Source: Nemertoderma westbladi (lineage: Eukaryota; Animalia; Xenacoelomorpha). Taken from it: a stretch of 64,000 nt of DNA. Shown piece by piece: positions 1-64,000 of this stretch. The stretch is from positions 1 through 64,000 of the forward strand of contig JAUCBJ010007475.1 in NCBI GenBank assembly GCA_032718475.1. Reading direction: 5' to 3'. Under the pieces are notes generated by a model, which searched no databases, was not told the origin of the DNA, and saw nothing but the letters and a program-made list of their open reading frames with translations. The position numbers and the translations under genes are program-made. Numbering within the stretch: position 1 is the stretch's first letter; each line of letters begins with the position of its first letter.

Positions 1-2433
1 AACCAAAGCAAACAGCTCGCGCACTGTCTAAATTCTCGAAAATTCTTACTGAACTGCAAACATGAATCGATAACTCCGAAATCTTTCGCTCCTCACCCCC
101 CGTCCAAAACAAAAGGTATGAAGGAACTATGCGCTAAGTTTGCTCGCGATAGGGTTAAACTTGAACTTAACGGACTATTTGCGAAGGAGAAATCACTTAC
201 TCGTCGTATTAGTCAAACCCAGGAAAACCTCGGTCGTATTCTGAATCACTCGGACAACGAGACAGCGTTAATTCTCTCTAAATCGGCGTTTAATGTGGAA
301 TATGAGAAAGTACGAAAGAAACAAATACACAAGCTAGATGTTTTACGCGATTGCTCAATGAAGAAGTTTAAACTATGGCCATTTTCAGACTTCCGGGATT
401 CTCTGATTGTCAACTTGACTACAATTGAGTTCTGTGATGTGGAGAAGGATCTACTCGCCCTAGGCCCGAAGTTTGTTACAACCTCAAAAAAGTTGCCCGT
501 AGGTGATATAGTTTGTGGCATCCAACATGCCTTTAACTGTGCGCCTCAAGAGTTAAAGGATAAACAGAGTGCAACCATTAACTCTGTAGTTAATGTGTTG
601 AAACGTAAACGGAATTCTTCTAGCAATAATTTACCCCCTTTTTACCGCCAAGCTTTACTCGGCCTTAAAGAAAAGTTAACTCTAAATGATGCTATTTTGA
701 TCCGAGCTGACAAAGGATCAAAAACTGTAGTGCTGTTTAAGACTGAATATCATAATAAAATGCTAGAACATTTTAATGACACTACCGTATATAAACAAAT
801 GAGGAAAAATTTTAATCCTTCTAGAACGATACATTCTCAATTAAGTGTTGTTTTATCAGACCTTTTGGATAAGGATATTATCACAAAGGCTACTTTACAT
901 TATTTACGGCCGTCGATTGACCGCTGTCGATTAGCAAAACCGTACGGTCTGTGTAAAGTACATAAACCCAAAAATCCATTACGCGTTATTGTTCCAATGC
1001 CATCTACTATGATATACAATTGTAGTAAGACTGTGTCTAAAATTTTACAACCGGCGGTAGACGACATACCTAAACGTATTTCACATGTGCCTACTTTTGT
1101 TAACACTTTTAAGCTCAATTGTGAAGGTCAAGAGTATTACCTTGCATCATTAGATGTTGTATCTCTTTACAATAATGTCAATATACAGCAATTACTAGAC
1201 ATATTACCAAATATTCTAGAACGTACTGAACACCGTTGGCGTCTTTTAGTACCCAGTCTTCGTAATGTACCTATCAATTCAATAATGAAACTTATTAAAA
1301 TTACTTTAACTAGTACGTATTTCAAATATAATACTAATATATACTCCCAAATATTCGGTTTACCGATGGGACAACCATGCGCCGTAAATTGTGCTGAGAT
1401 TTCTATGGATTTTAATGAAAGTTTAGTATTGGATAATTTTATTTTCTCCGATTTATTACTATCATACGACCGATATATGGACGACATTTTGACAGCTATT
1501 GCATTTAGCGTATTCGATACAGGTTTGGTTTTACAGGAATTACTTAAGGACTTTAATTCTGTTGATCCGACTGGTAGACTTCAATTTACTGTTGAACATG
1601 AAGAGAAAGGTGAAATAAACTTTCTTGATATTGCCATTAAACACGATGACATTAGTACTAACCTGTCTGTATATAGGAAACCAACAAACAGTAATCGTTA
1701 TGTACACCCTCAATCCGACATCCCTACTACATTATTACGTCAAGTTATTTTTGGTATGAAGTGCCGCGCTCTCCGTTATTGTACCACTGAGGCGCTTCTA
1801 AATTCGGAAATCAGTTTTCTCAAGAATATTTTCTTGAATAACGGGTACCCCGAGTCTCTAATAAACTCTGTCTTATTTACATATAATCCTACTGTAAGGA
1901 ATAAATCAACGTCTGAAACTACCTGTGTCATCCCTTATATTGAAGCTGTATCGCCTCAAATTAAAAGTATACTATATAAAACAGGTTTCAATGTTGTTTT
2001 TTCATACAACCATAAGTTAGGTCAGTATCTATTTGACAAATATTACGGACCTGACGAAACTACTGTTGCTAACATTTTTCATATGCAATCACTGATCTAT
2101 AATATTTCTTGTTCCGGCTGCCCGTGTGATAGTTACATAGGTAAAACTGTTCGCTATTTGTCTAGCAGATACAGAGAGCATGTCACAGCAGTTGAAAAGT
2201 CTGATTTAGATCATACTGGTCTAGAGGAACACGTATTAAATAATAATATATCACATACTTTCGATGAGAGTAGTGTATCTGTGATCAAGTTGGTGCGTAA
2301 TGTTAAGTTGGTACCAACATACGAGTCTATATATATACGTGCGAACAAAGACCACTTACTAAACTCAAACAAAGATTTAGAATACTCTAGGTATGTTTCG
2401 CCTGAATGGGACCCCATATTACCTTTCTTATAA
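1..2433 (+). CDS. Penelope-like retroelement polyprotein (reverse transcriptase + GIY-YIG endonuclease); frame is open from base 1, so the 5' end lies outside the window
   Basis: PLE N-terminal FLLNC..ITPK and ADKG motifs; RT motifs YGLCKVHK, SLDVVSLY, GLPMG, RYMDD, FLD, VYRKPT; C-terminal LIYNISC..C..YIGKT.R..SRYREH. Confidence 0.95.
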   Translation, partial: NQSKQLAHCLNSRKFLLNCKHESITPKSFAPHPPSKTKGMKELCAKFARDRVKLELNGLFAKEKSLTRRISQTQENLGRILNHSDNETALILSKSAFNVEYEKVRKKQIHKLDVLRDCSMKKFKLWPFSDFRDSLIVNLTTIEFCDVEKDLLALGPKFVTTSKKLPVGDIVCGIQHAFNCAPQELKDKQSATINSVVNVLKRKRNSSSNNLPPFYRQALLGLKEKLTLNDAILIRADKGSKTVVLFKTEYHNKMLEHFNDTTVYKQMRKNFNPSRTIHSQLSVVLSDLLDKDIITKATLHYLRPSIDRCRLAKPYGLCKVHKPKNPLRVIVPMPSTMIYNCSKTVSKILQPAVDDIPKRISHVPTFVNTFKLNCEGQEYYLASLDVVSLYNNVNIQQLLDILPNILERTEHRWRLLVPSLRNVPINSIMKLIKITLTSTYFKYNTNIYSQIFGLPMGQPCAVNCAEISMDFNESLVLDNFIFSDLLLSYDRYMDDILTAIAFSVFDTGLVLQELLKDFNSVDPTGRLQFTVEHEEKGEINFLDIAIKHDDISTNLSVYRKPTNSNRYVHPQSDIPTTLLRQVIFGMKCRALRYCTTEALLNSEISFLKNIFLNNGYPESLINSVLFTYNPTVRNKSTSETTCVIPYIEAVSPQIKSILYKTGFNVVFSYNHKLGQYLFDKYYGPDETTVANIFHMQSLIYNISCSGCPCDSYIGKTVRYLSSRYREHVTAVEKSDLDHTGLEEHVLNNNISHTFDESSVSVIKLVRNVKLVPTYESIYIRANKDHLLNSNKDLEYSRYVSPEWDPILPFL

Positions 2434-2544
2434 TCCTACTGTATTCCTGGTTAAACCCTATAATAATAATAATAATTAATAAATAAATACGTTTAATTAG
2501 TAAATTGTATTGATGCATTTTGCAATTGTAATATACTGTATATT

Positions 2545-3140
2545 ATGTTAGACTAACAAAAACACTAACAAGACGTTTTTCATTCAACTTAATTGAACTT
2601 CCGTACGTACGTGGTTAATATTTATTATTTTTCGGATTTGCACCTAAAACCATTAATAAATCGTTTTAACTACTTTAATATTTTCCTTTTGGTGCATTTT
2701 TGTAATTTTAATGGGACTAACTACAGTACTTACATAATCAATTTTGCAATTGTTAGACTAACAAGACGTTTTTCATTCAATTTAATTGAACTTCCGTACG
2801 TACGTGGTTAATATTTATTATTTTTCGGATTTGCACCTAAAACCATTAATAAATCGTTTTAACTACTTTAATATTTTCCTTTTGGTGCATTTTTGTAATT
2901 TTAATGGGACTAACTACAGTACTTACATAATCAATTTTGCAATTGTAATTGTATAATAGGTTTGACTAAGTAACGTTTTCATTCAACTTAATAGAACATT
3001 CCGTACGTATGTGGTTAATTTTAATTATTTTTCAGATTTGCACCTACAGTAAAACCTTTAATATATACCGTCTTAATTACTTTAATCTTTCCTTTTTGTG
3101 CATTTTTGTAAATTTAGTTAGAATAACTACAGTACTTACT
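2545..3140 (+). repeat. About three tandem ~195-bp repeats in the 3' region of the Penelope-like element
   Basis: cattcaa..taattgaacttccgtacgtacgtggttaat...ttgcacct recurs near 2581, 2774 and 2980. Confidence 0.85.
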
Positions 3141-3245
3141 TAATTACGAATTATCTCCTTCTTTTCAATGTGTTAATTTCCCAGTGTGTTTATTTTGCTG
3201 TTGGCGGGATTTTTAAATAGTTGCAGTACTGTTTAAGTAAATTAA

Positions 3246-3286
3246 AGCCTGACGACGGTCTACCGTAAGGTGTCCGAAATATAGCC
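3246..3286 (+). ncRNA. Minimal hammerhead ribozyme-like motif of the Penelope element
   Basis: CTGACGA (3249-3255), imperfect stem II GG..TACC-GTAA-GGTG..CC, GAAA (3276-3279), palindromic ATAT stem III; stem I is only 2 bp. Confidence 0.55.
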
Positions 3287-3909
3287 AAAAAACAATCTGT
3301 TTTTTCTATTTTTGTTTCCCATCCATTGTTCCGTTTAAATACTTACGAATTTATAATTAAATATAGTTATGTTAATTATTATTCAATTATTTAATTTAAA
3401 TATACAAATAAAAGCATACAAATAACACAACAAGGAATGAATAAATATAATCATAATCATCATTACATAGATCATTATAATGCAATCTCTTATATACAAT
3501 ATTTAATGTGCTGCATGTCCCTTAGATAGTTTATGTTTAGAAAAACCGTTCGTTGTCGCTTTAGCCGCTTTAGATATTTTAAACGTTTTTATTTTTAAAT
3601 AGTACATTTATTTGCTATACCATGTTAAATGTAATCAGTTAGTAAACATTTAATTTGTAATATACTGTAAATAATGCTTACTAAAATACATTTACTTTAT
3701 TGGCTTGCAAGTGCCCCATAATTTATCTGATCCCTGCATTAATCTACTCATTCAAATCAACAAACAGCTTTACTTTGTGGAGCCAACCACGACCGTCTGT
3801 CAATCACTCAGTAGGCTAGAAACTTGCGGTGCCATGAAAGAGTTTTACAGATTGAGGAAATTGAACAGATTGAACAGATTGAAGAATGTACTTTAATTGA
3901 GAACACAAC

Positions 3910-5212
3910 TGTATATTAGGTCCTCTGCTTTTTGTATGCTATGTAAATTATATGATAAGTAGTATAGATCCCGATTTTAAACTCATTTTATATGCCGACG
4001 ACAGTGCTCTTATTTTCTCTCATAAAGATCCTATCCATATTTCCCAAAAGTTAAGTGCAGTTCTAGAATCCTGTAATGAGTGGTTGGTTGATAATAAGCT
4101 ATCCATTCACTACGGTAAAACTGAAAGTATTTTGTTTGGTTCCAAAAGAAAGTTAAAGAAGGTAACTAAGTTTGAAGTCACTAGTAATGGCTGAATGGAC
4201 ATAAGATTGAAAATAAAAAGGAAGTTAAATATTTAGGCGCCACATTAGATAACTGCTTATCAGGAGAAAGTACAGTGAAAAATATTTTCTCGAAAGTTAA
4301 CAGTAGGCTTAGGTTTCTATACAGAAATAAAAATAGTTTAAACACCGACTCCCGCAAGTTACTTTGCTCTTCTTTAATACAGTGTCACATGGACTATGCT
4401 TGCTCTTCTTGGTATGAAGGCTTAACCAAACAGCTTAAATGTAAATTACAAGTAGCTCAGAATAAAGTAGTACGATTTATTAAAGACTACAAACCTAGGC
4501 ACCACCTAACTCCAGATGACTTTTCTGAATCTGGACTACTTAACTTAGATAGTAGAGTTAAGCAGCTACGCCTTAACCATGTGCATAAAGTGTATAATGG
4601 TAAATGTCCCAATTACCTAAAACAAAAATTCAACAGAGTACGCGATACACACTCTTACAGTACCAGAGCTAGTGCTTCAAACTTCTACCTCCCGAATTGT
4701 AAATCCTTTGAATCTGATACTTTCTTTTTTAACGGCATAAAAAATTGGAACGCTCTGCCTAATGAAATTAAAAACCTAAATAATCAACATTCTTTTAAAT
4801 CTGCAGTTAAATCTCACCTCCGTGCAGCCGTGTGCAATGTAAAAATAGGTACTAATAGTCCTACACAGTAAGTTATTAGTTTATTAATTATTTACTATTT
4901 ATACTGTAAATACGTTTTATAATAAATTGTTCTGTACATTACATCTTTATCGTTGAGTCGGGCATTGTCACGCTCTCGGTAAAGTTGTACATGTACATAG
5001 TGTAATTACGTTTTATATTGGTTTTAGGTTAGCGTAGTGTAATATTGTATTTGTAACCAAGTAACATAAAGGACCCCCTTGGAAATAAGCTGCAAAGCTT
5101 TAGGGGTAATCCTATATGTTATGTTGGACAATACCTTTATACCGGTACATTGTTTGGTGTATTTGTTATTGTTTTTACATAATGTATAAATAAATCTATC
5201 TATCTATCTATA
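3910..5212 (+). mobile_element. 5'-truncated CR1/L2-group LINE (RT C-terminus, 3' UTR, microsatellite tail)
   Basis: ORFs 3952-4194 (LYADDSAL, WLVDNKLS, KTE) and 4275-4871 (DYACSSW, LQVAQNK, WNALP); 3' stem-loop near 5070-5112; AATAAA then (TCTA)n. Confidence 0.88.
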
Positions 5213-6033
5213 TAGGTTTTCTGGTACGCCGATTTCAATGGCATGCTTTTTAAATTCCGCAGTTGAATACTGGAATACACCTACCATGTTCGGTGCTAAA
5301 ATGAAAAGTGCAAGAGTAAATAAACATAATTTTTCAAATTTTGCAGATTATATGTAAGCAGCCTCAGCCATACGTTCTACTGTTCTATGTAGTATTGTAA
5401 GCTGATATTTTGGTTATTATGTGTACTACCGGTACCTGATTACAGTATAATTATAATTACATCCCACTGCAGTGCAGCCAGTATGTACGTACACCAATAC
5501 TGGTGAAACGGTACCGGTACAATAAATAACAGCTGCCAGTAATACAGTAATACTGCAGTTGTAAAAAATTCAGTGCCCCTGAAACCGGAAAGAGCCCCCA
5601 CTAGGAGAATACACTAGGGAATTTTAACCGGGGAGTGATTTTGCATGGCAGCAAGGGCAGTGAAAATTCTCTGTTACACCGGTACTCTGTTACTGTTACA
5701 CCAGATTTGGCAATAAACATTGCCATATGTGGCAACCAGGCAACTTTCAGACTTTAGAGGTTGCCAGATTTGGCCATTGAACATCCCACTGCTGCAGTGG
5801 GATGTAATTATAATTATACTGTAATCAGGTAGTACACATAATAACCAAAATATCAGCTTACAATACTACATAGAACAGTAGAACGTATGGCTGCTTACAT
5901 ATAATCTGCAAAATTTGAAAAATTATGTTTATTTACTCTTGCACTTTTCATTTTAGCACCGAACATGGTAGGTGTATTCAACTGCGGAATTTAAAAAGCA
6001 TGCCATTGAAATCGGCGTACCAGAAAACCTATA
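5210..6033. mobile_element. Fold-back/MITE-like element with ~250-bp inverted arms
   Basis: 5210-5472 (tataggttttctggtacgccgatttc...atcccactgcag) is the near-exact reverse complement of 5792-6033. Confidence 0.85.
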
Positions 6034-6267
6034 TGTAATTGCTGTACTGCCATAGGCCTATACTCTGATACTCCAACTCCTACTCCAGCATCCATATGTC
6101 CACTGTCCAGTACCAGAGTACCCACCGGTACGTGACATAGGCAGATAGGCTGTAGGCCTATGCAGCTATGACTGTATGACATAACCCATAACCAACCTAC
6201 CCGTAGCAGCAGTATAGCAGTAGCACAGGCTGACACTAATTAGCTGATGATTTGAATGACATGAGCC

Positions 6268-7117
6268 AAACAAGCCTGAAATCAGATAAATAATGGTATT
6301 GGTACCGGTATAGCAGTATTGTGCGCCACCTTGAGGATTACGCGGGTAATATTTATTAAGTTCTTAGAAGGGAATGTATTATTTTAATGTAATCTACTAT
6401 ATTACAAGCTAATAGCGCTGTCGCGTCACGGTTGTTTATTTCATATGATGGCCCTGAAAAGGGCCGTTTGGATTGGTTCAAGACGTTCAGTAGTTGGCCC
6501 TGAAAAGGAGCGTTTGGGTTGGTTAAATCGGGTTGTCGTACAGTAGTTGGCCCTGAAAGGGCCGTTTGTGTTGGTTAGGTCAGGTGATATAGACATTCAG
6601 CAAGGGTAGTATGTTTGAAAGGAGCAAGGAGATTTGAGAAAGGTCGGTCGCGATTTAAATGTCTCAAACCACGTTCCAGAACGTGCAGTTCGTTTTGTGC
6701 TTATTATAGTATATTACCGCCGGAGCAACGCCATACAAGCCTCATGAATCCCCTGTCCTTCATCAGCGTAATTTTAGATTTCCCAGAAAAGGACAAAGAC
6801 GTAGGGTTTGTTGCCCATTTGGTTGTTAGAGTACGGGGGAGAACTGAGAAGCTCCACGCTTTGCGCAAACTTAATAGCGCGCTCCTCAGATTCGATCAGT
6901 TTACCAATCTCATTAAAATTAAATTCACCCATATGACGGTGACAGTAACAGTAGGCCCAATACAGTAATATTAGTGATCTAGTACATATAACACAATACT
7001 AATAGAATAGTATGAGACATATCACATATCCACATTGTCCTCAAGATGGCGCACAATGACAATACTGCTATACCGGTACCAATTTTTATCAGTTTCTATC
7101 TGATTTCAGGATTGTTT
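6268..7117 (-). mobile_element. Internally deleted TIR DNA transposon with a Merlin/ISXO2-like transposase 5' remnant
   Basis: Inverted arms 6268-6337 and 7038-7117. Minus strand from ATG near 6932 reads MGEFNF..EERAIKFAQSVELL, then across frameshifts CPF..ITLMKD..VWRC..RSGTWFE, resembling the Merlin N-terminal zinc ribbon. Confidence 0.6.
6445..6570 (-). promoter_or_regulatory. Three tandem histone-mRNA-type 3' stem-loops
   Basis: Minus strand CAAAC-GGCCCTTTTCAGGGCC-A at 6450-6465 (consensus match), with variants at 6496-6511 and 6549-6563. Confidence 0.8.
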
Positions 7118-7463
7118 ATCATGGGTTAAAATCAAGGGTCCTTATTGGTTAAAATTGAAATGAAACTCACAAATTAAAATTGAGCGATTCTATCACAAAA
7201 TTGGTATTTAAGAAATTTAACTAAACCGCAGATAAATCAAATAAGAGGGGACAGCTCCTCCCCTTCAACCCCCCCCCCCCCCCCCAACTTAATCTGTATC
7301 CCAAAGGCGCACAGAGGATTGATGTCAGGCAGATACTGTATTAACAGAATAGGCGGTGTTTTAAAAGTAATATAATTTAGGCGTAGAGGCGACCCAATTT
7401 GTAAGAAATATATTAAAACTTGCCTTATGCCGATAGTATGGATGATACTGAAATATAATTTAC

Positions 7464-7979
7464 TGTTAGCTTATTCAATCCCGCTAACACCCCATAAAGT
7501 TATAAGCCGATAAGCAATATTGGGAGCCACGAGATTGGGTAATTAACCAACTCGTGCCATCCCAATAAGAATGGGAAGGAAGCACACAATAGAGGGTCAG
7601 GGGCCAAACCCCTAACCCAGAGAGAACAGGTGGAGTGAACGGGAACACTCCAAAGGGCGCCAACAAGGGTATCAACCAATCAGAGGGGGGAAAGGCATCG
7701 ATTAGGTAGAGTAACAAGGCCAACCGTGCAATATAGCCACTTGGCAGTAATCATACCAATTCAGTTATCTCAGTGCAATACCGGTGCTAGTTTAGGTTAT
7801 TACATAGTTTAGCTAGGGAAGGACCGGGACTTTAGTTACCGTATCCCGCCTTCCATATACAACAATATATCCCATATCTATATCTGTATCTATATCCACT
7901 TATCATATTATATACGACAAACATCAGAACTCATTCACTAAAACCGGATAAACCGGGATCCCTCTTGGATCCCGTCACA
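7464..7979 (+). repeat. 5' LTR of element A
   Basis: tgttagcttattc...gatcccgtcaca; nearly identical to 18462-19004 except for a 28-bp indel. Confidence 0.95.
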
Positions 7980-8055
7980 GTAACTAAACCGAGCTGCCGC
8001 CCTAGTCAAACTGTAAAACTAGCTAAACCACCAGTCACCAATCTGCAGAAGAGAG

Positions 8056-11000
8056 ATGAGTCGGTCAGGTGACACCACACCGACGCGGACCCCGGACGAA
8101 GAGTTAACGATCCGCGAGGCCGCAACCAGGCGATACAGGCCCACAACGCCGGACCCATCGGAAACGGGTCATCCGGCAGTTCAGGACGAGGGGGGCCTGG
8201 AACCCGAGGTCGAACCGAGAGAAAGAGAGGGCGAGACAGAGGGAGACGGAGACGAGTCGACACGAGACGGGGGTCGACGCACCGGTGTCGCCGGCCAGCC
8301 ACAGGCCGAGGGCGACGAGCGGCCCGCCGAAACGGCGACGGTGGGGCCGACGGTGCGGCCCCGGACGCAGAGAGACGAAGGAGATATCGATACCGATGTC
8401 GCCGGCCAGCCACAGGCCGAGGGCGACGGACGGCCCGCCGGAACGGCGACGGCGGGGCCGCCGGTACGACGTCGAACCCGGAGAGACGGACGAGAGGTCG
8501 GCGACGAGGACGTCGGGGTTTCCGATCGACTCCGACGGGCCTACAACGCGACCCAGAGACTACTAAAGGACGCTAAGAAGGAAGGGGCGAAGATAGACGA
8601 GGTGAGACTGAGGAAACGACTAGGTGAGTCGGATAGACACTTTAATTACCTAATGCGTTTTGGGCAGAGAGAACTAGCCGAGGAGAGAGCAAAAGGGGTT
8701 GCCAGCGAACTATTTGAACTATGGGAATGTGGGAGTATGGAACCTAGCGTAGCGTCAGTGTACATAGGGCCATACTTGGTCGATGCCCGGGGAGTAAAAT
8801 TAGTGGGTTGGAACAGACCTGAGGAGGGCGACTCCGAGGCTGACCCCGCGGATTCGGTCTCGTCGGTCGGAGGGAGTTCCGGGAGGAGGGGGAAAGCTAG
8901 TAGATCGGGAAGGCGGAGGGAATCCTCCACAACCGATAAGTCTGCTACATCCTCCGCAAAAGAAAGACGGGTGAGAGAGATAGACGCTAGGTATCGTCTC
9001 AATCTAGCAGTGCAAGGTAATAGAGAAGTAGGTAGACGGCTAGAGGAAGGGAGAGTGCTGCTGGAGAGGGAAATGGCGTCGATTGGAGAGATAAGAGAGA
9101 GGGCCGAAAGGGCCGTGAGGAGCCTTAGGGAGTATGATGAAATAGAGTTGAAGGAACAAGAAGAGCGTGTGGCGAGAGAGAAAAGTGAACGCAGAGAGCG
9201 TGAAGCGAGGGAGGAGAGTGAGCGTAGAGCGCGTGAGGCGAGGCGAAGGGAGGGGATTAGGAGAGAGGTGAGAATTGGCCAAGCAGACCGAACGGGAGGC
9301 TATGGATAAAATAGCAAAAGTGGAGCGTGAGCGAAGAGAATTGGAGAAACAGCGAGACAAACTCGTAGAGTATGAAGCTATACACACGCGTGAGGTGGAA
9401 CTGGCGCAGATGGGGGAGTCTGAGAGCGAGGCTGGCTCGAGTATTTTTGAGGAGCCGGGGGCCGTGGATACATTTATTAATACCCCACTTACAGGGACCG
9501 CACGACAGACCCAAAACTGGTGTGACCGTACGGGCGGGGGGGGGGGGGGGGGGGGGGGGGTAATAATGATAATGGTACAGTAGACGTGGTTAATATTAAT
9601 AGTACCGTATGGGACAATTCTAATCAAACCTTTATTGCAGGAAATACTTTACCTAGTGGTAGTAATTTAAATTTAAATCAGAACATTCCTAATATTAATG
9701 TAGAAAATAATTCTAATATTAATGTAGCTACGCAAAATAATCCAATTAATCAAAGTAATAACCCAAATTCGAACTTACAAAATAATTTAAGTAATGCAAT
9801 AACACAAAATAATCCAAATAACTTAAATAATTCAGCGAGCCCGAATTTACAAAATAATTCAGATAGTGTAGTCGCGCAAGATAATTCAAATGATTTTATT
9901 TCGAACGAACAAATTAATTCCGTTTCCAATACGGGTGCTATTAATGTAAACACGTCGGGCGTGTATGGCCAGACAGACGAGGGCCTGGTAGGCCACGTAG
10001 TTGGTAGGCAGGGAGTGGCTGGGTTAGGTAGACCCAGCGAGGGCCTGGTAGGCCACGTAGTTGGTAGGCAGGGAGTGGCTGGGTTAGGTAGACCCAGCGA
10101 GGGCCTGGTAGGCCACATAGTTGGTAGGCAGGGAGTAGAGGGCCTGGTAGGCCACGCAATAGCAGAGGGAGAGGCGGGGGTGAATAGACCCGACCGCGGT
10201 AGGGTTGATGTGTCGACTGGAGAGGGATATAGTAGCGGGGTGAGGAGTAGCGAAGTTAGATGTGGCGAGTGGGGGGGGGGGGGGGCTACGAGAACCCCAC
10301 AACAGCGAGTTAGCGGCGAAAGGGGGGGGGCAGAGAGTGTCCCACAGCCGTCAGCGGATAATGCGCGGGCCGAAATAGGTAAACCGCAACAACCGGCGAC
10401 GGAAAGTAATAGGGGGATTGCGAGTATCCCCAGCGGCGTGCGACCGAGCAGAGAGAGACAGGTTGACGTCGTAAGAGGGCGGACGAAGCGTCGAGCCCGA
10501 TCAGAAGAGGGAAGAAGAACAGTGGGGTTTAACCGGGAGGTCGACGAGAGATCTCACGAGCGGGAATACTCCACTGAAAGGAGAAGAAGAGAAGACAGTA
10601 GTAGAGGTATCGCCGCGAACGATAGAAGAGCGAGGACGGATAGCGAGCCGTCGGTAGTTGAGATGAGAACGGAGAGTCAGTGGGGTCGGACTCCGGGAGA
10701 TTGCCGTCGCCCCGGAGAGATGCGACCCGGCGAGGCGCACTACGCGCCGAGAGAGGGGTACGCGATGTACCGGTACGAAGATGAGAACAGTAGAGAGGGG
10801 GGTCGAAGAGAAACTTTCCGACGGAATACACCTATCGATCGAGAATACGGTAGCCGCGGGGAGGATTATTCGAGAAGAATAAACTTCGATCCCGAACAAC
10901 ACATGCAGACTGTAGGACATACTGTAGGCCTTACTGCACATACCATAGGCCATACTGAGAGAGGCAATGTAGGCGATAGGATAGCGTGGACAACGGGATT

Positions 11001-13923
11001 AAACCCGGAAGTCGCGGAATACATACCGGCGGGTAGGCCAGAAGCTGATAGGCCTATACCGGTACCAGCACAGCAGTATGACTACAGCATGCAGGGACAT
11101 AACATATACCCAGGGGAGGGGGGAATTATTGCGGATAGGTGTATGGGCCCCAACATATTAACATCAACCCCAGTACCAAACATACCGGTGGGGGGGGGAC
11201 AGGGTGACATTCCCCCATCACAATATCAACAATATACCCCGATAGGAGCAAGAACAACGAGACCCTTGGATGAGAATAGGTCGTGTGACACAGACATATG
11301 GAGGGGGCCGCTACCCCCGATGACATACCCAAGTCAGAGAAAGTCAAGAAATAGGACAGACGGAACGCACCAGACAGGAGAAACTATGCAGCACCCATCG
11401 AATCCATTGGAAGCGCAGGCGATGGGGATGGCCACGTTGATCGATGCGTTGAAAACGAGGATCGAGTTACCACCCGTGGAACCATTCAAATTCGATGGGA
11501 GCAGGCCGGAAGAATATCTACAGTTTCGGCGCATGTATAGTAACGAAATACTAACAAAAAACTTGACGCAGGCGGAGTGCCTAAAGTATCTACAAGTGTA
11601 CACGGGAGGCCCAGCATACGACATCGTGAGGCAATATCAAGGAATAGAGGGCGGCTTCACGACAGCATGGCGGGCACTGGATAGGGAATACGGGCACCCG
11701 GCCAAGATCATCAGGCAGACGCTGAGAGGCATAACATCGGGTGGCCTACAGGATAATCCCGTTAGCATTAAGACGTTCGCTAACAAAGTCGAAAAGGCGC
11801 TAATCGTGCTGAAGACGCTAGACGCGCCGTACGAGCTCAATGCGTCCAACAACATCACCACGATAGCGCAGGCACTACCAAACTGGCTGCGCAACAAGTG
11901 GAGGAAAATCGCCTTCTCCACTCGAGATAAGAAGGGTGCGGAACCGGGTTTAGAAGAAATGTCAAACTTCTTAAACTACGAGGCTGAACTAATAACTGAC
12001 CCAGTCTATAGCGAAGACAGCCTGGGAAAGGGACCGAAGACAGACTACCATAGACCGAAACCAGAGCACAACACATCGAACGCATTACCGAGACTCAGGC
12101 AATCATTGCCATATGCAGCGACGCAGGGGACTGCAAGTCCACAGCTAGCCGAGGATAAGACAACATCATGGAACGGACAGGGAAACAATAACAACACGAA
12201 TAAACATAACCCCAGTACGTCCAATAGGCAAAACCCAAACAATAAGAATAGTAGGGACTTTGGTACGAACGCAACTGCGATACGCAATGCACTGTATAAA
12301 GAGGGCTACGACCCAAAGAGCAAATGTCAGCTACACGCAAATGCGCTTCATCAAACTATGAACTGCAGGTACTGGCAGGCGCTACCTAGGCAAGATCAGA
12401 TAGATTATGCGTTCAGCAATAAAATCTGCTCGCGATGTGTAATGAGTGGACATAGAGCAAGGGAGTGCAAGGAGAAGCCAATGAAATTTGGTCAAAGGAG
12501 AGGCCAAACGATGGCGACGAGCACAGTAGGGGCGAAGAAGAGAGGAACGGTGCTACTTGGAGTAGTACCAGTACGAGTGATCGGGGAAGGCAATCGATCA
12601 GTAACAACACTAATGCTGGTTGATAGTGGAGCTGCCTTCACATTAGTCGAGGAATGGGTGGCCGAGGAGATAGGATTGAGAACGAGGCCAAGCAGGATGG
12701 CGGTAACAACCATCTCTAGCAAAGATGAGATCCTGGAGATGAGAACAGGACGGTGCGCAATTGCAGCAGTGGCACCAGGATGCGACTATGGGGCAACCAT
12801 CGACCCCATTCAAGTGATAGAGTCAATTAATATCAATGCCAGGCGGCCAACCAACATCGAGGTCGAGCAGTATAAATTCCTGGACGACATTGACTTCTCA
12901 ATCCCAGACGTGGACGTTAGGAAGGTATCCATCATAGTAGGTATGGACTGCCCAACGGCCCACGAAAGAATGCAAACGGTCTTCGGCGAAGACAAGCAGA
13001 GTGACCCGGTGGCCATATTAACACCATTCGGGTGGACACTGACAGGCCCAATTAAGAGTAATATACCATTCCATGTGTCCGAGAGTTCAGGATGCATGGT
13101 GCCAGGAACTGACGAGATAGAGGAGAGGCCAGAGATGGGCAATAGTGGTAGACAGCTAGAAGTAGAAGCAACACCAAGAGAGTGGGCGGAGGAGAATGGT
13201 ATGGATGCAGAAGATCTAGAGACGATGGGTTGGAATAAGGGTCCCAGCAAGTATCGGTATGGAGATGGAGAGGAGCGGACGGTGGAGTGTCGGGAGGACA
13301 AACCGGAGAAGTGTCCGGTGGAGTGTCCAGAGGAGCGCCCGGAAGAGACGCCGGTCCGGTTGAGAGGCATACCGACAAGGGGGAAGCCGAGTAAGAATAC
13401 AAGATGGAAAGGGAGAAGATGTGAGACGATCAGACCAGGGGCAGAGAAGCCCATGAATAAACATATGGTGGACAAAGGAGCCGGGAGAGTAGGAGGCGTG
13501 CTGCGTACGCACGCGGAACTGACAGAGTGCGAGGGGGCATTACATGGGCAGACATCGTGTATACCGAAGGACGAACGGGGGTCGTTGAAGCCTTTAATGC
13601 CAGCACACATATTAAGGGGGAGGCCAGCAGAGGTGGCATCTAAGATTAAGGAGAAGAACAGGGGCGGCATTATACCGCCGGGTGACACGTTGAAGGGTGG
13701 CACTTTGCCGCCAAGGGACGACCACGAGATCAGAAACATAAATAACAGACAGCATTTGCAAAAACAGGAGAAAAGACCACCTATCGAATTGACAAGGAGA
13801 GCGGAGCGAAGAATTAGAGAACCTATAGGGGGGCAGTGGGAGAGTTGCCTGCTGGAGGAATCACCCCTTGGGTCGCTGAGTTGTCCAACAGGTTGGACTG
13901 GGATGGAAGAGTTAGATCCGTAA
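8056..13923 (+). pseudogene. Gag-protease polyprotein of element A with integrase C-terminal vestiges; apparent compensating frameshifts near 9280 and at the G-run near 9540-9560
   Basis: PVEPFKFDG (DUF1759-type Gag), CQLH..H...NC and CSRC...GH....C knuckles, LVDSGA protease, TPFGWTLTG, degenerate LKPLMPAHILRGRP and CLLE; ORFs 8056 and 9586 share a frame. Confidence 0.85.
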
Positions 13924-14089
13924 AAGGTGCGGGCAGAGGTGTTACCTGTCTGCTAGAAGGGGCGCCTTAACTTGGAGTTAGAGTAGAGTTTAGTCGTCCA
14001 AGTTTTGGACTGAGGGGGGTGGGATTGAGGGCGAGACGCCCTTCCCACAAACAAGATAATAAAATAAAATAAAAAAAATAGTACATGGT

Positions 14090-14760
14090 AGGTACGCAGT
14101 TAGTAGGCAGAGAGTTAGTAAGAAGGTACGTAGTACCCAGTTAGTTAGTTAGTTAGGAGGTACGTAGTACCGCCAGTTAGAGAGTTAGTTAGAGGGTACG
14201 TAAGTACCGTTAGTTAGTTAGTTAGGAGGTACGTAGTACCGCCAGTTAGAGAGTTAGTTAGAGGGTACGTAAGTACCGTTAGTCAGAGAGTTAGAGGGTA
14301 CGTAGTACCGCCAGTTAGAGAGTTAGTTAGAGGGTACGTAAGTACCGTTAGTCAGTTAGTTAGAGGGTACGTAGTACCGCTAGTCAGAGAGTTAGAGGGT
14401 ACGTAGTACCGATAGTTAGTTAGAGAGTAAGAGGGTACATAGTACCGATAGTTAGTTAGAGGGTACGTAGTACCGATAGTTAGTTAGAGAGTTAGAGGGT
14501 ACGTAGTACCGATAGTTAGTTAGAGAGTTAGAGGGTACGTAAGTACCGCTAGTTAGTTAGAGAGTTAGAGGGTACGTAGTACCGATAGTTAGTTAGAGAG
14601 TTAGAGGGTACGTAAGTACCGCTAGTTAGTTAGAGAGTTAGAGGGTACGTAAGTACCGCTAGTTAGTTAGAGAGTTAGAGGGTACGTAAGTACCGTTAGT
14701 TAGAAGAGTTAGAGTTAGAGGGTACGTAGTACCGTTAGTTAGAAAAGAGAGAGTAAGAGG
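14090..14760 (+). repeat. Tandem array of ~18 units (30-37 bp), each with a GGTAC-GTA(A)-GTACC hairpin
   Basis: gagggtacgtagtaccg(a/c/t)tagttagttagagagtta repeated. Confidence 0.95.
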
Positions 14761-15229
14761 TAAAAGGGGATATAGATATAGGTATTAGTTAGCAGTTAGT
14801 AGAGAGAGGGGGGCATATGAGTACGGCTGGATAAATCGTGTGGCCACACGACGCATACTGCTGTACTGCATAGACCCACAGAGTAGGCCAGAATGTGGAT
14901 TAGAGAATAGAATAATCCATAGGTAGTAGTAAGTAGTAGGACAGTAGAATCAAAGTAAATAGATAAATAAATAGAATAGGGCTGAAAGTTGTAAAATAGT
15001 GGCAACACAAGGGAAGTTATTCTAGAACATAATAAAAGTAACGGACAGAAATTGTAAATTACGCTCATTTACTAGCTTCAAAATTAATTAACAATAATTT
15101 AGGTTAAAAGGCGCAGTTAAGTAGGAAATAGGCCATTATCGAACCGTACAGAACATCTTAGATACATCACTCATCTGTATTGCGCCTTGGTAAGGCACCA
15201 CCTTGCAGGTGAGCGAGTGAACGTTCGGA

Positions 15230-17752
15230 ATGGCGAGTAAGTTGATCAGAAAGAGAAAGGCGGAGTCAGGAGGAAAGGAGATACTGGTGGATTTCACCGA
15301 GAGACATCCGGAAGAGAAGACGAGAGGATACTACGAGAGGTTGGAAAGGGGTCACGCGGCACGAGCGCTGCAGGATCACTTCCGGGAGGCGCACGAACAG
15401 CGGCTGGTCGGGACCTATGGGACGCCGTCGCTGGACAACGCGATCTTCCAACACTTCCACTACGTGGTGAAAGGGGACGAGGCGAAGTTCGGGATTCCCA
15501 AATACCCGAGGGAATCACCGAGGAAGGACTGGAAGAGATTCATAGAGTCCGTCAACAGAGGAGGATATATGATCCTAGATGACGAGGGAACCGTGGAAGA
15601 TGAGGCGGGTTCGAGACGAGGAACGGCGGGGTCGGCCAGGACCATACTCCTACATTTGGCCGCGCCAAATGGGGACATCTTCTTATTCGACCTAGGGACG
15701 TATGGGAAGAAGGACGGGCCGAAACTAAACCGGTTACCAAAAGCGGTACAAGTCTTAGTAAGAGAGAAGTCGACGACGAAAGTGGGATCGGCGATTCGCG
15801 AGGATGCGGAGAGAATCATCGGTCCGGACGCCACCAACCTCCTGGATATGCAGAAAGTCTTTATGGCTATGACGGCACCGGATGGGTTGGGGGTAGTCGA
15901 AAACACAGGCCAATGTGGGGCGGTGGCGATGGGCCAATTATTGGGGCTCGTATGCCACAAACCAATGGATTGGGGGAAGTTTAGGGAAGAATACGGAGCA
16001 GAACTAGCGAACTCGCTAAAGTGGGGAGCGAGACCGGGAAAGCAGGAGGTATATCAGTTCCGCAGGGGAGCGATAAAGGTATATCAGAAGCGATATATCC
16101 TGCAGGAGGACTGGATGATGATAAGTTTGCTCAACTTATTCATGACCATAGTTATCGAGAGGGAACCAGGGGCATTTCTGTTATCGGGATCACCCCTAAG
16201 CTACAGGAGAGCCTTTAAGACGGCCTTTGACGGTCTGGTAGACCACCCGGGGCTGAAGGGCGAGTCGGTGTACTACAACAGCCGACATCTGGTAGACAGG
16301 GAGACAGATACACAATATCAGAGATGGGAGCAGCTAGAGGCGGATAGACGAGAAGCAAAGCGACTGGAAGAAGTCGCTAGACGGGAGAGGATAGAAGCAG
16401 AGGAGAGGGAAGAGGAGGCCAGGACACAGAGTTACGGCTTCGAGGAACAGGCGGGCCTAGACGAACTTCATTGGACTTCGTCAGGGAGTTCGGGGGAGTC
16501 TCTAGGGCGAGAATTGGGATGGACGGTGGGATCGCCGAAACAGTCGACGTCGGGGTTGCAAACGATGCCCATACCAGCGGGCGCCGAGGGCGACCAACCG
16601 CCAAGGAAGTTACGGGAGCTAGAGGGATGGAGAGCTACGGGTGAGAGCCAAGGCGGGAAGGGACATAGTGGATCCATCGGGATACCGGGGTTGGAGACAC
16701 TACCAGAAGAAGAGGACGACGACGACGAGTTCGGAGAGATGCCGCCCATCGAGAGGATAGGCCACTCGGACACGGACTGGGTTGGCGGAAGGGTGGTGAC
16801 GGCCAGTGGGGCGAGGGCCTTCTGGAACAGATCCGGCAAGCGGACCTGGGTGCACGAGGAGCCGGCGATGGATTTTGCGGGGAGCACCATCAGGTTGGGC
16901 GAGCAACCGGGAACGGCACCACGGATAGTATTCGGGGAGACGATGCCCGAGAGGGGCAGAGAGATCGACGTAGACAGGGAGACCAACGTAGAGAAGTTCG
17001 CCTACCAGCGACTCCACAGACCGCGGAGATCGCTTGGGACGAAAGACGAGGTGGGACGGGAGACATTGGTACTCGGCTGCGACTACTGTGGGAGACAGAC
17101 CCATCGGGAAAGCAGCTGCCTATACCGGTTCCAAAAGGGAACCTTTTGTCTCTACTGCAGAGAACAAAGCCACAGGATGGGGGCGTAGTGCCACTTTCGG
17201 GGACACTACGGACGCGAGTGCGACTGGATGAACGACGAGGAGAAGTTCACAAGATTCGAGGAGTGGGCCGACGTCGGGGCCATGACGCGCCAGCGCATGA
17301 AGGCCCAGGAGTTCAAGTGGGGTTTCTTCCTTATCAATCAGGAGACTCACATGGAAATCATAAAGCGGAGGCTACCGTTTACCTACCAAGAGGTGGCAAC
17401 GGCGGCGTCGTACGCTGGAGTGATGAACACGCAAAGGTATCTGGACAGGTGGACGCCAGAGAACCGAAGGGAGTTTAGGGATTTCTTGGCGGAGCACGTA
17501 CCAAGGGCAATGAAAATGATCCTATGGGACGCCACTAGAGGGAGACAGCCGGGCCATTCTGAGGGGCCACCGGCGAAGCGATATCGGGCACTAATAACAC
17601 CAGCGCCCAAGGAGCCAACGACCGGGATCAGCAAGGAAATGGCGGCGAAGGTTCGAAAGCAGAAAGCGGATGATGCCAGAGGAACGGTGATAACCAAGAA
17701 ACGACCCAGGGAAGAGGACGCCAGGGGGAACTACCCCCAGAGGAACAGATAG
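15230..17752 (+). pseudogene. Accessory ORF of element A: DEDDy-like 3'-5' exonuclease + zinc knuckles; one in-frame TAG at 17186-17188
   Basis: ILDDEG, LPKAVQVLV....KVGSAIRED, LLDMQ, YILQED; CDYCG..H....C, CLYC...H, CHFRGH...C; collinear with 47007-49607. Confidence 0.75.
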
Positions 17753-18461
17753 GTTCCCAGAGTCGAGGGAGAGAGACTGGGACTTGGACGTGGTACGCCT
17801 GGAAGGCGCCGCGTGGGATGTACGAACTATTAAGTACAAATTCAATTAATGCAAAATAATCATATAAGTGCAATTTGTATGTACGTACGTAGTAATTAGT
17901 AATCTAGAAATATATACGTTCGGAGTAAGTACTATAGTCATACAACCTTTCTCAATTAGCTACTGGGACTGGGGGATAACTGACTACGGCACTATGGACG
18001 AGACACCAGACAATTTCACACTTCTTGAGTGCGACGGCACGAGAGGGGGGGGAGATTCGTCAGAAGGGAAGAGACAGTCGAAGTGAGGTTGAGGGACGGA
18101 ATAATAGTGCGGAGTGCGGAGAGAGTGCGGACGCAATTCTAGTGTGGGGGGGGGGAGAATAAGAGGCTGAGTGAGGGACGAGGAGGTCCGAGTGTGAGAG
18201 AGTTAGGGTGGGAGTGAAGAGGAGATAGGGCGGAAGTGTTGGGGAAACAAAAGTTGCGTGAGAGGTGAGCGCGATCGGCCCGACATGAGACGCCAGGCAC
18301 ACAGGGTAGCGTTATCATACCCATAAGGGGCGGCCTGGAAAGCCGACTCCGAGAGAAAAGAATTCCACCCCACACCCGATACTAGATCGGGATCCAGCGG
18401 GATTGTAGCGCACTTTAGGGTTGATGCTATCTTCTTACCGGGAAGATAGCATGGGGGGGAG

Positions 18462-19004
18462 TGTTAGCTTATTCAATCCCGCTAACACCCCATAAAGTTA
18501 TAAGCCGATAAGCAATATTGGGAGCCACGAGATTGGGTAATTAACCAACTCGTGCCATCCCAATAAGAATGGGAAGGAAGCACACAATAGAGGGTCAGGG
18601 GCCAAACCCCTAACCCAGAGAGAACAGGTGGAGTGAACGGGAAAACTCCAAAGGGCGCCAACAAGGGTATCAACCAATCAGAGGGGGGAAAGGCATCGAT
18701 TAGGTAGAGTAACAAGGCCAACCGTGCAATATAGCCACTTGGCAGTAATCATACCAATTCAGTTATCTCAGTGCATACCGGTGCTAGTTTAGGTTATTAC
18801 ATAGTTTAGCTAGGGAAGGACCGGGACTTTAGTTACCGTATCCCGCTTTCCATATACAACAATATATCCCATATCTATATCTGTATCTATATCCACTTAT
18901 CATATTATATACGACAAACATCAGAACTCATTCACTCTTTATACACGGCGGGGACGCGTGAACTAAAACCGGATAAACCGGGATCCCTCTTGGATCCCGT
19001 CACA
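18462..19004 (+). repeat. 3' LTR of element A
   Basis: Preceded by PPT gggggggag and followed by TSD tttac. Confidence 0.95.
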
Positions 19005-21994
19005 TTTACCATGCATATAAACGCTTCAACGAAATTATTTAGCTAATTATTCCAAAAGAATCACGATTACAATACGCATCTAATCATTTTGCGAGATAAA
19101 CAATGAGCAAGCTGTCTTATTAGTCTGGCTCTCTTTACACTGCTGCCTGTCCTATAGATGTAATTATTCATTTCTCGAGCAGCGGGAGGTGGGAGTTGGT
19201 TCCCATCCAGCTAAGCAATAGAAGCAGGCCATGGAATGAGGGAGGTGGAAGTATAGTATGGAAAAACGGGGCATTCTAATAACTTAACATTTAGATCAAT
19301 TAAAAATACACCCGTACATTACTTAAAGCAATACTTAACTCCCAAAAGAACCCAAAAAACCCAATAGAACCCAAAAGAACCTAAATTTGTTTTCAACATT
19401 ATATTTTACCTCCAAATCTGCTGCAGATGTCCTCTTGCGCAGATTTTCTGCCACTTGTGCTTGAATTTATTCTTCGAATTAACTAACCTGACTCTTAACC
19501 CGACCTAATAGAATACTGACATTCTACTGTAAGTTACTTGTTAAGTCACGCAGAAAAACTCAAACACACATGCAGGCAGACTATTAACGTATCGGCTTTA
19601 CAAACTTGCAGCGTTGCAGGGCCTCTTCTACGTAAACAGTAGGATTATTCATAAGCCTAGGGGCTGCGGCCTGGAGGTGGCATCTAAATCTGAAATTAAC
19701 CGATGAGTGTATAGTATGCGGAAAATATGATTCCATAAAAAAGGAACTCCGACATTTTTCCATCTAGCTGGAGACTGTTGAAAATAAACTTTTTCTCTTA
19801 TTGATGCCTGCAAATTTTCAATTCGACAGATTTAAATCCGACAAAGTTGGATCCCCGGCCACCCCACTATCAGTGTCAGTTCGCAGAGGATCTGCAATAC
19901 TGCAATACGACAAGAGTGAAAACAAATAACTCAAATTAAACAGTAGGCTACGCCACCTTGTGGTACATAATGTGCACTGGTTTGAAGGCCCTTGACAATG
20001 TAAAGGAGACGTTAAACACAGCACGTTTCTCATTGTGTCCATGTTTCCATTTTCAAATATTCCTGTTAGACGGTTCAACACAACTGCAGTACAGCAATTA
20101 CTGGTGCCAGACTATCTAAATATTGGGTGTAAACGCTACGCCGACAATAAATTTTTATTTTTAAATTTCTTCTAGAGCATATTTTTATCAAGATTCCAAA
20201 TTTGAGAATCGTTTAGCATGATCTGTCTTAATTCTCGAGATATGGCTGTCTATCTGTTTGACTGTCGGTCTGTCCGTCACCGTCAGTATGTATCCAAAAC
20301 AATAGAAAGATACTACTGTATCTATCATAAAAATTTCCTGCATCGGTTTTCTTGGTCGGTGACTTCATTTCTGATGTCAGTATTCAAATTTGGCCTCGTC
20401 GTTTCTGTTTGTATGCTTGTCCTGCCCGTCAAAATAAAACCGACAGCCTGTTTCTACTGTAAGTTATTGATGACTAAATAATAAAATAGGCCTATTAAAT
20501 ATAATGCAAAAATAAACAGATACAGTACGCCAGGGATCGAACACGTCTAATGTCTATGTTGATAAGTAATAGCGAAGTATCCATTCCACTAATCGGAAAG
20601 AATGAAAAAATAGGCACAATGAGGAACGAACTGCGTTTAACGCCTCCTACAATGTAAATGACACAGTTTTGTATGTATTTCGTTGGCGGCAAATTCAAAT
20701 CGAAGCGCCAACTGCCAGCTCTGAGAATCTGATAGAGAACTCTGATTACCCTGCTGCCTGGCCAGGGGCTGAGTTGTAGTTGGACGTGTACCGGTATGTC
20801 GTGTAGACGTACAGACGTACCGTCGGTAGATAAGGCTACTGGCAGACACTGATTACCGTACATCTGTACTGCCATTGACTGCTGTACACGACTGTACAGT
20901 ATCAGAGTACAGCCAACACTTCACAGCTGCACAGTACTGCAGTAGTATCGGTACTACTCTGCTACTGCAGTACTGTCAGACTGCAGACTGTAGTAAGTAA
21001 GGAAAGGGAACACAAGCCAGCTAGTCAACTGGCAGACTGGTCAACTAGTTGCCACACTATTGCCAGACTACACTAAGGCTGTAAGGTACCGGTCTGCCGG
21101 TACCGTACCTACCGGCTACTGCCTGTACTGCCCTTCGTCTGTTCGTCGCCTACCAGGCTGCCAGGCTACCGGCTGACCTATACTCCCTGACTCCAGGACT
21201 CCCAGACTCCTGTCTGCCTGTACCTATCTGCCTGTTGACCTGTGTACTGTACAGTTTCAGTTTCTGGTACAATAATAAAACCTACTCTTATCTTACTGTC
21301 TTAGGGATGTATGGTCACTAGCTAACTAGGGCTGTAGACGTCCGACAGTAGACAGGTAGAGGGTGGCTGGGTGGTCCAAAAAATGTTCACAGGGTACGGG
21401 TACCTATTGCCTGACTGCATGATTTTTTTGGTTATAGAGCTGTAGAGTAACTACTGACTGTTTAACCATGTGACTAATGACTCTGACCATATCTGCATAT
21501 GGTTTCCCTCAATTGGTAAAGTGATCATTTATTGTTCTGGTTAGAAAAGCCTGCCTCTGTAACCTTCTCCTTTTCCTCAATTGGTATATTTATATAGGCC
21601 TATACCAGTACAGTACATCAGCAAATCAACGGGTTTTGGAACTTCAAAATATTGCCAAGTGGGTGTACTGAAACCGATTTTACCCAAAAATTGCTACACA
21701 CTGACACAACCAGTTATTAATACTGTTATTCTGTCCTGCTGTGCGACTATTTGTTTCTCATCTGATATTGATATCATTAGAGTGACTGTAGTTAGTTGTT
21801 GTAGGAGATACTGAGATACATGCTACAGTCTTGCTACCACCTGTACTTCTAAAATGTCCGACTAATAACATGTACATGACAGTGACAATGACTTGAAATT
21901 AGCAGACTCTAATGTCTTATATTGCAGTATTGTATATTTATTCTGTTCTAGTTTTATTTTTGTTTTATTTTTGAATTTATTTTTGTGTCTACTA

Positions 21995-23306
21995 TCTGAC
22001 AGTCTGACTGTTGATGGTGACACAGAACCATTTGAAGTATTATGGGGAGTCCTCCAAGGAGATACACTTGCGCTATTCTTGTTCATAATCATAATTGTGG
22101 TTGACTATGTCAGTATGTTCTACGCATGTCCTTAGATCATCATAATTATGATGGGGTAATGGTAACTCCACCTACTGGCTCTAGAAGTCGAGTAATTCCT
22201 GCCAAGTACCTAACTGATCTAGACTTTGCTGATGACTTAGGAGTACTCCTGTACTCTCAGAATCACTAGAGGAAGCCCAACGGCTCCTCACCTAATTAGA
22301 ACAGGCTGCTTCTAGTGTTGGTCTTTTTATTAACTCCAAAAAGACCAACATTTTGGCAGTTAATTTTGAAAGTGCTCAGCCAGTCAGCAAGTCTCTGACC
22401 GGATGAACATAAGCTCAAAGGATGGTATGCTCGGAGACGGGGGGGGGGGGGGGGTGGGTGGGGGGAAACTTGATGCAAAACCCGCCTTGGCGAATTAATA
22501 TCCCGCATCAATGTTAAATTCACAATTTAGGGAAAGGAGCAGGTTACAGTGGCACGATATTTTAACCAAAACAATAAACTAAACACAATAAAACAGGTAA
22601 CTGTTATATTTTTGAGAGTAATCATCTGTTATTTGCGTCCAATTTCCCCTGGAGAGGGGTGAATTTTTATTGTGTCCAGTATGCTCGAGCATGTGGATGA
22701 CTTCTGTTACCGGGGGTCATGGATCCGGAAGTCAAATGAGGACCTTCGAAATTCGAATACGTAAGGGAAAGGCATGGTCAGCCTTGAATGGGCTTTCTAG
22801 GATTTGGAAATCATATAGAATTAAGGTCCGATTATTTAGAGCAGCAGTAGTTCCCGTACTCCTCTATGGGAGTCCATGCTGGGCTCTAACTGCTGAGGAC
22901 GCCAAATCTCTGGATGGCACATTCACAAGAATGCTACGCCGGGTTCATTGTGTCGGGCAATGCACACATCTCCAACCAGACACTATATAACATTGGAGAT
23001 AGATGTCTCATTGGTTCCCCCAAGCTTGACACTATAACAAAGTTGCCTCCGCTTTGCAGGACATTGCTTTCGCCGTGAGGACCAGCCAGTGCCTAATCAT
23101 GTGCTTTGGCAGCCTCATGGAGTGAATAATAAGCATGGTGGACAACCCATGACTTTCTTGAGACGCATGTTAAAGGACACCAGCATTGAAGATGCGGATG
23201 ATCTAGCAAATGTCATGGGTGATAGGGAGTTGTGGTGGCGCAATTTTGTCGACAAGCCACCTGCAGCTGCAATGCAGCATGCCGATCCTAGTAGTAGTAG
23301 TAGTAG
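21995..23306 (+). mobile_element. Degenerate 5'-truncated RTE-clade LINE with (TAG)n tail
   Basis: GVLQGDTLA.FLF, DLDFADD, RKGKAWSA..LSRIWKS, VLLYGS..W.LT, LDGTFTRMLR; tail tagtagtagtagtag near 23289-23306. Confidence 0.85.
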
Positions 23307-23444
23307 ATCTGATATTGATATCATCAGAGTGACTGTAGTTAGTTGTTGTAGGAGATTCATGCTACAGTCTTGCTACCACCTGTACTTCTAAAATGTCCTG
23401 TTAATAATATGTACTTTGACGATATATTGTATATTATTCTATTA

Positions 23445-23655
23445 TCATTAGAACCACCTATTGCAAGCGCTTTCTTATTGGTTGAATATTCAATATTTTA
23501 ATCGTCCAATCAGAGAGTCAGAAACTTCTCGAGATTAGGATGTTGTAACACAGGAGGCAGAACATCATAATTTCAAGCGTTTCTGATTGGATGACTGAAA
23601 TATTAAATTATTCTACCAATAAGAAGGCGCTTGAATTAGGAGGTTCCAATGACAC
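23445..23655. mobile_element. Small degenerate MITE-like inverted repeat
   Basis: gaaccaccta..caagcgctttcttattgg..tccaatcaga versus tctgattgga..ccaataagaaggcgcttg..taggaggttc. Confidence 0.6.
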
Positions 23656-23833
23656 TAATAAAATGCATTTGTTTTGTTTTGTTTTATGCATTGTCAGATT
23701 GTTATTGTTTTTACATACATACATAATAACAATGACCGAACGTAATCAGGATCGAATGTAAATAGTTATTACGTATCGAACGTAACTGCAATTATGTTAT
23801 ATTGGATCCTATAACTATGTTACATTCGATCTA

Positions 23834-25399
23834 CACGAAGTGGGGCCTTCGCGCAGCACGTGACTTAAATTTAATTTAAGTACTAATTTGAAAGTATTAC
23901 TGTATTAGCAAATTTTAAGCAGATTTCGCCTAATCACTTTTTACCTCTTCCATTTCTATTCAGACATTTCTGACTCTAGCGGTATAGTGAGAACTGAAGA
24001 TGGATTAGGGTCTCCAGCCCCACAAAGACACAGCCTATGGATGAATAGTACACACGTACATCGGCCAAGTTTCATCTTGAATAACGGATAACGAAATGAG
24101 AGACGGATCTCACTTTCAGAAATTTCGTCGTATAGCGGCAGACCGATTAAATCTCCCCCCCCCCCCCCCCCCCCCCCACAAAGACGCAGCATGTGGTCCA
24201 GAATATATGGCAAGATTCAGCTTAAACTGATTAAAATCAATGAGACGGGAGAATCTATTCACTTTCAGGCATAAAGTAGTCCTATAGCGGGTGACTGTTG
24301 AACTGATTTTCAACAAAACAAATTTTCAATTTGGCAGCTTTAAATTCGACAAAGTTATAAGCATGTCAATATCATAACGACGACAACGATTTCACTTTCA
24401 GACATTTGGCCCTCTAGCGGCAGACTGGAGAACTGCAGATGGATTCGCCTCCTTTGAAAGTCACAGCTAATGGTCTAATACATATCTGCCAAGTTTCAGC
24501 TTAAACGGATTAAAAGCAAAGAAATGGGAGGGCATTTAATGTTTAGACATGTGGCCCTCTAGCGGGAGACCATTGCACTGATGGTGTCTGAAAGTCTCTC
24601 AAAAATCTCAACTTTAGCTCATATTGATACCTAGAAATTTTCAACTTGGCAGCTTTAAATCCGACAAAGTTTCAAAAATCTCAACTTTAGCTCATATTGA
24701 TACCTAGAAATTTTCAACTTGGCAGCTTTAAATCCGACAAAGTTATTAGCATGTCAAAATCGTAACGACGACAACGATTTCACTTTCAGACCTTTGGCCC
24801 TCTAGCGGCAGACTGGAGAACTGCAGATGGATTCGCCTCCTTTGAAAGTCACAGCTAATGGTCTAATACATATCTGCCAAGTTTCAGCTTAAACGGATTA
24901 AAAGCAAAGAAATGGGAGGGCATTTAATGTTTAGACATGAGGCCCTCTAGCGGGAGACCATTGCACTGATGGTGTCTGAAAGTCTCTCAAAAATCTCAAC
25001 TTTTGCTCATATTGATACCTACAAATTTTCAACTTGGCAGCTTTAAATCCGACAAAGTTATTAGCATGTCAAAATCGTAACGACGACAACGATTTCACTT
25101 TCAGACCTTTGGCCCTCTAGCGGCAGACTGGAGAACTGCAGATGGATTCGCCTCCTTTGAAAGTCACAGCTAATGGTCTAATACATATCTGCCAAGTTTC
25201 AGCTTAAACGGATTAAAAGCAAAGAAATGGGAGGGCATTTAATGTTTAGACATGTGGCCCTCTAGCGGGAGACCATTGCACTGATGGTGTCTGAAAGTCT
25301 CTCAAAAATCTCAACTTTTGCTCATATTGATACCTACAAATTTTCAACTTGGCAGCTTTAAATCCGACAAAGTTATTAGCATGTCAAAATCGTAACGAC

Positions 25400-25431
<32 letters not shown>

Positions 25432-25528
25432 CGACGACAACGACGACGACAACTATTTGCATAAATTGACCCACCCCCTAACAGTGTCAATTCGCTAAGG
25501 CTCCGCCAACTTCGTGGCTTGCCCCACA
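23834..25528 (-). mobile_element. Non-autonomous Helentron/DINE-like element with ~300-bp internal tandem repeats and a (GTC/GTT)n microsatellite
   Basis: Absent at the paralogous site near 63804; short inverted cacgaagt/acttcgtg near the ends; repeats at 24320-25400; microsatellite at 25395-25452; no clear TSD. Superfamily assignment is inferred from architecture. Confidence 0.6.
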
Positions 25529-26380
25529 AATTAATAAGCTCGAATGTATCATTGCCATTTACAGATTTAAAGGAGCAGATTACAGAGGCGTGTTGGGGGA
25601 ACCAAAACAATAAACGAAAGTTAACACATGTTACAAGATTATGCAGGTTACTTTTATTTAAAGGCTGAAAGGAGCAGGTTACAGCTTACAGAGGCGTGTT
25701 GGGGGAACCAAAACAATAAACGAAAGTTAACACATGTTTCAAGATTATGCAGGTTACTGAATTGGGTCTTGGGTCTTTGTTTTGTACTCACCAACATCAA
25801 ACTGTTTCTTCCTGTAAATAAACGAAGCATTTCATCGGTTAACTCCTGAAATCAAATTATTCCCTTACAGTTTCTAAATTACTGTCACTTTGTCTATCTT
25901 CTCAGATCCCTCCAAGAATTGCGAAGAGCTGGTTGCATTTTACCCTCACTATCGTGGATTCTTACAGTCTTACTTGTCAGTAATTGTGTAAATTTGAACG
26001 ACAAGTAATCTCTGATTTTTTATTTGATCTATATTTTATATTTAATCTTAGTTATACTGGTAGCCTAATATATAATAGCTTAATTATTTATTATTGCGTA
26101 CTACATGTACTATAATAATGGCATTACAGTATAGTTGATGTATCGATATTTACGAAGTGTGCCACATGTAAGAGAAAAGAACATCAGCAATCACCATCAA
26201 CCAGCTCACTGTTTCAGATTTGCACATCCAGGTATCATTGTCAGAGGTTCTGCAACCACTAGTTTCAATAGACTATTTTGCCTAACTGCTGGGGCATTAG
26301 GATTTAAACACAGCTGTCTTACAAATTATAATTTGGGTTATTTCACCCACCTGCACAACAGAGCAATCACTACTGGTAAT

Positions 26381-27357
26381 ATGGATAACCTAATGGATAG
26401 CGATAGTGACAGCATCACAGGAGAGTCTACAGTTAAAAAGAAGGTTATTAAGAAACCGGAAGCTTCTATGCCTTGTACTGCAAATAAACGACTATCTATC
26501 GAGAGAATTTATCATAAGAAGACCCAACTTGAGCATATATTGCTGAGACCTGATACTTATATTGGTTCCGTAGAAACGGTAACTCAGCCAATGTGGATTC
26601 ATGATGGCAGGAAACTGCGTCTTAAAGAAGTTTCTTTTGTCCCCGGTTTGTACAAAATACACTTGAGATTCTTGTAAACGCTGCTGATACTTATTATCAG
26701 CAGCATTTACAAGAATCTCATCAACTATTTTGTACAAACAGGGACAAACCGGGGTTCGAGATTCCAACATGAGTCTTATAAAGGTGGTCATAGAACCTGA
26801 AAACAATTTAATTAGTGTTTGGAACAATGGCAGGGGAATTCCTATACAGATACACAAAACCGAGAAAATGTACGTTCCCACCATGATTTTCGGTCATTTG
26901 CTGACCTCCAGCAACTTTGATGACGACCAGAAGAAGGTAACTGGTGGAAGAAACGGTTATGGAGCTAAATTATGTAACATTTTCTCTAAACGTTTTATCT
27001 TGGAGACGGGAAATAAAGAAGAAGATGGTGCGAAGATATTTAAACAAGAATGGAAAGATAATAAGACTCAAACAAAAGATCCTGTTGTGAAATCCGGAAG
27101 GGATAATTTTACAAGTCTTACCTTCTACCCGGATTTAGAAAAGTTTCATTTATCACGGCTCGAGGATGATTTTGTTGGAATGGTTCGTCGACGTGCCTAC
27201 GATGTTGCTGCTACCACTCAGGGTAAAGTGAACGTTACTTTCAATGGAGAACGAATACCTGTGAAGAACTTTAAGGAGTATGTGGAGCTGTACATTAAAG
27301 CAGTTCATCAGGATGAAGATGGTGAAGAAATTCCTCTTGTTTATGAAAAAATAAATG
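26381..27357 (+). pseudogene. TOP2: Intronless fragment of DNA topoisomerase II (ATPase domain), disrupted by an inverted duplication
   Basis: KRLSIERIYHKKTQLEHILLRPDTYIGSVE, FVPGLYKI, DEILVNAADNK (on the inverted arm), WNNGRGIP, IFGHLLTSSNFDD..KKVTGGRNGYGAKLCNIFS. Confidence 0.93.
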
Positions 27358-27455
27358 ATTTATTTTTTCATAAACAAGAGGAATTTCTTCACCATCTTCA
27401 TCCTGATGAACTGCTTTAATGTACAGCTCCACATACTCCTTAAAGTTCTTCACAG

Positions 27456-28513
27456 CTTCCTCATCCTCCAGTTCAACATCTTCGAGTTCCAACTCGGGAT
27501 CCGGGGGTCGCCATGGGGACCGTCGACGCGCGGACGCCCCCCAGCGTGTCGGAACGAAAGGTCGTCGTCGCCGGCGGTCCCCCCGTGGTGACGAGAGGAA
27601 GCGATCGGAGCGTTCCCCCCGCGCGGAACGCGAGCGGTCTCCGCGTCGCAAACGGAAGTCCCGTTCCCGATCCAAACCCAAGGAGTCGGGGAGACGGGGG
27701 CTCGAGCGGGACGGTGGGGGAAAGCGGGGGGACGGGGGAGGGGCGAAACAGATGGAGGAAAGACATAAGGACAACAGAGAGGCCAGGGAGGCGAGTTTGG
27801 AACGGCATCGAGAGAAAAATAGAAAATACGTTCGATATTTAATGAGAGAAGCGAGATTCTTCGTGATAAAAAGTAACAACCACGAGAAAGTGGCGTTGGC
27901 CAAGGCGAAAGGGGTTTGGTCAACACCACCTATGAACGAAAAGCGTTTGAACTGGGCCTTCAAAGAGTCGCGCAATGTAATTCTAATATTCTCTGTGAAG
28001 GAGAGCGGAAAGTTTCAGGGCGTAGCGAGATTGGCGAAGTTGTCCAACCGAGATGGGCCTATGGTTCAGTGGGTTCTTCCGCAAGGGTTGACGAACGCGG
28101 CTCTAGGCGGCGTCTTTAAGATCGACTGGCTCAACCGGAAGGATCTGCACTTCGAGAAGACTGCGCATCTCTTCAACCCCTGGAACGAGAACAAACCAGT
28201 TAAGATCGGTCGCGACGGACAGGAGGTTGAACCCGGATGCGCCAAGGCGCTGTGTGATCTGTTCCCGCCTGACGATCACATATCCGTCGCGGATATCGTG
28301 CGACGTGTGCGACGCGATCGCGCGATGGAAGGCGATGATATCGATTGTAAGCGTCGTAAAGGCGCGCCCGAGACGCCGCTGGATGGGGGGTCGGTTCGGG
28401 ATCGGCGACCTCCACCGAGACGGGACGACGATAGGTACCACCGAGCCGAGCGCTACCGACCCCCCCCCCCCCCCCCGAGCGATACGGGTTCCTGCCGCCC
28501 CCGCCCCCCATGA
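27456..28513 (+). pseudogene. YTHDC1: Intronless YTH-domain m6A reader (YTHDC1/YT521-B-like), 5'-truncated and fused to the TOP2 palindrome
   Basis: RS-rich segment, then [69 protein letters not shown]. Confidence 0.9.
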
Positions 28514-29108
28514 TGATCCCGGCGGGGGGCGGGGTCTACGGGCCTCCCCCGCCCGGCTACCCCCCAATGCCCCCCCGACCCAGCCCCTACTCAACCCCTA
28601 TCTACATGGACGCGTCCGGCCCTGTCCCGGGTTACACTCGCTCAGGTAACGGACGCGACGATACCCGGTACCTTCCTCGACGCAGATAGTTCCGTCGTGG
28701 AATATTGGCGCACACGAATTACCTGCATTTAATGACGAGTTATTTCTACATCACGTATTCTTTATAACGCAACTTTTATTAAAGTCTAAATGATAACGAT
28801 ATGGTAAATGATATTTCCTTCTTCGAGTTATGCAACTTTAACAAATCGTATTATTATTGATATAATAATTTGTTGAAATTATTTCAAATCGATTATTTGA
28901 TTAGTTTACAAATAATATTATTTCAATCGTTATTTTCATGTTTAATGTGGACTTCTGTCAATCTTTTCAGTTAGTAAATGTTTGAACATATTGAATAGAA
29001 TAGATACAGCGTCTCATGTGGGCGAAGGTCCCTCAAATTTTTCATATCTTATATCAATATCGGTATGATAATAAGTGAATTGTTGTGGGGTGAGTGACGC
29101 GGTGAATC

Positions 29109-29398
29109 AAATATACAATGTAAATAGGACAAATATGATAATGCTCTCCATAGCGAAAAATATATTTTCCTTTATACTTTACCTATATATACTTTCCTTT
29201 GAGTGATTAGTTGGCCTAAATATGATCTCCCACTCCACAGCGAAATATTCATCCGGTCTGGTAGCTCAGTACACTCACCCGGCTGATGATAACCAGAAGT
29301 TTGAAACCTAGGTACCGGGTTCGAGCCCCAATAGGGCCGGTTGATATTTTTCGCTATGGAGAGCATTATCATATTTGTCCTATTTACATTGTATATTT
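29109..29398 (+). mobile_element. tRNA-derived (SINE-like) sequence enclosed by 55-bp inverted repeats
   Basis: A box TAGCTCAGT and B box GGTTCGAGCCC within 29253-29340; arms 29109-29163 and 29344-29398; direct repeat aatatcggtatga at 29057 and 29400. Confidence 0.6.
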
Positions 29399-29855
29399 AA
29401 ATATCGGTATGAGAACTCACGTTTAATTTATTAATTGTTACGATAAAAATTAATAGATACCTAGACCAACGGCATACCAAACCAAGCCAAATCTCCACAT
29501 AGTTGTCGCAATTTCGTTCCTCCCTAGTCCCTTTTATCCCTTTCAAGTTGGTCAAGTTCGCCCACGTTAACGCCTAAGTGATCAGAGTACATGTGAAACA
29601 CGAACCACCGTAGGCAACCCGTAGGCAACCCGAAGGCTCCTCTCTCTTGGCTGTTACCTGTTAGGCAGGGAGGGAGGACTCCCAAGATCGAATATTTTCA
29701 CTATCCAACCGTTTTCTTTACTTCCCCGACATCCATGTTACCGGCCAGGTACCCATTATAATAGATTATCTATATATAATAGAATAGCTGGGTGGTCTGA
29801 AGGTAGTTCATTCGAGTTAACAGCTTAACTAAATCGAGGATGTTCCGTATCTGGG

Positions 29856-32800
29856 TATGATGCCACACTTACCTACAGTACCTGTTCTACCTCAACCCTG
29901 ATGCCACACCTACCTACCTACCTACCTACCTTGCTACCTCAACTCTGATGATGCCACACTTACCTGCCTGTTTAGATGCCACACTTACCTACCTGTTCTG
30001 ATGCCACACTTCCTACTTGTTCTGATGCCACACTTACCTTCTTGTTCTGATGCCACACTTCCCTAAATGTTTTAATGCCACACTTACCTACTTGTTCTGA
30101 TGACACACTTACCTACCTGTTCTGTTGCCACACTTACCTCTTGTTCTGATGCCACACTTACCTACTTGTTCTGATGCCACACTTACCTACCTGTTCTGAT
30201 GCCACACTTACCTACTTGTTCTGATGCCACACTTACCTACTTGTTCTGATGCCACACTTACCTACCTGTTCTGATGCCACACTTACCTACTTGTTCTGAT
30301 GCCACACTTACCTTCTTGTTCTGATGCCACACTTACCTTCTTGTTCTGATGCCACACTTACCTAACTGTTTTGATGCCACACTTACCTACTTGTTCTGAT
30401 GCCACACTTACCTACCTGTTCTGATGCCACACTTACCTACTTGTTCTGATGCCACACTTACCTACTTGTTCTGATGCCACACTTAACCTACCTGTTCTGA
30501 TGCCACACTTACCTACTTGTTCTGATGCCACACTTACCTTCTTGTTCTGATGCCACACTTACCTTATTGTTCTGATGCCACACTTACCTAACTGTTTTGA
30601 TGCCACACTTACCTACTTGTTCTGATGCCACACTTACCTACCTGTTCTGATGCCACACTTACCTACCTGTTCTGATGCCACACTTACCTACCTGTACTAA
30701 TGCCACACTTTCCTACTTGTTCTGATGCCACACTTACCAACCTGTTCTGATACCACTCTTACCTACCTATTCTGATGCCACACTTATCTACCTTGCTACC
30801 TCAACTCTGATGCCACACTTACCTACCTTGCTACCTCAACTCTGATGCCACTCTTATCTACCTTGCTATCTCAACTCTGATGCCACTCGTATCTACCTTG
30901 CTACCTCAACTCTGTTGCCACACTTACCTACCTTGCTACCTCAACTCTGATGCCACACTTACCTACTTGTTCTGATGCCACACTTACCTACTTGTTCTGA
31001 TGCCTCACTTATCTACCTGTTCTGATGCCACACTTACCTACTTGTTCTGATGCCACACTTACCTACCTGTTCTGATGCCACACTTACATACTTGTTCTGA
31101 TTCCACACTTACCTACTTGTTATGATGCCACACTTACCTACCTGTTCTGATGCCACACTTACCTACTTGTTCTAATGCCACACTTACCTACCTGTTCTGA
31201 TGCCACACTTACCTACGTGTTCTGATGCCACACTTACCTAACTGTTCTGATGCCACTCTTATCTACCTATTCTGATGCCACACTTATCTACCTTGCTACC
31301 TTAACTCTGATGCCACACTTACCTACCTTGCTACCTCAACTCTGATGCCACTCTTATCTACCTTGCTATCTCAACTCTGATGCCACTCTTATCTACCTTG
31401 CTACCTCAACTCTGATGCCACACTTACCTACCTTGCTACCTCAACTCTGATGCCACTCTTATCTACCTTGCTACCTCAACTCTGATGCCACACTTACCTA
31501 CCTTGCTACCTCAACTCTGATGCCACTCTTATCTACCTTGCTACCTCAACTCTGATGCCACACTTACCTACCTTGCTACCTCAACTCTGATGCCACTCTT
31601 ATCTACCTTGCTACCTCAACTCTGATGCCACTCTTATCTACCTTGCTACCTCAACTCTGATGCCACACTTACCTACCTTGCTACCTCAACTCTGATGCCA
31701 CTCTTATCTACCTTGCTACCTCAACTCTGATGACACACTTACCCACCTTGCTACCTCAACTCTGATGCCACTCTTATCTACCTTGCTACCTCAACTCTGA
31801 TGCCACACTTACCTACCTTGCTACCTCAACTCTGATGCCACACTTACCTACCTTGCTACATCAACTCTGATGCCACACTTACCTACTTGTTCTCGATGCC
31901 ACACTTACCTACTTGTTCTGATGCCACACTTACCTACCTGTTCTGATGCCACACTTACCTACTTGTTCTGATGCCACTCTTATCTACCTATTATGATGCC
32001 ACACTTATCTACCTTGCTACCTTAACTCTGATGCCACACTTACCTACCTTGCTACCTCAACTCTGATGCCACACTTACCTACCTGTTCTGATGCCACACT
32101 TACCTACTTGTTCTGATGCCACACTTACCTACCTGTTCTGATGCCACACTTACCTACTTGTTCTGATGCCACACTTACCTACCTGTTCTGATGCCACTCT
32201 TATCTACCTTGCTACCTCAACTCTGATGCCACACTTACCTACCTTGCTACCTCAACTCTGATGCCACACTTACCTACTTTTTCTGATGCCACACTTACCT
32301 ACTTGTTCTGATGACACACTTAGCTACCTGTTCTGATGCCACACTTACCTGATTGTTCTGATGCCACACTTACCTACTTGTTCTGATGCCACACTTACCT
32401 ACCTGTTCTGATGCCACACTTACCTACTTGTTCTGATGCCACACTTACCTACCTGTTCTGATGCCACACTTACCTACTTGTTCTTATGCCACACTTACCT
32501 ACTGTACCTGTGCTAACCCAACAACTCTGATGCCACACTTACCTACTGTACCTGTGCTAACCCAACAACTCTGATGCCACAATTACCTACTGTACCTGTG
32601 CTAACCCAACAACTCTGATGCCACACTTATCTACTGTACCTGTGCTAACCCAACAACTCTGATGCCACAATTACCTACTGTACCTGTGCTAACCCAACAA
32701 CTCTGATGCCACACTTACCTACTGTACCTGTGCTAACCCAACAACTCTGATGCCACACTTACTTACTGTACCTGTGCTAACCCAACAACTCTGATGCCAC

Positions 32801-33735
32801 ACTTACCTACTGTACCTGTGCTAACCCAACAACTCTGATGCCACACTTACCTACTGTACCTGTGCTAACCCAACAACTCTGATGCCACACTTACCTACTG
32901 TACCTGTGCTAACCCAACAACTCTGATGCCACACTTACCTACTGTACCTGTGCTAACCCAACAACTTTGATGCCACACTTACCTACTGTACCTGTGCTAA
33001 CCCAACAACTCTAATGCCACACTTATCTACTGTACCTGTGCTAACCCAACAACTCTGATGCCACATTTACCTACTGTACCTGTGCTAACCCAACAACTCT
33101 GATGCCTCACTTACCTACTATACCTGTGCTAACCCAACAACTCTGATGCCACACTTACCTACTGTATCTGTGCTAACCCAACAACTCTGATGCCACACTT
33201 ACCTACTGTACCTGTGCTAACCCAACAACTCTGATGCCACACTTACCTACTGTACCTGTGCCAACCCAACAACTCTGATGCCACACTTATCTACTGTACC
33301 TGTGCTAACCCAACAACTCTGATGCCACACTTACCTACTGTACCTGTGCTAACCCAACAACTCTGATGCCTCACTTACCTACTATACCTGTGCTAACCCA
33401 ACAACTCTGATGCCACACTTACCTACTGTTCCTGTGCTAACTCAACAACTCTGATGCCACACTTACCTACTGTACCTGTGCTAACCCAACAACTCTGATG
33501 CCACACTTACCTACTGTACCTGTGCTAACACAACAACTCTGATGCCACACTTACCTACTGTACCTGTGCTAACCCAACAACTCTGATGCCACACTTACCT
33601 ACTGTACCTGTGCTAACCCAACAACTCTGATGCCACACTTACCTACTGTACCTGTGCTAACCCAACAACTCTGATGCCACACTTACCTAAACTGTACCTG
33701 TGCTAACCCAACAACTCTGATGCCACACTTACCAC
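29856..33735 (+). repeat. Modular satellite: 20-bp core CTGATGCCACACTTACCTAC in 25-, 35- and 44-bp units
   Basis: Core + (t/c)tgtt, core + cttgctacctcaact, and core + tgtacctgtgctaacccaacaact. Confidence 0.97.
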
Positions 33736-36339
33736 CTACAGTACTTGCAAAGCCTTCCTCAACTCTGGGCTTTGTCAAGAATTACTGTGTAATAACTACA
33801 GTAATTTGCTGAGTATAATATTTTGAATCTTACTTGTTGTGTAGTATTACTTTCAATCGCTATTCCTGGCCCTTTTCAGAACATTTCTTATACTGTACAC
33901 AGTATTATAGAACTACTGCTATACTATACTAAATAGGGGCCTGGCCTACTGTACGTCAACTTCGATCTCAAACTGCACTACTGAACTTCGTTACGCCCTC
34001 CACTTATCCATCCAGATTATTGTATGTGGGAAAGTATAGTACAGTACAGTACATAGTACACATACACACTATAATGCCCCTATTCAAAGTTTCAAATGAG
34101 TCCCTGTGTATGAGGGATCATCACCTTGCAGAAACAACATCTCACAGTCTCAGATTCATCTTGCGCTGCTTCTCTTGCGTGATCGAACATGGACAATATA
34201 TGATAGAGCGAGCCCTTCTGATATCAATAAATCAACAATCGAGCCGATTAATTTACATCATGGGGGTATCATACTTCAAAGGCATTTCAATTAAATACAG
34301 GGAGATATTGTTGGAAACTGGATAGCTGACGACCTACGTTTGTATGTAAATCCACTCTCTGAGCTGAGGGGCATTTAGTTTATTTAATTGATGTCATTAT
34401 TAATTAGACAGTCGTCTATAAATCTTGCAACGGTAAATAACTGTATGGTTATATTTTAACAAATACTTAGGCCTACTAAAAATTAGGTCTGCCTAAACGG
34501 TATTATTTTACATTTGTACAGCCTGCTCAAGTAGTAAAGTTGGGCATACTGTATATGGTTCGATCCACTCGATAATAGGGGAAATTACTGTAGTATCTAA
34601 AAACCTCCATAACTTTCGCCGTACAGTATGATCAACTTTCTTGATAAAAAGTCCTCTATAATATAAAGTGTTATTCATTATCTTAAAGGGGATACTGTAG
34701 TTTTGAAAGAGGACAATTACCGAAAGCTACCGGAAGTTTTGCGAAAAGGTTATCGAAAAGGTTAAAGTTGGGGTGAAAGCTATCCATTCACAGATAGAGG
34801 GACAATTTCGCACTCTCAGCGTTCGATAGCATTCACAAACAAAAATATATGGGCTATAATTCAAATAATTGCTGTTTAATTTCAAATTTCCTTCGCGAAA
34901 TATAAATTAACTGACACAGTAAGGGCTCTACTACTACTAGTGCTAGGCTTGATGATTAGGCCTGACCTCAATTGTGACGGGATCCCCGAGTTAGCGAGGG
35001 AATCCCGACCAGGTTTTGTCTTGGTTCAATACGCGTCGCCTCATCCGCTTGCTGTGGCTGAATGACTGAAGGCCGGTTACAATAAAAGAGTTTGGTGTTA
35101 ATGTTGTTAATCTCTGATAAGTATACAAGTACCGGTAGTATAGCACAATCAGTAACACAATGACAGCAGACAGCCGATAACGGTTGAAAACCGTTCGACT
35201 TCTGCTCACCAAATATACCAACTAAAGCACAATTGACAGAGTAACGGTTATATATTACATGGAACACATTAACTACCTAGGTTGGCTAAACCAGTGGATG
35301 CGCTGTAATTGGACACATGCTGTCCCTCCATTGGTCGATCTATCCCCTTGGCCAAACCTACCTTCCCCTGTTCCTATGCTAGCTTCTACCCTGAGATGAG
35401 CTGTGCGCTGGCATCTCTCCCTGTGGCTGGCACTGTGTATATTGCTAGGTGCCAATTGTTAGGTGACATTATATTGGTAATGTCACCTAATCAACTATAA
35501 TTGGTAAAAAGCCACTTTCCCTATTTTCCGCTGGGTAGTGCAGCGAATTGGATCCGCTCACATCAATTCAGTTACTTGATCACCAGGGCCGAGTAACTCA
35601 AAAAATCTTGAGATTGACCTTGAAACTAACCTTGAATCTATTTTACTAGTATTCCTATCTGAAATATTTCAAGGTCAACCTTAAGGTAGACTTAAGATTT
35701 TCCTCAAGGTAAACTTGACATTTCAAGCCGGTAACACAAAATATCTTGACTTGAGTTGAAGTCAAGATTCGAGATAAATTTCAAGGTAGCCATGGAGGTA
35801 CCTTCAAATTTCAATGTATCTTCAAATCAATGTTTCAGCAGTTAGCTGTTAGCCTTCCGCTACCGGTACCGTAAGCGGCATTTTTGCAGAATACCCCAGA
35901 CCCGAAATTTCTAAATGAAACTCAGTTGATCATGAATATAATGAATGATACTGTAGCTCGAGTTATACTGTACAGCGGCACTTCTAAGAGTATGTGTACC
36001 CATGACCGGGATTTTTTGGTAGTAGCTAGTTTTTGCTACTTTTTTTTAAATTTTCTATATCAAATTAGCTATAGTTTTGTAAAAAAAAAATGTTCTAGAA
36101 CAAATATTTTTTGTTCTAGAACATTTAAAAAAAAATAAATTTATTAGAAATTATTTGTTATGTTAATAAATAGTTTAATTATCTATAAACATTGATAGCT
36201 ACTAATTATTTTCAAGCTAGCTAGTGATTTTACAAGTTTAGCTATCATTTAAAAAAAATTTCAGAAATTAATTGAAATTATGTGTAATAAATTGTTTTTT
36301 TTTAATAATAGCTAACTTGCAAAATCACTAGCTAGCCTG

Positions 36340-36990
36340 AATATTAAAACAACACCAATAAAAACCTGTCCCGGAGATCCCCTACCTTCTACAATCCTGA
36401 AGGGTTGCATCCACTTATTAATTCCAGTGTTTGTATTAATCATCAACTTGTCATTCTCTACTGCAAAAGTACCGATCCTCTTCAAGGAGTCAACATTACG
36501 GCCCCTTATTAAGAAAGTGCGCCTTGATCCAAATGTTCTAAACAACTTCAGACCAATATCTAATCTGAAGTATATAGCTAAACTCACGGAGAGAGTAGTT
36601 GCAAGACAGTTAATGCATAATTTAACTATAAACTCACTACATGAACCTTTTCAGAGTGCCTATCGTAGCGCACACAGTGTTGAGACCGTACAGTACGATG
36701 CATTGATGATGGTGAGAGTGTTATTTTGATAATGCTAGATCTATCCGCTGCTTTCGATTCGATCGATCACGATATATTGCTTTCCACTCTAAAGAACGAT
36801 TTTGGTATCTACGGCCAGACTCTAAATTGGTTCAAATCTTATTTGTCAGATCGGATACAGAAGGTTCAGATAGGCTCAGCACAATCTGCTTCCAGAACAT
36901 TGCGGTATGGTGTACCACAAGGTTCGGTACTTGGACCCCTGCTTTTCACACTGTATACTCGGTCACTATCCCGCGTTATTGCTAAATATT
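36340..36990 (+). mobile_element. CR1/L2-group LINE RT fragment
   Basis: NFRPISNL..IAKLTERVV..QL, FQSAYR..HSVET, MLDLSAAFDSIDH, WFKSYLSDR.Q, GVPQGSVLGPLLF. Confidence 0.9.
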
Positions 36991-37309
36991 ATGGTCAATA
37001 TTGTAGTCAATACAGTTTAGTAGTGTTATTTCAGTAATTCGTATAATATTCTGATAATAACATGACTACAGGTATAGTAAATCACATGCAGAGAGAACAA
37101 CATAACGATACCGGTAGGTATATAACACAGTAGTGATAGATCCCAGTGCAAACGGTAGTTGCACATAATAACAATAATAACAATATCGTACCAATTTATT
37201 TATTTTTTTTTTATTTTTTTAACTCCTATATTTGATTACTTTCAATTTGATAGGGATCTGATTTATCCAATGCAGTTTATTGCGATACATTTCTTAAAGG
37301 TAGTGCTAT

Positions 37310-37612
37310 TTAATGCTTCCACAAATCAGTTAAAAGTTCAATAAAGACACGTGGGTCACTCAAGATCCGAGAAAGAATAGCAGATGCGGAACTCTTGGCT
37401 TTCGTTAGGGTATCTGCCAGCTGTAGTTTAGTAGGAACCCATTTAAGTAGTTGAATATCTCCAATACGTTCTTTAATAAATGCAAAATCAATTGCAAGTC
37501 GCTTCTCTTGAGGAATTTTTCCACTGACAAGGTCGTAAACCAACCCTTGATGGTCACAATAGTAGTAGACGTTTTTAACTTCAAGTTTTGTGATATTCTC
37601 AATGAGTATCTT
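37310..37612 (-). pseudogene. Copia RNase H C-terminal part
   Basis: EKRLAIDFAFIKE..LKWVPTKLQLADTLTK. Confidence 0.88.
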
Positions 37613-38683
37613 TGTTCGCGGTATTTCAACTTTCCATAACGCGAGTTGAATATTTTTGTATTTATTTAAAATTGATTATTCCGATATTATTACTGGGTGC
37701 GGGACCATGGGTTTTGGGCACATTCAATAAACTGGGGGCGATTTATGGGCGAACTTTGGGGCAACTTACAGGGTACGGGAATAATTTCATAATTATAAGG
37801 GCCAGGGGGGGGGGGGGGATGGAGAATTCAAGCAGTATTCAGGTTAGCCTGAGTACTATTAGGCCCTGGCCAACTTCCTGCTGCCTGTAGGGGTGGATTT
37901 GGTAATGCGCCAGGCCTAAAGGACAAGGACTGCCCTTAGCGGTCCCTGGCCAACAGCAGCTATTACGAGACTGAAAAGAACTCGGACTGCTGACTGCTTG
38001 TGTCAGGGATTTGCGACGGGAAACGACAGCCCCTTAGTAGCCAAGCCGTTCTGGTTCTCGATGATCGAACCCTTCGGGGTTCGTGAGGGGTGGAATGGAC
38101 ACGCGAACGGGTCCACCGACACGACAGACTCCTAGCCAAGCCGTACTGGTTCTCGATGACCATCCTTCGGGGTTCGAGAGGGGCGGTACGGATACGCGAC
38201 AGAGTCCACCGACTGGACCGACCCTTAGCTAAGCCGTGCTGGTTCTCGATGATCGTTCCCTTCGGGGTTCGTGAGGGGTGGAACGGACACGCGACAGGGT
38301 TGACCGACACCGACACTACGGCACTAAGACTAGGACCAAGGGAAAAATCTGGGGAACATTAGGTAGGCTAAAATCTGAGCGAACAGTGGGTAATTAAATA
38401 ATATACCGTAGGGATTTATATTATCGTGTATAATTATTGTGAATATTTGGTGTATATTGATTTGGGGAAGCCCAAAATTATTCTTAATCAGGTTTCAACT
38501 GTAGGAAGTTACATTAAAGAGTATATCCAACTAATGCAGCTTTTTATCAACCGCAAACTTGCATCTCAGAAAACATTCCTTCTCCACAATCAATATCCGG
38601 TGACTGGCCGGGGCTCGGTGGTCTGTAAAGTCACGTCTCCAGCATCGGCGTTTTTCCCCCCTGGTGTAGGGATAACGGCAACA
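37613..38683 (+). repeat. 5' LTR of element B
   Basis: tgttcgcggtatttc...ggcaaca; close match to 49773-50846. Confidence 0.95.
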
Positions 38684-39080
38684 AAATTAAGAATAATTAC
38701 GTTCAACTTCAACTGGTGGAAGTTGAGAATCCTTCAATACTCTTCAAAAACTCTCTACGTGCTTGCCAGCACCCACTACGAGGAAACTCGGGTATTTGAG
38801 TTGAGACGAAGTCGTGGTTTAATTAATCAACAAACTCGATCTAACCAACTCGTAGTCGGCAGATCACATATTTGGAGAGTTGTTAACAGGGAATGGAAGT
38901 ATCGATCACACCCATTGATATAATTCAAGTTGAGCCAGGAATCTGGCACGTCGAAGTTGAAGTACAAGGAACGAACGTCGGACGATTCAGGATTACCGTT
39001 CGGGTGGTCCAAGCTGAGTACAATACCTACGAGGAACTGTTTTATGACATCGCGTATCTAGCTATCGACGAGGCGTTACA

Positions 39081-42000
39081 ATGACGACAAATAACGTATC
39101 CGATACCGACGAGATGGATCACCACACAGACTCGGAAGCCGACGAGGTACCAAACGTCAAGAACATGACCCGTCGGCTAGGGGCTCTCAAAGGTGGAGTA
39201 ACCCGGGCGTATCAACGGATGGAGAAACAACTCAAGGGAGTCAAAACCCCCCTCAATGAAGTACAAACTCAGCTTCAAAGTATCCGAAATATCCTACAGC
39301 GGTACGAAAGAATGATACAGGCGTACCAAGAGCTCGTTCCCTCCACCGATCAGGAAAACTACCCCAAGTTGGAAGAACACGTTGTACATCTAGATGGGTT
39401 CCGCAAACAACACCGGAGGACCCTCAGCCTTGTGAGAGGCTATGAAGAACAGTATTACAAGAGGGCTGAAAGAACAGACGCGGAATCAGTACGATCCTCC
39501 AGCATCAGGACAGCAGTACATCGCAAGAGAACGGGGTCCGCTAGAAATCAGCACTCCAGCGCTAGGAGCGAGATATCCGGCTCAGCGCGCAGTTCTCAAG
39601 GGGCGCCGCCACTCCGAGACCAACTGCGAGAACGGAAGGCATTAGCCCTCAAAGCTCGGATGGAAGATGAGTATATTCAACTGCAAGCCGAGCAAGATGT
39701 ATTAGCCGCCGAAACACAAAGGCGAGAGGCCGAACAAGCGGCTGAACGGCAGGCCGAACAACGCGAACAGGAGGCCGAGCAACGCAAACGAGAGGACGAA
39801 CAACATAGACGAGAGGATGAACGGCAGGCCGAACAACGCAAACAGGAGGCCGAACAACGCAAACAGGAGGCCGAACATCGCGGACGAGAGGCCGAACGAG
39901 AGATCGAACAACGTAAATGGGAAGCAGAAATGCGTTAACAACACGCCGAGGCACAAGCAATTCTCATCCACAAAAAGAATGCGGATATTGCAAAACTCGC
40001 GGAATACGAAGCCGCACTTATAGAACGGGATATTCAACTCTACGAGGACTGGGAAAGGGATATAGATCAGGAATATGAACCAATCCCGGTACCGGAATTA
40101 GAAAAGTCATTTATACCGACAGCGGCGAAACTTCCGAAACCCGAGATCCCGCCGACCAAACAGTCTACGCTATCGGCACAAGCACCGGTGTTCCATCCCC
40201 CACCGGCTACGCTAAAGAATGAGGAACCTTATTTCCCATCCAACACCACGACAGCGAGTGTACCCAAGTACGAGCCTGAAAAGGACTTGGAACGGGACGC
40301 CACTCCCCGATCTAACAACCCATTTACATCCACACCACAAACTCGTAGCCGCGTCATTATTAAAACTCCACCTATTATTGATCCATCAAGTATGGGAGTG
40401 AGTGCCAATAACTATAACCCTCCGAGTCACTCTAGTTCAGACGACGTCAGCATCATCCGGGCGTTGGAGAACCGCCTTGCCATGCCTAAGATGGAGATTC
40501 GCACCTTCGAAGGAGATCCCGTCGATTACCTCAGATTCAAGAAATGGTTCTTTGCGCAGATCGGATCAACGGACATAGCCGACGCACAGAAGTTGGTATA
40601 TTTATCGCAATACCTGGGTGACAAACCACGCAGAATTATTGCATGTTTTGAAGGAGGTTCTCATGAGGCATACTATGACGCATGGAAAACTCTAGATAAA
40701 AGATACGGAAATACCGGAACTATAATTAATAAAACTCTAGAGAGACTGATACAGGACGCGGGATCACTAGGGGACCCACAGAACATCCAGGAATTCTCCG
40801 ACTCTATGAAGGATGCCTACTATACTCTGAAACCCTTAAATAAGGAGGACCAGGTGAACAACATTCTAAACCTCCGACAGATCGCCCGGAAGTTCCCTGG
40901 ATGGCTACAAAGTAAGTGGGCTTATAAATGTGTAGATCTCCGGCGCAGACATCCAGATCGAGATCCTAGCTTCCTTGAAATGTCGGCATTCCTGGACGAT
41001 ATCTCCGAAGCCATGAATGACTCGATGTTTTCAAAACAGAGTCTCGCAAAGTTGGACGGAATAGAGAGCAACTCCAGGAGTAAGATAACCCCTCCGAAAC
41101 CGAGATTCCGCCCCCCACCGGTGAGTACGATGGCCATCACCATGGCCGAGGATTCCGACGACGAAGACTACGAGGAACCGACATCCGCCGAGGAATGGGC
41201 ATGTTATCTCGCGAGTTGGGCACCCGAAAGGGAAGGCATCACAAATTCCCTGCTCTGTCTCTTCTGTGGGGAGAAACATAAAGTGGAATTCTGCAGAAAG
41301 TTTCAGTTCGCCGAACTCGTCCCACGCTTCGAGGCGATAATGAAACACCGAGGATGCTTCCGGTGTCTTGGAACAGGTCACTATGTTCGGGAGTGCGACC
41401 AAAGATCATGCTGTGCTGTCTGTAACGACCAACGCCATCACACGCTCCTCCACATCCCCGCGAACTTCGATTTTACTACCCTCCCCTTTCGGATCGAAGC
41501 CAGGCGAAGAGGAGAAACAAACCACGTCTTCAAAGCAACCCGGACAACCCAACGGAGAGAAACCAACCCGTTTAAAATCTCCACCGATACACCACAAGTA
41601 ACAAATATTTCGGCCACGATTAATCTTATAAATCGCCGCTACATGGTCTTCGCAAAGGTAATCCCAGTAAGGATCCAAGGAGTCGGCAAATCTTTGACGA
41701 CACTCGCGTTCCTCAATAACGGGTCCGACGGAACCATCATCGACCGGGATTTCCTCGAGCAACTCGGCCTAGAATATGAACCTTGTAAACGGCCCATACA
41801 AACCATCACCGATAACAGAGAGGTAGAGTCCGGGGAGGTGCAACTCCAGATGGAAGGAGTGATGAAGGGCTACGAAAAGGTTAAGTTAACCATCAAGAAC
41901 GCCTTGGTACACACAGACCTCCGGGTGCGGTTCCGACAATCAGCCGAGTACGCACCCCTCATACAATTGGACCGAGACGATGTAGACCTGAGGTGCCCGC

Positions 42001-45000
42001 AGTTGGACGTAAACCGCATCACCCTACTGATCGGACTTGATACACCGGAACTACACATCCCCACCGGAGATATCGCCCGATCTATAAAACAGGATGACGG
42101 ATTTTATGCTGAACGAACAATAATGGGATGGACACTCTGCGGCATTAAGGAGGAAACTACTGACACCTATACCTACCTTCCCAAATGTCAGATTAAAGAG
42201 AATGCAACCTCCGTGGGTTATTGCTCGGCTTCGGATCTTGACGAGGATTTGTTTCTGGAAACCGAGAAAACCCAACGAGAGATGACGAAATATTTTAATT
42301 TGGAGACCCAGGAGTTCGCAGAAAAGGACGAAAACCCATCCGAAGAGGACCAATATTGTATGGACGTTCTCGACCAGGCCACGTTTAAAGACGGACACTG
42401 GTGTTCACCTATGTTATGGAAGGACCCAAACAAACCAATGGCAAACAACGCCAGCATGGCACTTAGGTGACTTAAAGGGATTCTACGCCGGCTGAATGAC
42501 CAACCCGAGATAAAGGAGAAATATAATACCGTAATCCAAGGATATCTCGATGATGGATTAGCAGAAATGGTACCACGGAATGAACTGCAAGGTGGTAAAA
42601 GAACATATTATCTCCCAACCCACTATGTAGTAGAAGCCCGCAAAGGTGGGAAAATCCGAGTGGTAAATGATGCTGCCGCTATGTACCAGGGCGAACCCCT
42701 AAACAGTCAGCTTTACACGGGACCCAGCATATATAGTGCACTCATCGGCGTATTGATCAGGTTCAGGGAAAACCGGGTAGCATTCACCTGTGACATCAAG
42801 GCCATGTTTCATCAAGTTCGTACGTTACCAAGAGACTCGGACTGTCTACGTATCCTATGGACGGATAAAACGCTAACTCAACAGGAGATTAGCCAACTCA
42901 CGATAAAGGACGTAGACGTAATGCGTATGGTCGTCAGGATCTTCGGCGCTAAGGACTCGCCAGTAGCATGCAGTGACATGCTAAAGAGGACGGCAACTAT
43001 GTGCGAAAACGAGTTCCCTCCAACCGTCATAGAAACCATTCGACGATGCTTCTACGTGGACGACGGATGCGCCGGCGCGGATAATGTGGATGAGGCATAT
43101 CGGCTAGCAATGGGGATGGTAGAATGTCTAAAGAAAGGAGGGTTTCCGCTCGTGAAGTTCAGATCCCACGACAAAACACTTATGGAAAAGTTTCCGGAGG
43201 ACATCCGGCTGGAAAATAACAAAATGTATTCGGAGGATGTGGAACATTGTGTACTCGGGATTGAATGGGACATAGAATCAGACAAATTCATCTTCAAATA
43301 TAAACCCCTACCCAAGCCTATGACAAAAAGGGGATGTTTGTCGATAAAAAGCGCCATCTTCGACCCACTAAATTTCATATCTCCAGTAACCTTGGCCGGA
43401 ATGAACCTGATTAAGGAAATGTGGATAGAAGGACTGGGATGGGACAAAGAGCTCCCCCCACACCTCAGCATCAAATGGAGAAAATGGACGGAGCAGCTCG
43501 AACACCTACATCTTATGCGGATACCTAGACCGTTCTTCCTCGATAAATTACCCACCGATATCTTCCAGCTCCACACCTTTTCGGATGCTTCGAATACCGG
43601 AATCGGCGTAGTCACCTTCTTACGGAGACTAAGTAACGATGGAAACGGCGATACAAGCTTCTTATTCTCCAAAGCAAAGACAGTATCCGGGGAATTCGTA
43701 GCAACGATTCCGAGACTCGAGCTATAAGCTGCAGTTTGGGCAGTAAGACAGAATCGCATGGTCATGCGGAATCTACGGATCCCCATAGAATCTCAACACT
43801 TCTGGGTCGATTCGAGTATAGTTCTCTATTATCTCCACTCTCCATCACGGCGTCACACCACGTTTGTTGCAAACCGAGCCACGGAGATTAAACAGTGTAC
43901 CGGCCGAGAACAGTGGCATCACGTGAACGGGAAGGAAAACCCAGCGGACTTATCAAGCCGAGGCGCCACCCCAAAACAACTCGGTAAGAGTAAACTCTGG
44001 CTTACAGGCCCGGAATTCCTACGGCAGCCACAATTAACATGGAGTACCCGATTCGACCTCGAACTCGATAGCGGAAAATACTCCGAGGACGATAAAGAGA
44101 TCCGTAAAGTCCATCGAAGCAACGCGGTGGAAATTTATAGTTGTCTGACTGAGCCTGCACAGGACTCGGGCAGGCACTATAACGTCGCGACGATCACTCA
44201 ACTAGCGGCGTCTCTACATCGGTTGATCGAGCGAGCTTCATCAATGAGACGGCTCGTCCACCACGTTATAACCCTCCGTAACTTCCTACGGTGGAAAAAC
44301 AACAAACCGATAGTTCAACGGAATATACAAGAACTCATTATCGCGGAGAAGTGTATTGTTAGATATGTCCAGAGAGAAAGTTTCCCCGATGAATGGGAAC
44401 AACTTAGTGCGGGCAAAACATTGAAACCAGACAGCCCAGTCTACCAACTGAGACCAATGATGGGCGAGGATGGACTGATCCGACTGAATACCCGGATGGC
44501 AAACGCACCGGTCGAATATGAGGTTAAATACCCGGCACTTCTGCCCGGAACGTCGACACTAGCTAAGCTATTAATTCTACAATGTCACGAGGACAACCAC
44601 CACGCAGGACAGAATTGGATTATAGCTAATATAAGACAAAGATATTGGATCACCCACATCCAGCCACTGATCCGGAAAGTGTTGAAACGTTGCTTCACCT
44701 GCAGACGTTACCTAGCACCACCAATCACCCAAAAGATGGCCGACCTACCAGCCACCCGTCTACAAGCAGATTCCCCACCGTTCTACGTCACCGGAGTGGA
44801 CTGTTTCGGACCGTTTACGGTCATCGAACGACGATCCAACATCAAATGCTGGGGAGCCATCTTCACCTGCCTAAGGTCTCGGGCAATTTACCTAGATATC
44901 GTGGTAAATCTGACACAACACGCATTCATCAACGCTCTGCGTCGGTTCGTGGCGAACAACGGGACATGCCGCCACATGTATTCCGATAATGGTACAAACT

Positions 45001-45758
45001 TTGTGGGAGGAGAAAGAGAACTTAGAGAGGCGATCGAGGGATGGTTTACCGATAACACCGCATCCCAAGTCTGGAAGGAACACCAGATACAGTGGCACTT
45101 CCAGACCCCCTTAGCGCCCCATACGAGCGGGGTATGGGAGAAACTGATCAAACTAGTGAAACGATCCATGCGCGTCGCTCTAGGCGATACCCGGGTAACC
45201 CATGACACCCTCCGCACAACATTCTGCGAGATCACGGCTACCCTGAACAACCGACCCATTGTCCCTATCCGCGACGACCCCACAGACCTGGAGCCCCTCA
45301 CTCCTAACCACCTACTGGGGAGACCCAAAACCCACGTTCTCCCGGAAACCATGTTCCCGGATCCCAACGAGATCGCGAAACATACAAACTGGAAAAAGGC
45401 CCAAGCGTTGGCAGCGCATTGGTGGAGAATTTGGGCCCAGGAGTACCTCATAACCCTCCGGACCAGGAGGAAATGGAACAACACCTACCGGAACGTCGCA
45501 GTTGGCGACATGGTACTAGTTAAAGAAGATCTCAAAGACCGCATGCACTGGCCTGTGGCGCGGGTCGTGACCATACACCCAAGCAAAGACGGACTTGCAA
45601 GGACTGTGACGATACGAACGAAATCGGGCCACTACCAACGCCCTATCCAGAGGCTGTGCCTTCTTGAAGGCAATGATAGCGGTGATTCTACGAGAGGTGA
45701 TAAGTTCCCTACTACGGATCCTGCTACAGACATTGGTGACAATTATAAATGCGTTTAA
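39081..45758 (+). pseudogene. BEL/Pao Gag-Pol in one reading frame with three in-frame stops (39936, 42468, 43725)
   Basis: All four ORFs share a frame. IRTFEGDP Gag, three Cys/His knuckles, FLNNGS protease, DIKAMF and YVDD RT, FSDAS and IPRLEL RNase H, HHCC + GVDCFGP/SDNGTNF/GVWE integrase. Confidence 0.96.
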
Positions 45759-46029
45759 ACCCTTCTCATCATGTTGACAAACTCTTATAAACTGTGATTT
45801 ATCGACAATGAAAATGGACCCCCCTTAAAACAACTGTAACCACGCAATGGTATTTGTGTTTCCTCGTGTGTTATGTGGAGTCCAGCGTCACCCTGCAGAT
45901 GTTTCGACTGACGCAGGGTCGTTTATGCATTGTTACCCTGATTTTGGTCATCAGGACCAACGATATTGGATTATTGGAAATGGTAAAGATTTGAAGTGGA
46001 ATTCATTGTATTCATTGCAGTATGTTATG

Positions 46030-46460
46030 TTGTCCGTTGCGTGCGCAGTTCGGGGCGTAGGCGGTGTAACGAGTCCAGCTGTAGATCCCGGATTGCCGCG
46101 TAACACCCCCTCTATCCCGTTATTCTGGTGGGTCCATGGTGCATCCACATGACTTCGACGATAGAGGGTTTTATGTTTCTCAGTCGCGTTATTCTGGTGG
46201 GACCGTTGCGTGGATTTTGGGGCGTAGGCGGTGTAACGAGTCCAGCTGTAGATCCCAGAATGTTGCGTAACCCCATCCCACATGACTTCGTCGACTGAGC
46301 TTTATGTTGTTGGGAGTGTTATTCTGGTGGGTCCCTGGTGTATCCATGTGACTTCACTCCTAGCGTCTTCATTGTCCGTTACGTGCGCAGTTTGGGGCGT
46401 AGGCGGTGTAACGAGTCCAGCTGTAGATCCCAGATTGCCGCATAACACCCCTTCCACGAC
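46030..46460 (+). repeat. Three imperfect repeats between pol and the accessory ORF of element B
   Basis: ggggcgtaggcggtgtaacgagtccagctgtagatccc near 46052, 46219 and 46393. Confidence 0.85.
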
Positions 46461-47006
46461 AAAGATTAACCAAAGAAAATGATTGAATGTAGTTGGAAAT
46501 GATGAAAAGGATCAGACAACTCTACTATAAACCTGAATGATGACGCGTATGCTGATGAAAATGAAATGATGCGCACCCTGGTGCTGCGCTTATAACAAAT
46601 GATGATAGCCGGGGGGCTATAACCCCAATGATGATGTGGAAATAAACAAAATGTGAAATAAATGGTGGAACTAAATGTGATGAAATATATGTGGAAATAA
46701 ATGAAATGAGATGAAATAATAATGAAATGAAAAAAGACGAAAAAAAAGGTATAAAAAGGTCTAAAGAAAAGAATTGGAAAAAAGAAAAGGACAAAAAAGT
46801 CATAAAAACTAGTTGGATATTAATGTATAGCTATAGTAACTGTAAATGCTGAATGTATTAGCAATAAGATGATAGATGTCTATATAGCAATGTTATTTAA
46901 TAAACTGAATTAAATGAAAAACTGAATTATTCTGCTATCGCTATAGTTTCAGACTTTCTGGACTTATAATTAACTGATCTAATTTGTAACGGATATAATC
47001 GTAAAT

Positions 47007-49607
47007 ATGGACCCAAATCGCCAAATTATCGGCGAATTACGTAGCACGATAGATCTACTGGAATATTCGCAACCTGGATCCCCTGACTTTGATACAAATT
47101 GGAGTACCCTGCTAAATGAGAACGTGCGAGTCATTAAATTCACCGGGCGAGAGGGACCGGATTCCAAGAATCTACGAGCCCTCCGGTTAGCCGATGCTAG
47201 TACGAGACTGAAAAGAACTCGGAACGCAAAGGCTACCGGAGGGGATGACTTGTCGTATTGGGAAACGTTCCGGCAGAGCGTCTACAGATCCCGATGTTTG
47301 ATCTACGACAACGAGGGAAATGCGACGCCCACCTCGAAAGCGATTACGTTGGCGAGATGTCAAAGTTTCGTCGACGACAAGAGTACGTACCTCGCCCACT
47401 GGGGAAACCTGTCGGAGTGTACGGCAACGCTTCGAGAGGAACGTATATCGACCATCCAGAATCGCGACGACTACCAGGAAAAGTACGGGGCGAAAGAATA
47501 CGGTCGATCCTTAGTCGTCGTCCTCGGAACCCTGGACGGTTTGGTACTGGTGTGCCGAATATTCCCGACACCCAGACAGGAAGTGCAGGCAGCCGGAGCG
47601 ATCTGGTTGCTAGCTCCGGAAATCCAAAAGATCCTCTTCGACTTCGACGTCATTAAAATCGGGTCGGATATCAAGGCGGACGTCCGGAACGACTACGCGA
47701 ACGCTCCTGCAGGAAGAAACCGACGAGACGACCTCAACGCCCTTAGCCATTGCATCGACACTCAAACGCTACTAGCCTGGTTACGATTCGCCGAGTTCAT
47801 GCGAGGATTCCAAGAGGTGAGACCGACGAAATCCGGGATCGGCTACCTCGCTGTGCTAAACGGCGGTATCGACTTCAAACCCCAGAAATTCCGGGACTAT
47901 AATAAAATATATGGTGGATACCCGGAATTAGAAATAAAGAGCGAGCGAGAGGGTCGATGGAAGGACGTTGATCGGAATTGGACGATACACCAAAGGTGGG
48001 AGAATCCCGATCGACGGAACTACGTTTACGTCGTTATGGAATGCTACACCGTCGCTAAGTTTATCTGTAAGACTCTCGATAACCTCATTACGGCGGTTCC
48101 CCTTTCCTTCGTCGACTACGACTGGAACGAGGTCATAAACCACGCGTTCAAAGCGGTCGAGAACATTACACCGGGAGAGACAAAAACGCTCGCCGTTATC
48201 GATTCCTGGGACGAGAGCGGACCTTACGACATCCCTACGATTACCGAACTTCTCGGTGCGGATGAGCCTCTGATCTCTTCGGAAGGGGAAGAGATATGGC
48301 TAAACGAGGGTGTTCTACTCTCCACCCCGAAGCGACAACTCGAGCCGGAGGCCGCTTACCAACCGGCCGCCAAACGGGTTGCCTCGGCCGAACCGATGAA
48401 GAGAACAGGTGCTTACACCCCACGCGGCTCCGGTAGCCCCGTGAGGGAGGTAGCCACTACATCTGCATTGAGCGACTTCGGCGACATATGCCAACGGTTA
48501 TCCCCGTATCCTTTCCCGGGTGGCGAAGATTGGTCGTCGGAGATTCCGAGTACCAGCCACCAACGGACCCGCTCAGCGATACTGGTCGAGGAGGGCCCCA
48601 GCGATGCGCCGACCCCCGACGATCTCCTCGGTATCCCTCCGTCTAAAACCCCGGCTCCTCTTCGCCGACCAGCGGTGGCTACTACACCCGCCGTTCCTCA
48701 GGACCCTATGCGACTAACCCGTTGGTACGCCGAGCAAACTGAATGGATCCACCGCCAGAAACGGTCGTCCGAGTTGAGACCAACGGGACACAAAGAAGGT
48801 TATCGAAGCGAGAACCTACTACGCAAAAGCCTTGCATTCCGCGGGCTACCGGCCACCGCGAATATTCCGAGGAGCGACCGACGACTCGAATATTACGTCG
48901 GCCTCCCGATTCCGATATTCCCCGGTCGAGAGATGCAGTTGGAGGTGTGCGGCGACTGTGGTTCGGAGCAGTGCCCACGCGGTAGAAGGAATCGGGTTAC
49001 CGATTCATGCCTCCAGCTCCTCGGGATACTCTATTGCCCATACTGCGCGACATCGGGCCACGACGTTTCCGTCTGCCCGATCCTATATAACCTCTGCACC
49101 ACGTGCGGTTTCCATGGACATTCCTCTAGCCCCCGCTGCTATATCAAATGTCCAACCAAGGACGTAACCGCTATGGGAAATATGGTCATGTTTGAAACAT
49201 ACGCAAACAGCCACTTAAAGACCAAGGTTCGGAGAAACGCTCGGAATATCGCGCAGGAGATGGCGTGCGGGTATTTCTCCTTCCCGGAACGCCTCCACAC
49301 GTCGGCCACGCTGCCTTTCCATTACGTGGACTTGTTGCTGAGCGCTGGATTATTCGGCCCATTCGAAGTCATTAGACGCTTATACTCGTATAAAGAGGAG
49401 TTTGGTGACGGAGAGTGGTTCCTCGAGGCTCGCAACTCCGAGTTGGAACGACGAACCGATATGATCCCGATGCCATCGAAAGGAAGAGCCGCCAGAAGAC
49501 AAGCCGAAGCGTTGCTCACGATGGATGTTGACGCTCCTCTACCAGCTATAGCGATCGATGAGAGCCGACGGGCGAAAAGGCGAAAGGTGTATCAGAGAAA
49601 GAAATAG
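47007..49607 (+). CDS. Accessory ORF of element B (866 aa): DEDDy-like 3'-5' exonuclease, disordered linker, zinc-knuckle cluster, basic NLS-like tail
   Basis: IYDNEG (ExoI), LAPEIQKILFD..VIKIGSDIKAD (ExoII), CIDTQ, GIGYLA, YVVME (ExoIII-like); CPYCATSGH....CP, CTTCGFHGH; RRAKRRK. Confidence 0.8.
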   Translation: MDPNRQIIGELRSTIDLLEYSQPGSPDFDTNWSTLLNENVRVIKFTGREGPDSKNLRALRLADASTRLKRTRNAKATGGDDLSYWETFRQSVYRSRCLIYDNEGNATPTSKAITLARCQSFVDDKSTYLAHWGNLSECTATLREERISTIQNRDDYQEKYGAKEYGRSLVVVLGTLDGLVLVCRIFPTPRQEVQAAGAIWLLAPEIQKILFDFDVIKIGSDIKADVRNDYANAPAGRNRRDDLNALSHCIDTQTLLAWLRFAEFMRGFQEVRPTKSGIGYLAVLNGGIDFKPQKFRDYNKIYGGYPELEIKSEREGRWKDVDRNWTIHQRWENPDRRNYVYVVMECYTVAKFICKTLDNLITAVPLSFVDYDWNEVINHAFKAVENITPGETKTLAVIDSWDESGPYDIPTITELLGADEPLISSEGEEIWLNEGVLLSTPKRQLEPEAAYQPAAKRVASAEPMKRTGAYTPRGSGSPVREVATTSALSDFGDICQRLSPYPFPGGEDWSSEIPSTSHQRTRSAILVEEGPSDAPTPDDLLGIPPSKTPAPLRRPAVATTPAVPQDPMRLTRWYAEQTEWIHRQKRSSELRPTGHKEGYRSENLLRKSLAFRGLPATANIPRSDRRLEYYVGLPIPIFPGREMQLEVCGDCGSEQCPRGRRNRVTDSCLQLLGILYCPYCATSGHDVSVCPILYNLCTTCGFHGHSSSPRCYIKCPTKDVTAMGNMVMFETYANSHLKTKVRRNARNIAQEMACGYFSFPERLHTSATLPFHYVDLLLSAGLFGPFEVIRRLYSYKEEFGDGEWFLEARNSELERRTDMIPMPSKGRAARRQAEALLTMDVDAPLPAIAIDESRRAKRRKVYQRKK

Positions 49608-49772
49608 TGGATCGGGATATGCCAGGAACATTTATCGAACATTTATTTTTATACAAACTCTAGGCCAAATTAATTAAAAACTATGCAATATTAAATTTGG
49701 GTTTTTTATATTGGGAATGACCTACGCAAACTCAATCTACCGACAGACTTCACGAAGGTCATTGGGGGGGAC

Positions 49773-50846
49773 TGTTCGCGGTATTTCAACTTTCCATAAC
49801 GCGAGTTGAATATTTTTGTATTTATTTAAAATTGATTATTCCGATATTATTACTGGGTGCGGGACCATGGGTTTTGGGCACATTCAATAAACTGGGGGCG
49901 ATTTATGGGCGAACTTTGGGGCAACTTACAGGGTACGGGAATAATTTCATAGTTATAAGGGCCAGGGGGGGGGGGATGGAGAATTCAAGCAGTATTCAGG
50001 TTAGCCTGAGTACTATTAGGCCCTGGCCAACTTCCTGCTGCCTGTAGGGGTGGATTTGGTAATGCGCCAGGCCTAAAGGACAAGGACTGCCCTTAGTGGT
50101 CCCTGGCCAACAGCAGCTATTACGAGACTGAAAATAACTCGGACCGCTGACTGCTTGTGTCAGGGATTTGCGACGGGAAACAACAGCCCCTTAGTAGCCA
50201 AGCCGTTCTGGTTCTCGATGATCGAACCCTTCGGGGTTCGTGAGGGGTGGAACGGACACGCGAACGGGTCCACCGACACGACAGACTCCTAGCCAAGCCG
50301 TACTGGTTCTCGATGACCGATCCCTTCGGGGTTCGAGAGGGGCGGTACGGATACGCGACAGAGTCCACCGACTGGACCGACCCTTAGCTAAGCCGTGCTG
50401 GTTCTCGATGATCGTTCCCTTCGGGGTTCGTGAGGGGTGGAACGGACACGCGACAGGGTCGACCGACACCGACACTACGGCACTAAGACTAGGACCAAGG
50501 GAAAAATCTGGGGAACATTAGGTAGGCTAAAATCTGAGCGAACAGTGGGTAATTAAATAATATACCGTAGGGATTTATATTATCGTGTATAATTATTGTG
50601 AATATTTGGTGTATATTGATTTGGGGAAGCCCAAAATTATTCTTAATCAGGTTTCAACTGTAGGAAGTTACATTAAAGAGTATATATATCCAACTAATGC
50701 AGCTTTTTATCAACCGCAAACTTGCATCTCAGAAAACATTCCTTCTCCACAATCAATATCCGGTGACTGGCCGGGGCTCGGTGGTCTGTAAAGTCACGTC
50801 TCCAGCATCGGCGTTTTTCCCCCCTGGTGTAGGGATAACAGCAACA
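49773..50846 (+). repeat. 3' LTR of element B
   Basis: Follows gggggggac; ends gcaaca, then TSD atctt. Confidence 0.95.
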
Positions 50847-51778
50847 ATCTTGATATATTGCCCAATATCAACACCCTCGACTAATGCATATGTTTGAGAT
50901 GACAGTGTACTCTTCGTCACTCTCCTGGAGCAACGGCTAGACCAATAAACTAAGAATTGTCCCCAAAATACATAAACTGCCAATCGTGAAGGATTTCCGA
51001 ATGCTGCATCAGTAAATACATGAAGATCAGGAAATTCATGCTCAACGCCAACGGATTCTGACGACACGGGTAGAAATTTCAATGTAAAGGATTCCATTTG
51101 ACTTCGTCTCACTTGTTTATTCAAGAGTCGAATATCGCTTGTTGTTGGCTTCGAGACTTGTGAGAGCGAGCCGATTTGAAATGCCAAGTCAGGGCTTCTA
51201 TTTGAGACAATCCACATAAATTTTCCTAATAATGCACGAAACATATATTCAAAGTCGTCATCTGTTGCCAAATCGATTTCGTTGAGAGTTCGAATGTACT
51301 GGGTTTGAGACAATTCAAAACCACCATAGTCTAACTTTCGAATATGTACTCCAAGAAATTTAGTCCAACTGCTGCCAATCTGAACAATTTTACCAACTTT
51401 TAGCAATGTCTGCAGACCATCACAAACTTTAATCACTGATGATGGTAATCCAGCAACTAGAATATCATCCACATGTGTGGTAATAATACCACACAAATTT
51501 CCTTCCTCGTTATATGTCATGTACATGGCTGGATCAAAGAAACTTTGAATGTTTCCCAGTTGACGTAGATTGTCTTGAAGTTTCAAGAACCATTCTCGTG
51601 AAGCATCGGAAAGGCCGTAGACAGCCTTCTTTAATTTCCAGAATCGAGGAGCATCAACGTTCTGAAACTCAACAGGTGGTTTAACATATACAGATCTATC
51701 TCTTGACAAATTACCACTTTGTAAGAAGGCAGTTTTTATATCAACAGCCCATATATTCCAGTCAAATATGGTTGCCAA
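50847..51778 (-). pseudogene. Copia RT and RNase H N-terminal part
   Basis: AVDIKTAFLQ, WKLKKAVYGLSDASREW, HVDDIL, FLGV, FTDAAF, RRVTKSTL. Confidence 0.93.
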
Positions 51779-52086
51779 TTATTATCGGATTATCGGTAGC
51801 CTTATGTAGGTCTTGTTACCGGTAAAATATCAGAAGTAACGCAGAAGGAAGCCAATAGCCGGACAGTTTAATCGAGGATTAGACAGTAGGTAGGTAATGG
51901 TACCTACCGGAAGTTCTGTAGTACAGCAACAAAAGCTGGATAGCGCCATCACTCAATACTGCAATAGAAGATGCAGGAAACAAAGCGCCATCACGCGAGC
52001 GAGAATGTATGAAAGTGCCATCACACTCTCAACATGAATCAGTGCCATAACACTGTGTAGTGCCATCACACTATGAGATCGATGAA

Positions 52087-52098
52087 GCTCTGCTACCA
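52087..52098 (-). promoter_or_regulatory. Primer-binding site for tRNA-Met(i) of the Copia element
   Basis: Minus strand TGGTAGCAGAGC, 2 nt from the LTR. Confidence 0.9.
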
Positions 52099-53624
52099 TT
52101 TGTTATTTCAGTAATTCGTATAATATTCTGATAATAACATGACTACAGGTATAGTAAATCACATGCAGAGAGAACAACATAACGATACCGGTAGGTATAT
52201 AACACAGTAGTGATCCCAGTGCAAACGGTAGTTGCATATAATAACAATAATAACAAGTAGGGTAGGCCTACTTCTACTTCTACTGCGGTCCCGACTTTAT
52301 CTATTATCTCTTTATTGATTGGTCTATACGTTTTTGATTGTTTGTACAGAGAAGCGACTGTTTTAGGTTGTTTTGTTTAGATTGTTTTGGATTTATTATT
52401 TGTATCGACTAGAAGTTTTGTAAAATTTGTGAATCTGTACGTTTTATTGTTTTTTTGACAATTCCAATAACTTTTGTACCATTTGTTTTGTACTGTTCGT
52501 TTTATTTTTTTATAATGTTTGGGATGAATATACTTTTTAACTCTTAGTTACTACTGCTACTTTGATTATTTTACTGTTTGTGACGTTTAGCGCCTTACCG
52601 TACTTTTATTATTATTATTATTAACATACACAAAAGATTAAATAATATATATCATAGTTGTGCTGTTGTGGTACATAATGTGCACTGGTTTGAAGGCCCT
52701 TGACAATGTAAAGGAGATGTTAAACACAGCACGTTTCTCATTGTGTCCATGTTTCCATTTTCAAATATTCCTGTTAGACGGTTCAACACAACTGCAGTAC
52801 AGCAATTACTGGTGCCAGACTATCTAAATATTGGGTGTATACGCTACGCCGACAATAAATTTTTATTTTTAAATTTCTTCTAGAGCATATTTTTATCAAG
52901 ATTCCAAATTTGAGAACCGTTTAGCATGATCTGTCTTAATTCTTGAGATATGGCTGTATATCTGTTTGACTGTCGGTCTGTCCGTCACCGTCAGTATGTA
53001 TCCAAAACAATAGAAAGCATATACTACTGCATCGGTTTTCTTGGTCGGTGACTTCATTTCTGATGTCAGTATTCAAATTTGGCCTCGTCGTTTCTGTTTG
53101 TATGCTTGCCCTGCCCGTCAAAATAAAACCGACAGCCTGTTTCTACTGTAAGTTATTGATGACTAAATAATAAAATAGGCCTATTAAATATAATGCAAAA
53201 ATAAACAGATACAGTACGCCAGGGATCGAACACGTCTAATGTCTATGTTGATAAGTAATAGCGAAGTATCCATTCCACTAATCGGAAAGAATGAAAAAAT
53301 AGGCACAATGAGGAACGAACTGTGTTTAACGCCTCCTACAATGTAAATGACACAGTTTTGTATGTATTTCGTTGGCGGCAAATTCAAATCGAAGCGCCAA
53401 CTGCCAGCTCTGAGAATCTGATAGAGAACTCTGATTACCCTGCTGCCTGGCCAGGGGCTGAGTTGTAGTTGGACGTGTATGTCGTGTAGACGTACAGACG
53501 TACCGTCGGTAGATAAGGCTACTGGCAGACACTGATTACCGTACATCTGTACTGCCATTGACTGCTGTACACGACTGTACAGTATCAGAGTACAGCCAAC
53601 ACTTCACAGCTGCACAGTACAGTA

Positions 53625-56600
53625 GGGAACACATGCCCAAACAGGCAGTGCAGACTTTGCAAAATGCACTGCCATATTAGGCAGTTTTAGCCTAAATTTC
53701 TGATAAAATGTCAATTTTTATTAACTTCCTGCTCGAAGGGCCCCTTTTTTATTTCATGGGATGAAAATATAATATGTATTGCAAGGTAAATATAAAATTT
53801 GGTAGACTTTCACAGTTGGGTTTTAGAGACATCAGACTTTGAAAATTGCTAGTCAAAAGCATGCACTGCCCAAAATAGCAGTGTTCTGCTTAATATAGCA
53901 ACATACTGTTTGAACTAGCAGTGCAATGCTTAAAACGGCAGTGCAAAATCAGAAAATGCATTCAGCATTACATACAATTCAGCAATCCTGATGGAAACAT
54001 TATATATATATAACCAATATTCAACAGATTTTATAAATCAATTTTTCACAGTTTGAAACACCAGTAGACTGGGAAAGTTGGAAAAAGAAAGACCCGATCA
54101 TTTTTTCCTGAATTTGTAAATATTATATCTGTATATGGTATGTTGGTTTGTATTGCATTCTCTATATCCGTTACTATTGTCGAATGTATGACTTTGTATG
54201 TGTTTTAATCTACGTATTCCTATTGCCTATTGTAAACATAAACTCTCATCTCAGTTTTAGCTTAATTTATACTATCGCAATCGCAATATTAGCTTGTTAA
54301 TTTTAATTTTTAATTTGTAATATTTTTATATTGTAGATATTCAGTATTATGTTTGTTTTACTTGTTTGTTTTACTCTACATGTTTTACTATTAACGTTTT
54401 AAGCTATCCCAGTATCCAGCCACTCACAGCCAGCCTATTGTACTTGTCTGCTTGTACACAAAAACATTAGTATCAAATTTTGCTTTGAAAAAATATACTG
54501 TTGCAACATGTGTTTGTTAGAATATATTATCTTTATTATTATTTTATATTTATGTTGGTTTTACTCATTGCTCACTCTATCTATAATTAACGTTTTCCAT
54601 CTACTGTAAAACCAACATAATACTGTATCAATTTACAATTAATTGATTTATATCAATTTTAGATTACTGGTCAGCCGGTAAGTCATACTGTATCAAAATA
54701 CTAGTTTATTATATACATTTTATGTGTGAACGTGTAAATCTAAATATAGACTATATTTTAGTATCTAAATTGGATTTAATTATTTCTTACTAATGATCTG
54801 ATGATGACTTCTTATACAGTAATTTGTATTTTGTTAACAAATAATGCCTTAGATCAGTTAATCCTTAAACAGTGAAATTTCTTTATACATCCATAAATTA
54901 TTAAACAATAATTTTATCAAGGGGAGGTAAATTTCTGTACAGACCCCTTCTGCCCTTAAAGATATGACATTTTTAAATATGATATATATTAGGCCTAATG
55001 ATTTTATTACTAAATATTTACTATCAATAAATATCAGTTACCATATCAATCAGTCAATAAACATAAATTTTATCATTAGCGAACCGTAACTTTTAATATT
55101 AACGAACTATAGGCCTATAATACATATTGTTATAATGGCCACATATATATTAATATTTTATACAGTATAATAAATATATTAATAAATTACCTGTCAGTGA
55201 CTGTGTAAATTGTTAACCAGTTAACTGAATAACTAACAAAAATAAAATATATATAGGCCTATAAATTGCTTTCAATAGGATAGTCTTATATACTGTAGAT
55301 AGATAGGCTGTTTAGCAGATACAGTACAGACATAGATAGATAAACTCTGAAGGACTGAATGATGCCTGGCATTGCCAGGCTCTCCAGCTCTCCTACAGTC
55401 AGACAGAAGGAATTAATTCAATACCATAACTGCAGAACTGCCATTTTAGGCAGTGCATGTTTTTGACTTGCAATTTTCAATGTCAAATATCTCCAAAACC
55501 CAACCATGAAACTCTTACTACATTTTGTATTTACCTCCAATATATATCATATTTTCATCCAATGAAATAAAAATGGGGCCCTTCCAGCCTTCCAGCAGGA
55601 AGTTGATAAAAATTCACATTTTATCCGAAATTTAGGGTAAAACTGCCTAATATCAGTAAGGGAAAATACCCCGAATCGGGGTATAGCAGCAAACCCCCAT
55701 TCGGGGTTTTGTGATACCCCGATTCGGGGTTCTCCCATAGACATTTTTTCTCCTTCATTTCAGCATATGAAGATTTTAATTCCGCAATTTCGTTTTAACA
55801 TATTCGAATACACATTGGTGTGTACTACAAATAAGAAAACTTTGGAGTAATAATGAAATCTTCCGGCTTCGATATTGTACCGGAAAATCTAATGTAAATT
55901 ATACCCCGAATCAGGGTATCCAGGACTCCCTGTACCCCGAATGGGGGCTTGTGATATATTCATACAGCCTGCAGAAGCACCGATTCGGGGTCAGTATTTT
56001 CTAGTACACCGATTCAGGAACTCAATTTTCTCGAAAATACACTGAATCGGCTCTTTTTTTCCACTCTGACACTGATTCGGTGTATATTTTCTAGTCGTTT
56101 TTTATATTTTTTAATGGATTTTCGTGATGTAATGTAATTTGTCATTGTATTTAATGTATATTACGTTATAGTGCTTATTGTTAGACAAATTGCATAATCA
56201 TATCTATATTTAATATTTAAAGTGTGATACAGTTTTGGTGTACTATTATAATGAAAAATATGCATTATTTATTCTCATTTTCACCATAATAATTTATCGT
56301 GGGCCCTTCATAACCCTTCACTTCATAACCACGCAAAACCCGACTTGGCGAATTAATATCCCGCCTCAATGTTAAATTCTCAATTTAGGGAAAGGAGCAG
56401 GTTACAGTGGCACGTTATTTTAACCAAAACAATAAACTAAGCACAATAGAATAGGTTTCAGTCTTATTTTTGAGAGTAATCCGCTGTTATTTGCTTCGAA
56501 TTTACTTTGGAAAGGGATTAATTTTTATTGCGTCCAGTCCCCCCCCCCCCCCCCCCCCCCCTACAGTAGTATGTTAATTCAATACTAAGTAGCTACAGTA

Positions 56601-57978
56601 CATAATACTACCGTAGTTCTCTAGTTTTCACGTACTGTATATAGGTTTCACGTAGGCCTACTGTATTTTATTGTCTATAAATAATATGCAAGCCATTGCA
56701 ATGTAATGTATTCATGTATCCATGTATGCCATTGTCATATATTATAATTCTCGTATTCTTCTATAATTCGTAGGCCTATTCGTAGGCCTATAATTCTCTA
56801 TAATCATCATAATAATTATCATAATAATATTATATCTCGACTCATCGTTTAATATGCTAAATCTGGCAGGGTAAATATCTGCTTGCGTCTTATACGTGCT
56901 TGCCAGAACGGGCAAGGTTATTATACGTGCTTGCCCAAACGGGCAAGGTTATTATACGTGCTTGCCAGAACGGGCAAGGTTATTATACGTGCTTGCCAGA
57001 ATGGCAGAATGGGCAAGGTTATAAGTGCTCGCCAGAAGAATCTAACAAGATTCTATTGAAGAGTCTAACCAGGGCGCATCTCTGCCTTGCGTCATTAAAT
57101 GGTAGCTAAATGTGTACTGGAAATTCCTCTGGGGAGTATAGCTCTGGGGGTCCACAATGGAAATAAGTCGTCTGACTTTGTGCGCAATCCCTGGCCTAAC
57201 GGCCGAACAAAATGTACTGTATTTTACTTCAGCTTTTTTCCGTCAATCTAGTTTCCTTTATTGTTTTGGATAGAAGCACTGCAACTTTAACCAGCTCTTG
57301 TCAGTTAATTACGATTAGCTTCGTTTATTGTATTAGTTAACTGTAACCGTAAAACACTGTAACAGTTAACTGTGAACTGTAACCTGCTCCTTTCTCTTAA
57401 TAATGGAATTTACTGTACTGGTACTAATGTACTGGTACTCCGTGTTGATTAAAAAACATACTTTTTGTTATCATATCCATATTTATAAATCAGTTGATAG
57501 ACAAATAACACTGCAATAATAATAATGTAAATGTACAATATAGTAATATACTACAGTACCGTACCTCCTGACCTCCCGTACTTCAGTAGGTAGGCCCTAT
57601 ATCTATCATTATAGTTACCACATTTATATTATGACTGTATGAAACAGTATTGTACTGCACAAAATGTAATTTTCGCACTATTAATTCCAGTCTGACGTGA
57701 GTGAAACATCATTTTTCTGGAGGGGCGTGAATAACTCCTATACCCCGATTCGGGGTATATCTAATTTTTCCGCTGCCTGAAGATTTTCTAGTAGAGCACC
57801 GATTCGGGGTATAGCTTTCTACTGAAAATCTCCAATCAGTGTCACTATTTTCCACTATGACACCGATTCGGTGTATAGAGCTGTACCCCGATTCGGAGTA
57901 TTTTCCCTTACTGAATATGGCAGTGCATTTTTCAAAAATGGCAGTGCGTCTGTGCTGCCAATTCGAGCATGTGTTCCC
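53625..57978. mobile_element. Non-autonomous TIR element (GGGAACACATGC termini, TA flanks)
   Basis: Long imperfect inverted arms; absent from copy 1 near 20935. Confidence 0.85.
55654..57913. mobile_element. TIR element CAGTAAGGGAAAATAC...GTATTTTCCCTTACTG with 5-bp TSD AATAT
   Basis: TIRs, subterminal accccgattcgggg repeats, TSD on both sides; interrupts the right arm of the host element. Confidence 0.9.
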
Positions 57979-58328
57979 TACTGCAGTACTGCAGTAGTAT
58001 CGGTCAGTCGGTACTACTCTGCTACTGCAGTACTGTCAGACTGCAGACTGTAGTAAGTAAGGAAAGGGAACACAAGCCAGCTAGTCAACTGGCAGACTGG
58101 TCAACTAGTTGCCACACTATTGCCAGACTACACTAAGGTACCGGTCTGCCGGTACCGTACTTACCGGCTACTGCCTGTACTGTCCTTCGTCTGTTCGTCG
58201 CCTACCGGGCTACCGGCTGACCTATACTCCCTGACTCCAGGACTCCCAGACTCCTGTCTGCCTGTACCTGTCTGCCTGTTGACCTGTGTACTGTACAGTT
58301 TCAGTTTCTGGTACAATAATAAAACCTA

Positions 58329-59171
58329 GGGTAAGACGGGGTAAAATGGGACATGGGGTAAAATGGGACATGTCGGCGTCGGGGTAAAATGGGACATGCA
58401 TATTTTTTGCCAATTTTTTTTTAAAGAACACTTTTAGGTCTGTTTTAATACGGTATATTTTTAATTGAGAAACTAAATGTTACATTGTTATATAGGCCTA
58501 GCACATATGATGAGATCAAGATCACGCGATGAAAGCAATTTGTTAAGCGCGTATACACTTAAAAGTTAGGACACTTCCTATCATTCATTTTCTTCGATAT
58601 TATATGCATTAGAATCGCAATCATCGATTTAGTGGGTGTAGAACAAGTCCAAATGTCCAAATTCCTGATCGTTTTGGAGTTACACAGATTTGTAGTTTTA
58701 CCTTGATACATGTCTGCATGTAGATAGGCGTAACTCCGTAAATAATGCCTAGATGATTTTTCTCTGTGATTGTTGAGTTTTATAGCTTTTATAGCTACTA
58801 CTGCATTTAGTTATTAGGCCTAGCTCATACTGGTCTTAACTACTCATACTCATACTGCTATTTCAACTCATACTGTCATAGGCCCTAATCTTAATCTAAC
58901 TTCTGAACTTGACTAACTAACACTAACAATGCCTCATGTCCCACCTTACCCCGGATGTCCCACTTTAACCCCACTCGGGGTAATGTGGGACACTGCGATT
59001 TTTTTAAAAATAAACCACCTGAACCAAAGGCTCAGGGGTTTATTTTGGTACAATCTGATAGCCCAGAGTTCAAATGTACAGAATATGCTTTGATTATATC
59101 CATCCAGGAAAATCCCTCTTGGTTATAGAACCAAACATACCAAACTTGTCCCATTTTACCCCGTCTTACCC
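58329..59171. mobile_element. MITE with TA TSD (Tc1/mariner/pogo-like)
   Basis: TIR GGGTAAGACGGGGTAAAATGGGACA; empty site cctactc in copy 1. Confidence 0.9.
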
Positions 59172-59244
59172 TACTCTTATCTTACTGTCTTAGGGATGTA
59201 TGGTCACTAGCTAACTAGGGCTGTAGGCGTCCGACAGTAGAGGG

Positions 59245-61341
59245 CAGTCGGGGAGAAGTTATATTTTCAACTGACAGTCGGTGAGAAGTCAAAAATTGGA
59301 CTTCAAGTCCAATTTTAGACTTCAAGTCCAATTTTGGACTCCAAAGTCCAATATTGGACTTTAGTACAACTCCAAGTGTACCCATGCTGCCATACTGTAT
59401 ATCGGTATTTAAATCAAAACTGCATCCCGTATCAGTACATATATATTACATAATTACAATGCAACATTATTTTAAGGATCAAATTAATTATTATATGTAT
59501 TATATAAACAGGGATCGCACACTTACAGTCAGACATTAGTAGTTACTTTTTGCGGTAGTGGTATAGCTTTGCGGTAGCCTTACTGCCTTAGTGGTGTATA
59601 CCGCGGTAGCGTAGTTGAGTTATAGCTGTATAGTTCATTCATACCCATACCTGTGGTATTTTCGTATGGCAAAAATAAGACTACTGTAAACTGTAACCTA
59701 TTATGTTATTGAGTTAATGTTTATTGACTAATTGTTTTGATTAGGTTCAATGTGTCAAGTACAATGCACACATCTCTGCATCTCCAACCAGACACTATAT
59801 AACATTGGAGTTGGAGGTGTCTCATTCAGTCATTGGTTCCCCCAAGCTTGACACTAGAACATAGCCGCCCCCGCTTTGCAGGACATCGCTTTAAGCCGTG
59901 AGGACCAGCCAGTGCACCTCATGGAGTGAATAAGCATGGTGGACAGCCCATGATGACTTTCTTGAGACGCATCTTTCTTACTGTCTTAAAGGACACTGGC
60001 CTTGAAGATGCGGATGATCTAGCAAATGTCATGGCTGATAAGGCTGTAAGAGTGTGAGGGAGTTGTGGAGGCGCACTTTTGTCAACAAGCCAGCACAGCA
60101 TTCTTAATACATAATAGGGCCTATACTGCTATATATATATAATGCAGCTGCAATGAATCATGCCGATTGTAGTAGTAGTATGTGGTGAGGTTATAGGGCT
60201 CCTTCAATTGGTAAAGTCAAAAGTGGCCGTTTATTGTTTTAGTTAGAAAAGCCTGCCTCTGTAACCTGTAACCTGAATTGGTTTATGATTATGACGTGTG
60301 TTACTTGTTACTTCTGTACTTATTATGTGGAGACCCCAACGCGTTAATCAGTTACTAATCCCATTTCATTATCCTGTTATGCAGCTGTTTTATAATACCC
60401 TTCCTGTTGTATGGAAAAATTAGAAGAGATGGTGGTAGCATCAACTTGTAGTAGGCCTATTTCTTTCTGATAGGGCTCCCATAGCCTTAGACGAAATCGT
60501 AGCTTGTACTGTAGTTAGCCTTAGCAGCAGCTGCAGTTGGCTAACCTGGCATTGCTACCAGTATCCACCAAATATAATTTGTAATAAAGTCCAATATTGG
60601 GCTTTTGTAAAAATTCAAAGCCTTATAAAAAAAAGTTCCCCCTGGTGAATTTCAGGTCCCCCTGTTCAAAACTCTTATTTTTTGATATATTTTCGATTAA
60701 AGAAAAAAAATCCCGCCCGATCCTATTACCCAAGGCCCTGGAACAATTGGCTGATTTGAAGTCCAATATTGGACTCACAGAAGTCCAATTTTGGACTTGA
60801 ACTGGAGTCGAAGTCCAATTTTGGACTCAAGTCCAATTTTTGACTTCTCACCGACTGACTGAGTTGAAATTTCAACTTTATTTTTTAAAATTCAACTTTT
60901 TATTAAAATTCAACTTTTGGAGTAGAGTTTAAAATTGAACTTTTTTTTAAAATTCAACTTTTGGAGTAGCTTTGGAAATACTAAAATATGGAATTGGAAT
61001 CCATTACTGGTATTCCATTGTATAATAATTATGAGATTCAGCGGTAATTAAATACATCTAATAAATTCCCGTAGTATTTCAGCTAATTTGCAAATGTAAT
61101 CACTTAAAATGTTTTTTAAAAAAGTATTCCCGACGGTGAAAGTTTTTATTCCATCGGTAATGAGGGTTAATTTTTCGAGTTACGTCCATAAAAACAATCA
61201 AAACACCCCCCCCTTCTGTGACGTCTTGGGGGCCTTCTGCGCCTCCTGCCATTTTAGAGTTGAATTTACAACTTAAAAGTTGAATTAAAAAAAAAAGTTT
61301 TAAATTTCAACTCAGTTGAAATTTCAACTTCTCCCCGACTG
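59245..61341. mobile_element. TIR element CAGTCGGGGAGAAGTT with 5-bp TSD GAGGG
   Basis: TIRs; TSD at 59240-59244 and 61342-61346; empty site in copy 1 near 21360. Confidence 0.9.
59275..60857. mobile_element. Nested TIR element CAGTCGGTGAGAAGTCAAAAATTGGAC with 5-bp TSD ACTGA
   Basis: TIRs; subterminal aagtccaattttggact repeats; TSD at 59270-59274 and 60858-60862. Confidence 0.9.
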
Positions 61342-61965
61342 GAGGGTGGCTGGGTGGTCCAAAAAATGTTCACAGGGTACGGGTACCTATTGCCTGACTG
61401 CATGATTTTTTTGGTTATAGAGCTGTAGAGTAACTACTGACTGTTTAACCATGTGACTAATGACTCTGACCATATCTGCATATGGTTTCCCTCAATTGGT
61501 AAAGTGATCATTTATTGTTCTGGTTAGAAAAGCCTGCCTCTGTAACCTTCTCCTTTTCCTCAATTGGTATATTTATATAGGCCTATACCAGTACAGTACA
61601 TCAGCAAATCAACGGGTTTTGGAACTTCAAAATATTGCCAAGTGGGTGTACTGAAACCGATTTTACCCAAAAATTGCTACACACTGACACAACCAGTTAT
61701 TAATACTGTTATTCTGTCCTGCTGTCCGACTATTTGTTTCTCATCTGATATTGATATCATTACAGTGACTGTAGTTAGTTGTTGTAGGAGATACTGAGAT
61801 ACATGCTACAGTCTTGCTACCACCTGATCTAAAATGTCCGACTAATAACATGTACAGTGACAATGACTTGAAATTAGCAGACTCTAATGTCTTATATTGC
61901 AGTATTGTATATTTATTCTGTTCGAGTTTTATTTTTGTTTTATTTTTGAATTTATTTTTGTGTCT

Positions 61966-63282
61966 ACTATCTGACAGTCTGACTGTTGATGGTGACACAG
62001 AACCATTTGAAGTATTATGGGGAGTCCTCCAAGGAGATACACTTGCGCTATTCTTGTTCATAATCATAATTGTGGTTGACTATGTCAGTATGTTCTACGC
62101 ATGTCCTTAGATCATCATAATGATGATGGGGTAATGGTAACTCCACCTACTGGCTCTAGAAGTCGAGTAATTCCTGCCAAGTACCTAACTGATCTTGACT
62201 TTGCTGATGACTTAGGAGTACTCCTGTACTCTCAGAATCACTAGAGGAAGCCCAACGGCTCCTCACCTAATTAGAACAGGCTGCTTCTAGTGTTGGTCTT
62301 TTTATTAACTCCAAAAAGACCAACATTTTGGCAGTTAATTTTGAAAGTGCTCAGCCAGTCAGCAAGTCTCTGACCGGATGAACATAAGCTCAAAGGATGG
62401 TATGCTCGGAGACGGGGGGGGGGGGGGGGGTGGGTGGGGGGAAACTTGATGCAAAACCCGCCTTGGCGAATTAATATCCCGCATCAATGTTAAATTCACA
62501 ATTTAGGGAAAGGAGCAGGTTACAGTGGCACGATATTTTAACCAAAACAATAAACTAAGCACAATAAAACAGGTAACTGTTATATTTTTGAGAGTAATCA
62601 TCTGTTATTTGCGTCCAATTTCCCCTGGAGAGGGGTGAATTTTTATTGCGTCCAGTACGCTCGAGCGTGTGGATGACTTCTGTTACCGGGGGTCATGGAT
62701 CCGGAAGTCAAATGAGGACCTTCGAAATTCGAATACGTAAGGGAAAGGCATGGTCAGCCTTGAATGGGCTTTCTAGGATTTGGAAATCATATAGAATTAA
62801 GGTCCGATTATTTAGAGCAGCAGTAGTTCCCGTACTCCTCTATGGGAGTCCATGCTGGGCTCTAACTGCTGAGGACGCCAAATCTCTGGATGGCACATTC
62901 ACAAGAATGCTACGCCGGGTTCATTGTGTCGGGCAATGCACACATCTCCAACCAGACACTATATAACATTGGAGATAGATGTCTCATTGGTTCCCCCAAG
63001 CTTGACACTATAACAAAGTTGCCTCCGCTTTGCAGGACATTGCTTTCGCCGTGAGGACCAGCCAGTGCCTAATCATGTGCTTTGGCAGCCTCATGGAGTG
63101 AATAATAAGCATGGTGGACAACCCATGACTTTCTTGAGACGCATGTTAAAGGACACCAGCATTGAAGATGCGGATGATCTAGCAAATGTCATGGGTGATA
63201 GGGAGTTGTGGTGGCGCAATTTTGTCGACAAGCCACCTGCAGCTGCAATGCAGCATGCCGATCCTAGTAGTAGTAGTAGTAG
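61966..63282 (+). mobile_element. Second copy of the RTE-clade LINE fragment
   Basis: Near-identical to 21995-23306. Confidence 0.85.
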
Positions 63283-64000
63283 ATCTGATATTGATATCAT
63301 CAGAGTGACTGTAGTTAGTTGTTGTAGGAGATTCATGCTACAGTCTTGCTACCACCTGTACTTCTAAAATGTCCTGTTAATAATATGTACTTTGACGATA
63401 TATTGTATATTATTCTATTATCATTAGAACCACCTATTGCAAGCGCTTTCTTATTGGTTGAATATTCAATATTTTAATCGTCCAATCAGAGAGTCAGAAA
63501 CTTCTCGAGATTAGGATGTTGTAACACAGGAGGCAGAACATCATAATTTCAAGCGTTTCTGATTGGATGACTGAAATATTAAATTATTCTACCAATAAGA
63601 AGGCGCTTGAATTAGGAGGTTCCAATGACACTAATAAAATGCATTTGTTTTGTTTTATGCATTGTCAGATTGTTATTGTTTTTACATACATACATAATAA
63701 CAATGACCGAACGTAATCAGGATCGAATGTAAATAGTTATTACGTATCGAACGTAACTGCAATTATGTTACATTGGATCCTATAACTATGTTACATTCGA
63801 TCTACAAATTACTAAGCTCGAATGTATCATTGCCATTTACAGATTTAAAGGAGCAGATTACAGAGGCGTGTTGGGGGAACCAAAACAATAAACGAAAGTT
63901 AACACATGTTACAAGATTATGCAGGTTACTTTTATTTAAAGGCTGAAAGGAGCAGGTTACAGCTTACAGAGGCGTGTTGGGGGAACACATGTTTCAAGAT

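Follow-up and report, generated by a model that had tools for sequence, protein, structure and literature searches.

A predicted self-primer in the long terminal repeat of a non-autonomous BEL/Pao retrotransposon from Nemertoderma westbladi

Members of the Belpaoviridae (BEL/Pao) are primed by tRNA according to the ICTV, and an 18-nt primer-binding site (PBS) for tRNA-Arg or tRNA-Gly has been described for them (PMC8742986). Self-priming, on the other hand, is reported for the Tf1/sushi group of Ty3/gypsy chromoviruses, namely Tf1, Tf2, and Tj1 (PMC4600332; 10.1101/2022.12.06.519325). It has also been predicted for two plant lineages, Tcn1 of gypsy and TAR of copia, because the bases just past the LTR have a complement there, under a rule of at least 10 nt (PMC6317226). 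Self-priming in BEL/Pao was not found in the literature searched, which consisted of listings and the starts of abstracts. A term search of the text available for PMC3118150 and PMC554778 likewise returned no mention of PBS, primer binding, or self-priming.

The stretch analyzed here (the window) is 64,000 nt of contig JAUCBJ010007475.1 from the xenacoelomorph Nemertoderma westbladi (GCA_032718475.1). It holds two elements that resemble the Belpaoviridae: element A (7464-19004, + strand), through a DUF1759 gag and a protease, and element B (37613-50846), through Peptidase_A17, integrase, and DUF5641. Unlike the family profile, neither carries a PBS for tRNA-Arg or tRNA-Gly; ten of their relatives have TGG-type sites. 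Element A is similar to the Tf1/sushi elements in that it has no tRNA site, its PBS lies right past the LTR and complements its own LTR RNA, and extra helices flank this pairing. Although it would work like Tf1, it falls outside the Tf1/sushi group: its superfamily is BEL/Pao rather than Ty3/gypsy, the stretch complementary to its PBS is predicted ~70 nt into the transcript and not at the 5' end, and it has neither its own reverse transcriptase (RT) nor RNase H. In many relatives of element A, moreover, the complement of the PBS (anti-PBS) runs across a predicted splice junction, which is a further difference from Tf1. The flanking helices of element A draw on LTR sequence that lies upstream of the primer end. 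In the "pretzel" of Tf1, two further helices use downstream LTR sequence instead; these were not found in the fold of element A, where only 2 weak pairs (7841-7842:7977-7978) were present. With Tcn1 and TAR, element A shares a complement to the first bases past the LTR, a trait that arose more than once (PMC6317226). Those are plant elements of other superfamilies, however, and the core of element A, at 9 nt, is one short of the 10-nt rule given there.

The LTRs of element A, both TGT...ACA on the + strand (5' LTR, 7464-7979; 3' LTR, 18462-19004), differ at 2 substituted positions and by two indels of 1 and 28 nt, the longer being a stretch of the 3' LTR that is absent from the 5' LTR near 7936. 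A target-site duplication, TTTAC, stands on the left (7459-7463) and on the right (19005-19009), and a polypurine tract (18453-18461) precedes the 3' LTR. Since the LTRs are near-identical and TTTAC is present on both sides, the insertion is recent. The gag-protease region (8023-13923, + strand) consists of two open frames, of which the first (8023-9309) has no Pfam match and the second (9526-13923) contains DUF1759 (PF03564, E 1e-10) and an aspartyl protease (PF13650, E 3.5e-5). The first ATG of the leader is at 8056-8058. Neither RT, RNase H, nor integrase was detected with 8 Pol queries in six frames, and nothing matched past the protease, so the element is read as a non-autonomous derivative. 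Several hallmarks of BEL/Pao are present (TG...CA LTRs, a 5-nt target-site duplication, a polypurine tract, DUF1759 Gag, and aspartyl protease), and, as judged from its sequence, element A is a young, non-autonomous BEL/Pao (Belpaoviridae) retrotransposon. Folding predicts an 8-bp hairpin at the U5 end (7954-7974), while a motif scan of the LTR found no AATAAA or ATTAAA. A tandem array of ~36-nt units occupies 14140-14740, where pol would be.

The PBS of element A, GTAACTAAA (7980-7988, + strand), begins with GT and adjoins the LTR end at offset 0, and the tRNA 3'-end trinucleotide TGG is absent from the first bases past 7979. Its reverse complement, the anti-PBS TTTAGTTAC (7831-7839, + strand), is the predicted 3' end of the self-primer; it ends in AC, is followed by C, and lies 140 nt before the LTR end. 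A first-pass annotation of the window had placed both strings at these positions, had noted the lack of TGG, and had pointed out an initiator-like TTAGT within the LTR complement, which the motif scan located at 7832; in all of this it was correct. An Rfam search over 7440-8120 gave no tRNA match and two sub-threshold matches only. Of 20,000 dinucleotide-shuffled LTRs, 35 gave a 9-nt match at offset 0, rising to 108 when offsets 0-3 are allowed and to 149 for offsets 0-5, and 21 of 10,300 internal positions of the element have a 9-nt complement in the LTR. When splice junctions were permitted, the score of 9 was equalled at 5 of 300 random internal positions. The 9-mer duplex is A+T-rich, with a stability of -7.3 kcal/mol. 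The match is thus unlikely to be due to chance, but its weight is modest when taken alone, in agreement with the earlier caution that nine bases are limited evidence.

For the transcript of element A, the motif scan identified a TATA-like AATATAG (7730) with an initiator-like TCAGT (7761-7765) 31 nt past it, and the usual spacing between TATA box and transcription start gives a predicted start at ~7763. In RNA beginning there, the minimum-energy fold brings 7765-7839 together with 7980-8059 in one interrupted duplex, with the 9-bp helix between anti-PBS and PBS innermost (P 0.90). The 5' arm (7765-7830) pairs in this model with the leader (7989-8059), which includes the first ATG, through helices such as 7765-7771:8053-8059, 7790-7795:8023-8028, and 7804-7818:8000-8014, the best of the outer arm with 14 of its 15 positions paired. 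The 9-bp helix was obtained in 35 of 35 combinations of start (7735-7783) and end (8040-8300), at P 0.72-0.92. With starts at 7800, 7807, or 7817, the primer helix is absent and a G+C-rich hairpin (7817-7854) forms instead, which holds the anti-PBS within its 14-nt loop; the probability of the 9-bp helix is 0-0.04 for 5' ends at 7807 or 7817, and 0-0.69 at 7790, depending on the 3' end. From 7831, it falls from 0.94 to 0.63 and 0.015 as the RNA is extended in the 3' direction. The annotation had expected transcription to begin near 7831, and this was not upheld, because AATATAG/TCAGT is the better promoter, the duplex extends from 7765, and the helix is fragile from 7831. On this modeling, a start at TCAGT (~7763) is more likely than one at 7831. 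A start at TCAGTT had even been put forward as a ground for rejecting the pairing; on the contrary, it is this start that gives the pairing its best support.

The outer arm is stable in its own right, as it reaches -45.3 kcal/mol without the 9-mer against a shuffle mean of -27.5 (sd 4.1), a value equalled by none of 2,000 shuffles, with the bounds of the duplex partly taken from the fold after viewing. Among 113 sliding LTR windows, the best partner for the leader starts at 7764. An argument from strand asymmetry was rejected, given that the duplex folds equally well on the opposite strand (-53.7 vs. -52.1). The outer duplex was likewise rejected as a general feature of the clade: 1 of 14 elements reached 0/300, and the long outer duplex was not found in element B. 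A second complement, 7807-7816:8019-8028, had been suggested in addition to the primer helix, and it does exist as 10 bp. It never occurred together with the 9-bp helix (0 of 18 folds) and has a probability of 0.025 in the fold from ~7763. As a partner of the primer helix it was rejected, since the competing fold to which it belongs puts 7831-7839 into the loop of the 7817-7854 hairpin; the priming-compatible helix is 7804-7818:8000-8014.

Element B, whose 5' LTR ends at 38683, has a 13-nt anti-PBS (38476-38488) and PBS (38686-38698) on the + strand. Its match was equalled in 4 of 20,000 shuffles (offsets 0-5) and at none of 10,900 internal positions. The annotation had described elements A and B as sharing one geometry; they are similar but not identical, because the PBS of element B lies at offset 2 rather than 0 and starts with AT rather than GT. 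The Peptidase_A17, integrase, and DUF5641 matches of element B are accompanied by several in-frame stops in pol, despite LTRs that are 98% alike. The database proteins nearest to element B share 30-40% identity with it, those named being from fish, echinoderms, a coral, a ribbon worm, and a pseudoscorpion. The LTR of element B contains three copies of a ~95-nt repeat (38038-38317), and a copia-type RT fragment (RVT_2, E 7e-22; 50753-51778, - strand) overlaps the end of its 3' LTR.

Relatives were sought in metagenomes, where the best 80 of 537 confirmed stretches yielded 78 loci: 16 with a self-complementary PBS, 10 with a TGG-type PBS, 9 that are GT-like but short or not scorable, and 43 without a call, mostly on short contigs. 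The 16 self-complementary matches are 9-16 nt long with different letters in each family, so that the earlier claim of pairing kept while letters change applies to 16 relatives besides elements A and B. Eleven of them run across a predicted GT-AG splice junction and five are contiguous; the junction type has a 10-16-nt complement, GTAAG donors, and pyrimidine-rich acceptors. The LTR end is fixed by a second LTR copy for 4 of the 16 (L029, L042, L057, and L061) and is the best-scoring of 2-30 candidates in the others, which inflates the scores of single cases. In a formal test of 15 loci (L062, a near-copy of L061, was omitted), the score against the own LTR was equalled by 0-1 of 300 random internal positions in 14 loci and by 9 of 300 in L027. 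When the PBS was compared with the LTRs of other loci, 30 of 600 cross pairs reached 9 nt and 3 reached 11 nt; L061 and L067, a close pair, account for two of these three. When eight TGG loci were compared with their own LTR, which was partial in two of them, the scores were 3-7. The PBS starts with GT in 15 of the 16 self-complementary loci, as it does in element A. Among 13 tabulated relatives, the anti-PBS ends in AC in 12 and precedes a C in 9; it lies 74-222 nt before the LTR end, a range that includes the distance in element A. A poly(A) hexamer (AATAAA or ATTAAA) is found past the anti-PBS in 11 of the 13, whereas element A has none, and the 9-nt core of element A compares with 10-16 nt in most relatives. 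In L001, L006, L031, L032, L037, L057, L060, L061/L062, L067, and L073, the PBS perfectly complements a predicted exon-exon junction in the LTR. The two LTRs of L029 are 88% alike: in the 5' LTR (L029:1-340), the last 5 nt of the anti-PBS are preceded by a T-rich, acceptor-like stretch, and the 3' LTR (L029:6694-7103) has the full 11-nt anti-PBS contiguously, which is possibly a spliced form fixed in DNA and could also be an assembly chimera.

In a 76-row RNase H-integrase tree (quick search, midpoint root), all 10 TGG rows fall to the same side of a branch with SH-aLRT 98, a clustering matched in none of 500 shuffles. Element B is opposite the TGG side, on a long branch, and the junction and contiguous types are intermingled. 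A gag-protease tree of 36 rows groups element A weakly (80-82) with element B, L003, L022, and the junction-type L006, a placement that is weak and long-branched. The gag-protease of element A scores no more than 70 bits against any TGG locus and up to 156 bits against other loci. Relatives with TGG-type sites, which the annotation had named as evidence against the idea, do occur (10 of 78 loci), but all on the one side of that branch, and 16 of 78 are self-complementary. No relatives were found in viral contigs scanned with the RT of element B and with alignment A1, and an exact U5 motif scan of the metagenomes found no copy of the element A family itself.

Many copies of this family are present in public runs of one organism label, where they were compared as unphased contigs, whose depth is a poor measure. 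With this limit, copy depth peaks at 7817-7845 and 7962-7990, the former at 57,202 against 16,194 and 18,906 in its flanks (X1). Three of five joints leave the window sequence at 7988, and 5 of 32 listed pieces end there. The 40 variant rows listed, of 178, contain no substitution in either 9-mer; an insertion inside the 9-mer, past 7985, is seen in a minority of copies, and indels crowd 7781-7803 and 7991. Twelve variable sites are listed in the arms (unphased), 7 being unpaired in the model, 2 kept as G-U, and 3 pair-breaking, and for two of the unpaired sites, 8007 and 8029, a letter that could pair occurs in other copies. This pattern fits a conserved core with a variable outer arm, covariation not being proven. 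In a second comparison, 7800-7902 was masked as repeat, making it uninformative on the anti-PBS.

Self-priming in some form is highly probable for element A, because it has no tRNA-type site and a complement to its own LTR, and its relatives keep the match with different letters. That priming is independent of tRNA and carried out by the long 5' RNA arm is the reading favored here, as probable but with appreciable doubt. Transcription would start at TCAGT (~7763), and the first ~77 nt of the RNA would fold back on the leader (7980-8059), the helix 7831-7839:7980-7988 lying innermost and the long outer duplex compensating for the 9-nt core. In Tf1, RNase H has a role in freeing the self-primer. 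By analogy, the RNA of element A may be cut after C7839, most likely in trans by RNase H from the reverse transcriptase of a helper element. Extension of the freed 3' end would then run from the LTR end to 7840, and the resulting DNA would jump to the matching stretch at the RNA 3' end (the sequence past 7839), these steps likewise depending on helper enzymes.

Priming by the long arm has to be weighed against a strict Tf1-type arrangement, in which the RNA starts at or near 7831 and its first 9 nt are the primer. The primer is the RNA 5' end in Tf1 and Tj1 (PMC4600332; 10.1101/2022.12.06.519325), an initiator-like TTAGT lies at 7832, and RNA from 7831 to 8050 contains the 9-bp helix in its minimum-energy fold. 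However, the motif scan has no TATA match ~30 nt upstream of 7831, the probability of 0.015 is reached once the RNA extends to 8150, and 65 nt of outer complement are left unexplained; in the 11 relatives where the anti-PBS spans a predicted junction, it cannot be the first bases of the RNA. Such a start is therefore considered unlikely. Splicing as in those relatives could also build the primer of element A, in that removal of a 40-nt intron (7796-7835) would give a 10-nt match at the best junction, with 7835 ending a YAG and indels among copies clustering at 7791-7803. This is rated a slim prospect, slimmer than the start near 7831: its donor, GTTATT, is a weak one, the sequence before the acceptor has a pyrimidine fraction of 0.32 compared with 0.53-0.84 in 8 tabulated intron relatives, and their introns measure 77-423 nt. 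The candidate intron also contains the best outer-arm helix, and its removal would gain a single base for a match that is already contiguous.

The pairing of LTR and leader may alternatively be real but serve packaging, dimerisation, or translation control, while an undetected host RNA (a tRNA fragment, for instance) acts as the primer. Half-tRNA primers are known in copia lineages (PMC6317226), and the two exclusive folds of element A would suit a control function, one hiding the anti-PBS and the other covering the first ATG. On the other hand, the letters of the PBS vary by family and track each family's own LTR, which is not compatible with a fixed host primer, and the pairing ends exactly at the first base past the LTR, where a primer must end. 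A non-priming role thus appears rather improbable, to be placed between the two foregoing alternatives. Least credible of all, and very doubtful, is that the 9-nt match is a coincidence or else a side effect of some old inverted duplication within a defective family. The A+T-rich 9-mer with its low duplex stability, the 5 of 300 random positions that match equally, and the lack of strand asymmetry would allow it, but the match stands at offset 0, has the GT/AC signature common to the relatives, and has no TGG alternative, and likeness between copies persists to 7988. Element A was, in addition, recently inserted and hence needed some primer.

If a whole branch of BEL/Pao self-primes, this would be another independent origin of the trait, with different mechanics (an internal primer, often made via splicing). 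It would account for the failure of tRNA-based PBS finders to detect such elements, and these would be released from control by host tRNA fragments. Element A adds a case that is contiguous and non-autonomous and whose predicted primer duplex is unusually long. A broader scenario, offered as speculative and more doubtful than probable, is that a large animal BEL/Pao branch has abandoned priming by tRNA in favor of a long, capped 5' fragment of the element's RNA, with AC at its 3' end. This end would in many families be assembled when the host splices out an LTR intron; in the family of element A, a 77-nt arm would zip onto the leader and alternate with the primer-hiding hairpin as a switch between translation and reverse transcription, and the RNase D-like product of ORF3 could trim the primer end.

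ORF3 of element A (15230-17752, + strand), which has one in-frame stop, combines an N-terminal RNase D/EXD2-like (DEDDy-type) exonuclease fold with C-terminal Cys/His knuckles. The structure model of the N-terminal domain (pLDDT 63.5) has an RNase D/EXD2/WRN-like fold, and the Foldseek matches listed for it are mostly nucleases of this kind (best E 2e-4). No match to ORF3 was found in a word-indexed protein search or among PDB sequences, and a HMMER search recovered 5 relatives. Element B has its ORF3 at 46983-49607, also with Cys/His knuckles. By this evidence, ORF3 does not appear envelope-like, and a role in primer trimming is speculation. The bdelloid LTR elements Juno and Vesta have a DEDDy-exonuclease ORF3 (PMC5408684) and are similar to element A in having an extra ORF past pol with an RNase D-like fold; here, in contrast, ORF3 sits in BEL/Pao elements and is joined to Cys/His knuckles. 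The first-pass annotation had linked the self-complementary site to families that carry ORF3. This link does not hold, as relatives without room for ORF3 (~260 nt or less from pol to the 3' LTR, e.g., L057 and L061) have the same site, and the site is therefore not tied to ORF3.

Elsewhere in the window, intron-free frames with HATPase_c-like and YTH domains (26688-28513) stand beside a perfect 98-nt inverted repeat (27259-27455), and either gene capture or a fold-back in the assembly could account for them. Also present, at 19958-23835 vs. 52666-63806, 29850-33840, and 5210-6034, are large interrupted duplications, satellite arrays (units of 25, 35, and 44 nt), and a MITE-like element whose inverted ends are long.

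Follow-up and report, generated by a model that had tools for sequence, protein, structure and literature searches.

A predicted DEDDy exonuclease-knuckle protein as a candidate third gene of BEL/Pao-type retroelements in Nemertoderma westbladi

Introduction

Enzymatic third genes are rare in LTR retrotransposons. DEDDy ORF3s have been published from bdelloid rotifers, where they occur in the LTR elements Juno and Vesta and in the Athena/Terminon Penelope-like elements (Rodriguez, Kenefick and Arkhipova 2017; PMC5408684). In the literature searched, to the extent of the sources consulted, these rotifer elements were the only ones with DEDDy third genes, and neither selection nor function was demonstrated there. 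The third ORFs of BEL/Pao elements that share the position downstream of pol have been described, in PMC13524379 and PMC3118150, as envelope-like, namely the F-like protein of Roo and a chuvirus-like glycoprotein in mosquitoes. The word 'exonuclease' is absent from both papers, and the literature searched yielded no description of an exonuclease ORF in a BEL/Pao element.

Among cellular proteins, the DEDDy set considered here comprises Nibbler, EXD1, EXD2, Egalitarian, the WRN exonuclease, RNase D, Rrp6, NrnC and the proofreading domain of Pol I. The canonical ExoIII motif of DEDDy enzymes is Y-x3-D. RNase D of T. brucei is a cellular, mitochondrial enzyme, and Egalitarian works as an RNA binder, not as a nuclease.

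Here, we analyzed a 64-kb window, that is, the whole stretch from position 1 to 64,000 of Nemertoderma westbladi contig JAUCBJ010007475.1 (assembly GCA_032718475.1), in which two elements, A and B, each carry an ORF3. Judged from the published description of the rotifer ORF3s, as far as it was consulted, and not from sequence comparison, the ORFs in the window resemble them as extra DEDDy-class genes that LTR retrotransposons carry downstream of pol, with Glu replacing one catalytic Asp (DEDD changed to DEED in the paper). The rotifer ORFs likewise lack a membrane domain, have Cys/His metal motifs in some cases and have no known function (PMC5408684). In contrast to the rotifer genes, as portrayed in the same source, the ORFs analyzed here reside in BEL/Pao hosts instead of the Juno/Vesta clades, place the Glu at ExoIII (D-E-D-E), lead through a long linker to three CCHC knuckles and a C-terminal conserved module, belong to families of very high rather than low copy number, and show a synonymous excess where the rotifer ORFs showed no significant departure from neutrality. 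Since DEDDy ORF3s have already been published for rotifers, the kind of gene is known and the BEL/Pao version is a new variant of it. It places the same predicted enzyme class in BEL/Pao, in two deeply diverged lineages within one genome, and brings a new architecture, in which a predicted exonuclease is fused to nucleocapsid-like knuckles and a conserved module.

Results

Two BEL/Pao-type elements carry an ORF3

All features described below lie on the forward strand. Element A is delimited by a 5' LTR with TG...CA ends (7464..7979) and a 3' LTR (18462..19004), flanked by the target-site duplication TTTAC (7459..7463, second copy at 19005-19009). The 5' LTR matches positions 18462-18936 with 99.4% identity over 476 nt and a further 43 nt beyond; the 3' LTR differs by a 25-nt insertion and is preceded by the polypurine tract GGGGGGGAG. 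Inside the element, an ORF1 of 428 aa without a Pfam match (8023..9309) is followed by an ORF2 of 1465 aa (9526..13923). In the latter, Pfam identified a BEL/Pao-type Gag domain, DUF1759, at residues 656-794 (E 1.1e-10) and an aspartic protease at residues 1015-1071 (E 3.5e-5). The spacer upstream of ORF3-A contains a tandem array of about 18 copies of 37/69-nt units (14109..14743), each unit holding a GGTAC...GTACC palindrome (RNA fold z -3.05). ORF3-A itself (15230..17752) starts 1.3 kb downstream of Gag-protease; its first ATG is at 15230 in a frame open from 15221, and it contains an internal TAG (17186-17188) in addition to its terminal TAG (17750-17752).

Element B is bounded by a 5' LTR with TG...CA ends (37613..38683) and a 3' LTR (49773..50846), with the target-site duplication ATCTT at 37608-37612 and 50847-50851. 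Its Gag-protease-RT-integrase frame (39048..45758) is interrupted by three in-frame stops (TAA 39936, TGA 42468, TAA 43725) and has Pfam matches to DUF1759 (E 5.2e-14), a marker of BEL/Pao Gag, and to Peptidase_A17, Integrase_H2C2, rve and DUF5641; a Pao-type RT/RNase H and an integrase (Peptidase_A17, rve, DUF5641) are thus present. ORF3-B begins 1.2 kb downstream of the integrase and is intact (47007..49607, within an 874-aa frame from 46983). It comprises an exonuclease-like domain at about 47235-48197, located by alignment and motif table, CCHC knuckles at 49035-49139 and a C-terminal module at 49191-49355. The window holds no third ORF3 copy.

TG...CA ends, a 5-bp duplication and closely matching LTR pairs (99.4% identity in A, 98.4% in B) are features of BEL/Pao LTR elements that both elements show. 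The earlier note had described the LTRs of the two as unrelated in appearance and had proposed that the ORF3 was retained even by an element that had lost its RT. Both statements hold: the LTRs of A and B share no significant similarity, and RT, RNase H and integrase are absent from this copy of element A in all frames searched, with Gag and protease being the only parts to match the gag-pol of B in blastp and tblastn. Lacking Pao-type RT/RNase H and integrase, element A is classified as a non-autonomous derivative and not as a full BEL/Pao member; it could borrow both functions from an autonomous relative. Reading it as an RT-less BEL/Pao-type LTR element with ORF3-A as its third gene is part of a joint interpretation, together with the fold and function discussed below, to which we assign about an even chance.

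The location downstream of pol is also that of the envelope-like third ORFs in other BEL/Pao elements. An envelope-like ORF3 is nevertheless extremely improbable, as neither ORF has a membrane segment or a signal-like start (hydropathy scan, N-termini) and a nuclease fold is predicted instead. The highest 19-residue Kyte-Doolittle mean is 1.32 in A, with no hydrophobic segment of membrane type, and the 2.08 peak in B falls on a strand hairpin of the exonuclease fold. The envelope reading, which entails a signal peptide and a transmembrane anchor, is contradicted by these features.

ORF3-A and ORF3-B are distant homologues

The earlier note had listed collinear sequence blocks common to the two ORFs, and all of these were found in both translations at the places given. 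Pairwise alignment substantiated the relationship in the C-terminal knuckle/helical part, where blastp gave 24% identity over 129 columns (E 1e-6) and the Smith-Waterman score (z 10.3) was attained by 0 of 500 shuffles. In the N-terminal part, by contrast, the pairwise comparison fell short on its own, with only the WKRF/WETF block recovered (blastp E 0.10; z 3.2; 1 of 500 shuffles), and the linkers are unlike each other (z -1.1 in Smith-Waterman shuffles). Homology of the N-terminal parts is established by common relatives, since both ORFs match the outside proteins P0005 (ORF3-A residues 101-319, E 3e-12; ORF3-B residues 145-415, E 3.8e-9) and P0002 (ORF3-A residues 107-319, E 1.9e-8; ORF3-B residues 176-311, E 3.5e-14). 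On the basis of these sequence matches, ORF3-A is a distant homologue of ORF3-B and is homologous to five outside proteins, none of them named.

These five proteins, all bearing the module, were the only matches at E <=0.001 among 1.84 billion representatives searched, and no ordinary cellular exonuclease was found at that threshold. The order of domains, the three-knuckle pattern and the C-terminal module are common to A, B and four of the outside proteins. P0004/P0007 has the knuckle module alone, without an exonuclease domain, and P0003 has the knuckle module twice. A metagenome scan with P0007 returned no match, and one with P0003 returned its own 3,685-nt record only, in which no pol or LTR was recognizable around the ORF.

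Could the similarity of A and B be due to chance or to independent captures of host exonucleases, with the ORF not being a functional gene? The weak N-terminal pairwise similarity would fit, as would the absence of matches in word-indexed protein searches using ORF3-B, the ORF3-A N-domain and an alignment as queries, and at least two independent acquisitions are reported for rotifers in the consulted parts of PMC5408684. We nonetheless consider this very unlikely, given the shared domain order, knuckles and module, the restriction of database matches to module-bearing proteins and the strong synonymous excess in both families reported below. Moreover, ORF3 has diverged to a similar degree as the other genes of the elements: A-B identity is 30.5% for Gag (E 8.7e-27), 23.7% for protease and 24% for ORF3. 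This resemblance agrees with the earlier proposal of an old module of a BEL clade, a proposal that is based on two elements only.

The N-terminal domain is predicted to adopt a DEDDy exonuclease fold

Model, fold matches, profile and motifs place a predicted DEDDy 3'-5' exonuclease domain at 15473..16255 of ORF3-A. Pfam searches of both ORF3s at E values up to 10 reported no exonuclease, and the PF01612 gathering threshold was not reached; the best PF01612 score in the family was that of P0002 (E 0.2; 11.9 bits versus 23.6 needed). Querying PDB sequences with ORF3-B and P0005 using phmmer produced nothing useful beyond a weak match to Lin28. A profile built from six N-domains and searched against PDB sequences gave five matches, the top three being Egalitarian (E 1.2e-4 and 6.4e-4) and EXD2 (E 0.19), and its ExoI D-x-E and ExoII columns were aligned to EXD2.

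An AlphaFold model of the ORF3-A N-domain was of middling confidence (pLDDT 62.6, pTM 0.66; pLDDT <50 in 86 of 261 residues) and displays the RNase H-like alpha/beta fold of DnaQ-like exonucleases. The best 50 Foldseek matches were all DnaQ-like exonucleases (E from 5.5e-5), and a further fold search gave the same fold for all 50 listed out of 48,161 chains, DEDDy proteins ranking first. The closest structures listed include Nibbler, EXD1, RICE1, At5g06450 and T. brucei RNase D, and NrnC, WRN and the proofreading domains of DNA polymerases matched equally well. Language-model leads agreed with the exonuclease reading, the top cluster for ORF3-B having a T. brucei RNase D-like architecture (score 0.82, a lead only). 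A single-sequence AlphaFold model of ORF3-B was set aside (pLDDT 33).

At ExoI, the D-x-E motif is found as D120/E122 in A (codons 15578-15580 and 15584-15586) and D109/E111 in B (47307-47309 and 47313-47315), with the Asp kept in all six family members and the Glu in four. The ExoII Asp, located at a helix start after K-[VI]-G, is present in four of the six. In A it corresponds to D195 (15803-15805), which the profile search matched with the Asp in both Egalitarian and EXD2; in B it was assigned to D233 (47679-47681) by spacing from K-I-G, while MAFFT placed D237 in that column. ExoIII deviates from the canonical Y-x3-D: the Tyr is kept and the acid is Glu in all four motif-keeping members, that is, Y292/E296 in A (16094-16096 and 16106-16108), Y349/E353 in B (48027-48029 and 48039-48041), Y229/E233 in P0002 and Y337/E341 in P0005. 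P0006 has Lys at the acid position, and in P0003 the stretch is missing. In the predicted model, D120 lies on strand 1, D195 at a helix start and Y292/E296 on the long last helix. The fold is predicted, as are the sites of D120, E122, D195, Y292 and E296.

The four putative acids, the Tyr and the Glu at ExoIII noted earlier for the two ORFs are therefore borne out in both. Their conservation across the family is partial: four of six members have the full set D-x-E, D and Y-x3-E, and in P0003 and P0006 three of the four acids are gone. Owing to these losses and to the missing domain in P0004/P0007, catalysis is not kept throughout the family, the conserved core of which is the C-terminal half and not the active site.

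Relative to the cellular DEDDy enzymes, the order of ExoI, ExoII and ExoIII and their secondary-structure places in the predicted model agree. In turn, identity is only 9-17% over full-domain matches (21% for EXD2 over a 121-residue partial match), and the ORF3s differ in staying below the PF01612 threshold, in having Y-x3-E and in being encoded by a retroelement. T. brucei RNase D (PDB 7c42/7c45, 'CCHC-type domain-containing protein') likewise combines, within a single chain, a DEDDy domain with a CCHC knuckle behind it. Its one knuckle, however, comes right after the domain, as compared to three in ORF3, where about 250 linker residues intervene, and it lacks the FE.YA...LPF.Y module.

These observations bear on whether the domain has lost catalysis altogether and serves, like EXD1 or Egalitarian, as an RNA-binding adaptor that, together with the knuckles, would bind element RNA for packaging, protection or transport. 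The best sequence match is Egalitarian, and EXD1 ranks high among the structural ones. Every motif-keeping member has Glu in place of Asp at ExoIII, two of six members have long open frames despite lacking most acids, one relative consists of the knuckle module alone, and P0003 has two of these modules. EXD1 and Maelstrom are described in the consulted parts of PMC5408684 as inactive DEDD derivatives that retained RNA binding. We consider a dead adaptor somewhat unlikely, because four of six members, across 23-33% identity, have kept D, E, D and Y together with an acid in the fifth place, a pattern difficult to account for if the site were unused, and Glu could in principle still bind metal.

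Three CCHC knuckles, a conserved module and a deletion

In ORF3-A, the exonuclease domain is followed by an E/G/R-rich linker (16256..17020) without A-B conservation, a CCHC knuckle region (17078..17221), a conserved C-terminal module (17246..17443; FEEWA..T..R...WGFF...LPFTY), delimited from the whole-protein family alignment, and a basic tail extending from the module to 17749. The knuckles show the C-x2-C-x4-H-x4-C pattern in tandem, and the invariant columns are, in B numbering, C685, C688, H693, C698, C705, C708 and H713. A knuckle profile matched Lin28 (E 6.9e-5) and the T. brucei RNase D knuckle (E 6.5e-3), and retroviral nucleocapsids more weakly (E 0.03-0.7 for HIV-1 nucleocapsid); the Pfam zf-CCHC threshold was not reached (P0002, 14.3 bits versus 20.8). 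Judged by sequence, the C-terminal half consists of Lin28/nucleocapsid-like CCHC knuckles plus a further conserved module. Spacing and tandem arrangement are those of Lin28 and retroviral nucleocapsids, with the differences that the knuckles reside in ORF3 and not in Gag, and that ORF3 adds a third knuckle, C-x2-C-x3-GH, followed by the conserved helical module. Together with the profile and fold searches, the knuckle matches agree with the exonuclease-knuckle reading of the earlier note.

Knuckle 1 of ORF3-A is whole (C620-C633, C-x2-C-x4-H-x4-C). Knuckle 2 is broken off past its His and followed by the internal TAG, and of knuckle 3 the tail alone is left (C657-C667). The family alignment reveals that about 9-10 residues are missing at this stop, including conserved Cys/His residues of knuckles 2 and 3, and contigs from other copies part from ORF3-A at 17186/17187/17193 (9 and 7 records in DNA run X1, 5 and 12 in DNA run X2). 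Compared with its relatives, ORF3-A has lost about 9-10 codons in frame, and this deletion breaks the copy by leaving a TAG within a knuckle, as had been suspected from the sequence. A non-standard genetic code as an explanation of the internal TAG was discarded; TAA, TAG and TGA all terminate ORFs in this DNA, and TAG is the final codon of both ORF3s.

Copy number, selection and proposed function

Both ORF3 families are highly multicopy, with thousands of matching contigs. Among the best-supported 40 of 292 variant places of ORF3-A, called from short contigs, 32 fall at third positions and 32 are synonymous (binomial p 1.8e-9). For ORF3-B, 30 of the best-supported 40 out of 195 variant places, also from short contigs, are at third positions and synonymous (p 8.5e-8). 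Such a surplus of synonymous changes at third positions across the copies shows that both families are under purifying selection, in line with the selected module claimed earlier; the variants are pooled over family copies and do not represent RT-less ones specifically. Selection in abundant families, together with retention in an element devoid of RT and integrase, argues that the protein serves the element in a way that is not easily borrowed.

The ORF3-A product would combine a predicted DEDDy 3'-5' exonuclease domain, a loose linker, CCHC knuckles and the conserved C-terminal module. Such a protein would likely bind single-stranded RNA or cDNA and trim the 3' end of the bound molecule during the element's own replication cycle. 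We infer metal-dependent nuclease activity, the substrate and a benefit to the element. The fact that a derivative without RT and integrase retains Gag, protease and ORF3 suggests that the products of these three genes act preferentially on the RNA encoding them. As a whole, the best explanation, namely an RT-less BEL/Pao third gene encoding an exonuclease-knuckle protein that trims 3' ends, is one we would accept or reject with equal readiness.

A different role would be counter-defense, in which ORF3 would trim, destroy or sequester the piRNAs or siRNAs that the host directs against the element. Nibbler, EXD1, RICE1, At5g06450 and the knuckle-bearing T. brucei RNase D are among the near structures, the family copy numbers are very high, and PMC5408684 considers a mut-7-like role for the ORFs of rotifers. 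Set against this are the equally good fold matches to proofreading domains, NrnC and WRN, and we regard counter-defense as unlikely. Similarly doubtful is the broader proposal that ORF3 is a retroelement copy of the small-RNA and RNA-transport class of exonuclease folds (Nibbler, EXD1, Mut-7, Egalitarian) and blunts piRNA/siRNA silencing or steers the element's RNA. If true, an ORF3 with such properties, carried also by RT-less parasites, would explain both the high copy numbers and the selection. For the 3'-trimming role as well as for escape from silencing, the intact, natural ORF3-B offers a test system for what the exonuclease contributes to retrotransposition or silencing escape.

Separately, and not taken as evidence of expression, run X6, which we guess to be RNA from a second organism, contains 7 and 4 short contigs that are 85-99% alike to ORF3-A and ORF3-B, respectively.

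Two LTR elements with a shared third gene

The DNA of the window is eukaryotic and rich in repeats, and it contains two LTR elements, A and B. Element A (7464-19004) has LTRs with TG...CA termini and 99.4% identity across 476 nt, a 5-bp target-site duplication (TTTAC) and a polypurine tract ahead of the 3' LTR; 25 nt of the 3' LTR (18937-18961) are absent from the 5' LTR, and the pair differs at three other positions. Its ORF1 (428 aa) belongs to no family, and ORF2 (1465 aa) encodes a BEL/Pao-type Gag (Pfam DUF1759, E 1.1e-10) and an aspartic protease; tandem repeats lie within the coding sequence of both, at 8281-8495 (ORF1, 111-nt units) and 9978-10136 (ORF2, 60-nt units). Beyond a 1.3-kb spacer containing a tandem array, the frame of the third gene, ORF3-A, is open from 15221, with a first ATG at 15230, an internal TAG at 17186-17188 and its end at 17752. 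With an E limit of 1, a tblastn search of element A with the whole gag-pol of element B matched Gag and protease only, leaving reverse transcriptase (RT), RNase H and integrase without a match; the examined copy is thus non-autonomous while still carrying Gag, protease and ORF3. The earlier note was thus right that ORF3 is retained in an element without RT.

That note had also placed the stop of ORF3-A at a short deletion within a knuckle. In a whole-protein family alignment, ~9-10 residues are missing from ORF3-A in the interval from the knuckle 2 His to the C-x-x-R-G-H tail of knuckle 3; the TAG stands at the junction, the reading frame is unchanged across it, and contigs from other copies in two DNA runs diverge from ORF3-A exactly at 17186, 17187 and 17193. 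Gap and breakpoints together therefore confirm the deletion. The ORF3 of this copy is broken despite the young insertion.

Element B (37613-50846; LTRs 98.4% alike, duplication ATCTT) encodes the complete BEL/Pao Gag-protease-RT-integrase set (Pfam DUF1759, Peptidase_A17, Integrase_H2C2, rve and DUF5641). Its gag-pol (39048-45758) is a single frame with three stops (TAA 39936, TGA 42468, TAA 43725), which are probably decay mutations, since the LTRs differ by 1.6%. ORF3-B lies intact 3' of gag-pol (frame 46983-49607, 874 aa, ATG at 47007). A 160-nt repeat, 97% alike at 37024-37183 and 52101-52256, stands on either side of the element, and a Ty1/copia-type RT fragment directly follows its 3' LTR (50753-51778, minus strand); element B appears to have inserted within another repeat.

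In both elements the ~1.2-1.3-kb spacer directly before ORF3 carries tandem or dispersed repeats: ~18 units of 37 nt in A (14109-14743), each with a GGTAC...GTACC palindrome (RNA fold z -3.05), and three 83-nt copies ~170 nt apart in B (46030-46454). They may serve as an internal promoter, as a processing signal or as an array for protein binding.

Homology of ORF3-A and ORF3-B

All sequence blocks quoted in the earlier note were found in both translations, and the LTRs of the two elements, which had looked unrelated in it, proved to be so. Direct pairwise alignment was significant for the C-terminal part (blastp E 1e-6; shuffle z 10.3, a score that none of 500 shuffles reached) but not for the N-terminal part, where a single short block aligned (E 0.10; z 3.2; 1 of 500 shuffles); the linker was unrelated by the shuffle test (z -1.1). 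When ORF3-B was searched exhaustively with HMMER against 1.84 billion representatives, five proteins were returned at E up to 0.001 and none besides, all unnamed and sourced from assembly collections. Two relatives bridge the N-terminal domains: P0005 matches A 101-319 (E 3e-12) and B 145-415 (E 3.8e-9), and P0002 matches A 107-319 (E 1.9e-8) and B 176-311 (E 3.5e-14). With the C-terminal significance, these bridges show that ORF3-A and ORF3-B are homologous across both conserved parts.

Between the elements, Gag is 30.5%, protease 23.7% and the ORF3 C-terminal part 24% identical, so the divergence of ORF3 is close to that of the core genes. For the two elements compared, this fits joint descent of ORF3 with Gag and protease, and to that extent favors an old module of a BEL clade over a one-off capture. 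The observation in the earlier note is confirmed, and its interpretation largely supported.

A predicted exonuclease domain joined to knuckles

Neither ORF3 has a Pfam match, even at E 10. A profile of six N-terminal domains searched against PDB sequences matched best two Egalitarian chains (E 1.2e-4 and 6.4e-4) and EXD2 (E 0.19), the latter with the ExoI D-x-E and the ExoII Asp in aligned columns. The AlphaFold model of the A domain (pLDDT 62.6, pTM 0.66; sheet and main helices 70-86) retrieved DnaQ-like exonucleases throughout Foldseek ranks 1-50 among the matches listed (E from 5.5e-5), and two protein language-model look-ups, taken as leads only, pointed to the same exonuclease family. The model places D120 in the first strand, D195 where a helix starts behind K-V-G, and Y292/E296 on the long helix that comes last, which is the layout of ExoI, ExoII and ExoIII. 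The domain is therefore predicted to adopt a DEDDy fold whose active site is near-complete, and it may have nuclease activity. Both ORF3s keep the four acids in the motif table, with Glu at ExoIII, where the canonical last acid is Asp. A, B, P0002 and P0005 each have all five residues (D, E, D, Y, E), with Glu last in every case; conservation across the family does not extend to P0003 and P0006, which have lost three of the four acids.

After this domain come a non-conserved linker of ~250 residues, three knuckles, a conserved stretch (FE.[YWF]A..G..T..R...G[FY]F...LPF.Y) and a basic tail. The family profile matched the Lin28 tandem CCHC knuckles (E 6.9e-5), a T. brucei RNase D knuckle (E 6.5e-3) and, more weakly, retroviral nucleocapsids. 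The knuckles are predicted to bind nucleic acid. Profile, model fold and knuckle matches agree with the exonuclease-knuckle reading proposed earlier. The C-terminal half is the part common to all relatives: in P0003 (positions 79-2025 of a 3,685-nt record) a degenerate exonuclease-like domain is followed by two copies of the knuckle and FE.FA module, and P0004/P0007 has a single copy and lacks the exonuclease domain, so that the module is also found by itself. This primacy of the C-terminal half, the Glu at ExoIII and the two relatives without acids speak for the main rival explanation, that of an RNA-binding adaptor without catalytic activity, akin to EXD1 or Egalitarian; we consider this rival rather unlikely beside the complete residue set of four proteins.

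Abundance, selection and proposed role

Contigs of two DNA runs from one organism, aligned at 85% likeness, numbered 3,348 and 5,877 on ORF3-A and 1,384 and 2,837 on ORF3-B; these are contigs, not copy counts, and both families are very abundant. Among the best-supported 40 of 292 variable places in ORF3-A, 32 fell at third codon positions and 32 were synonymous (binomial p 1.8e-9); for the best-supported 40 of 195 in ORF3-B, both numbers were 30 (p 8.5e-8). Such an excess is a signature of purifying selection on both families during diversification, in short contigs where RT-bearing and RT-less copies are indistinguishable, and bears out the description of the module as selected. A small number of short contigs with 85-99% likeness to 15221-17752 and 46983-49607 came from a further run, which belongs to a second organism and was guessed to be of RNA; related elements may occur in another species and perhaps be transcribed.

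The third gene is conserved and selected. As an even bet, we favor the reading that its product would bind single-stranded RNA or cDNA through its knuckles and basic tail and trim 3' ends, serving element replication. It would probably act on its own encoding RNA, because an RT-less derivative keeps ORF3 with Gag and protease. A counter-silencing role seems improbable, more so than the adaptor. An env-like role was excluded by the lack of membrane features.

Relation to known elements

RNase D-like DEDDy ORF3s were described by Rodriguez, Kenefick and Arkhipova in bdelloid rotifers, where Athena elements and two LTR retrotransposons, Juno and Vesta, carry them; DEDD is changed to DEED, some carry Cys-His-Cys motifs, no departure from neutrality was seen and function is unknown (PMC5408684). 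A review restates these findings (PMC5718144). A retroelement exonuclease ORF3 is therefore already known as a kind. The literature searched contained no report of an exonuclease ORF in BEL/Pao elements, and the word 'exonuclease' is absent from a BEL/Pao survey (PMC3118150) and an env study (PMC13524379). What is new is that the gene sits in a BEL/Pao host, is fused to three knuckles plus a conserved module, has Glu at ExoIII, is abundant, shows evidence of selection and is retained by an RT-less derivative.

Other features of the window

The window begins with an open frame (1-2433) that contains an RVT_1 reverse transcriptase. Neighboring open frames at 26688-28513 match HATPase_c (E 4.1e-7) and a YTH domain (E 4.7e-45), possibly representing a host gene or an unusual fusion. 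At 29949-33733 lies a 3.8-kb minisatellite of 25-, 35- and 44-nt units with the common core TGATGCCACACTTACCTACC and a very strongly negative GC skew (-0.5).

What the first reader, a model, noticed from the sequence alone, without database searches (positions are those of the whole stretch)
47007..49607. BEL/Pao retrotransposon encodes a 3'-5' exonuclease-zinc-knuckle protein where env would be
Seen: an intact 866-aa ORF between pol and the 3' LTR, with no evident signal peptide or transmembrane helix. It has DxE (YDNEG), L..EI.KIL.D..VIKIG..I..D, IDTQ, G+..LA and Yx3E motifs, then a Pro/Ser linker, a Cys/His cluster and a basic tail. Established: this motif series typifies DEDDy RNase D/WRN/EXD/Mut-7(Nibbler) exonucleases, several of which act in small-RNA pathways; DEDDy ORFs are reported in bdelloid rotifer retroelements. 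I do not know of this exonuclease-knuckle fusion in BEL/Pao. Inference: a nuclear RNA-binding nuclease acting as an anti-piRNA factor, an RNA/primer-trimming enzyme or an RT proofreading aid.
Basis: partly seen in the sequence, partly recalled or inferred. Interest (0 to 1): 0.92.

Follow-up and report, generated by a model that had tools for sequence, protein, structure and literature searches.

The report
Exonuclease-knuckle gene in BEL/Pao retrotransposons
A young, multi-copy BEL/Pao jumping gene carries, where an envelope gene can sit, an extra gene kept intact by selection; its protein is predicted to join an RNA-trimming enzyme to zinc-finger RNA grips, and it likely helps the element blunt the host's small-RNA defence.

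Summary
Confirmed. An intact 866-aa ORF lies between pol and the 3' LTR of a young BEL/Pao element (LTRs 98.4% alike, 5-bp target duplication, site empty in two runs). All five share a DEDDy-like domain, a linker, a Cys/His domain and a basic tail. The fold call rests on profiles (top solved-structure hits Egalitarian and EXD2, E 0.016 and 0.048; ESM Atlas 0.92 to PF01612); both AlphaFold models failed. Of the 40 best-supported differences among copies, 27 are synonymous (omega about 0.15-0.19). One catch: the first catalytic motif of this ORF (D101/E103) has an unstable alignment register, so activity of this member is open. DEDDy ORF3s are known in rotifer retroelements; eight literature searches found none in BEL/Pao or fused to knuckles, and this scan held no look-alike. 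Function is untested; my lead reading is an RNA-trimming counter-silencing factor (0.4). Genomic context of the three database relatives is unknown.

The parts
37608..37612 (.). 5-bp target-site duplication, left copy
   Evidence: identical to 50847-50851; contigs in runs X1 and X3 join 37607 to 50847
37613..38683 (+). 5' LTR (TG...CA)
   Evidence: 98.4% identical to the 3' LTR over 1078 columns, 8 mismatches; ends
37830..37830 (+). likely transcription start in the LTR
   Evidence: loose end in run X4 that reads as a cDNA template-switch adaptor (adaptor identity recalled); TATA-like word about 30-35 nt upstream
38476..38488 (+). 13-nt LTR segment complementary to the primer-binding position (candidate self-primer)
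   Evidence: shuffle p 0.0005; paired in MFE and centroid structures
38686..38698 (+). primer-binding position, 2 nt after the LTR; does not start with TGG
39081..45758 (+). BEL/Pao gag-pol in one frame, broken in this copy by three in-frame stops (39936, 42468, 43725)
   Evidence: DUF1759, zf-CCHC, aspartyl protease, RVT_1, Peptidase_A17, Integrase_H2C2, rve, DUF5641; stops
45759..47006 (+). 1.25-kb non-coding spacer; TATA-like word at 46750, candidate splice acceptors near 46176 and 46947
   Evidence: pattern scan only; no spliced form seen
47007..49607 (+). ORF3, 866 aa, intact
   Evidence: purifying selection
47259..48161 (+). DEDDy-like 3'-5' exonuclease domain (about aa 85-385)
47307..47315 (+). 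candidate ExoI, D101-x-E103, followed by about 50 extra residues relative to the relatives
   Evidence: best motif score 20 versus next 1.5; register unstable, 23 of 60 trial alignments
47679..47681 (+). ExoII-like D225
   Evidence: invariant in 5 of 5; stable in 58 of 60 trial alignments
48027..48041 (+). ExoIII-like Y341-x3-E345
   Evidence: Tyr plus acid in 5 of 5, Glu in 4 and Asp in 1; acid stable in 60 of 60 trial alignments
48948..49313 (+). Cys/His domain (aa 648-769): one canonical CX2CX4HX4C knuckle at 677, further conserved Cys/His, then a conserved module (E730, A733, T739, R742, G755, F757)
   Evidence: family profile matches HIV nucleocapsid at E 7e-4; 11 of 11 listed differences in aa 641-866 synonymous
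49563..49604 (+). basic C-terminal tail, likely nuclear localisation signal
   Evidence: 8-13 Lys/Arg in the last 30 residues of 5 of 5 members; function inferred
49764..49772 (+). polypurine tract
   Evidence: G-run directly before the 3' LTR
49773..50846 (+). 3' LTR
50847..50851 (.). target-site duplication, right copy
7464..18936 (+). second BEL/Pao-type element (E2): LTRs 99.4% alike, gag-protease about 24% identical to the first element's, no RT, RNase H or integrase found
15230..17749 (+). E2's ORF3 homologue (exonuclease-like domain, Cys/His domain, basic tail), broken by one in-frame stop at 17186
   Evidence: profile of the three database proteins hits it at E 5e-19 and 3e-10; alignment

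Best explanation
ORF3 is a selected accessory gene of a BEL/Pao lineage whose protein is predicted to fuse a DEDDy 3'-5' exonuclease domain to a zinc-knuckle RNA-binding domain, and it likely works as a separately made, nucleus-targeted RNA trimmer that blunts the host's small-RNA silencing of the element. Shown: intact ORF, position, family-wide architecture, purifying selection. Predicted from profiles (about 0.92): DEDDy fold plus knuckles. Inferred: the knuckles grip single-stranded RNA and feed its 3' end to a two-metal site D101/E103/D225/E345 (active enzyme: about 0.65 for the family, 0.55 for this member); the substrate is silencing RNA or its precursor (untested).
For: Fold: a five-member domain profile ranks Egalitarian (E 0.016, 0.14) and EXD2 (E 0.048) as the top 3 of 4 hits among 177,635 solved sequences; ESM Atlas 0.92 to a PF01612 cluster, 25 of 30 hits in that set; P0001 weakly hits PF01612 (E 0.05-0.2). 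Acidic motifs D-x-E / D / Y-x3-[ED] are complete in 4 of 4 relatives at 16-27% identity. Knuckles: profile match to HIV NCp7, E 7e-4; the Cys domain was not in the search query, yet all three database hits carry it. Selection: 27 of 40 listed differences synonymous against 24-29% expected, p 4e-7 or less. Accessory rather than core: own ORF behind a 1.25-kb spacer; a BEL/Pao survey mentions only env as an occasional extra gene (PMC3118150, passages); similar DEDDy ORFs were gained more than once by unrelated rotifer retroelements (PMC5408684); a homologue is also kept in an element without RT. Basic tail in 5 of 5.
Against: No activity, substrate, localisation or small-RNA data. Both structure models are unusable (pLDDT 32.3 and 34.4) and Foldseek found nothing. 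Solved-structure E-values are only 0.016-0.05, and ORF3 alone hits no relevant Pfam or NCBIfam family. The ExoI register is unstable: all relatives' first Asp aligned to D101 in 23 of 60 trial alignments, to Q151 in 9 and to D154/D155 or a gap in 28, and ORF3 78-114 matches a non-catalytic upstream segment of P0003 (score 48) as well as E2's ExoI segment (46). ExoIII has Glu, not the canonical Asp, in 4 of 5. The rotifer authors favoured 3'-end processing of the element's own RNA. The selection estimate uses only the 40 best-supported of 337 listed differences, from contigs.
Confidence: 0.4

Rival explanations
1. Non-catalytic RNA adaptor in the manner of Egalitarian or EXD1: the exonuclease fold and the knuckles bind the element's RNA and route or shield it (for example towards the oocyte or nucleus); cutting is dispensable.
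For: Egalitarian is the best solved-structure hit. ExoI of this member may be degenerate if the Q151 register is right. The Cys/His and tail region shows the strongest constraint (11 of 11 synonymous). PMC5408684 notes inactive DEDD derivatives (Maelstrom, EXD1) that keep RNA binding. That Egalitarian is a dynein cargo adaptor is recalled knowledge.
Against: All four acidic positions are kept in 4 of 4 relatives at about 25% identity, which is easier to explain by catalysis; D101-x-E103 is the best ExoI match in ORF3.
Confidence: 0.25
2. Primer or 3'-end trimming for the element's own replication: the element appears to self-prime with a 13-nt LTR segment, and ORF3 would trim the unpaired 3' overhang back to the duplex so that RT can extend it.
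For: 38476-38488 is exactly complementary to 38686-38698, 2 nt after the LTR end; the bases after the segment do not pair, so a clean 3' end must be made. PMC5408684 proposes 3'-end processing for rotifer DEDDy ORFs.
Against: E2 carries the gene but shows no such match (longest 6 nt, p 0.6; no split match). Earlier scan notes report self-priming signatures in BEL/Pao elements with no mention of an exonuclease (unchecked). In Tf1 the element's RNase H makes the cut (recalled). ORF3 is not fused to Gag or Pol, so packaging is unexplained.
Confidence: 0.2
3. Proofreading partner of reverse transcriptase, removing mismatched 3' nucleotides from cDNA.
For: DEDDy domains include polymerase proofreading exonucleases (PMC5408684); PF01612 is the matching family.
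Against: Closest solved matches are Egalitarian and EXD2, not polymerase domains; a homologue sits in an element with no RT; separate ORF with a basic tail.
Confidence: 0.08
4. A passively captured host gene or a divergent env with no role for the element.
For: Context of the three database relatives is unknown; E2's copy is broken by a stop.
Against: Purifying selection among copies; presence in two BEL lineages about 24% identical in Gag-protease; no intron, signal peptide or glycoprotein match.
Confidence: 0.04

Closest known systems
DEDDy-type ORF3 of bdelloid rotifer LTR retrotransposons (Juno, Vesta) and Terminons (PMC5408684; PMC6431247)
   Same: Separate ORF downstream of pol in the env position; RNase D-like DEDDy domain with acidic residues kept; no membrane domain; function untested.
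   Different: Host elements are not BEL/Pao (the word 'Bel' occurs 0 times in the paper). Their motif reads DEED, here D-E-D-E. The paper notes only a Cys-His-Cys motif in some, whereas this family has a separate, conserved multi-knuckle domain and a basic tail. The paper found no clear departure from neutrality; here omega is about 0.15-0.19. Sequence kinship to the rotifer ORFs was not tested.
Egalitarian exonuclease-like domain (PDB 9uju, 9rvy) and EXD2 (PDB 6k17)
   Same: Best profile matches, over the strand-strand-helix-ExoII-lDtq stretch.
   Different: Cellular single-copy genes with other partner domains (recalled); weak E-values; no knuckle domain of this kind in the matched stretch.
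Nibbler/Mut-7 (EXD3) small-RNA trimmers
   Same: Same superfamily; Nibbler trims piRNA 3' ends (PMC13269885, passage), the reaction proposed here.
   Different: No direct sequence hit in my searches; host enzymes that serve silencing, whereas ORF3 is element-encoded and would oppose it.
Retroviral nucleocapsid knuckles (HIV NCp7)
   Same: CX2CX4HX4C plus a second knuckle-like unit; profile E 7e-4.
   Different: Not part of Gag (the element's Gag has its own knuckle); extra CxxC unit before and a conserved module after.
env of BEL/Pao elements (PMC3118150: few elements contain one)
   Same: Genomic position only.
   Different: No signal peptide, no C-terminal membrane anchor, no glycoprotein match.

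Membership tests
BEL/Pao LTR retrotransposon (host element) | DUF1759 Gag, then PR-RT-RNase H-IN order with Peptidase_A17 and DUF5641 | tested here: met
BEL/Pao LTR retrotransposon (host element) | TG...CA LTRs, target-site duplication, polypurine tract | tested here: met
   empty site
DEDDy (RNase D/WRN/EXD) exonucleases | RNase H-like DnaQ fold | tested here: inconclusive
   supported by profiles; structure models unusable
DEDDy (RNase D/WRN/EXD) exonucleases | ExoI D-x-E on the first core strand | tested here: inconclusive
   clear in 4 of 4 relatives; in ORF3 D101/E103 scores best but the register is unstable
DEDDy (RNase D/WRN/EXD) exonucleases | ExoII Asp | tested here: met
   D225 invariant in 5 of 5 and aligned to the matching Asp of Egalitarian and EXD2
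DEDDy (RNase D/WRN/EXD) exonucleases | ExoIII Y-x3-D | tested here: inconclusive
   Tyr and an acid at the right spacing in 5 of 5, but Glu in 4 and Asp in 1
DEDDy (RNase D/WRN/EXD) exonucleases | two-metal 3'-5' exonuclease activity | not testable with these tools
   needs an assay
CCHC zinc knuckle proteins | CX2CX4HX4C | tested here: met
   exact motif in 4 of 5 members, at 677 in ORF3; NCp7 match
Rotifer retroelement DEDDy ORF3 clade | sequence clade with Juno/Vesta/Athena ORFs | not tested
   their sequences were not in hand; none of the 3 library hits carries a name
Envelope glycoprotein | signal peptide, C-terminal membrane anchor, fusion-protein homology | tested here: not met
   only hydrophobic peak is aa 168-186 inside the exonuclease-like core; no glycoprotein hit

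The most novel reading that the evidence does not exclude
A BEL/Pao lineage encodes its own Nibbler-like nuclease fused to RNA-gripping knuckles that destroys or over-trims host piRNAs: a retrotransposon-encoded enzymatic suppressor of the piRNA pathway in animals, also carried by non-autonomous relatives.
Probability: 0.3. Interest if true: 0.9.

Novelty: new variant of a known kind. Interest (0 to 1): 0.62.

Why it matters
Whether animal transposons actively fight small-RNA silencing with their own proteins is an open question (recalled; my search for a transposon-encoded DEDD suppressor found 0 papers). This gives an intact, selected, soluble-looking candidate with defined residues to assay. 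It extends exonuclease ORF3s from rotifer retroelements to BEL/Pao, supplies the purifying selection that the rotifer study did not see, and defines an unnamed protein family that Pfam does not annotate.

Tried and rejected
No whole genome is held, so no genome-wide tblastn. Single-sequence searches: Pfam, NCBIfam and PDB gave nothing relevant for ORF3 (the Melibiase hit at E 0.05-0.19 is treated as noise); the two-sequence profile gave only FAM111A at E 1.4. Word-index protein searches found no new relative. Context searches failed: viral contigs 0 of 4 queries, metagenome contigs 0 of 2. AlphaFold: single sequence pLDDT 32.3; five-row alignment 34.4 (the alignment was chosen from 60 trials because it put ExoI on D101, so it could not have tested the register); Foldseek on it was meaningless; VIA searches not run. 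A fold with an alignment neutral on the ExoI register was not run, so that question stays open. The Atlas search of the Cys domain did not complete. No RNA holder is on record. A simple internal duplication of aa 78-114 and 115-160 is not supported (score 18, p 0.68). A spliced self-primer in E2 was not found. Summed contig depth is not used to rank genes. An alternative genetic code for the three gag-pol stops was not pursued: they comprise two different stop codons, and ordinary stops end the other ORFs.

Full report
Observation. The window holds an 866-aa ORF at 47007-49607. It lies 1.25 kb after a gag-pol frame (39081-45758) that Pfam assigns to BEL/Pao (DUF1759, protease, RT, Peptidase_A17, integrase, DUF5641) and 165 nt before the 3' LTR. 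The LTRs (37613-38683, 49773-50846) are 98.4% identical and flanked by a 5-bp duplication. Contigs from 2 of 4 laid runs join across the empty site, so this insertion is recent and not fixed. In this copy gag-pol has three in-frame stops, while ORF3 is intact.

Copies. In runs X1 and X3 the summed contig depth across the internal region, pol and ORF3 alike, is about 13,000-42,000, against 136 and 122 for the empty-site contig. The tool warns that this is no copy number; I take it only as a sign of many copies. Of the 40 best-supported differences in ORF3 (297 more were not shown), 27 are synonymous where 24-29% is expected: omega 0.15-0.19, p 4e-7 or less; by region 9 of 14 (aa 1-400), 7 of 15 (linker) and 11 of 11 (aa 641-866). 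Only two indels were listed in the ORF, one in frame, each in one contig of X4. Run X4 has loose ends at 37830 and 47073 that read as a cDNA template-switch adaptor (adaptor identity recalled), which suggests that it is a cDNA library and that ORF3-family sequence is transcribed; no run is on record as RNA.

Family. ORF3 alone finds nothing. Reading the rest of the window showed a second LTR element (E2, 7464-18936; LTRs 99.4% alike) with BEL-type Gag and protease, about 24% identical to the first element's, and with no RT or integrase by tblastn. It carries a diverged ORF with the same motif series, broken by one stop. A profile of the two exonuclease-like regions found 3 proteins among 1.84 billion representatives (E 1.4e-9, 5e-6, 4.8e-4), each a singleton without a name on contigs of 9.4, 11.3 and 3.3 kb. 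All three also carry the Cys/His domain, which was not in the query. A profile of these three hits only ORF3 (E 6e-36), E2's ORF (5e-19) and its continuation (3e-10) among 675 frames of the window; the next is 0.62. The exonuclease part of that test is circular, the Cys/His part is not. Their genomic context could not be fetched, so BEL linkage is shown for 2 of 5 members, both from one genome.

Fold. The five-member domain profile ranks Egalitarian (E 0.016 and 0.14) and EXD2 (0.048) first among solved structures, with one unrelated hit at 1.3. The ESM Atlas gives 0.92 to a PF01612 cluster, 25 of 30 hits in that set, behind two unnamed clusters at 0.93 and 0.92; shuffled proteins reach 0.9 in 4-10 of 100 cases. 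P0001 hits PF01612 below cut-off. These lines are each modest but agree. Structure prediction added nothing (pLDDT 32 and 34). The full-length profile matches HIV nucleocapsid knuckles at E 7e-4; 4 of 5 members have an exact CX2CX4HX4C.

Active site. D225 and E345 align stably (58 and 60 of 60 trial alignments). ExoI is less clear. The four relatives have D-x-E 16-27 residues before the next strand; ORF3's D101-x-E103 is about 50 residues further away. It is the best motif match (20 against a next-best 1.5) and resembles the ExoI segments of E2 (p 0.001) and P0003 (p 0.005), but it resembles a non-catalytic upstream segment of P0003 as well (p 0.001). If that last match is the true register, this member has Q151 at the first acid and is likely inactive. 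The family looks catalytically complete; this member is about 55% likely to be.

Mechanism. Shown: a selected, separate ORF with this architecture in two diverged BEL elements. Predicted: DEDDy fold with RNA-binding knuckles. Inferred: a free, nucleus-targeted protein (basic tail in 5 of 5) that binds single-stranded RNA and trims 3' ends. I favour counter-silencing (0.4) because the gene is accessory, similar genes were gained repeatedly by unrelated retroelements, a homologue persists in an element without RT, and related host enzymes trim piRNAs (PMC13269885, passage). Rivals are a non-catalytic Egalitarian-like adaptor (0.25), trimming of the element's own primer or 3' ends (0.2; this element has a 13-nt self-priming signature, but E2 does not), RT proofreading (0.08) and a passenger gene (0.04). 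No evidence here separates the first three directly.

Literature. PMC5408684 (passages; whole Discussion) describes DEDDy ORF3s in rotifer Juno and Vesta elements and Terminons, with activity not demonstrated. PMC6431247 (passages) and PMC6338049 (passages) repeat this. PMC3118150, a BEL/Pao survey (passages), has 0 occurrences of 'exonuclease'. Eight searches (listings only apart from the papers named) found no BEL/Pao exonuclease ORF; 'Pao' with 'DEDDy' gave 0 papers. No supplements were read, and Repbase, Dfam and subscription journals were not searchable, so an annotation there cannot be excluded. Earlier notes of this scan hold no look-alike; one note on other DNA raised a DEDD-like ORF in an LTR element and was not confirmed.

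Verdict. Real, selected and apparently undescribed in BEL/Pao: a new variant of a known kind. Interest 0.62; the counter-piRNA reading (0.3 in its strong form) would deserve 0.9.

Noticed in passing
window 7464-18936: Second BEL/Pao-type element with near-identical LTRs, Gag and protease but no RT or integrase, a tandem-repeat spacer (about 14100-14760) and an ORF3 homologue; no matching target-site duplication was evident. Possibly a non-autonomous family that keeps the accessory gene.
   Followed up: partly
window 38476-38488 and 38686-38698: 13-nt perfect complement between the LTR and the primer-binding position, 2 nt after the LTR end; no tRNA-type TGG start. The segment lies about 650 nt after the likely transcription start and is followed by CAG/GT, a splice-site-like context.
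   Followed up: partly
window 39936, 42468, 43725: Three in-frame stops and no frameshift in 6.7 kb of gag-pol although the LTRs differ at only 8 positions.
   Followed up: no
window 37830 and 47073 (run X4): Loose ends reading as a template-switch adaptor in a run guessed to be DNA; X4 also shows joints 41684-47975 and 48062-49221 without GT..AG ends on the + strand as listed.
   Followed up: partly
window 26688-28510: Adjacent intron-poor stretches encoding a topoisomerase II-like ATPase fragment (HATPase_c hit; Top2 likeness recalled) and a YTH domain (E 5e-45), overlapping at about 27410; possibly a chimeric retrocopy.
   Followed up: no
window 50756-51778 (-): Copia-type RT fragment (RVT_2) overlapping the 3' LTR end; the BEL element appears inserted into an older Copia element whose other part lies near 37310-37675.
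   Followed up: no
window 29850-33740: Compound satellite with 25-, 35- and 44-nt units.
   Followed up: no
window 21359-23835 and 61342-63806; 19958-20937 and 52666-53620: Two pairs of dispersed repeats, 99% and 97% identical, not classified.
   Followed up: no
ESM Atlas result: The two top feature hits were unnamed eukaryotic clusters of about 213 aa (commonest Basidiomycota), possible further relatives of the domain.
   Followed up: no
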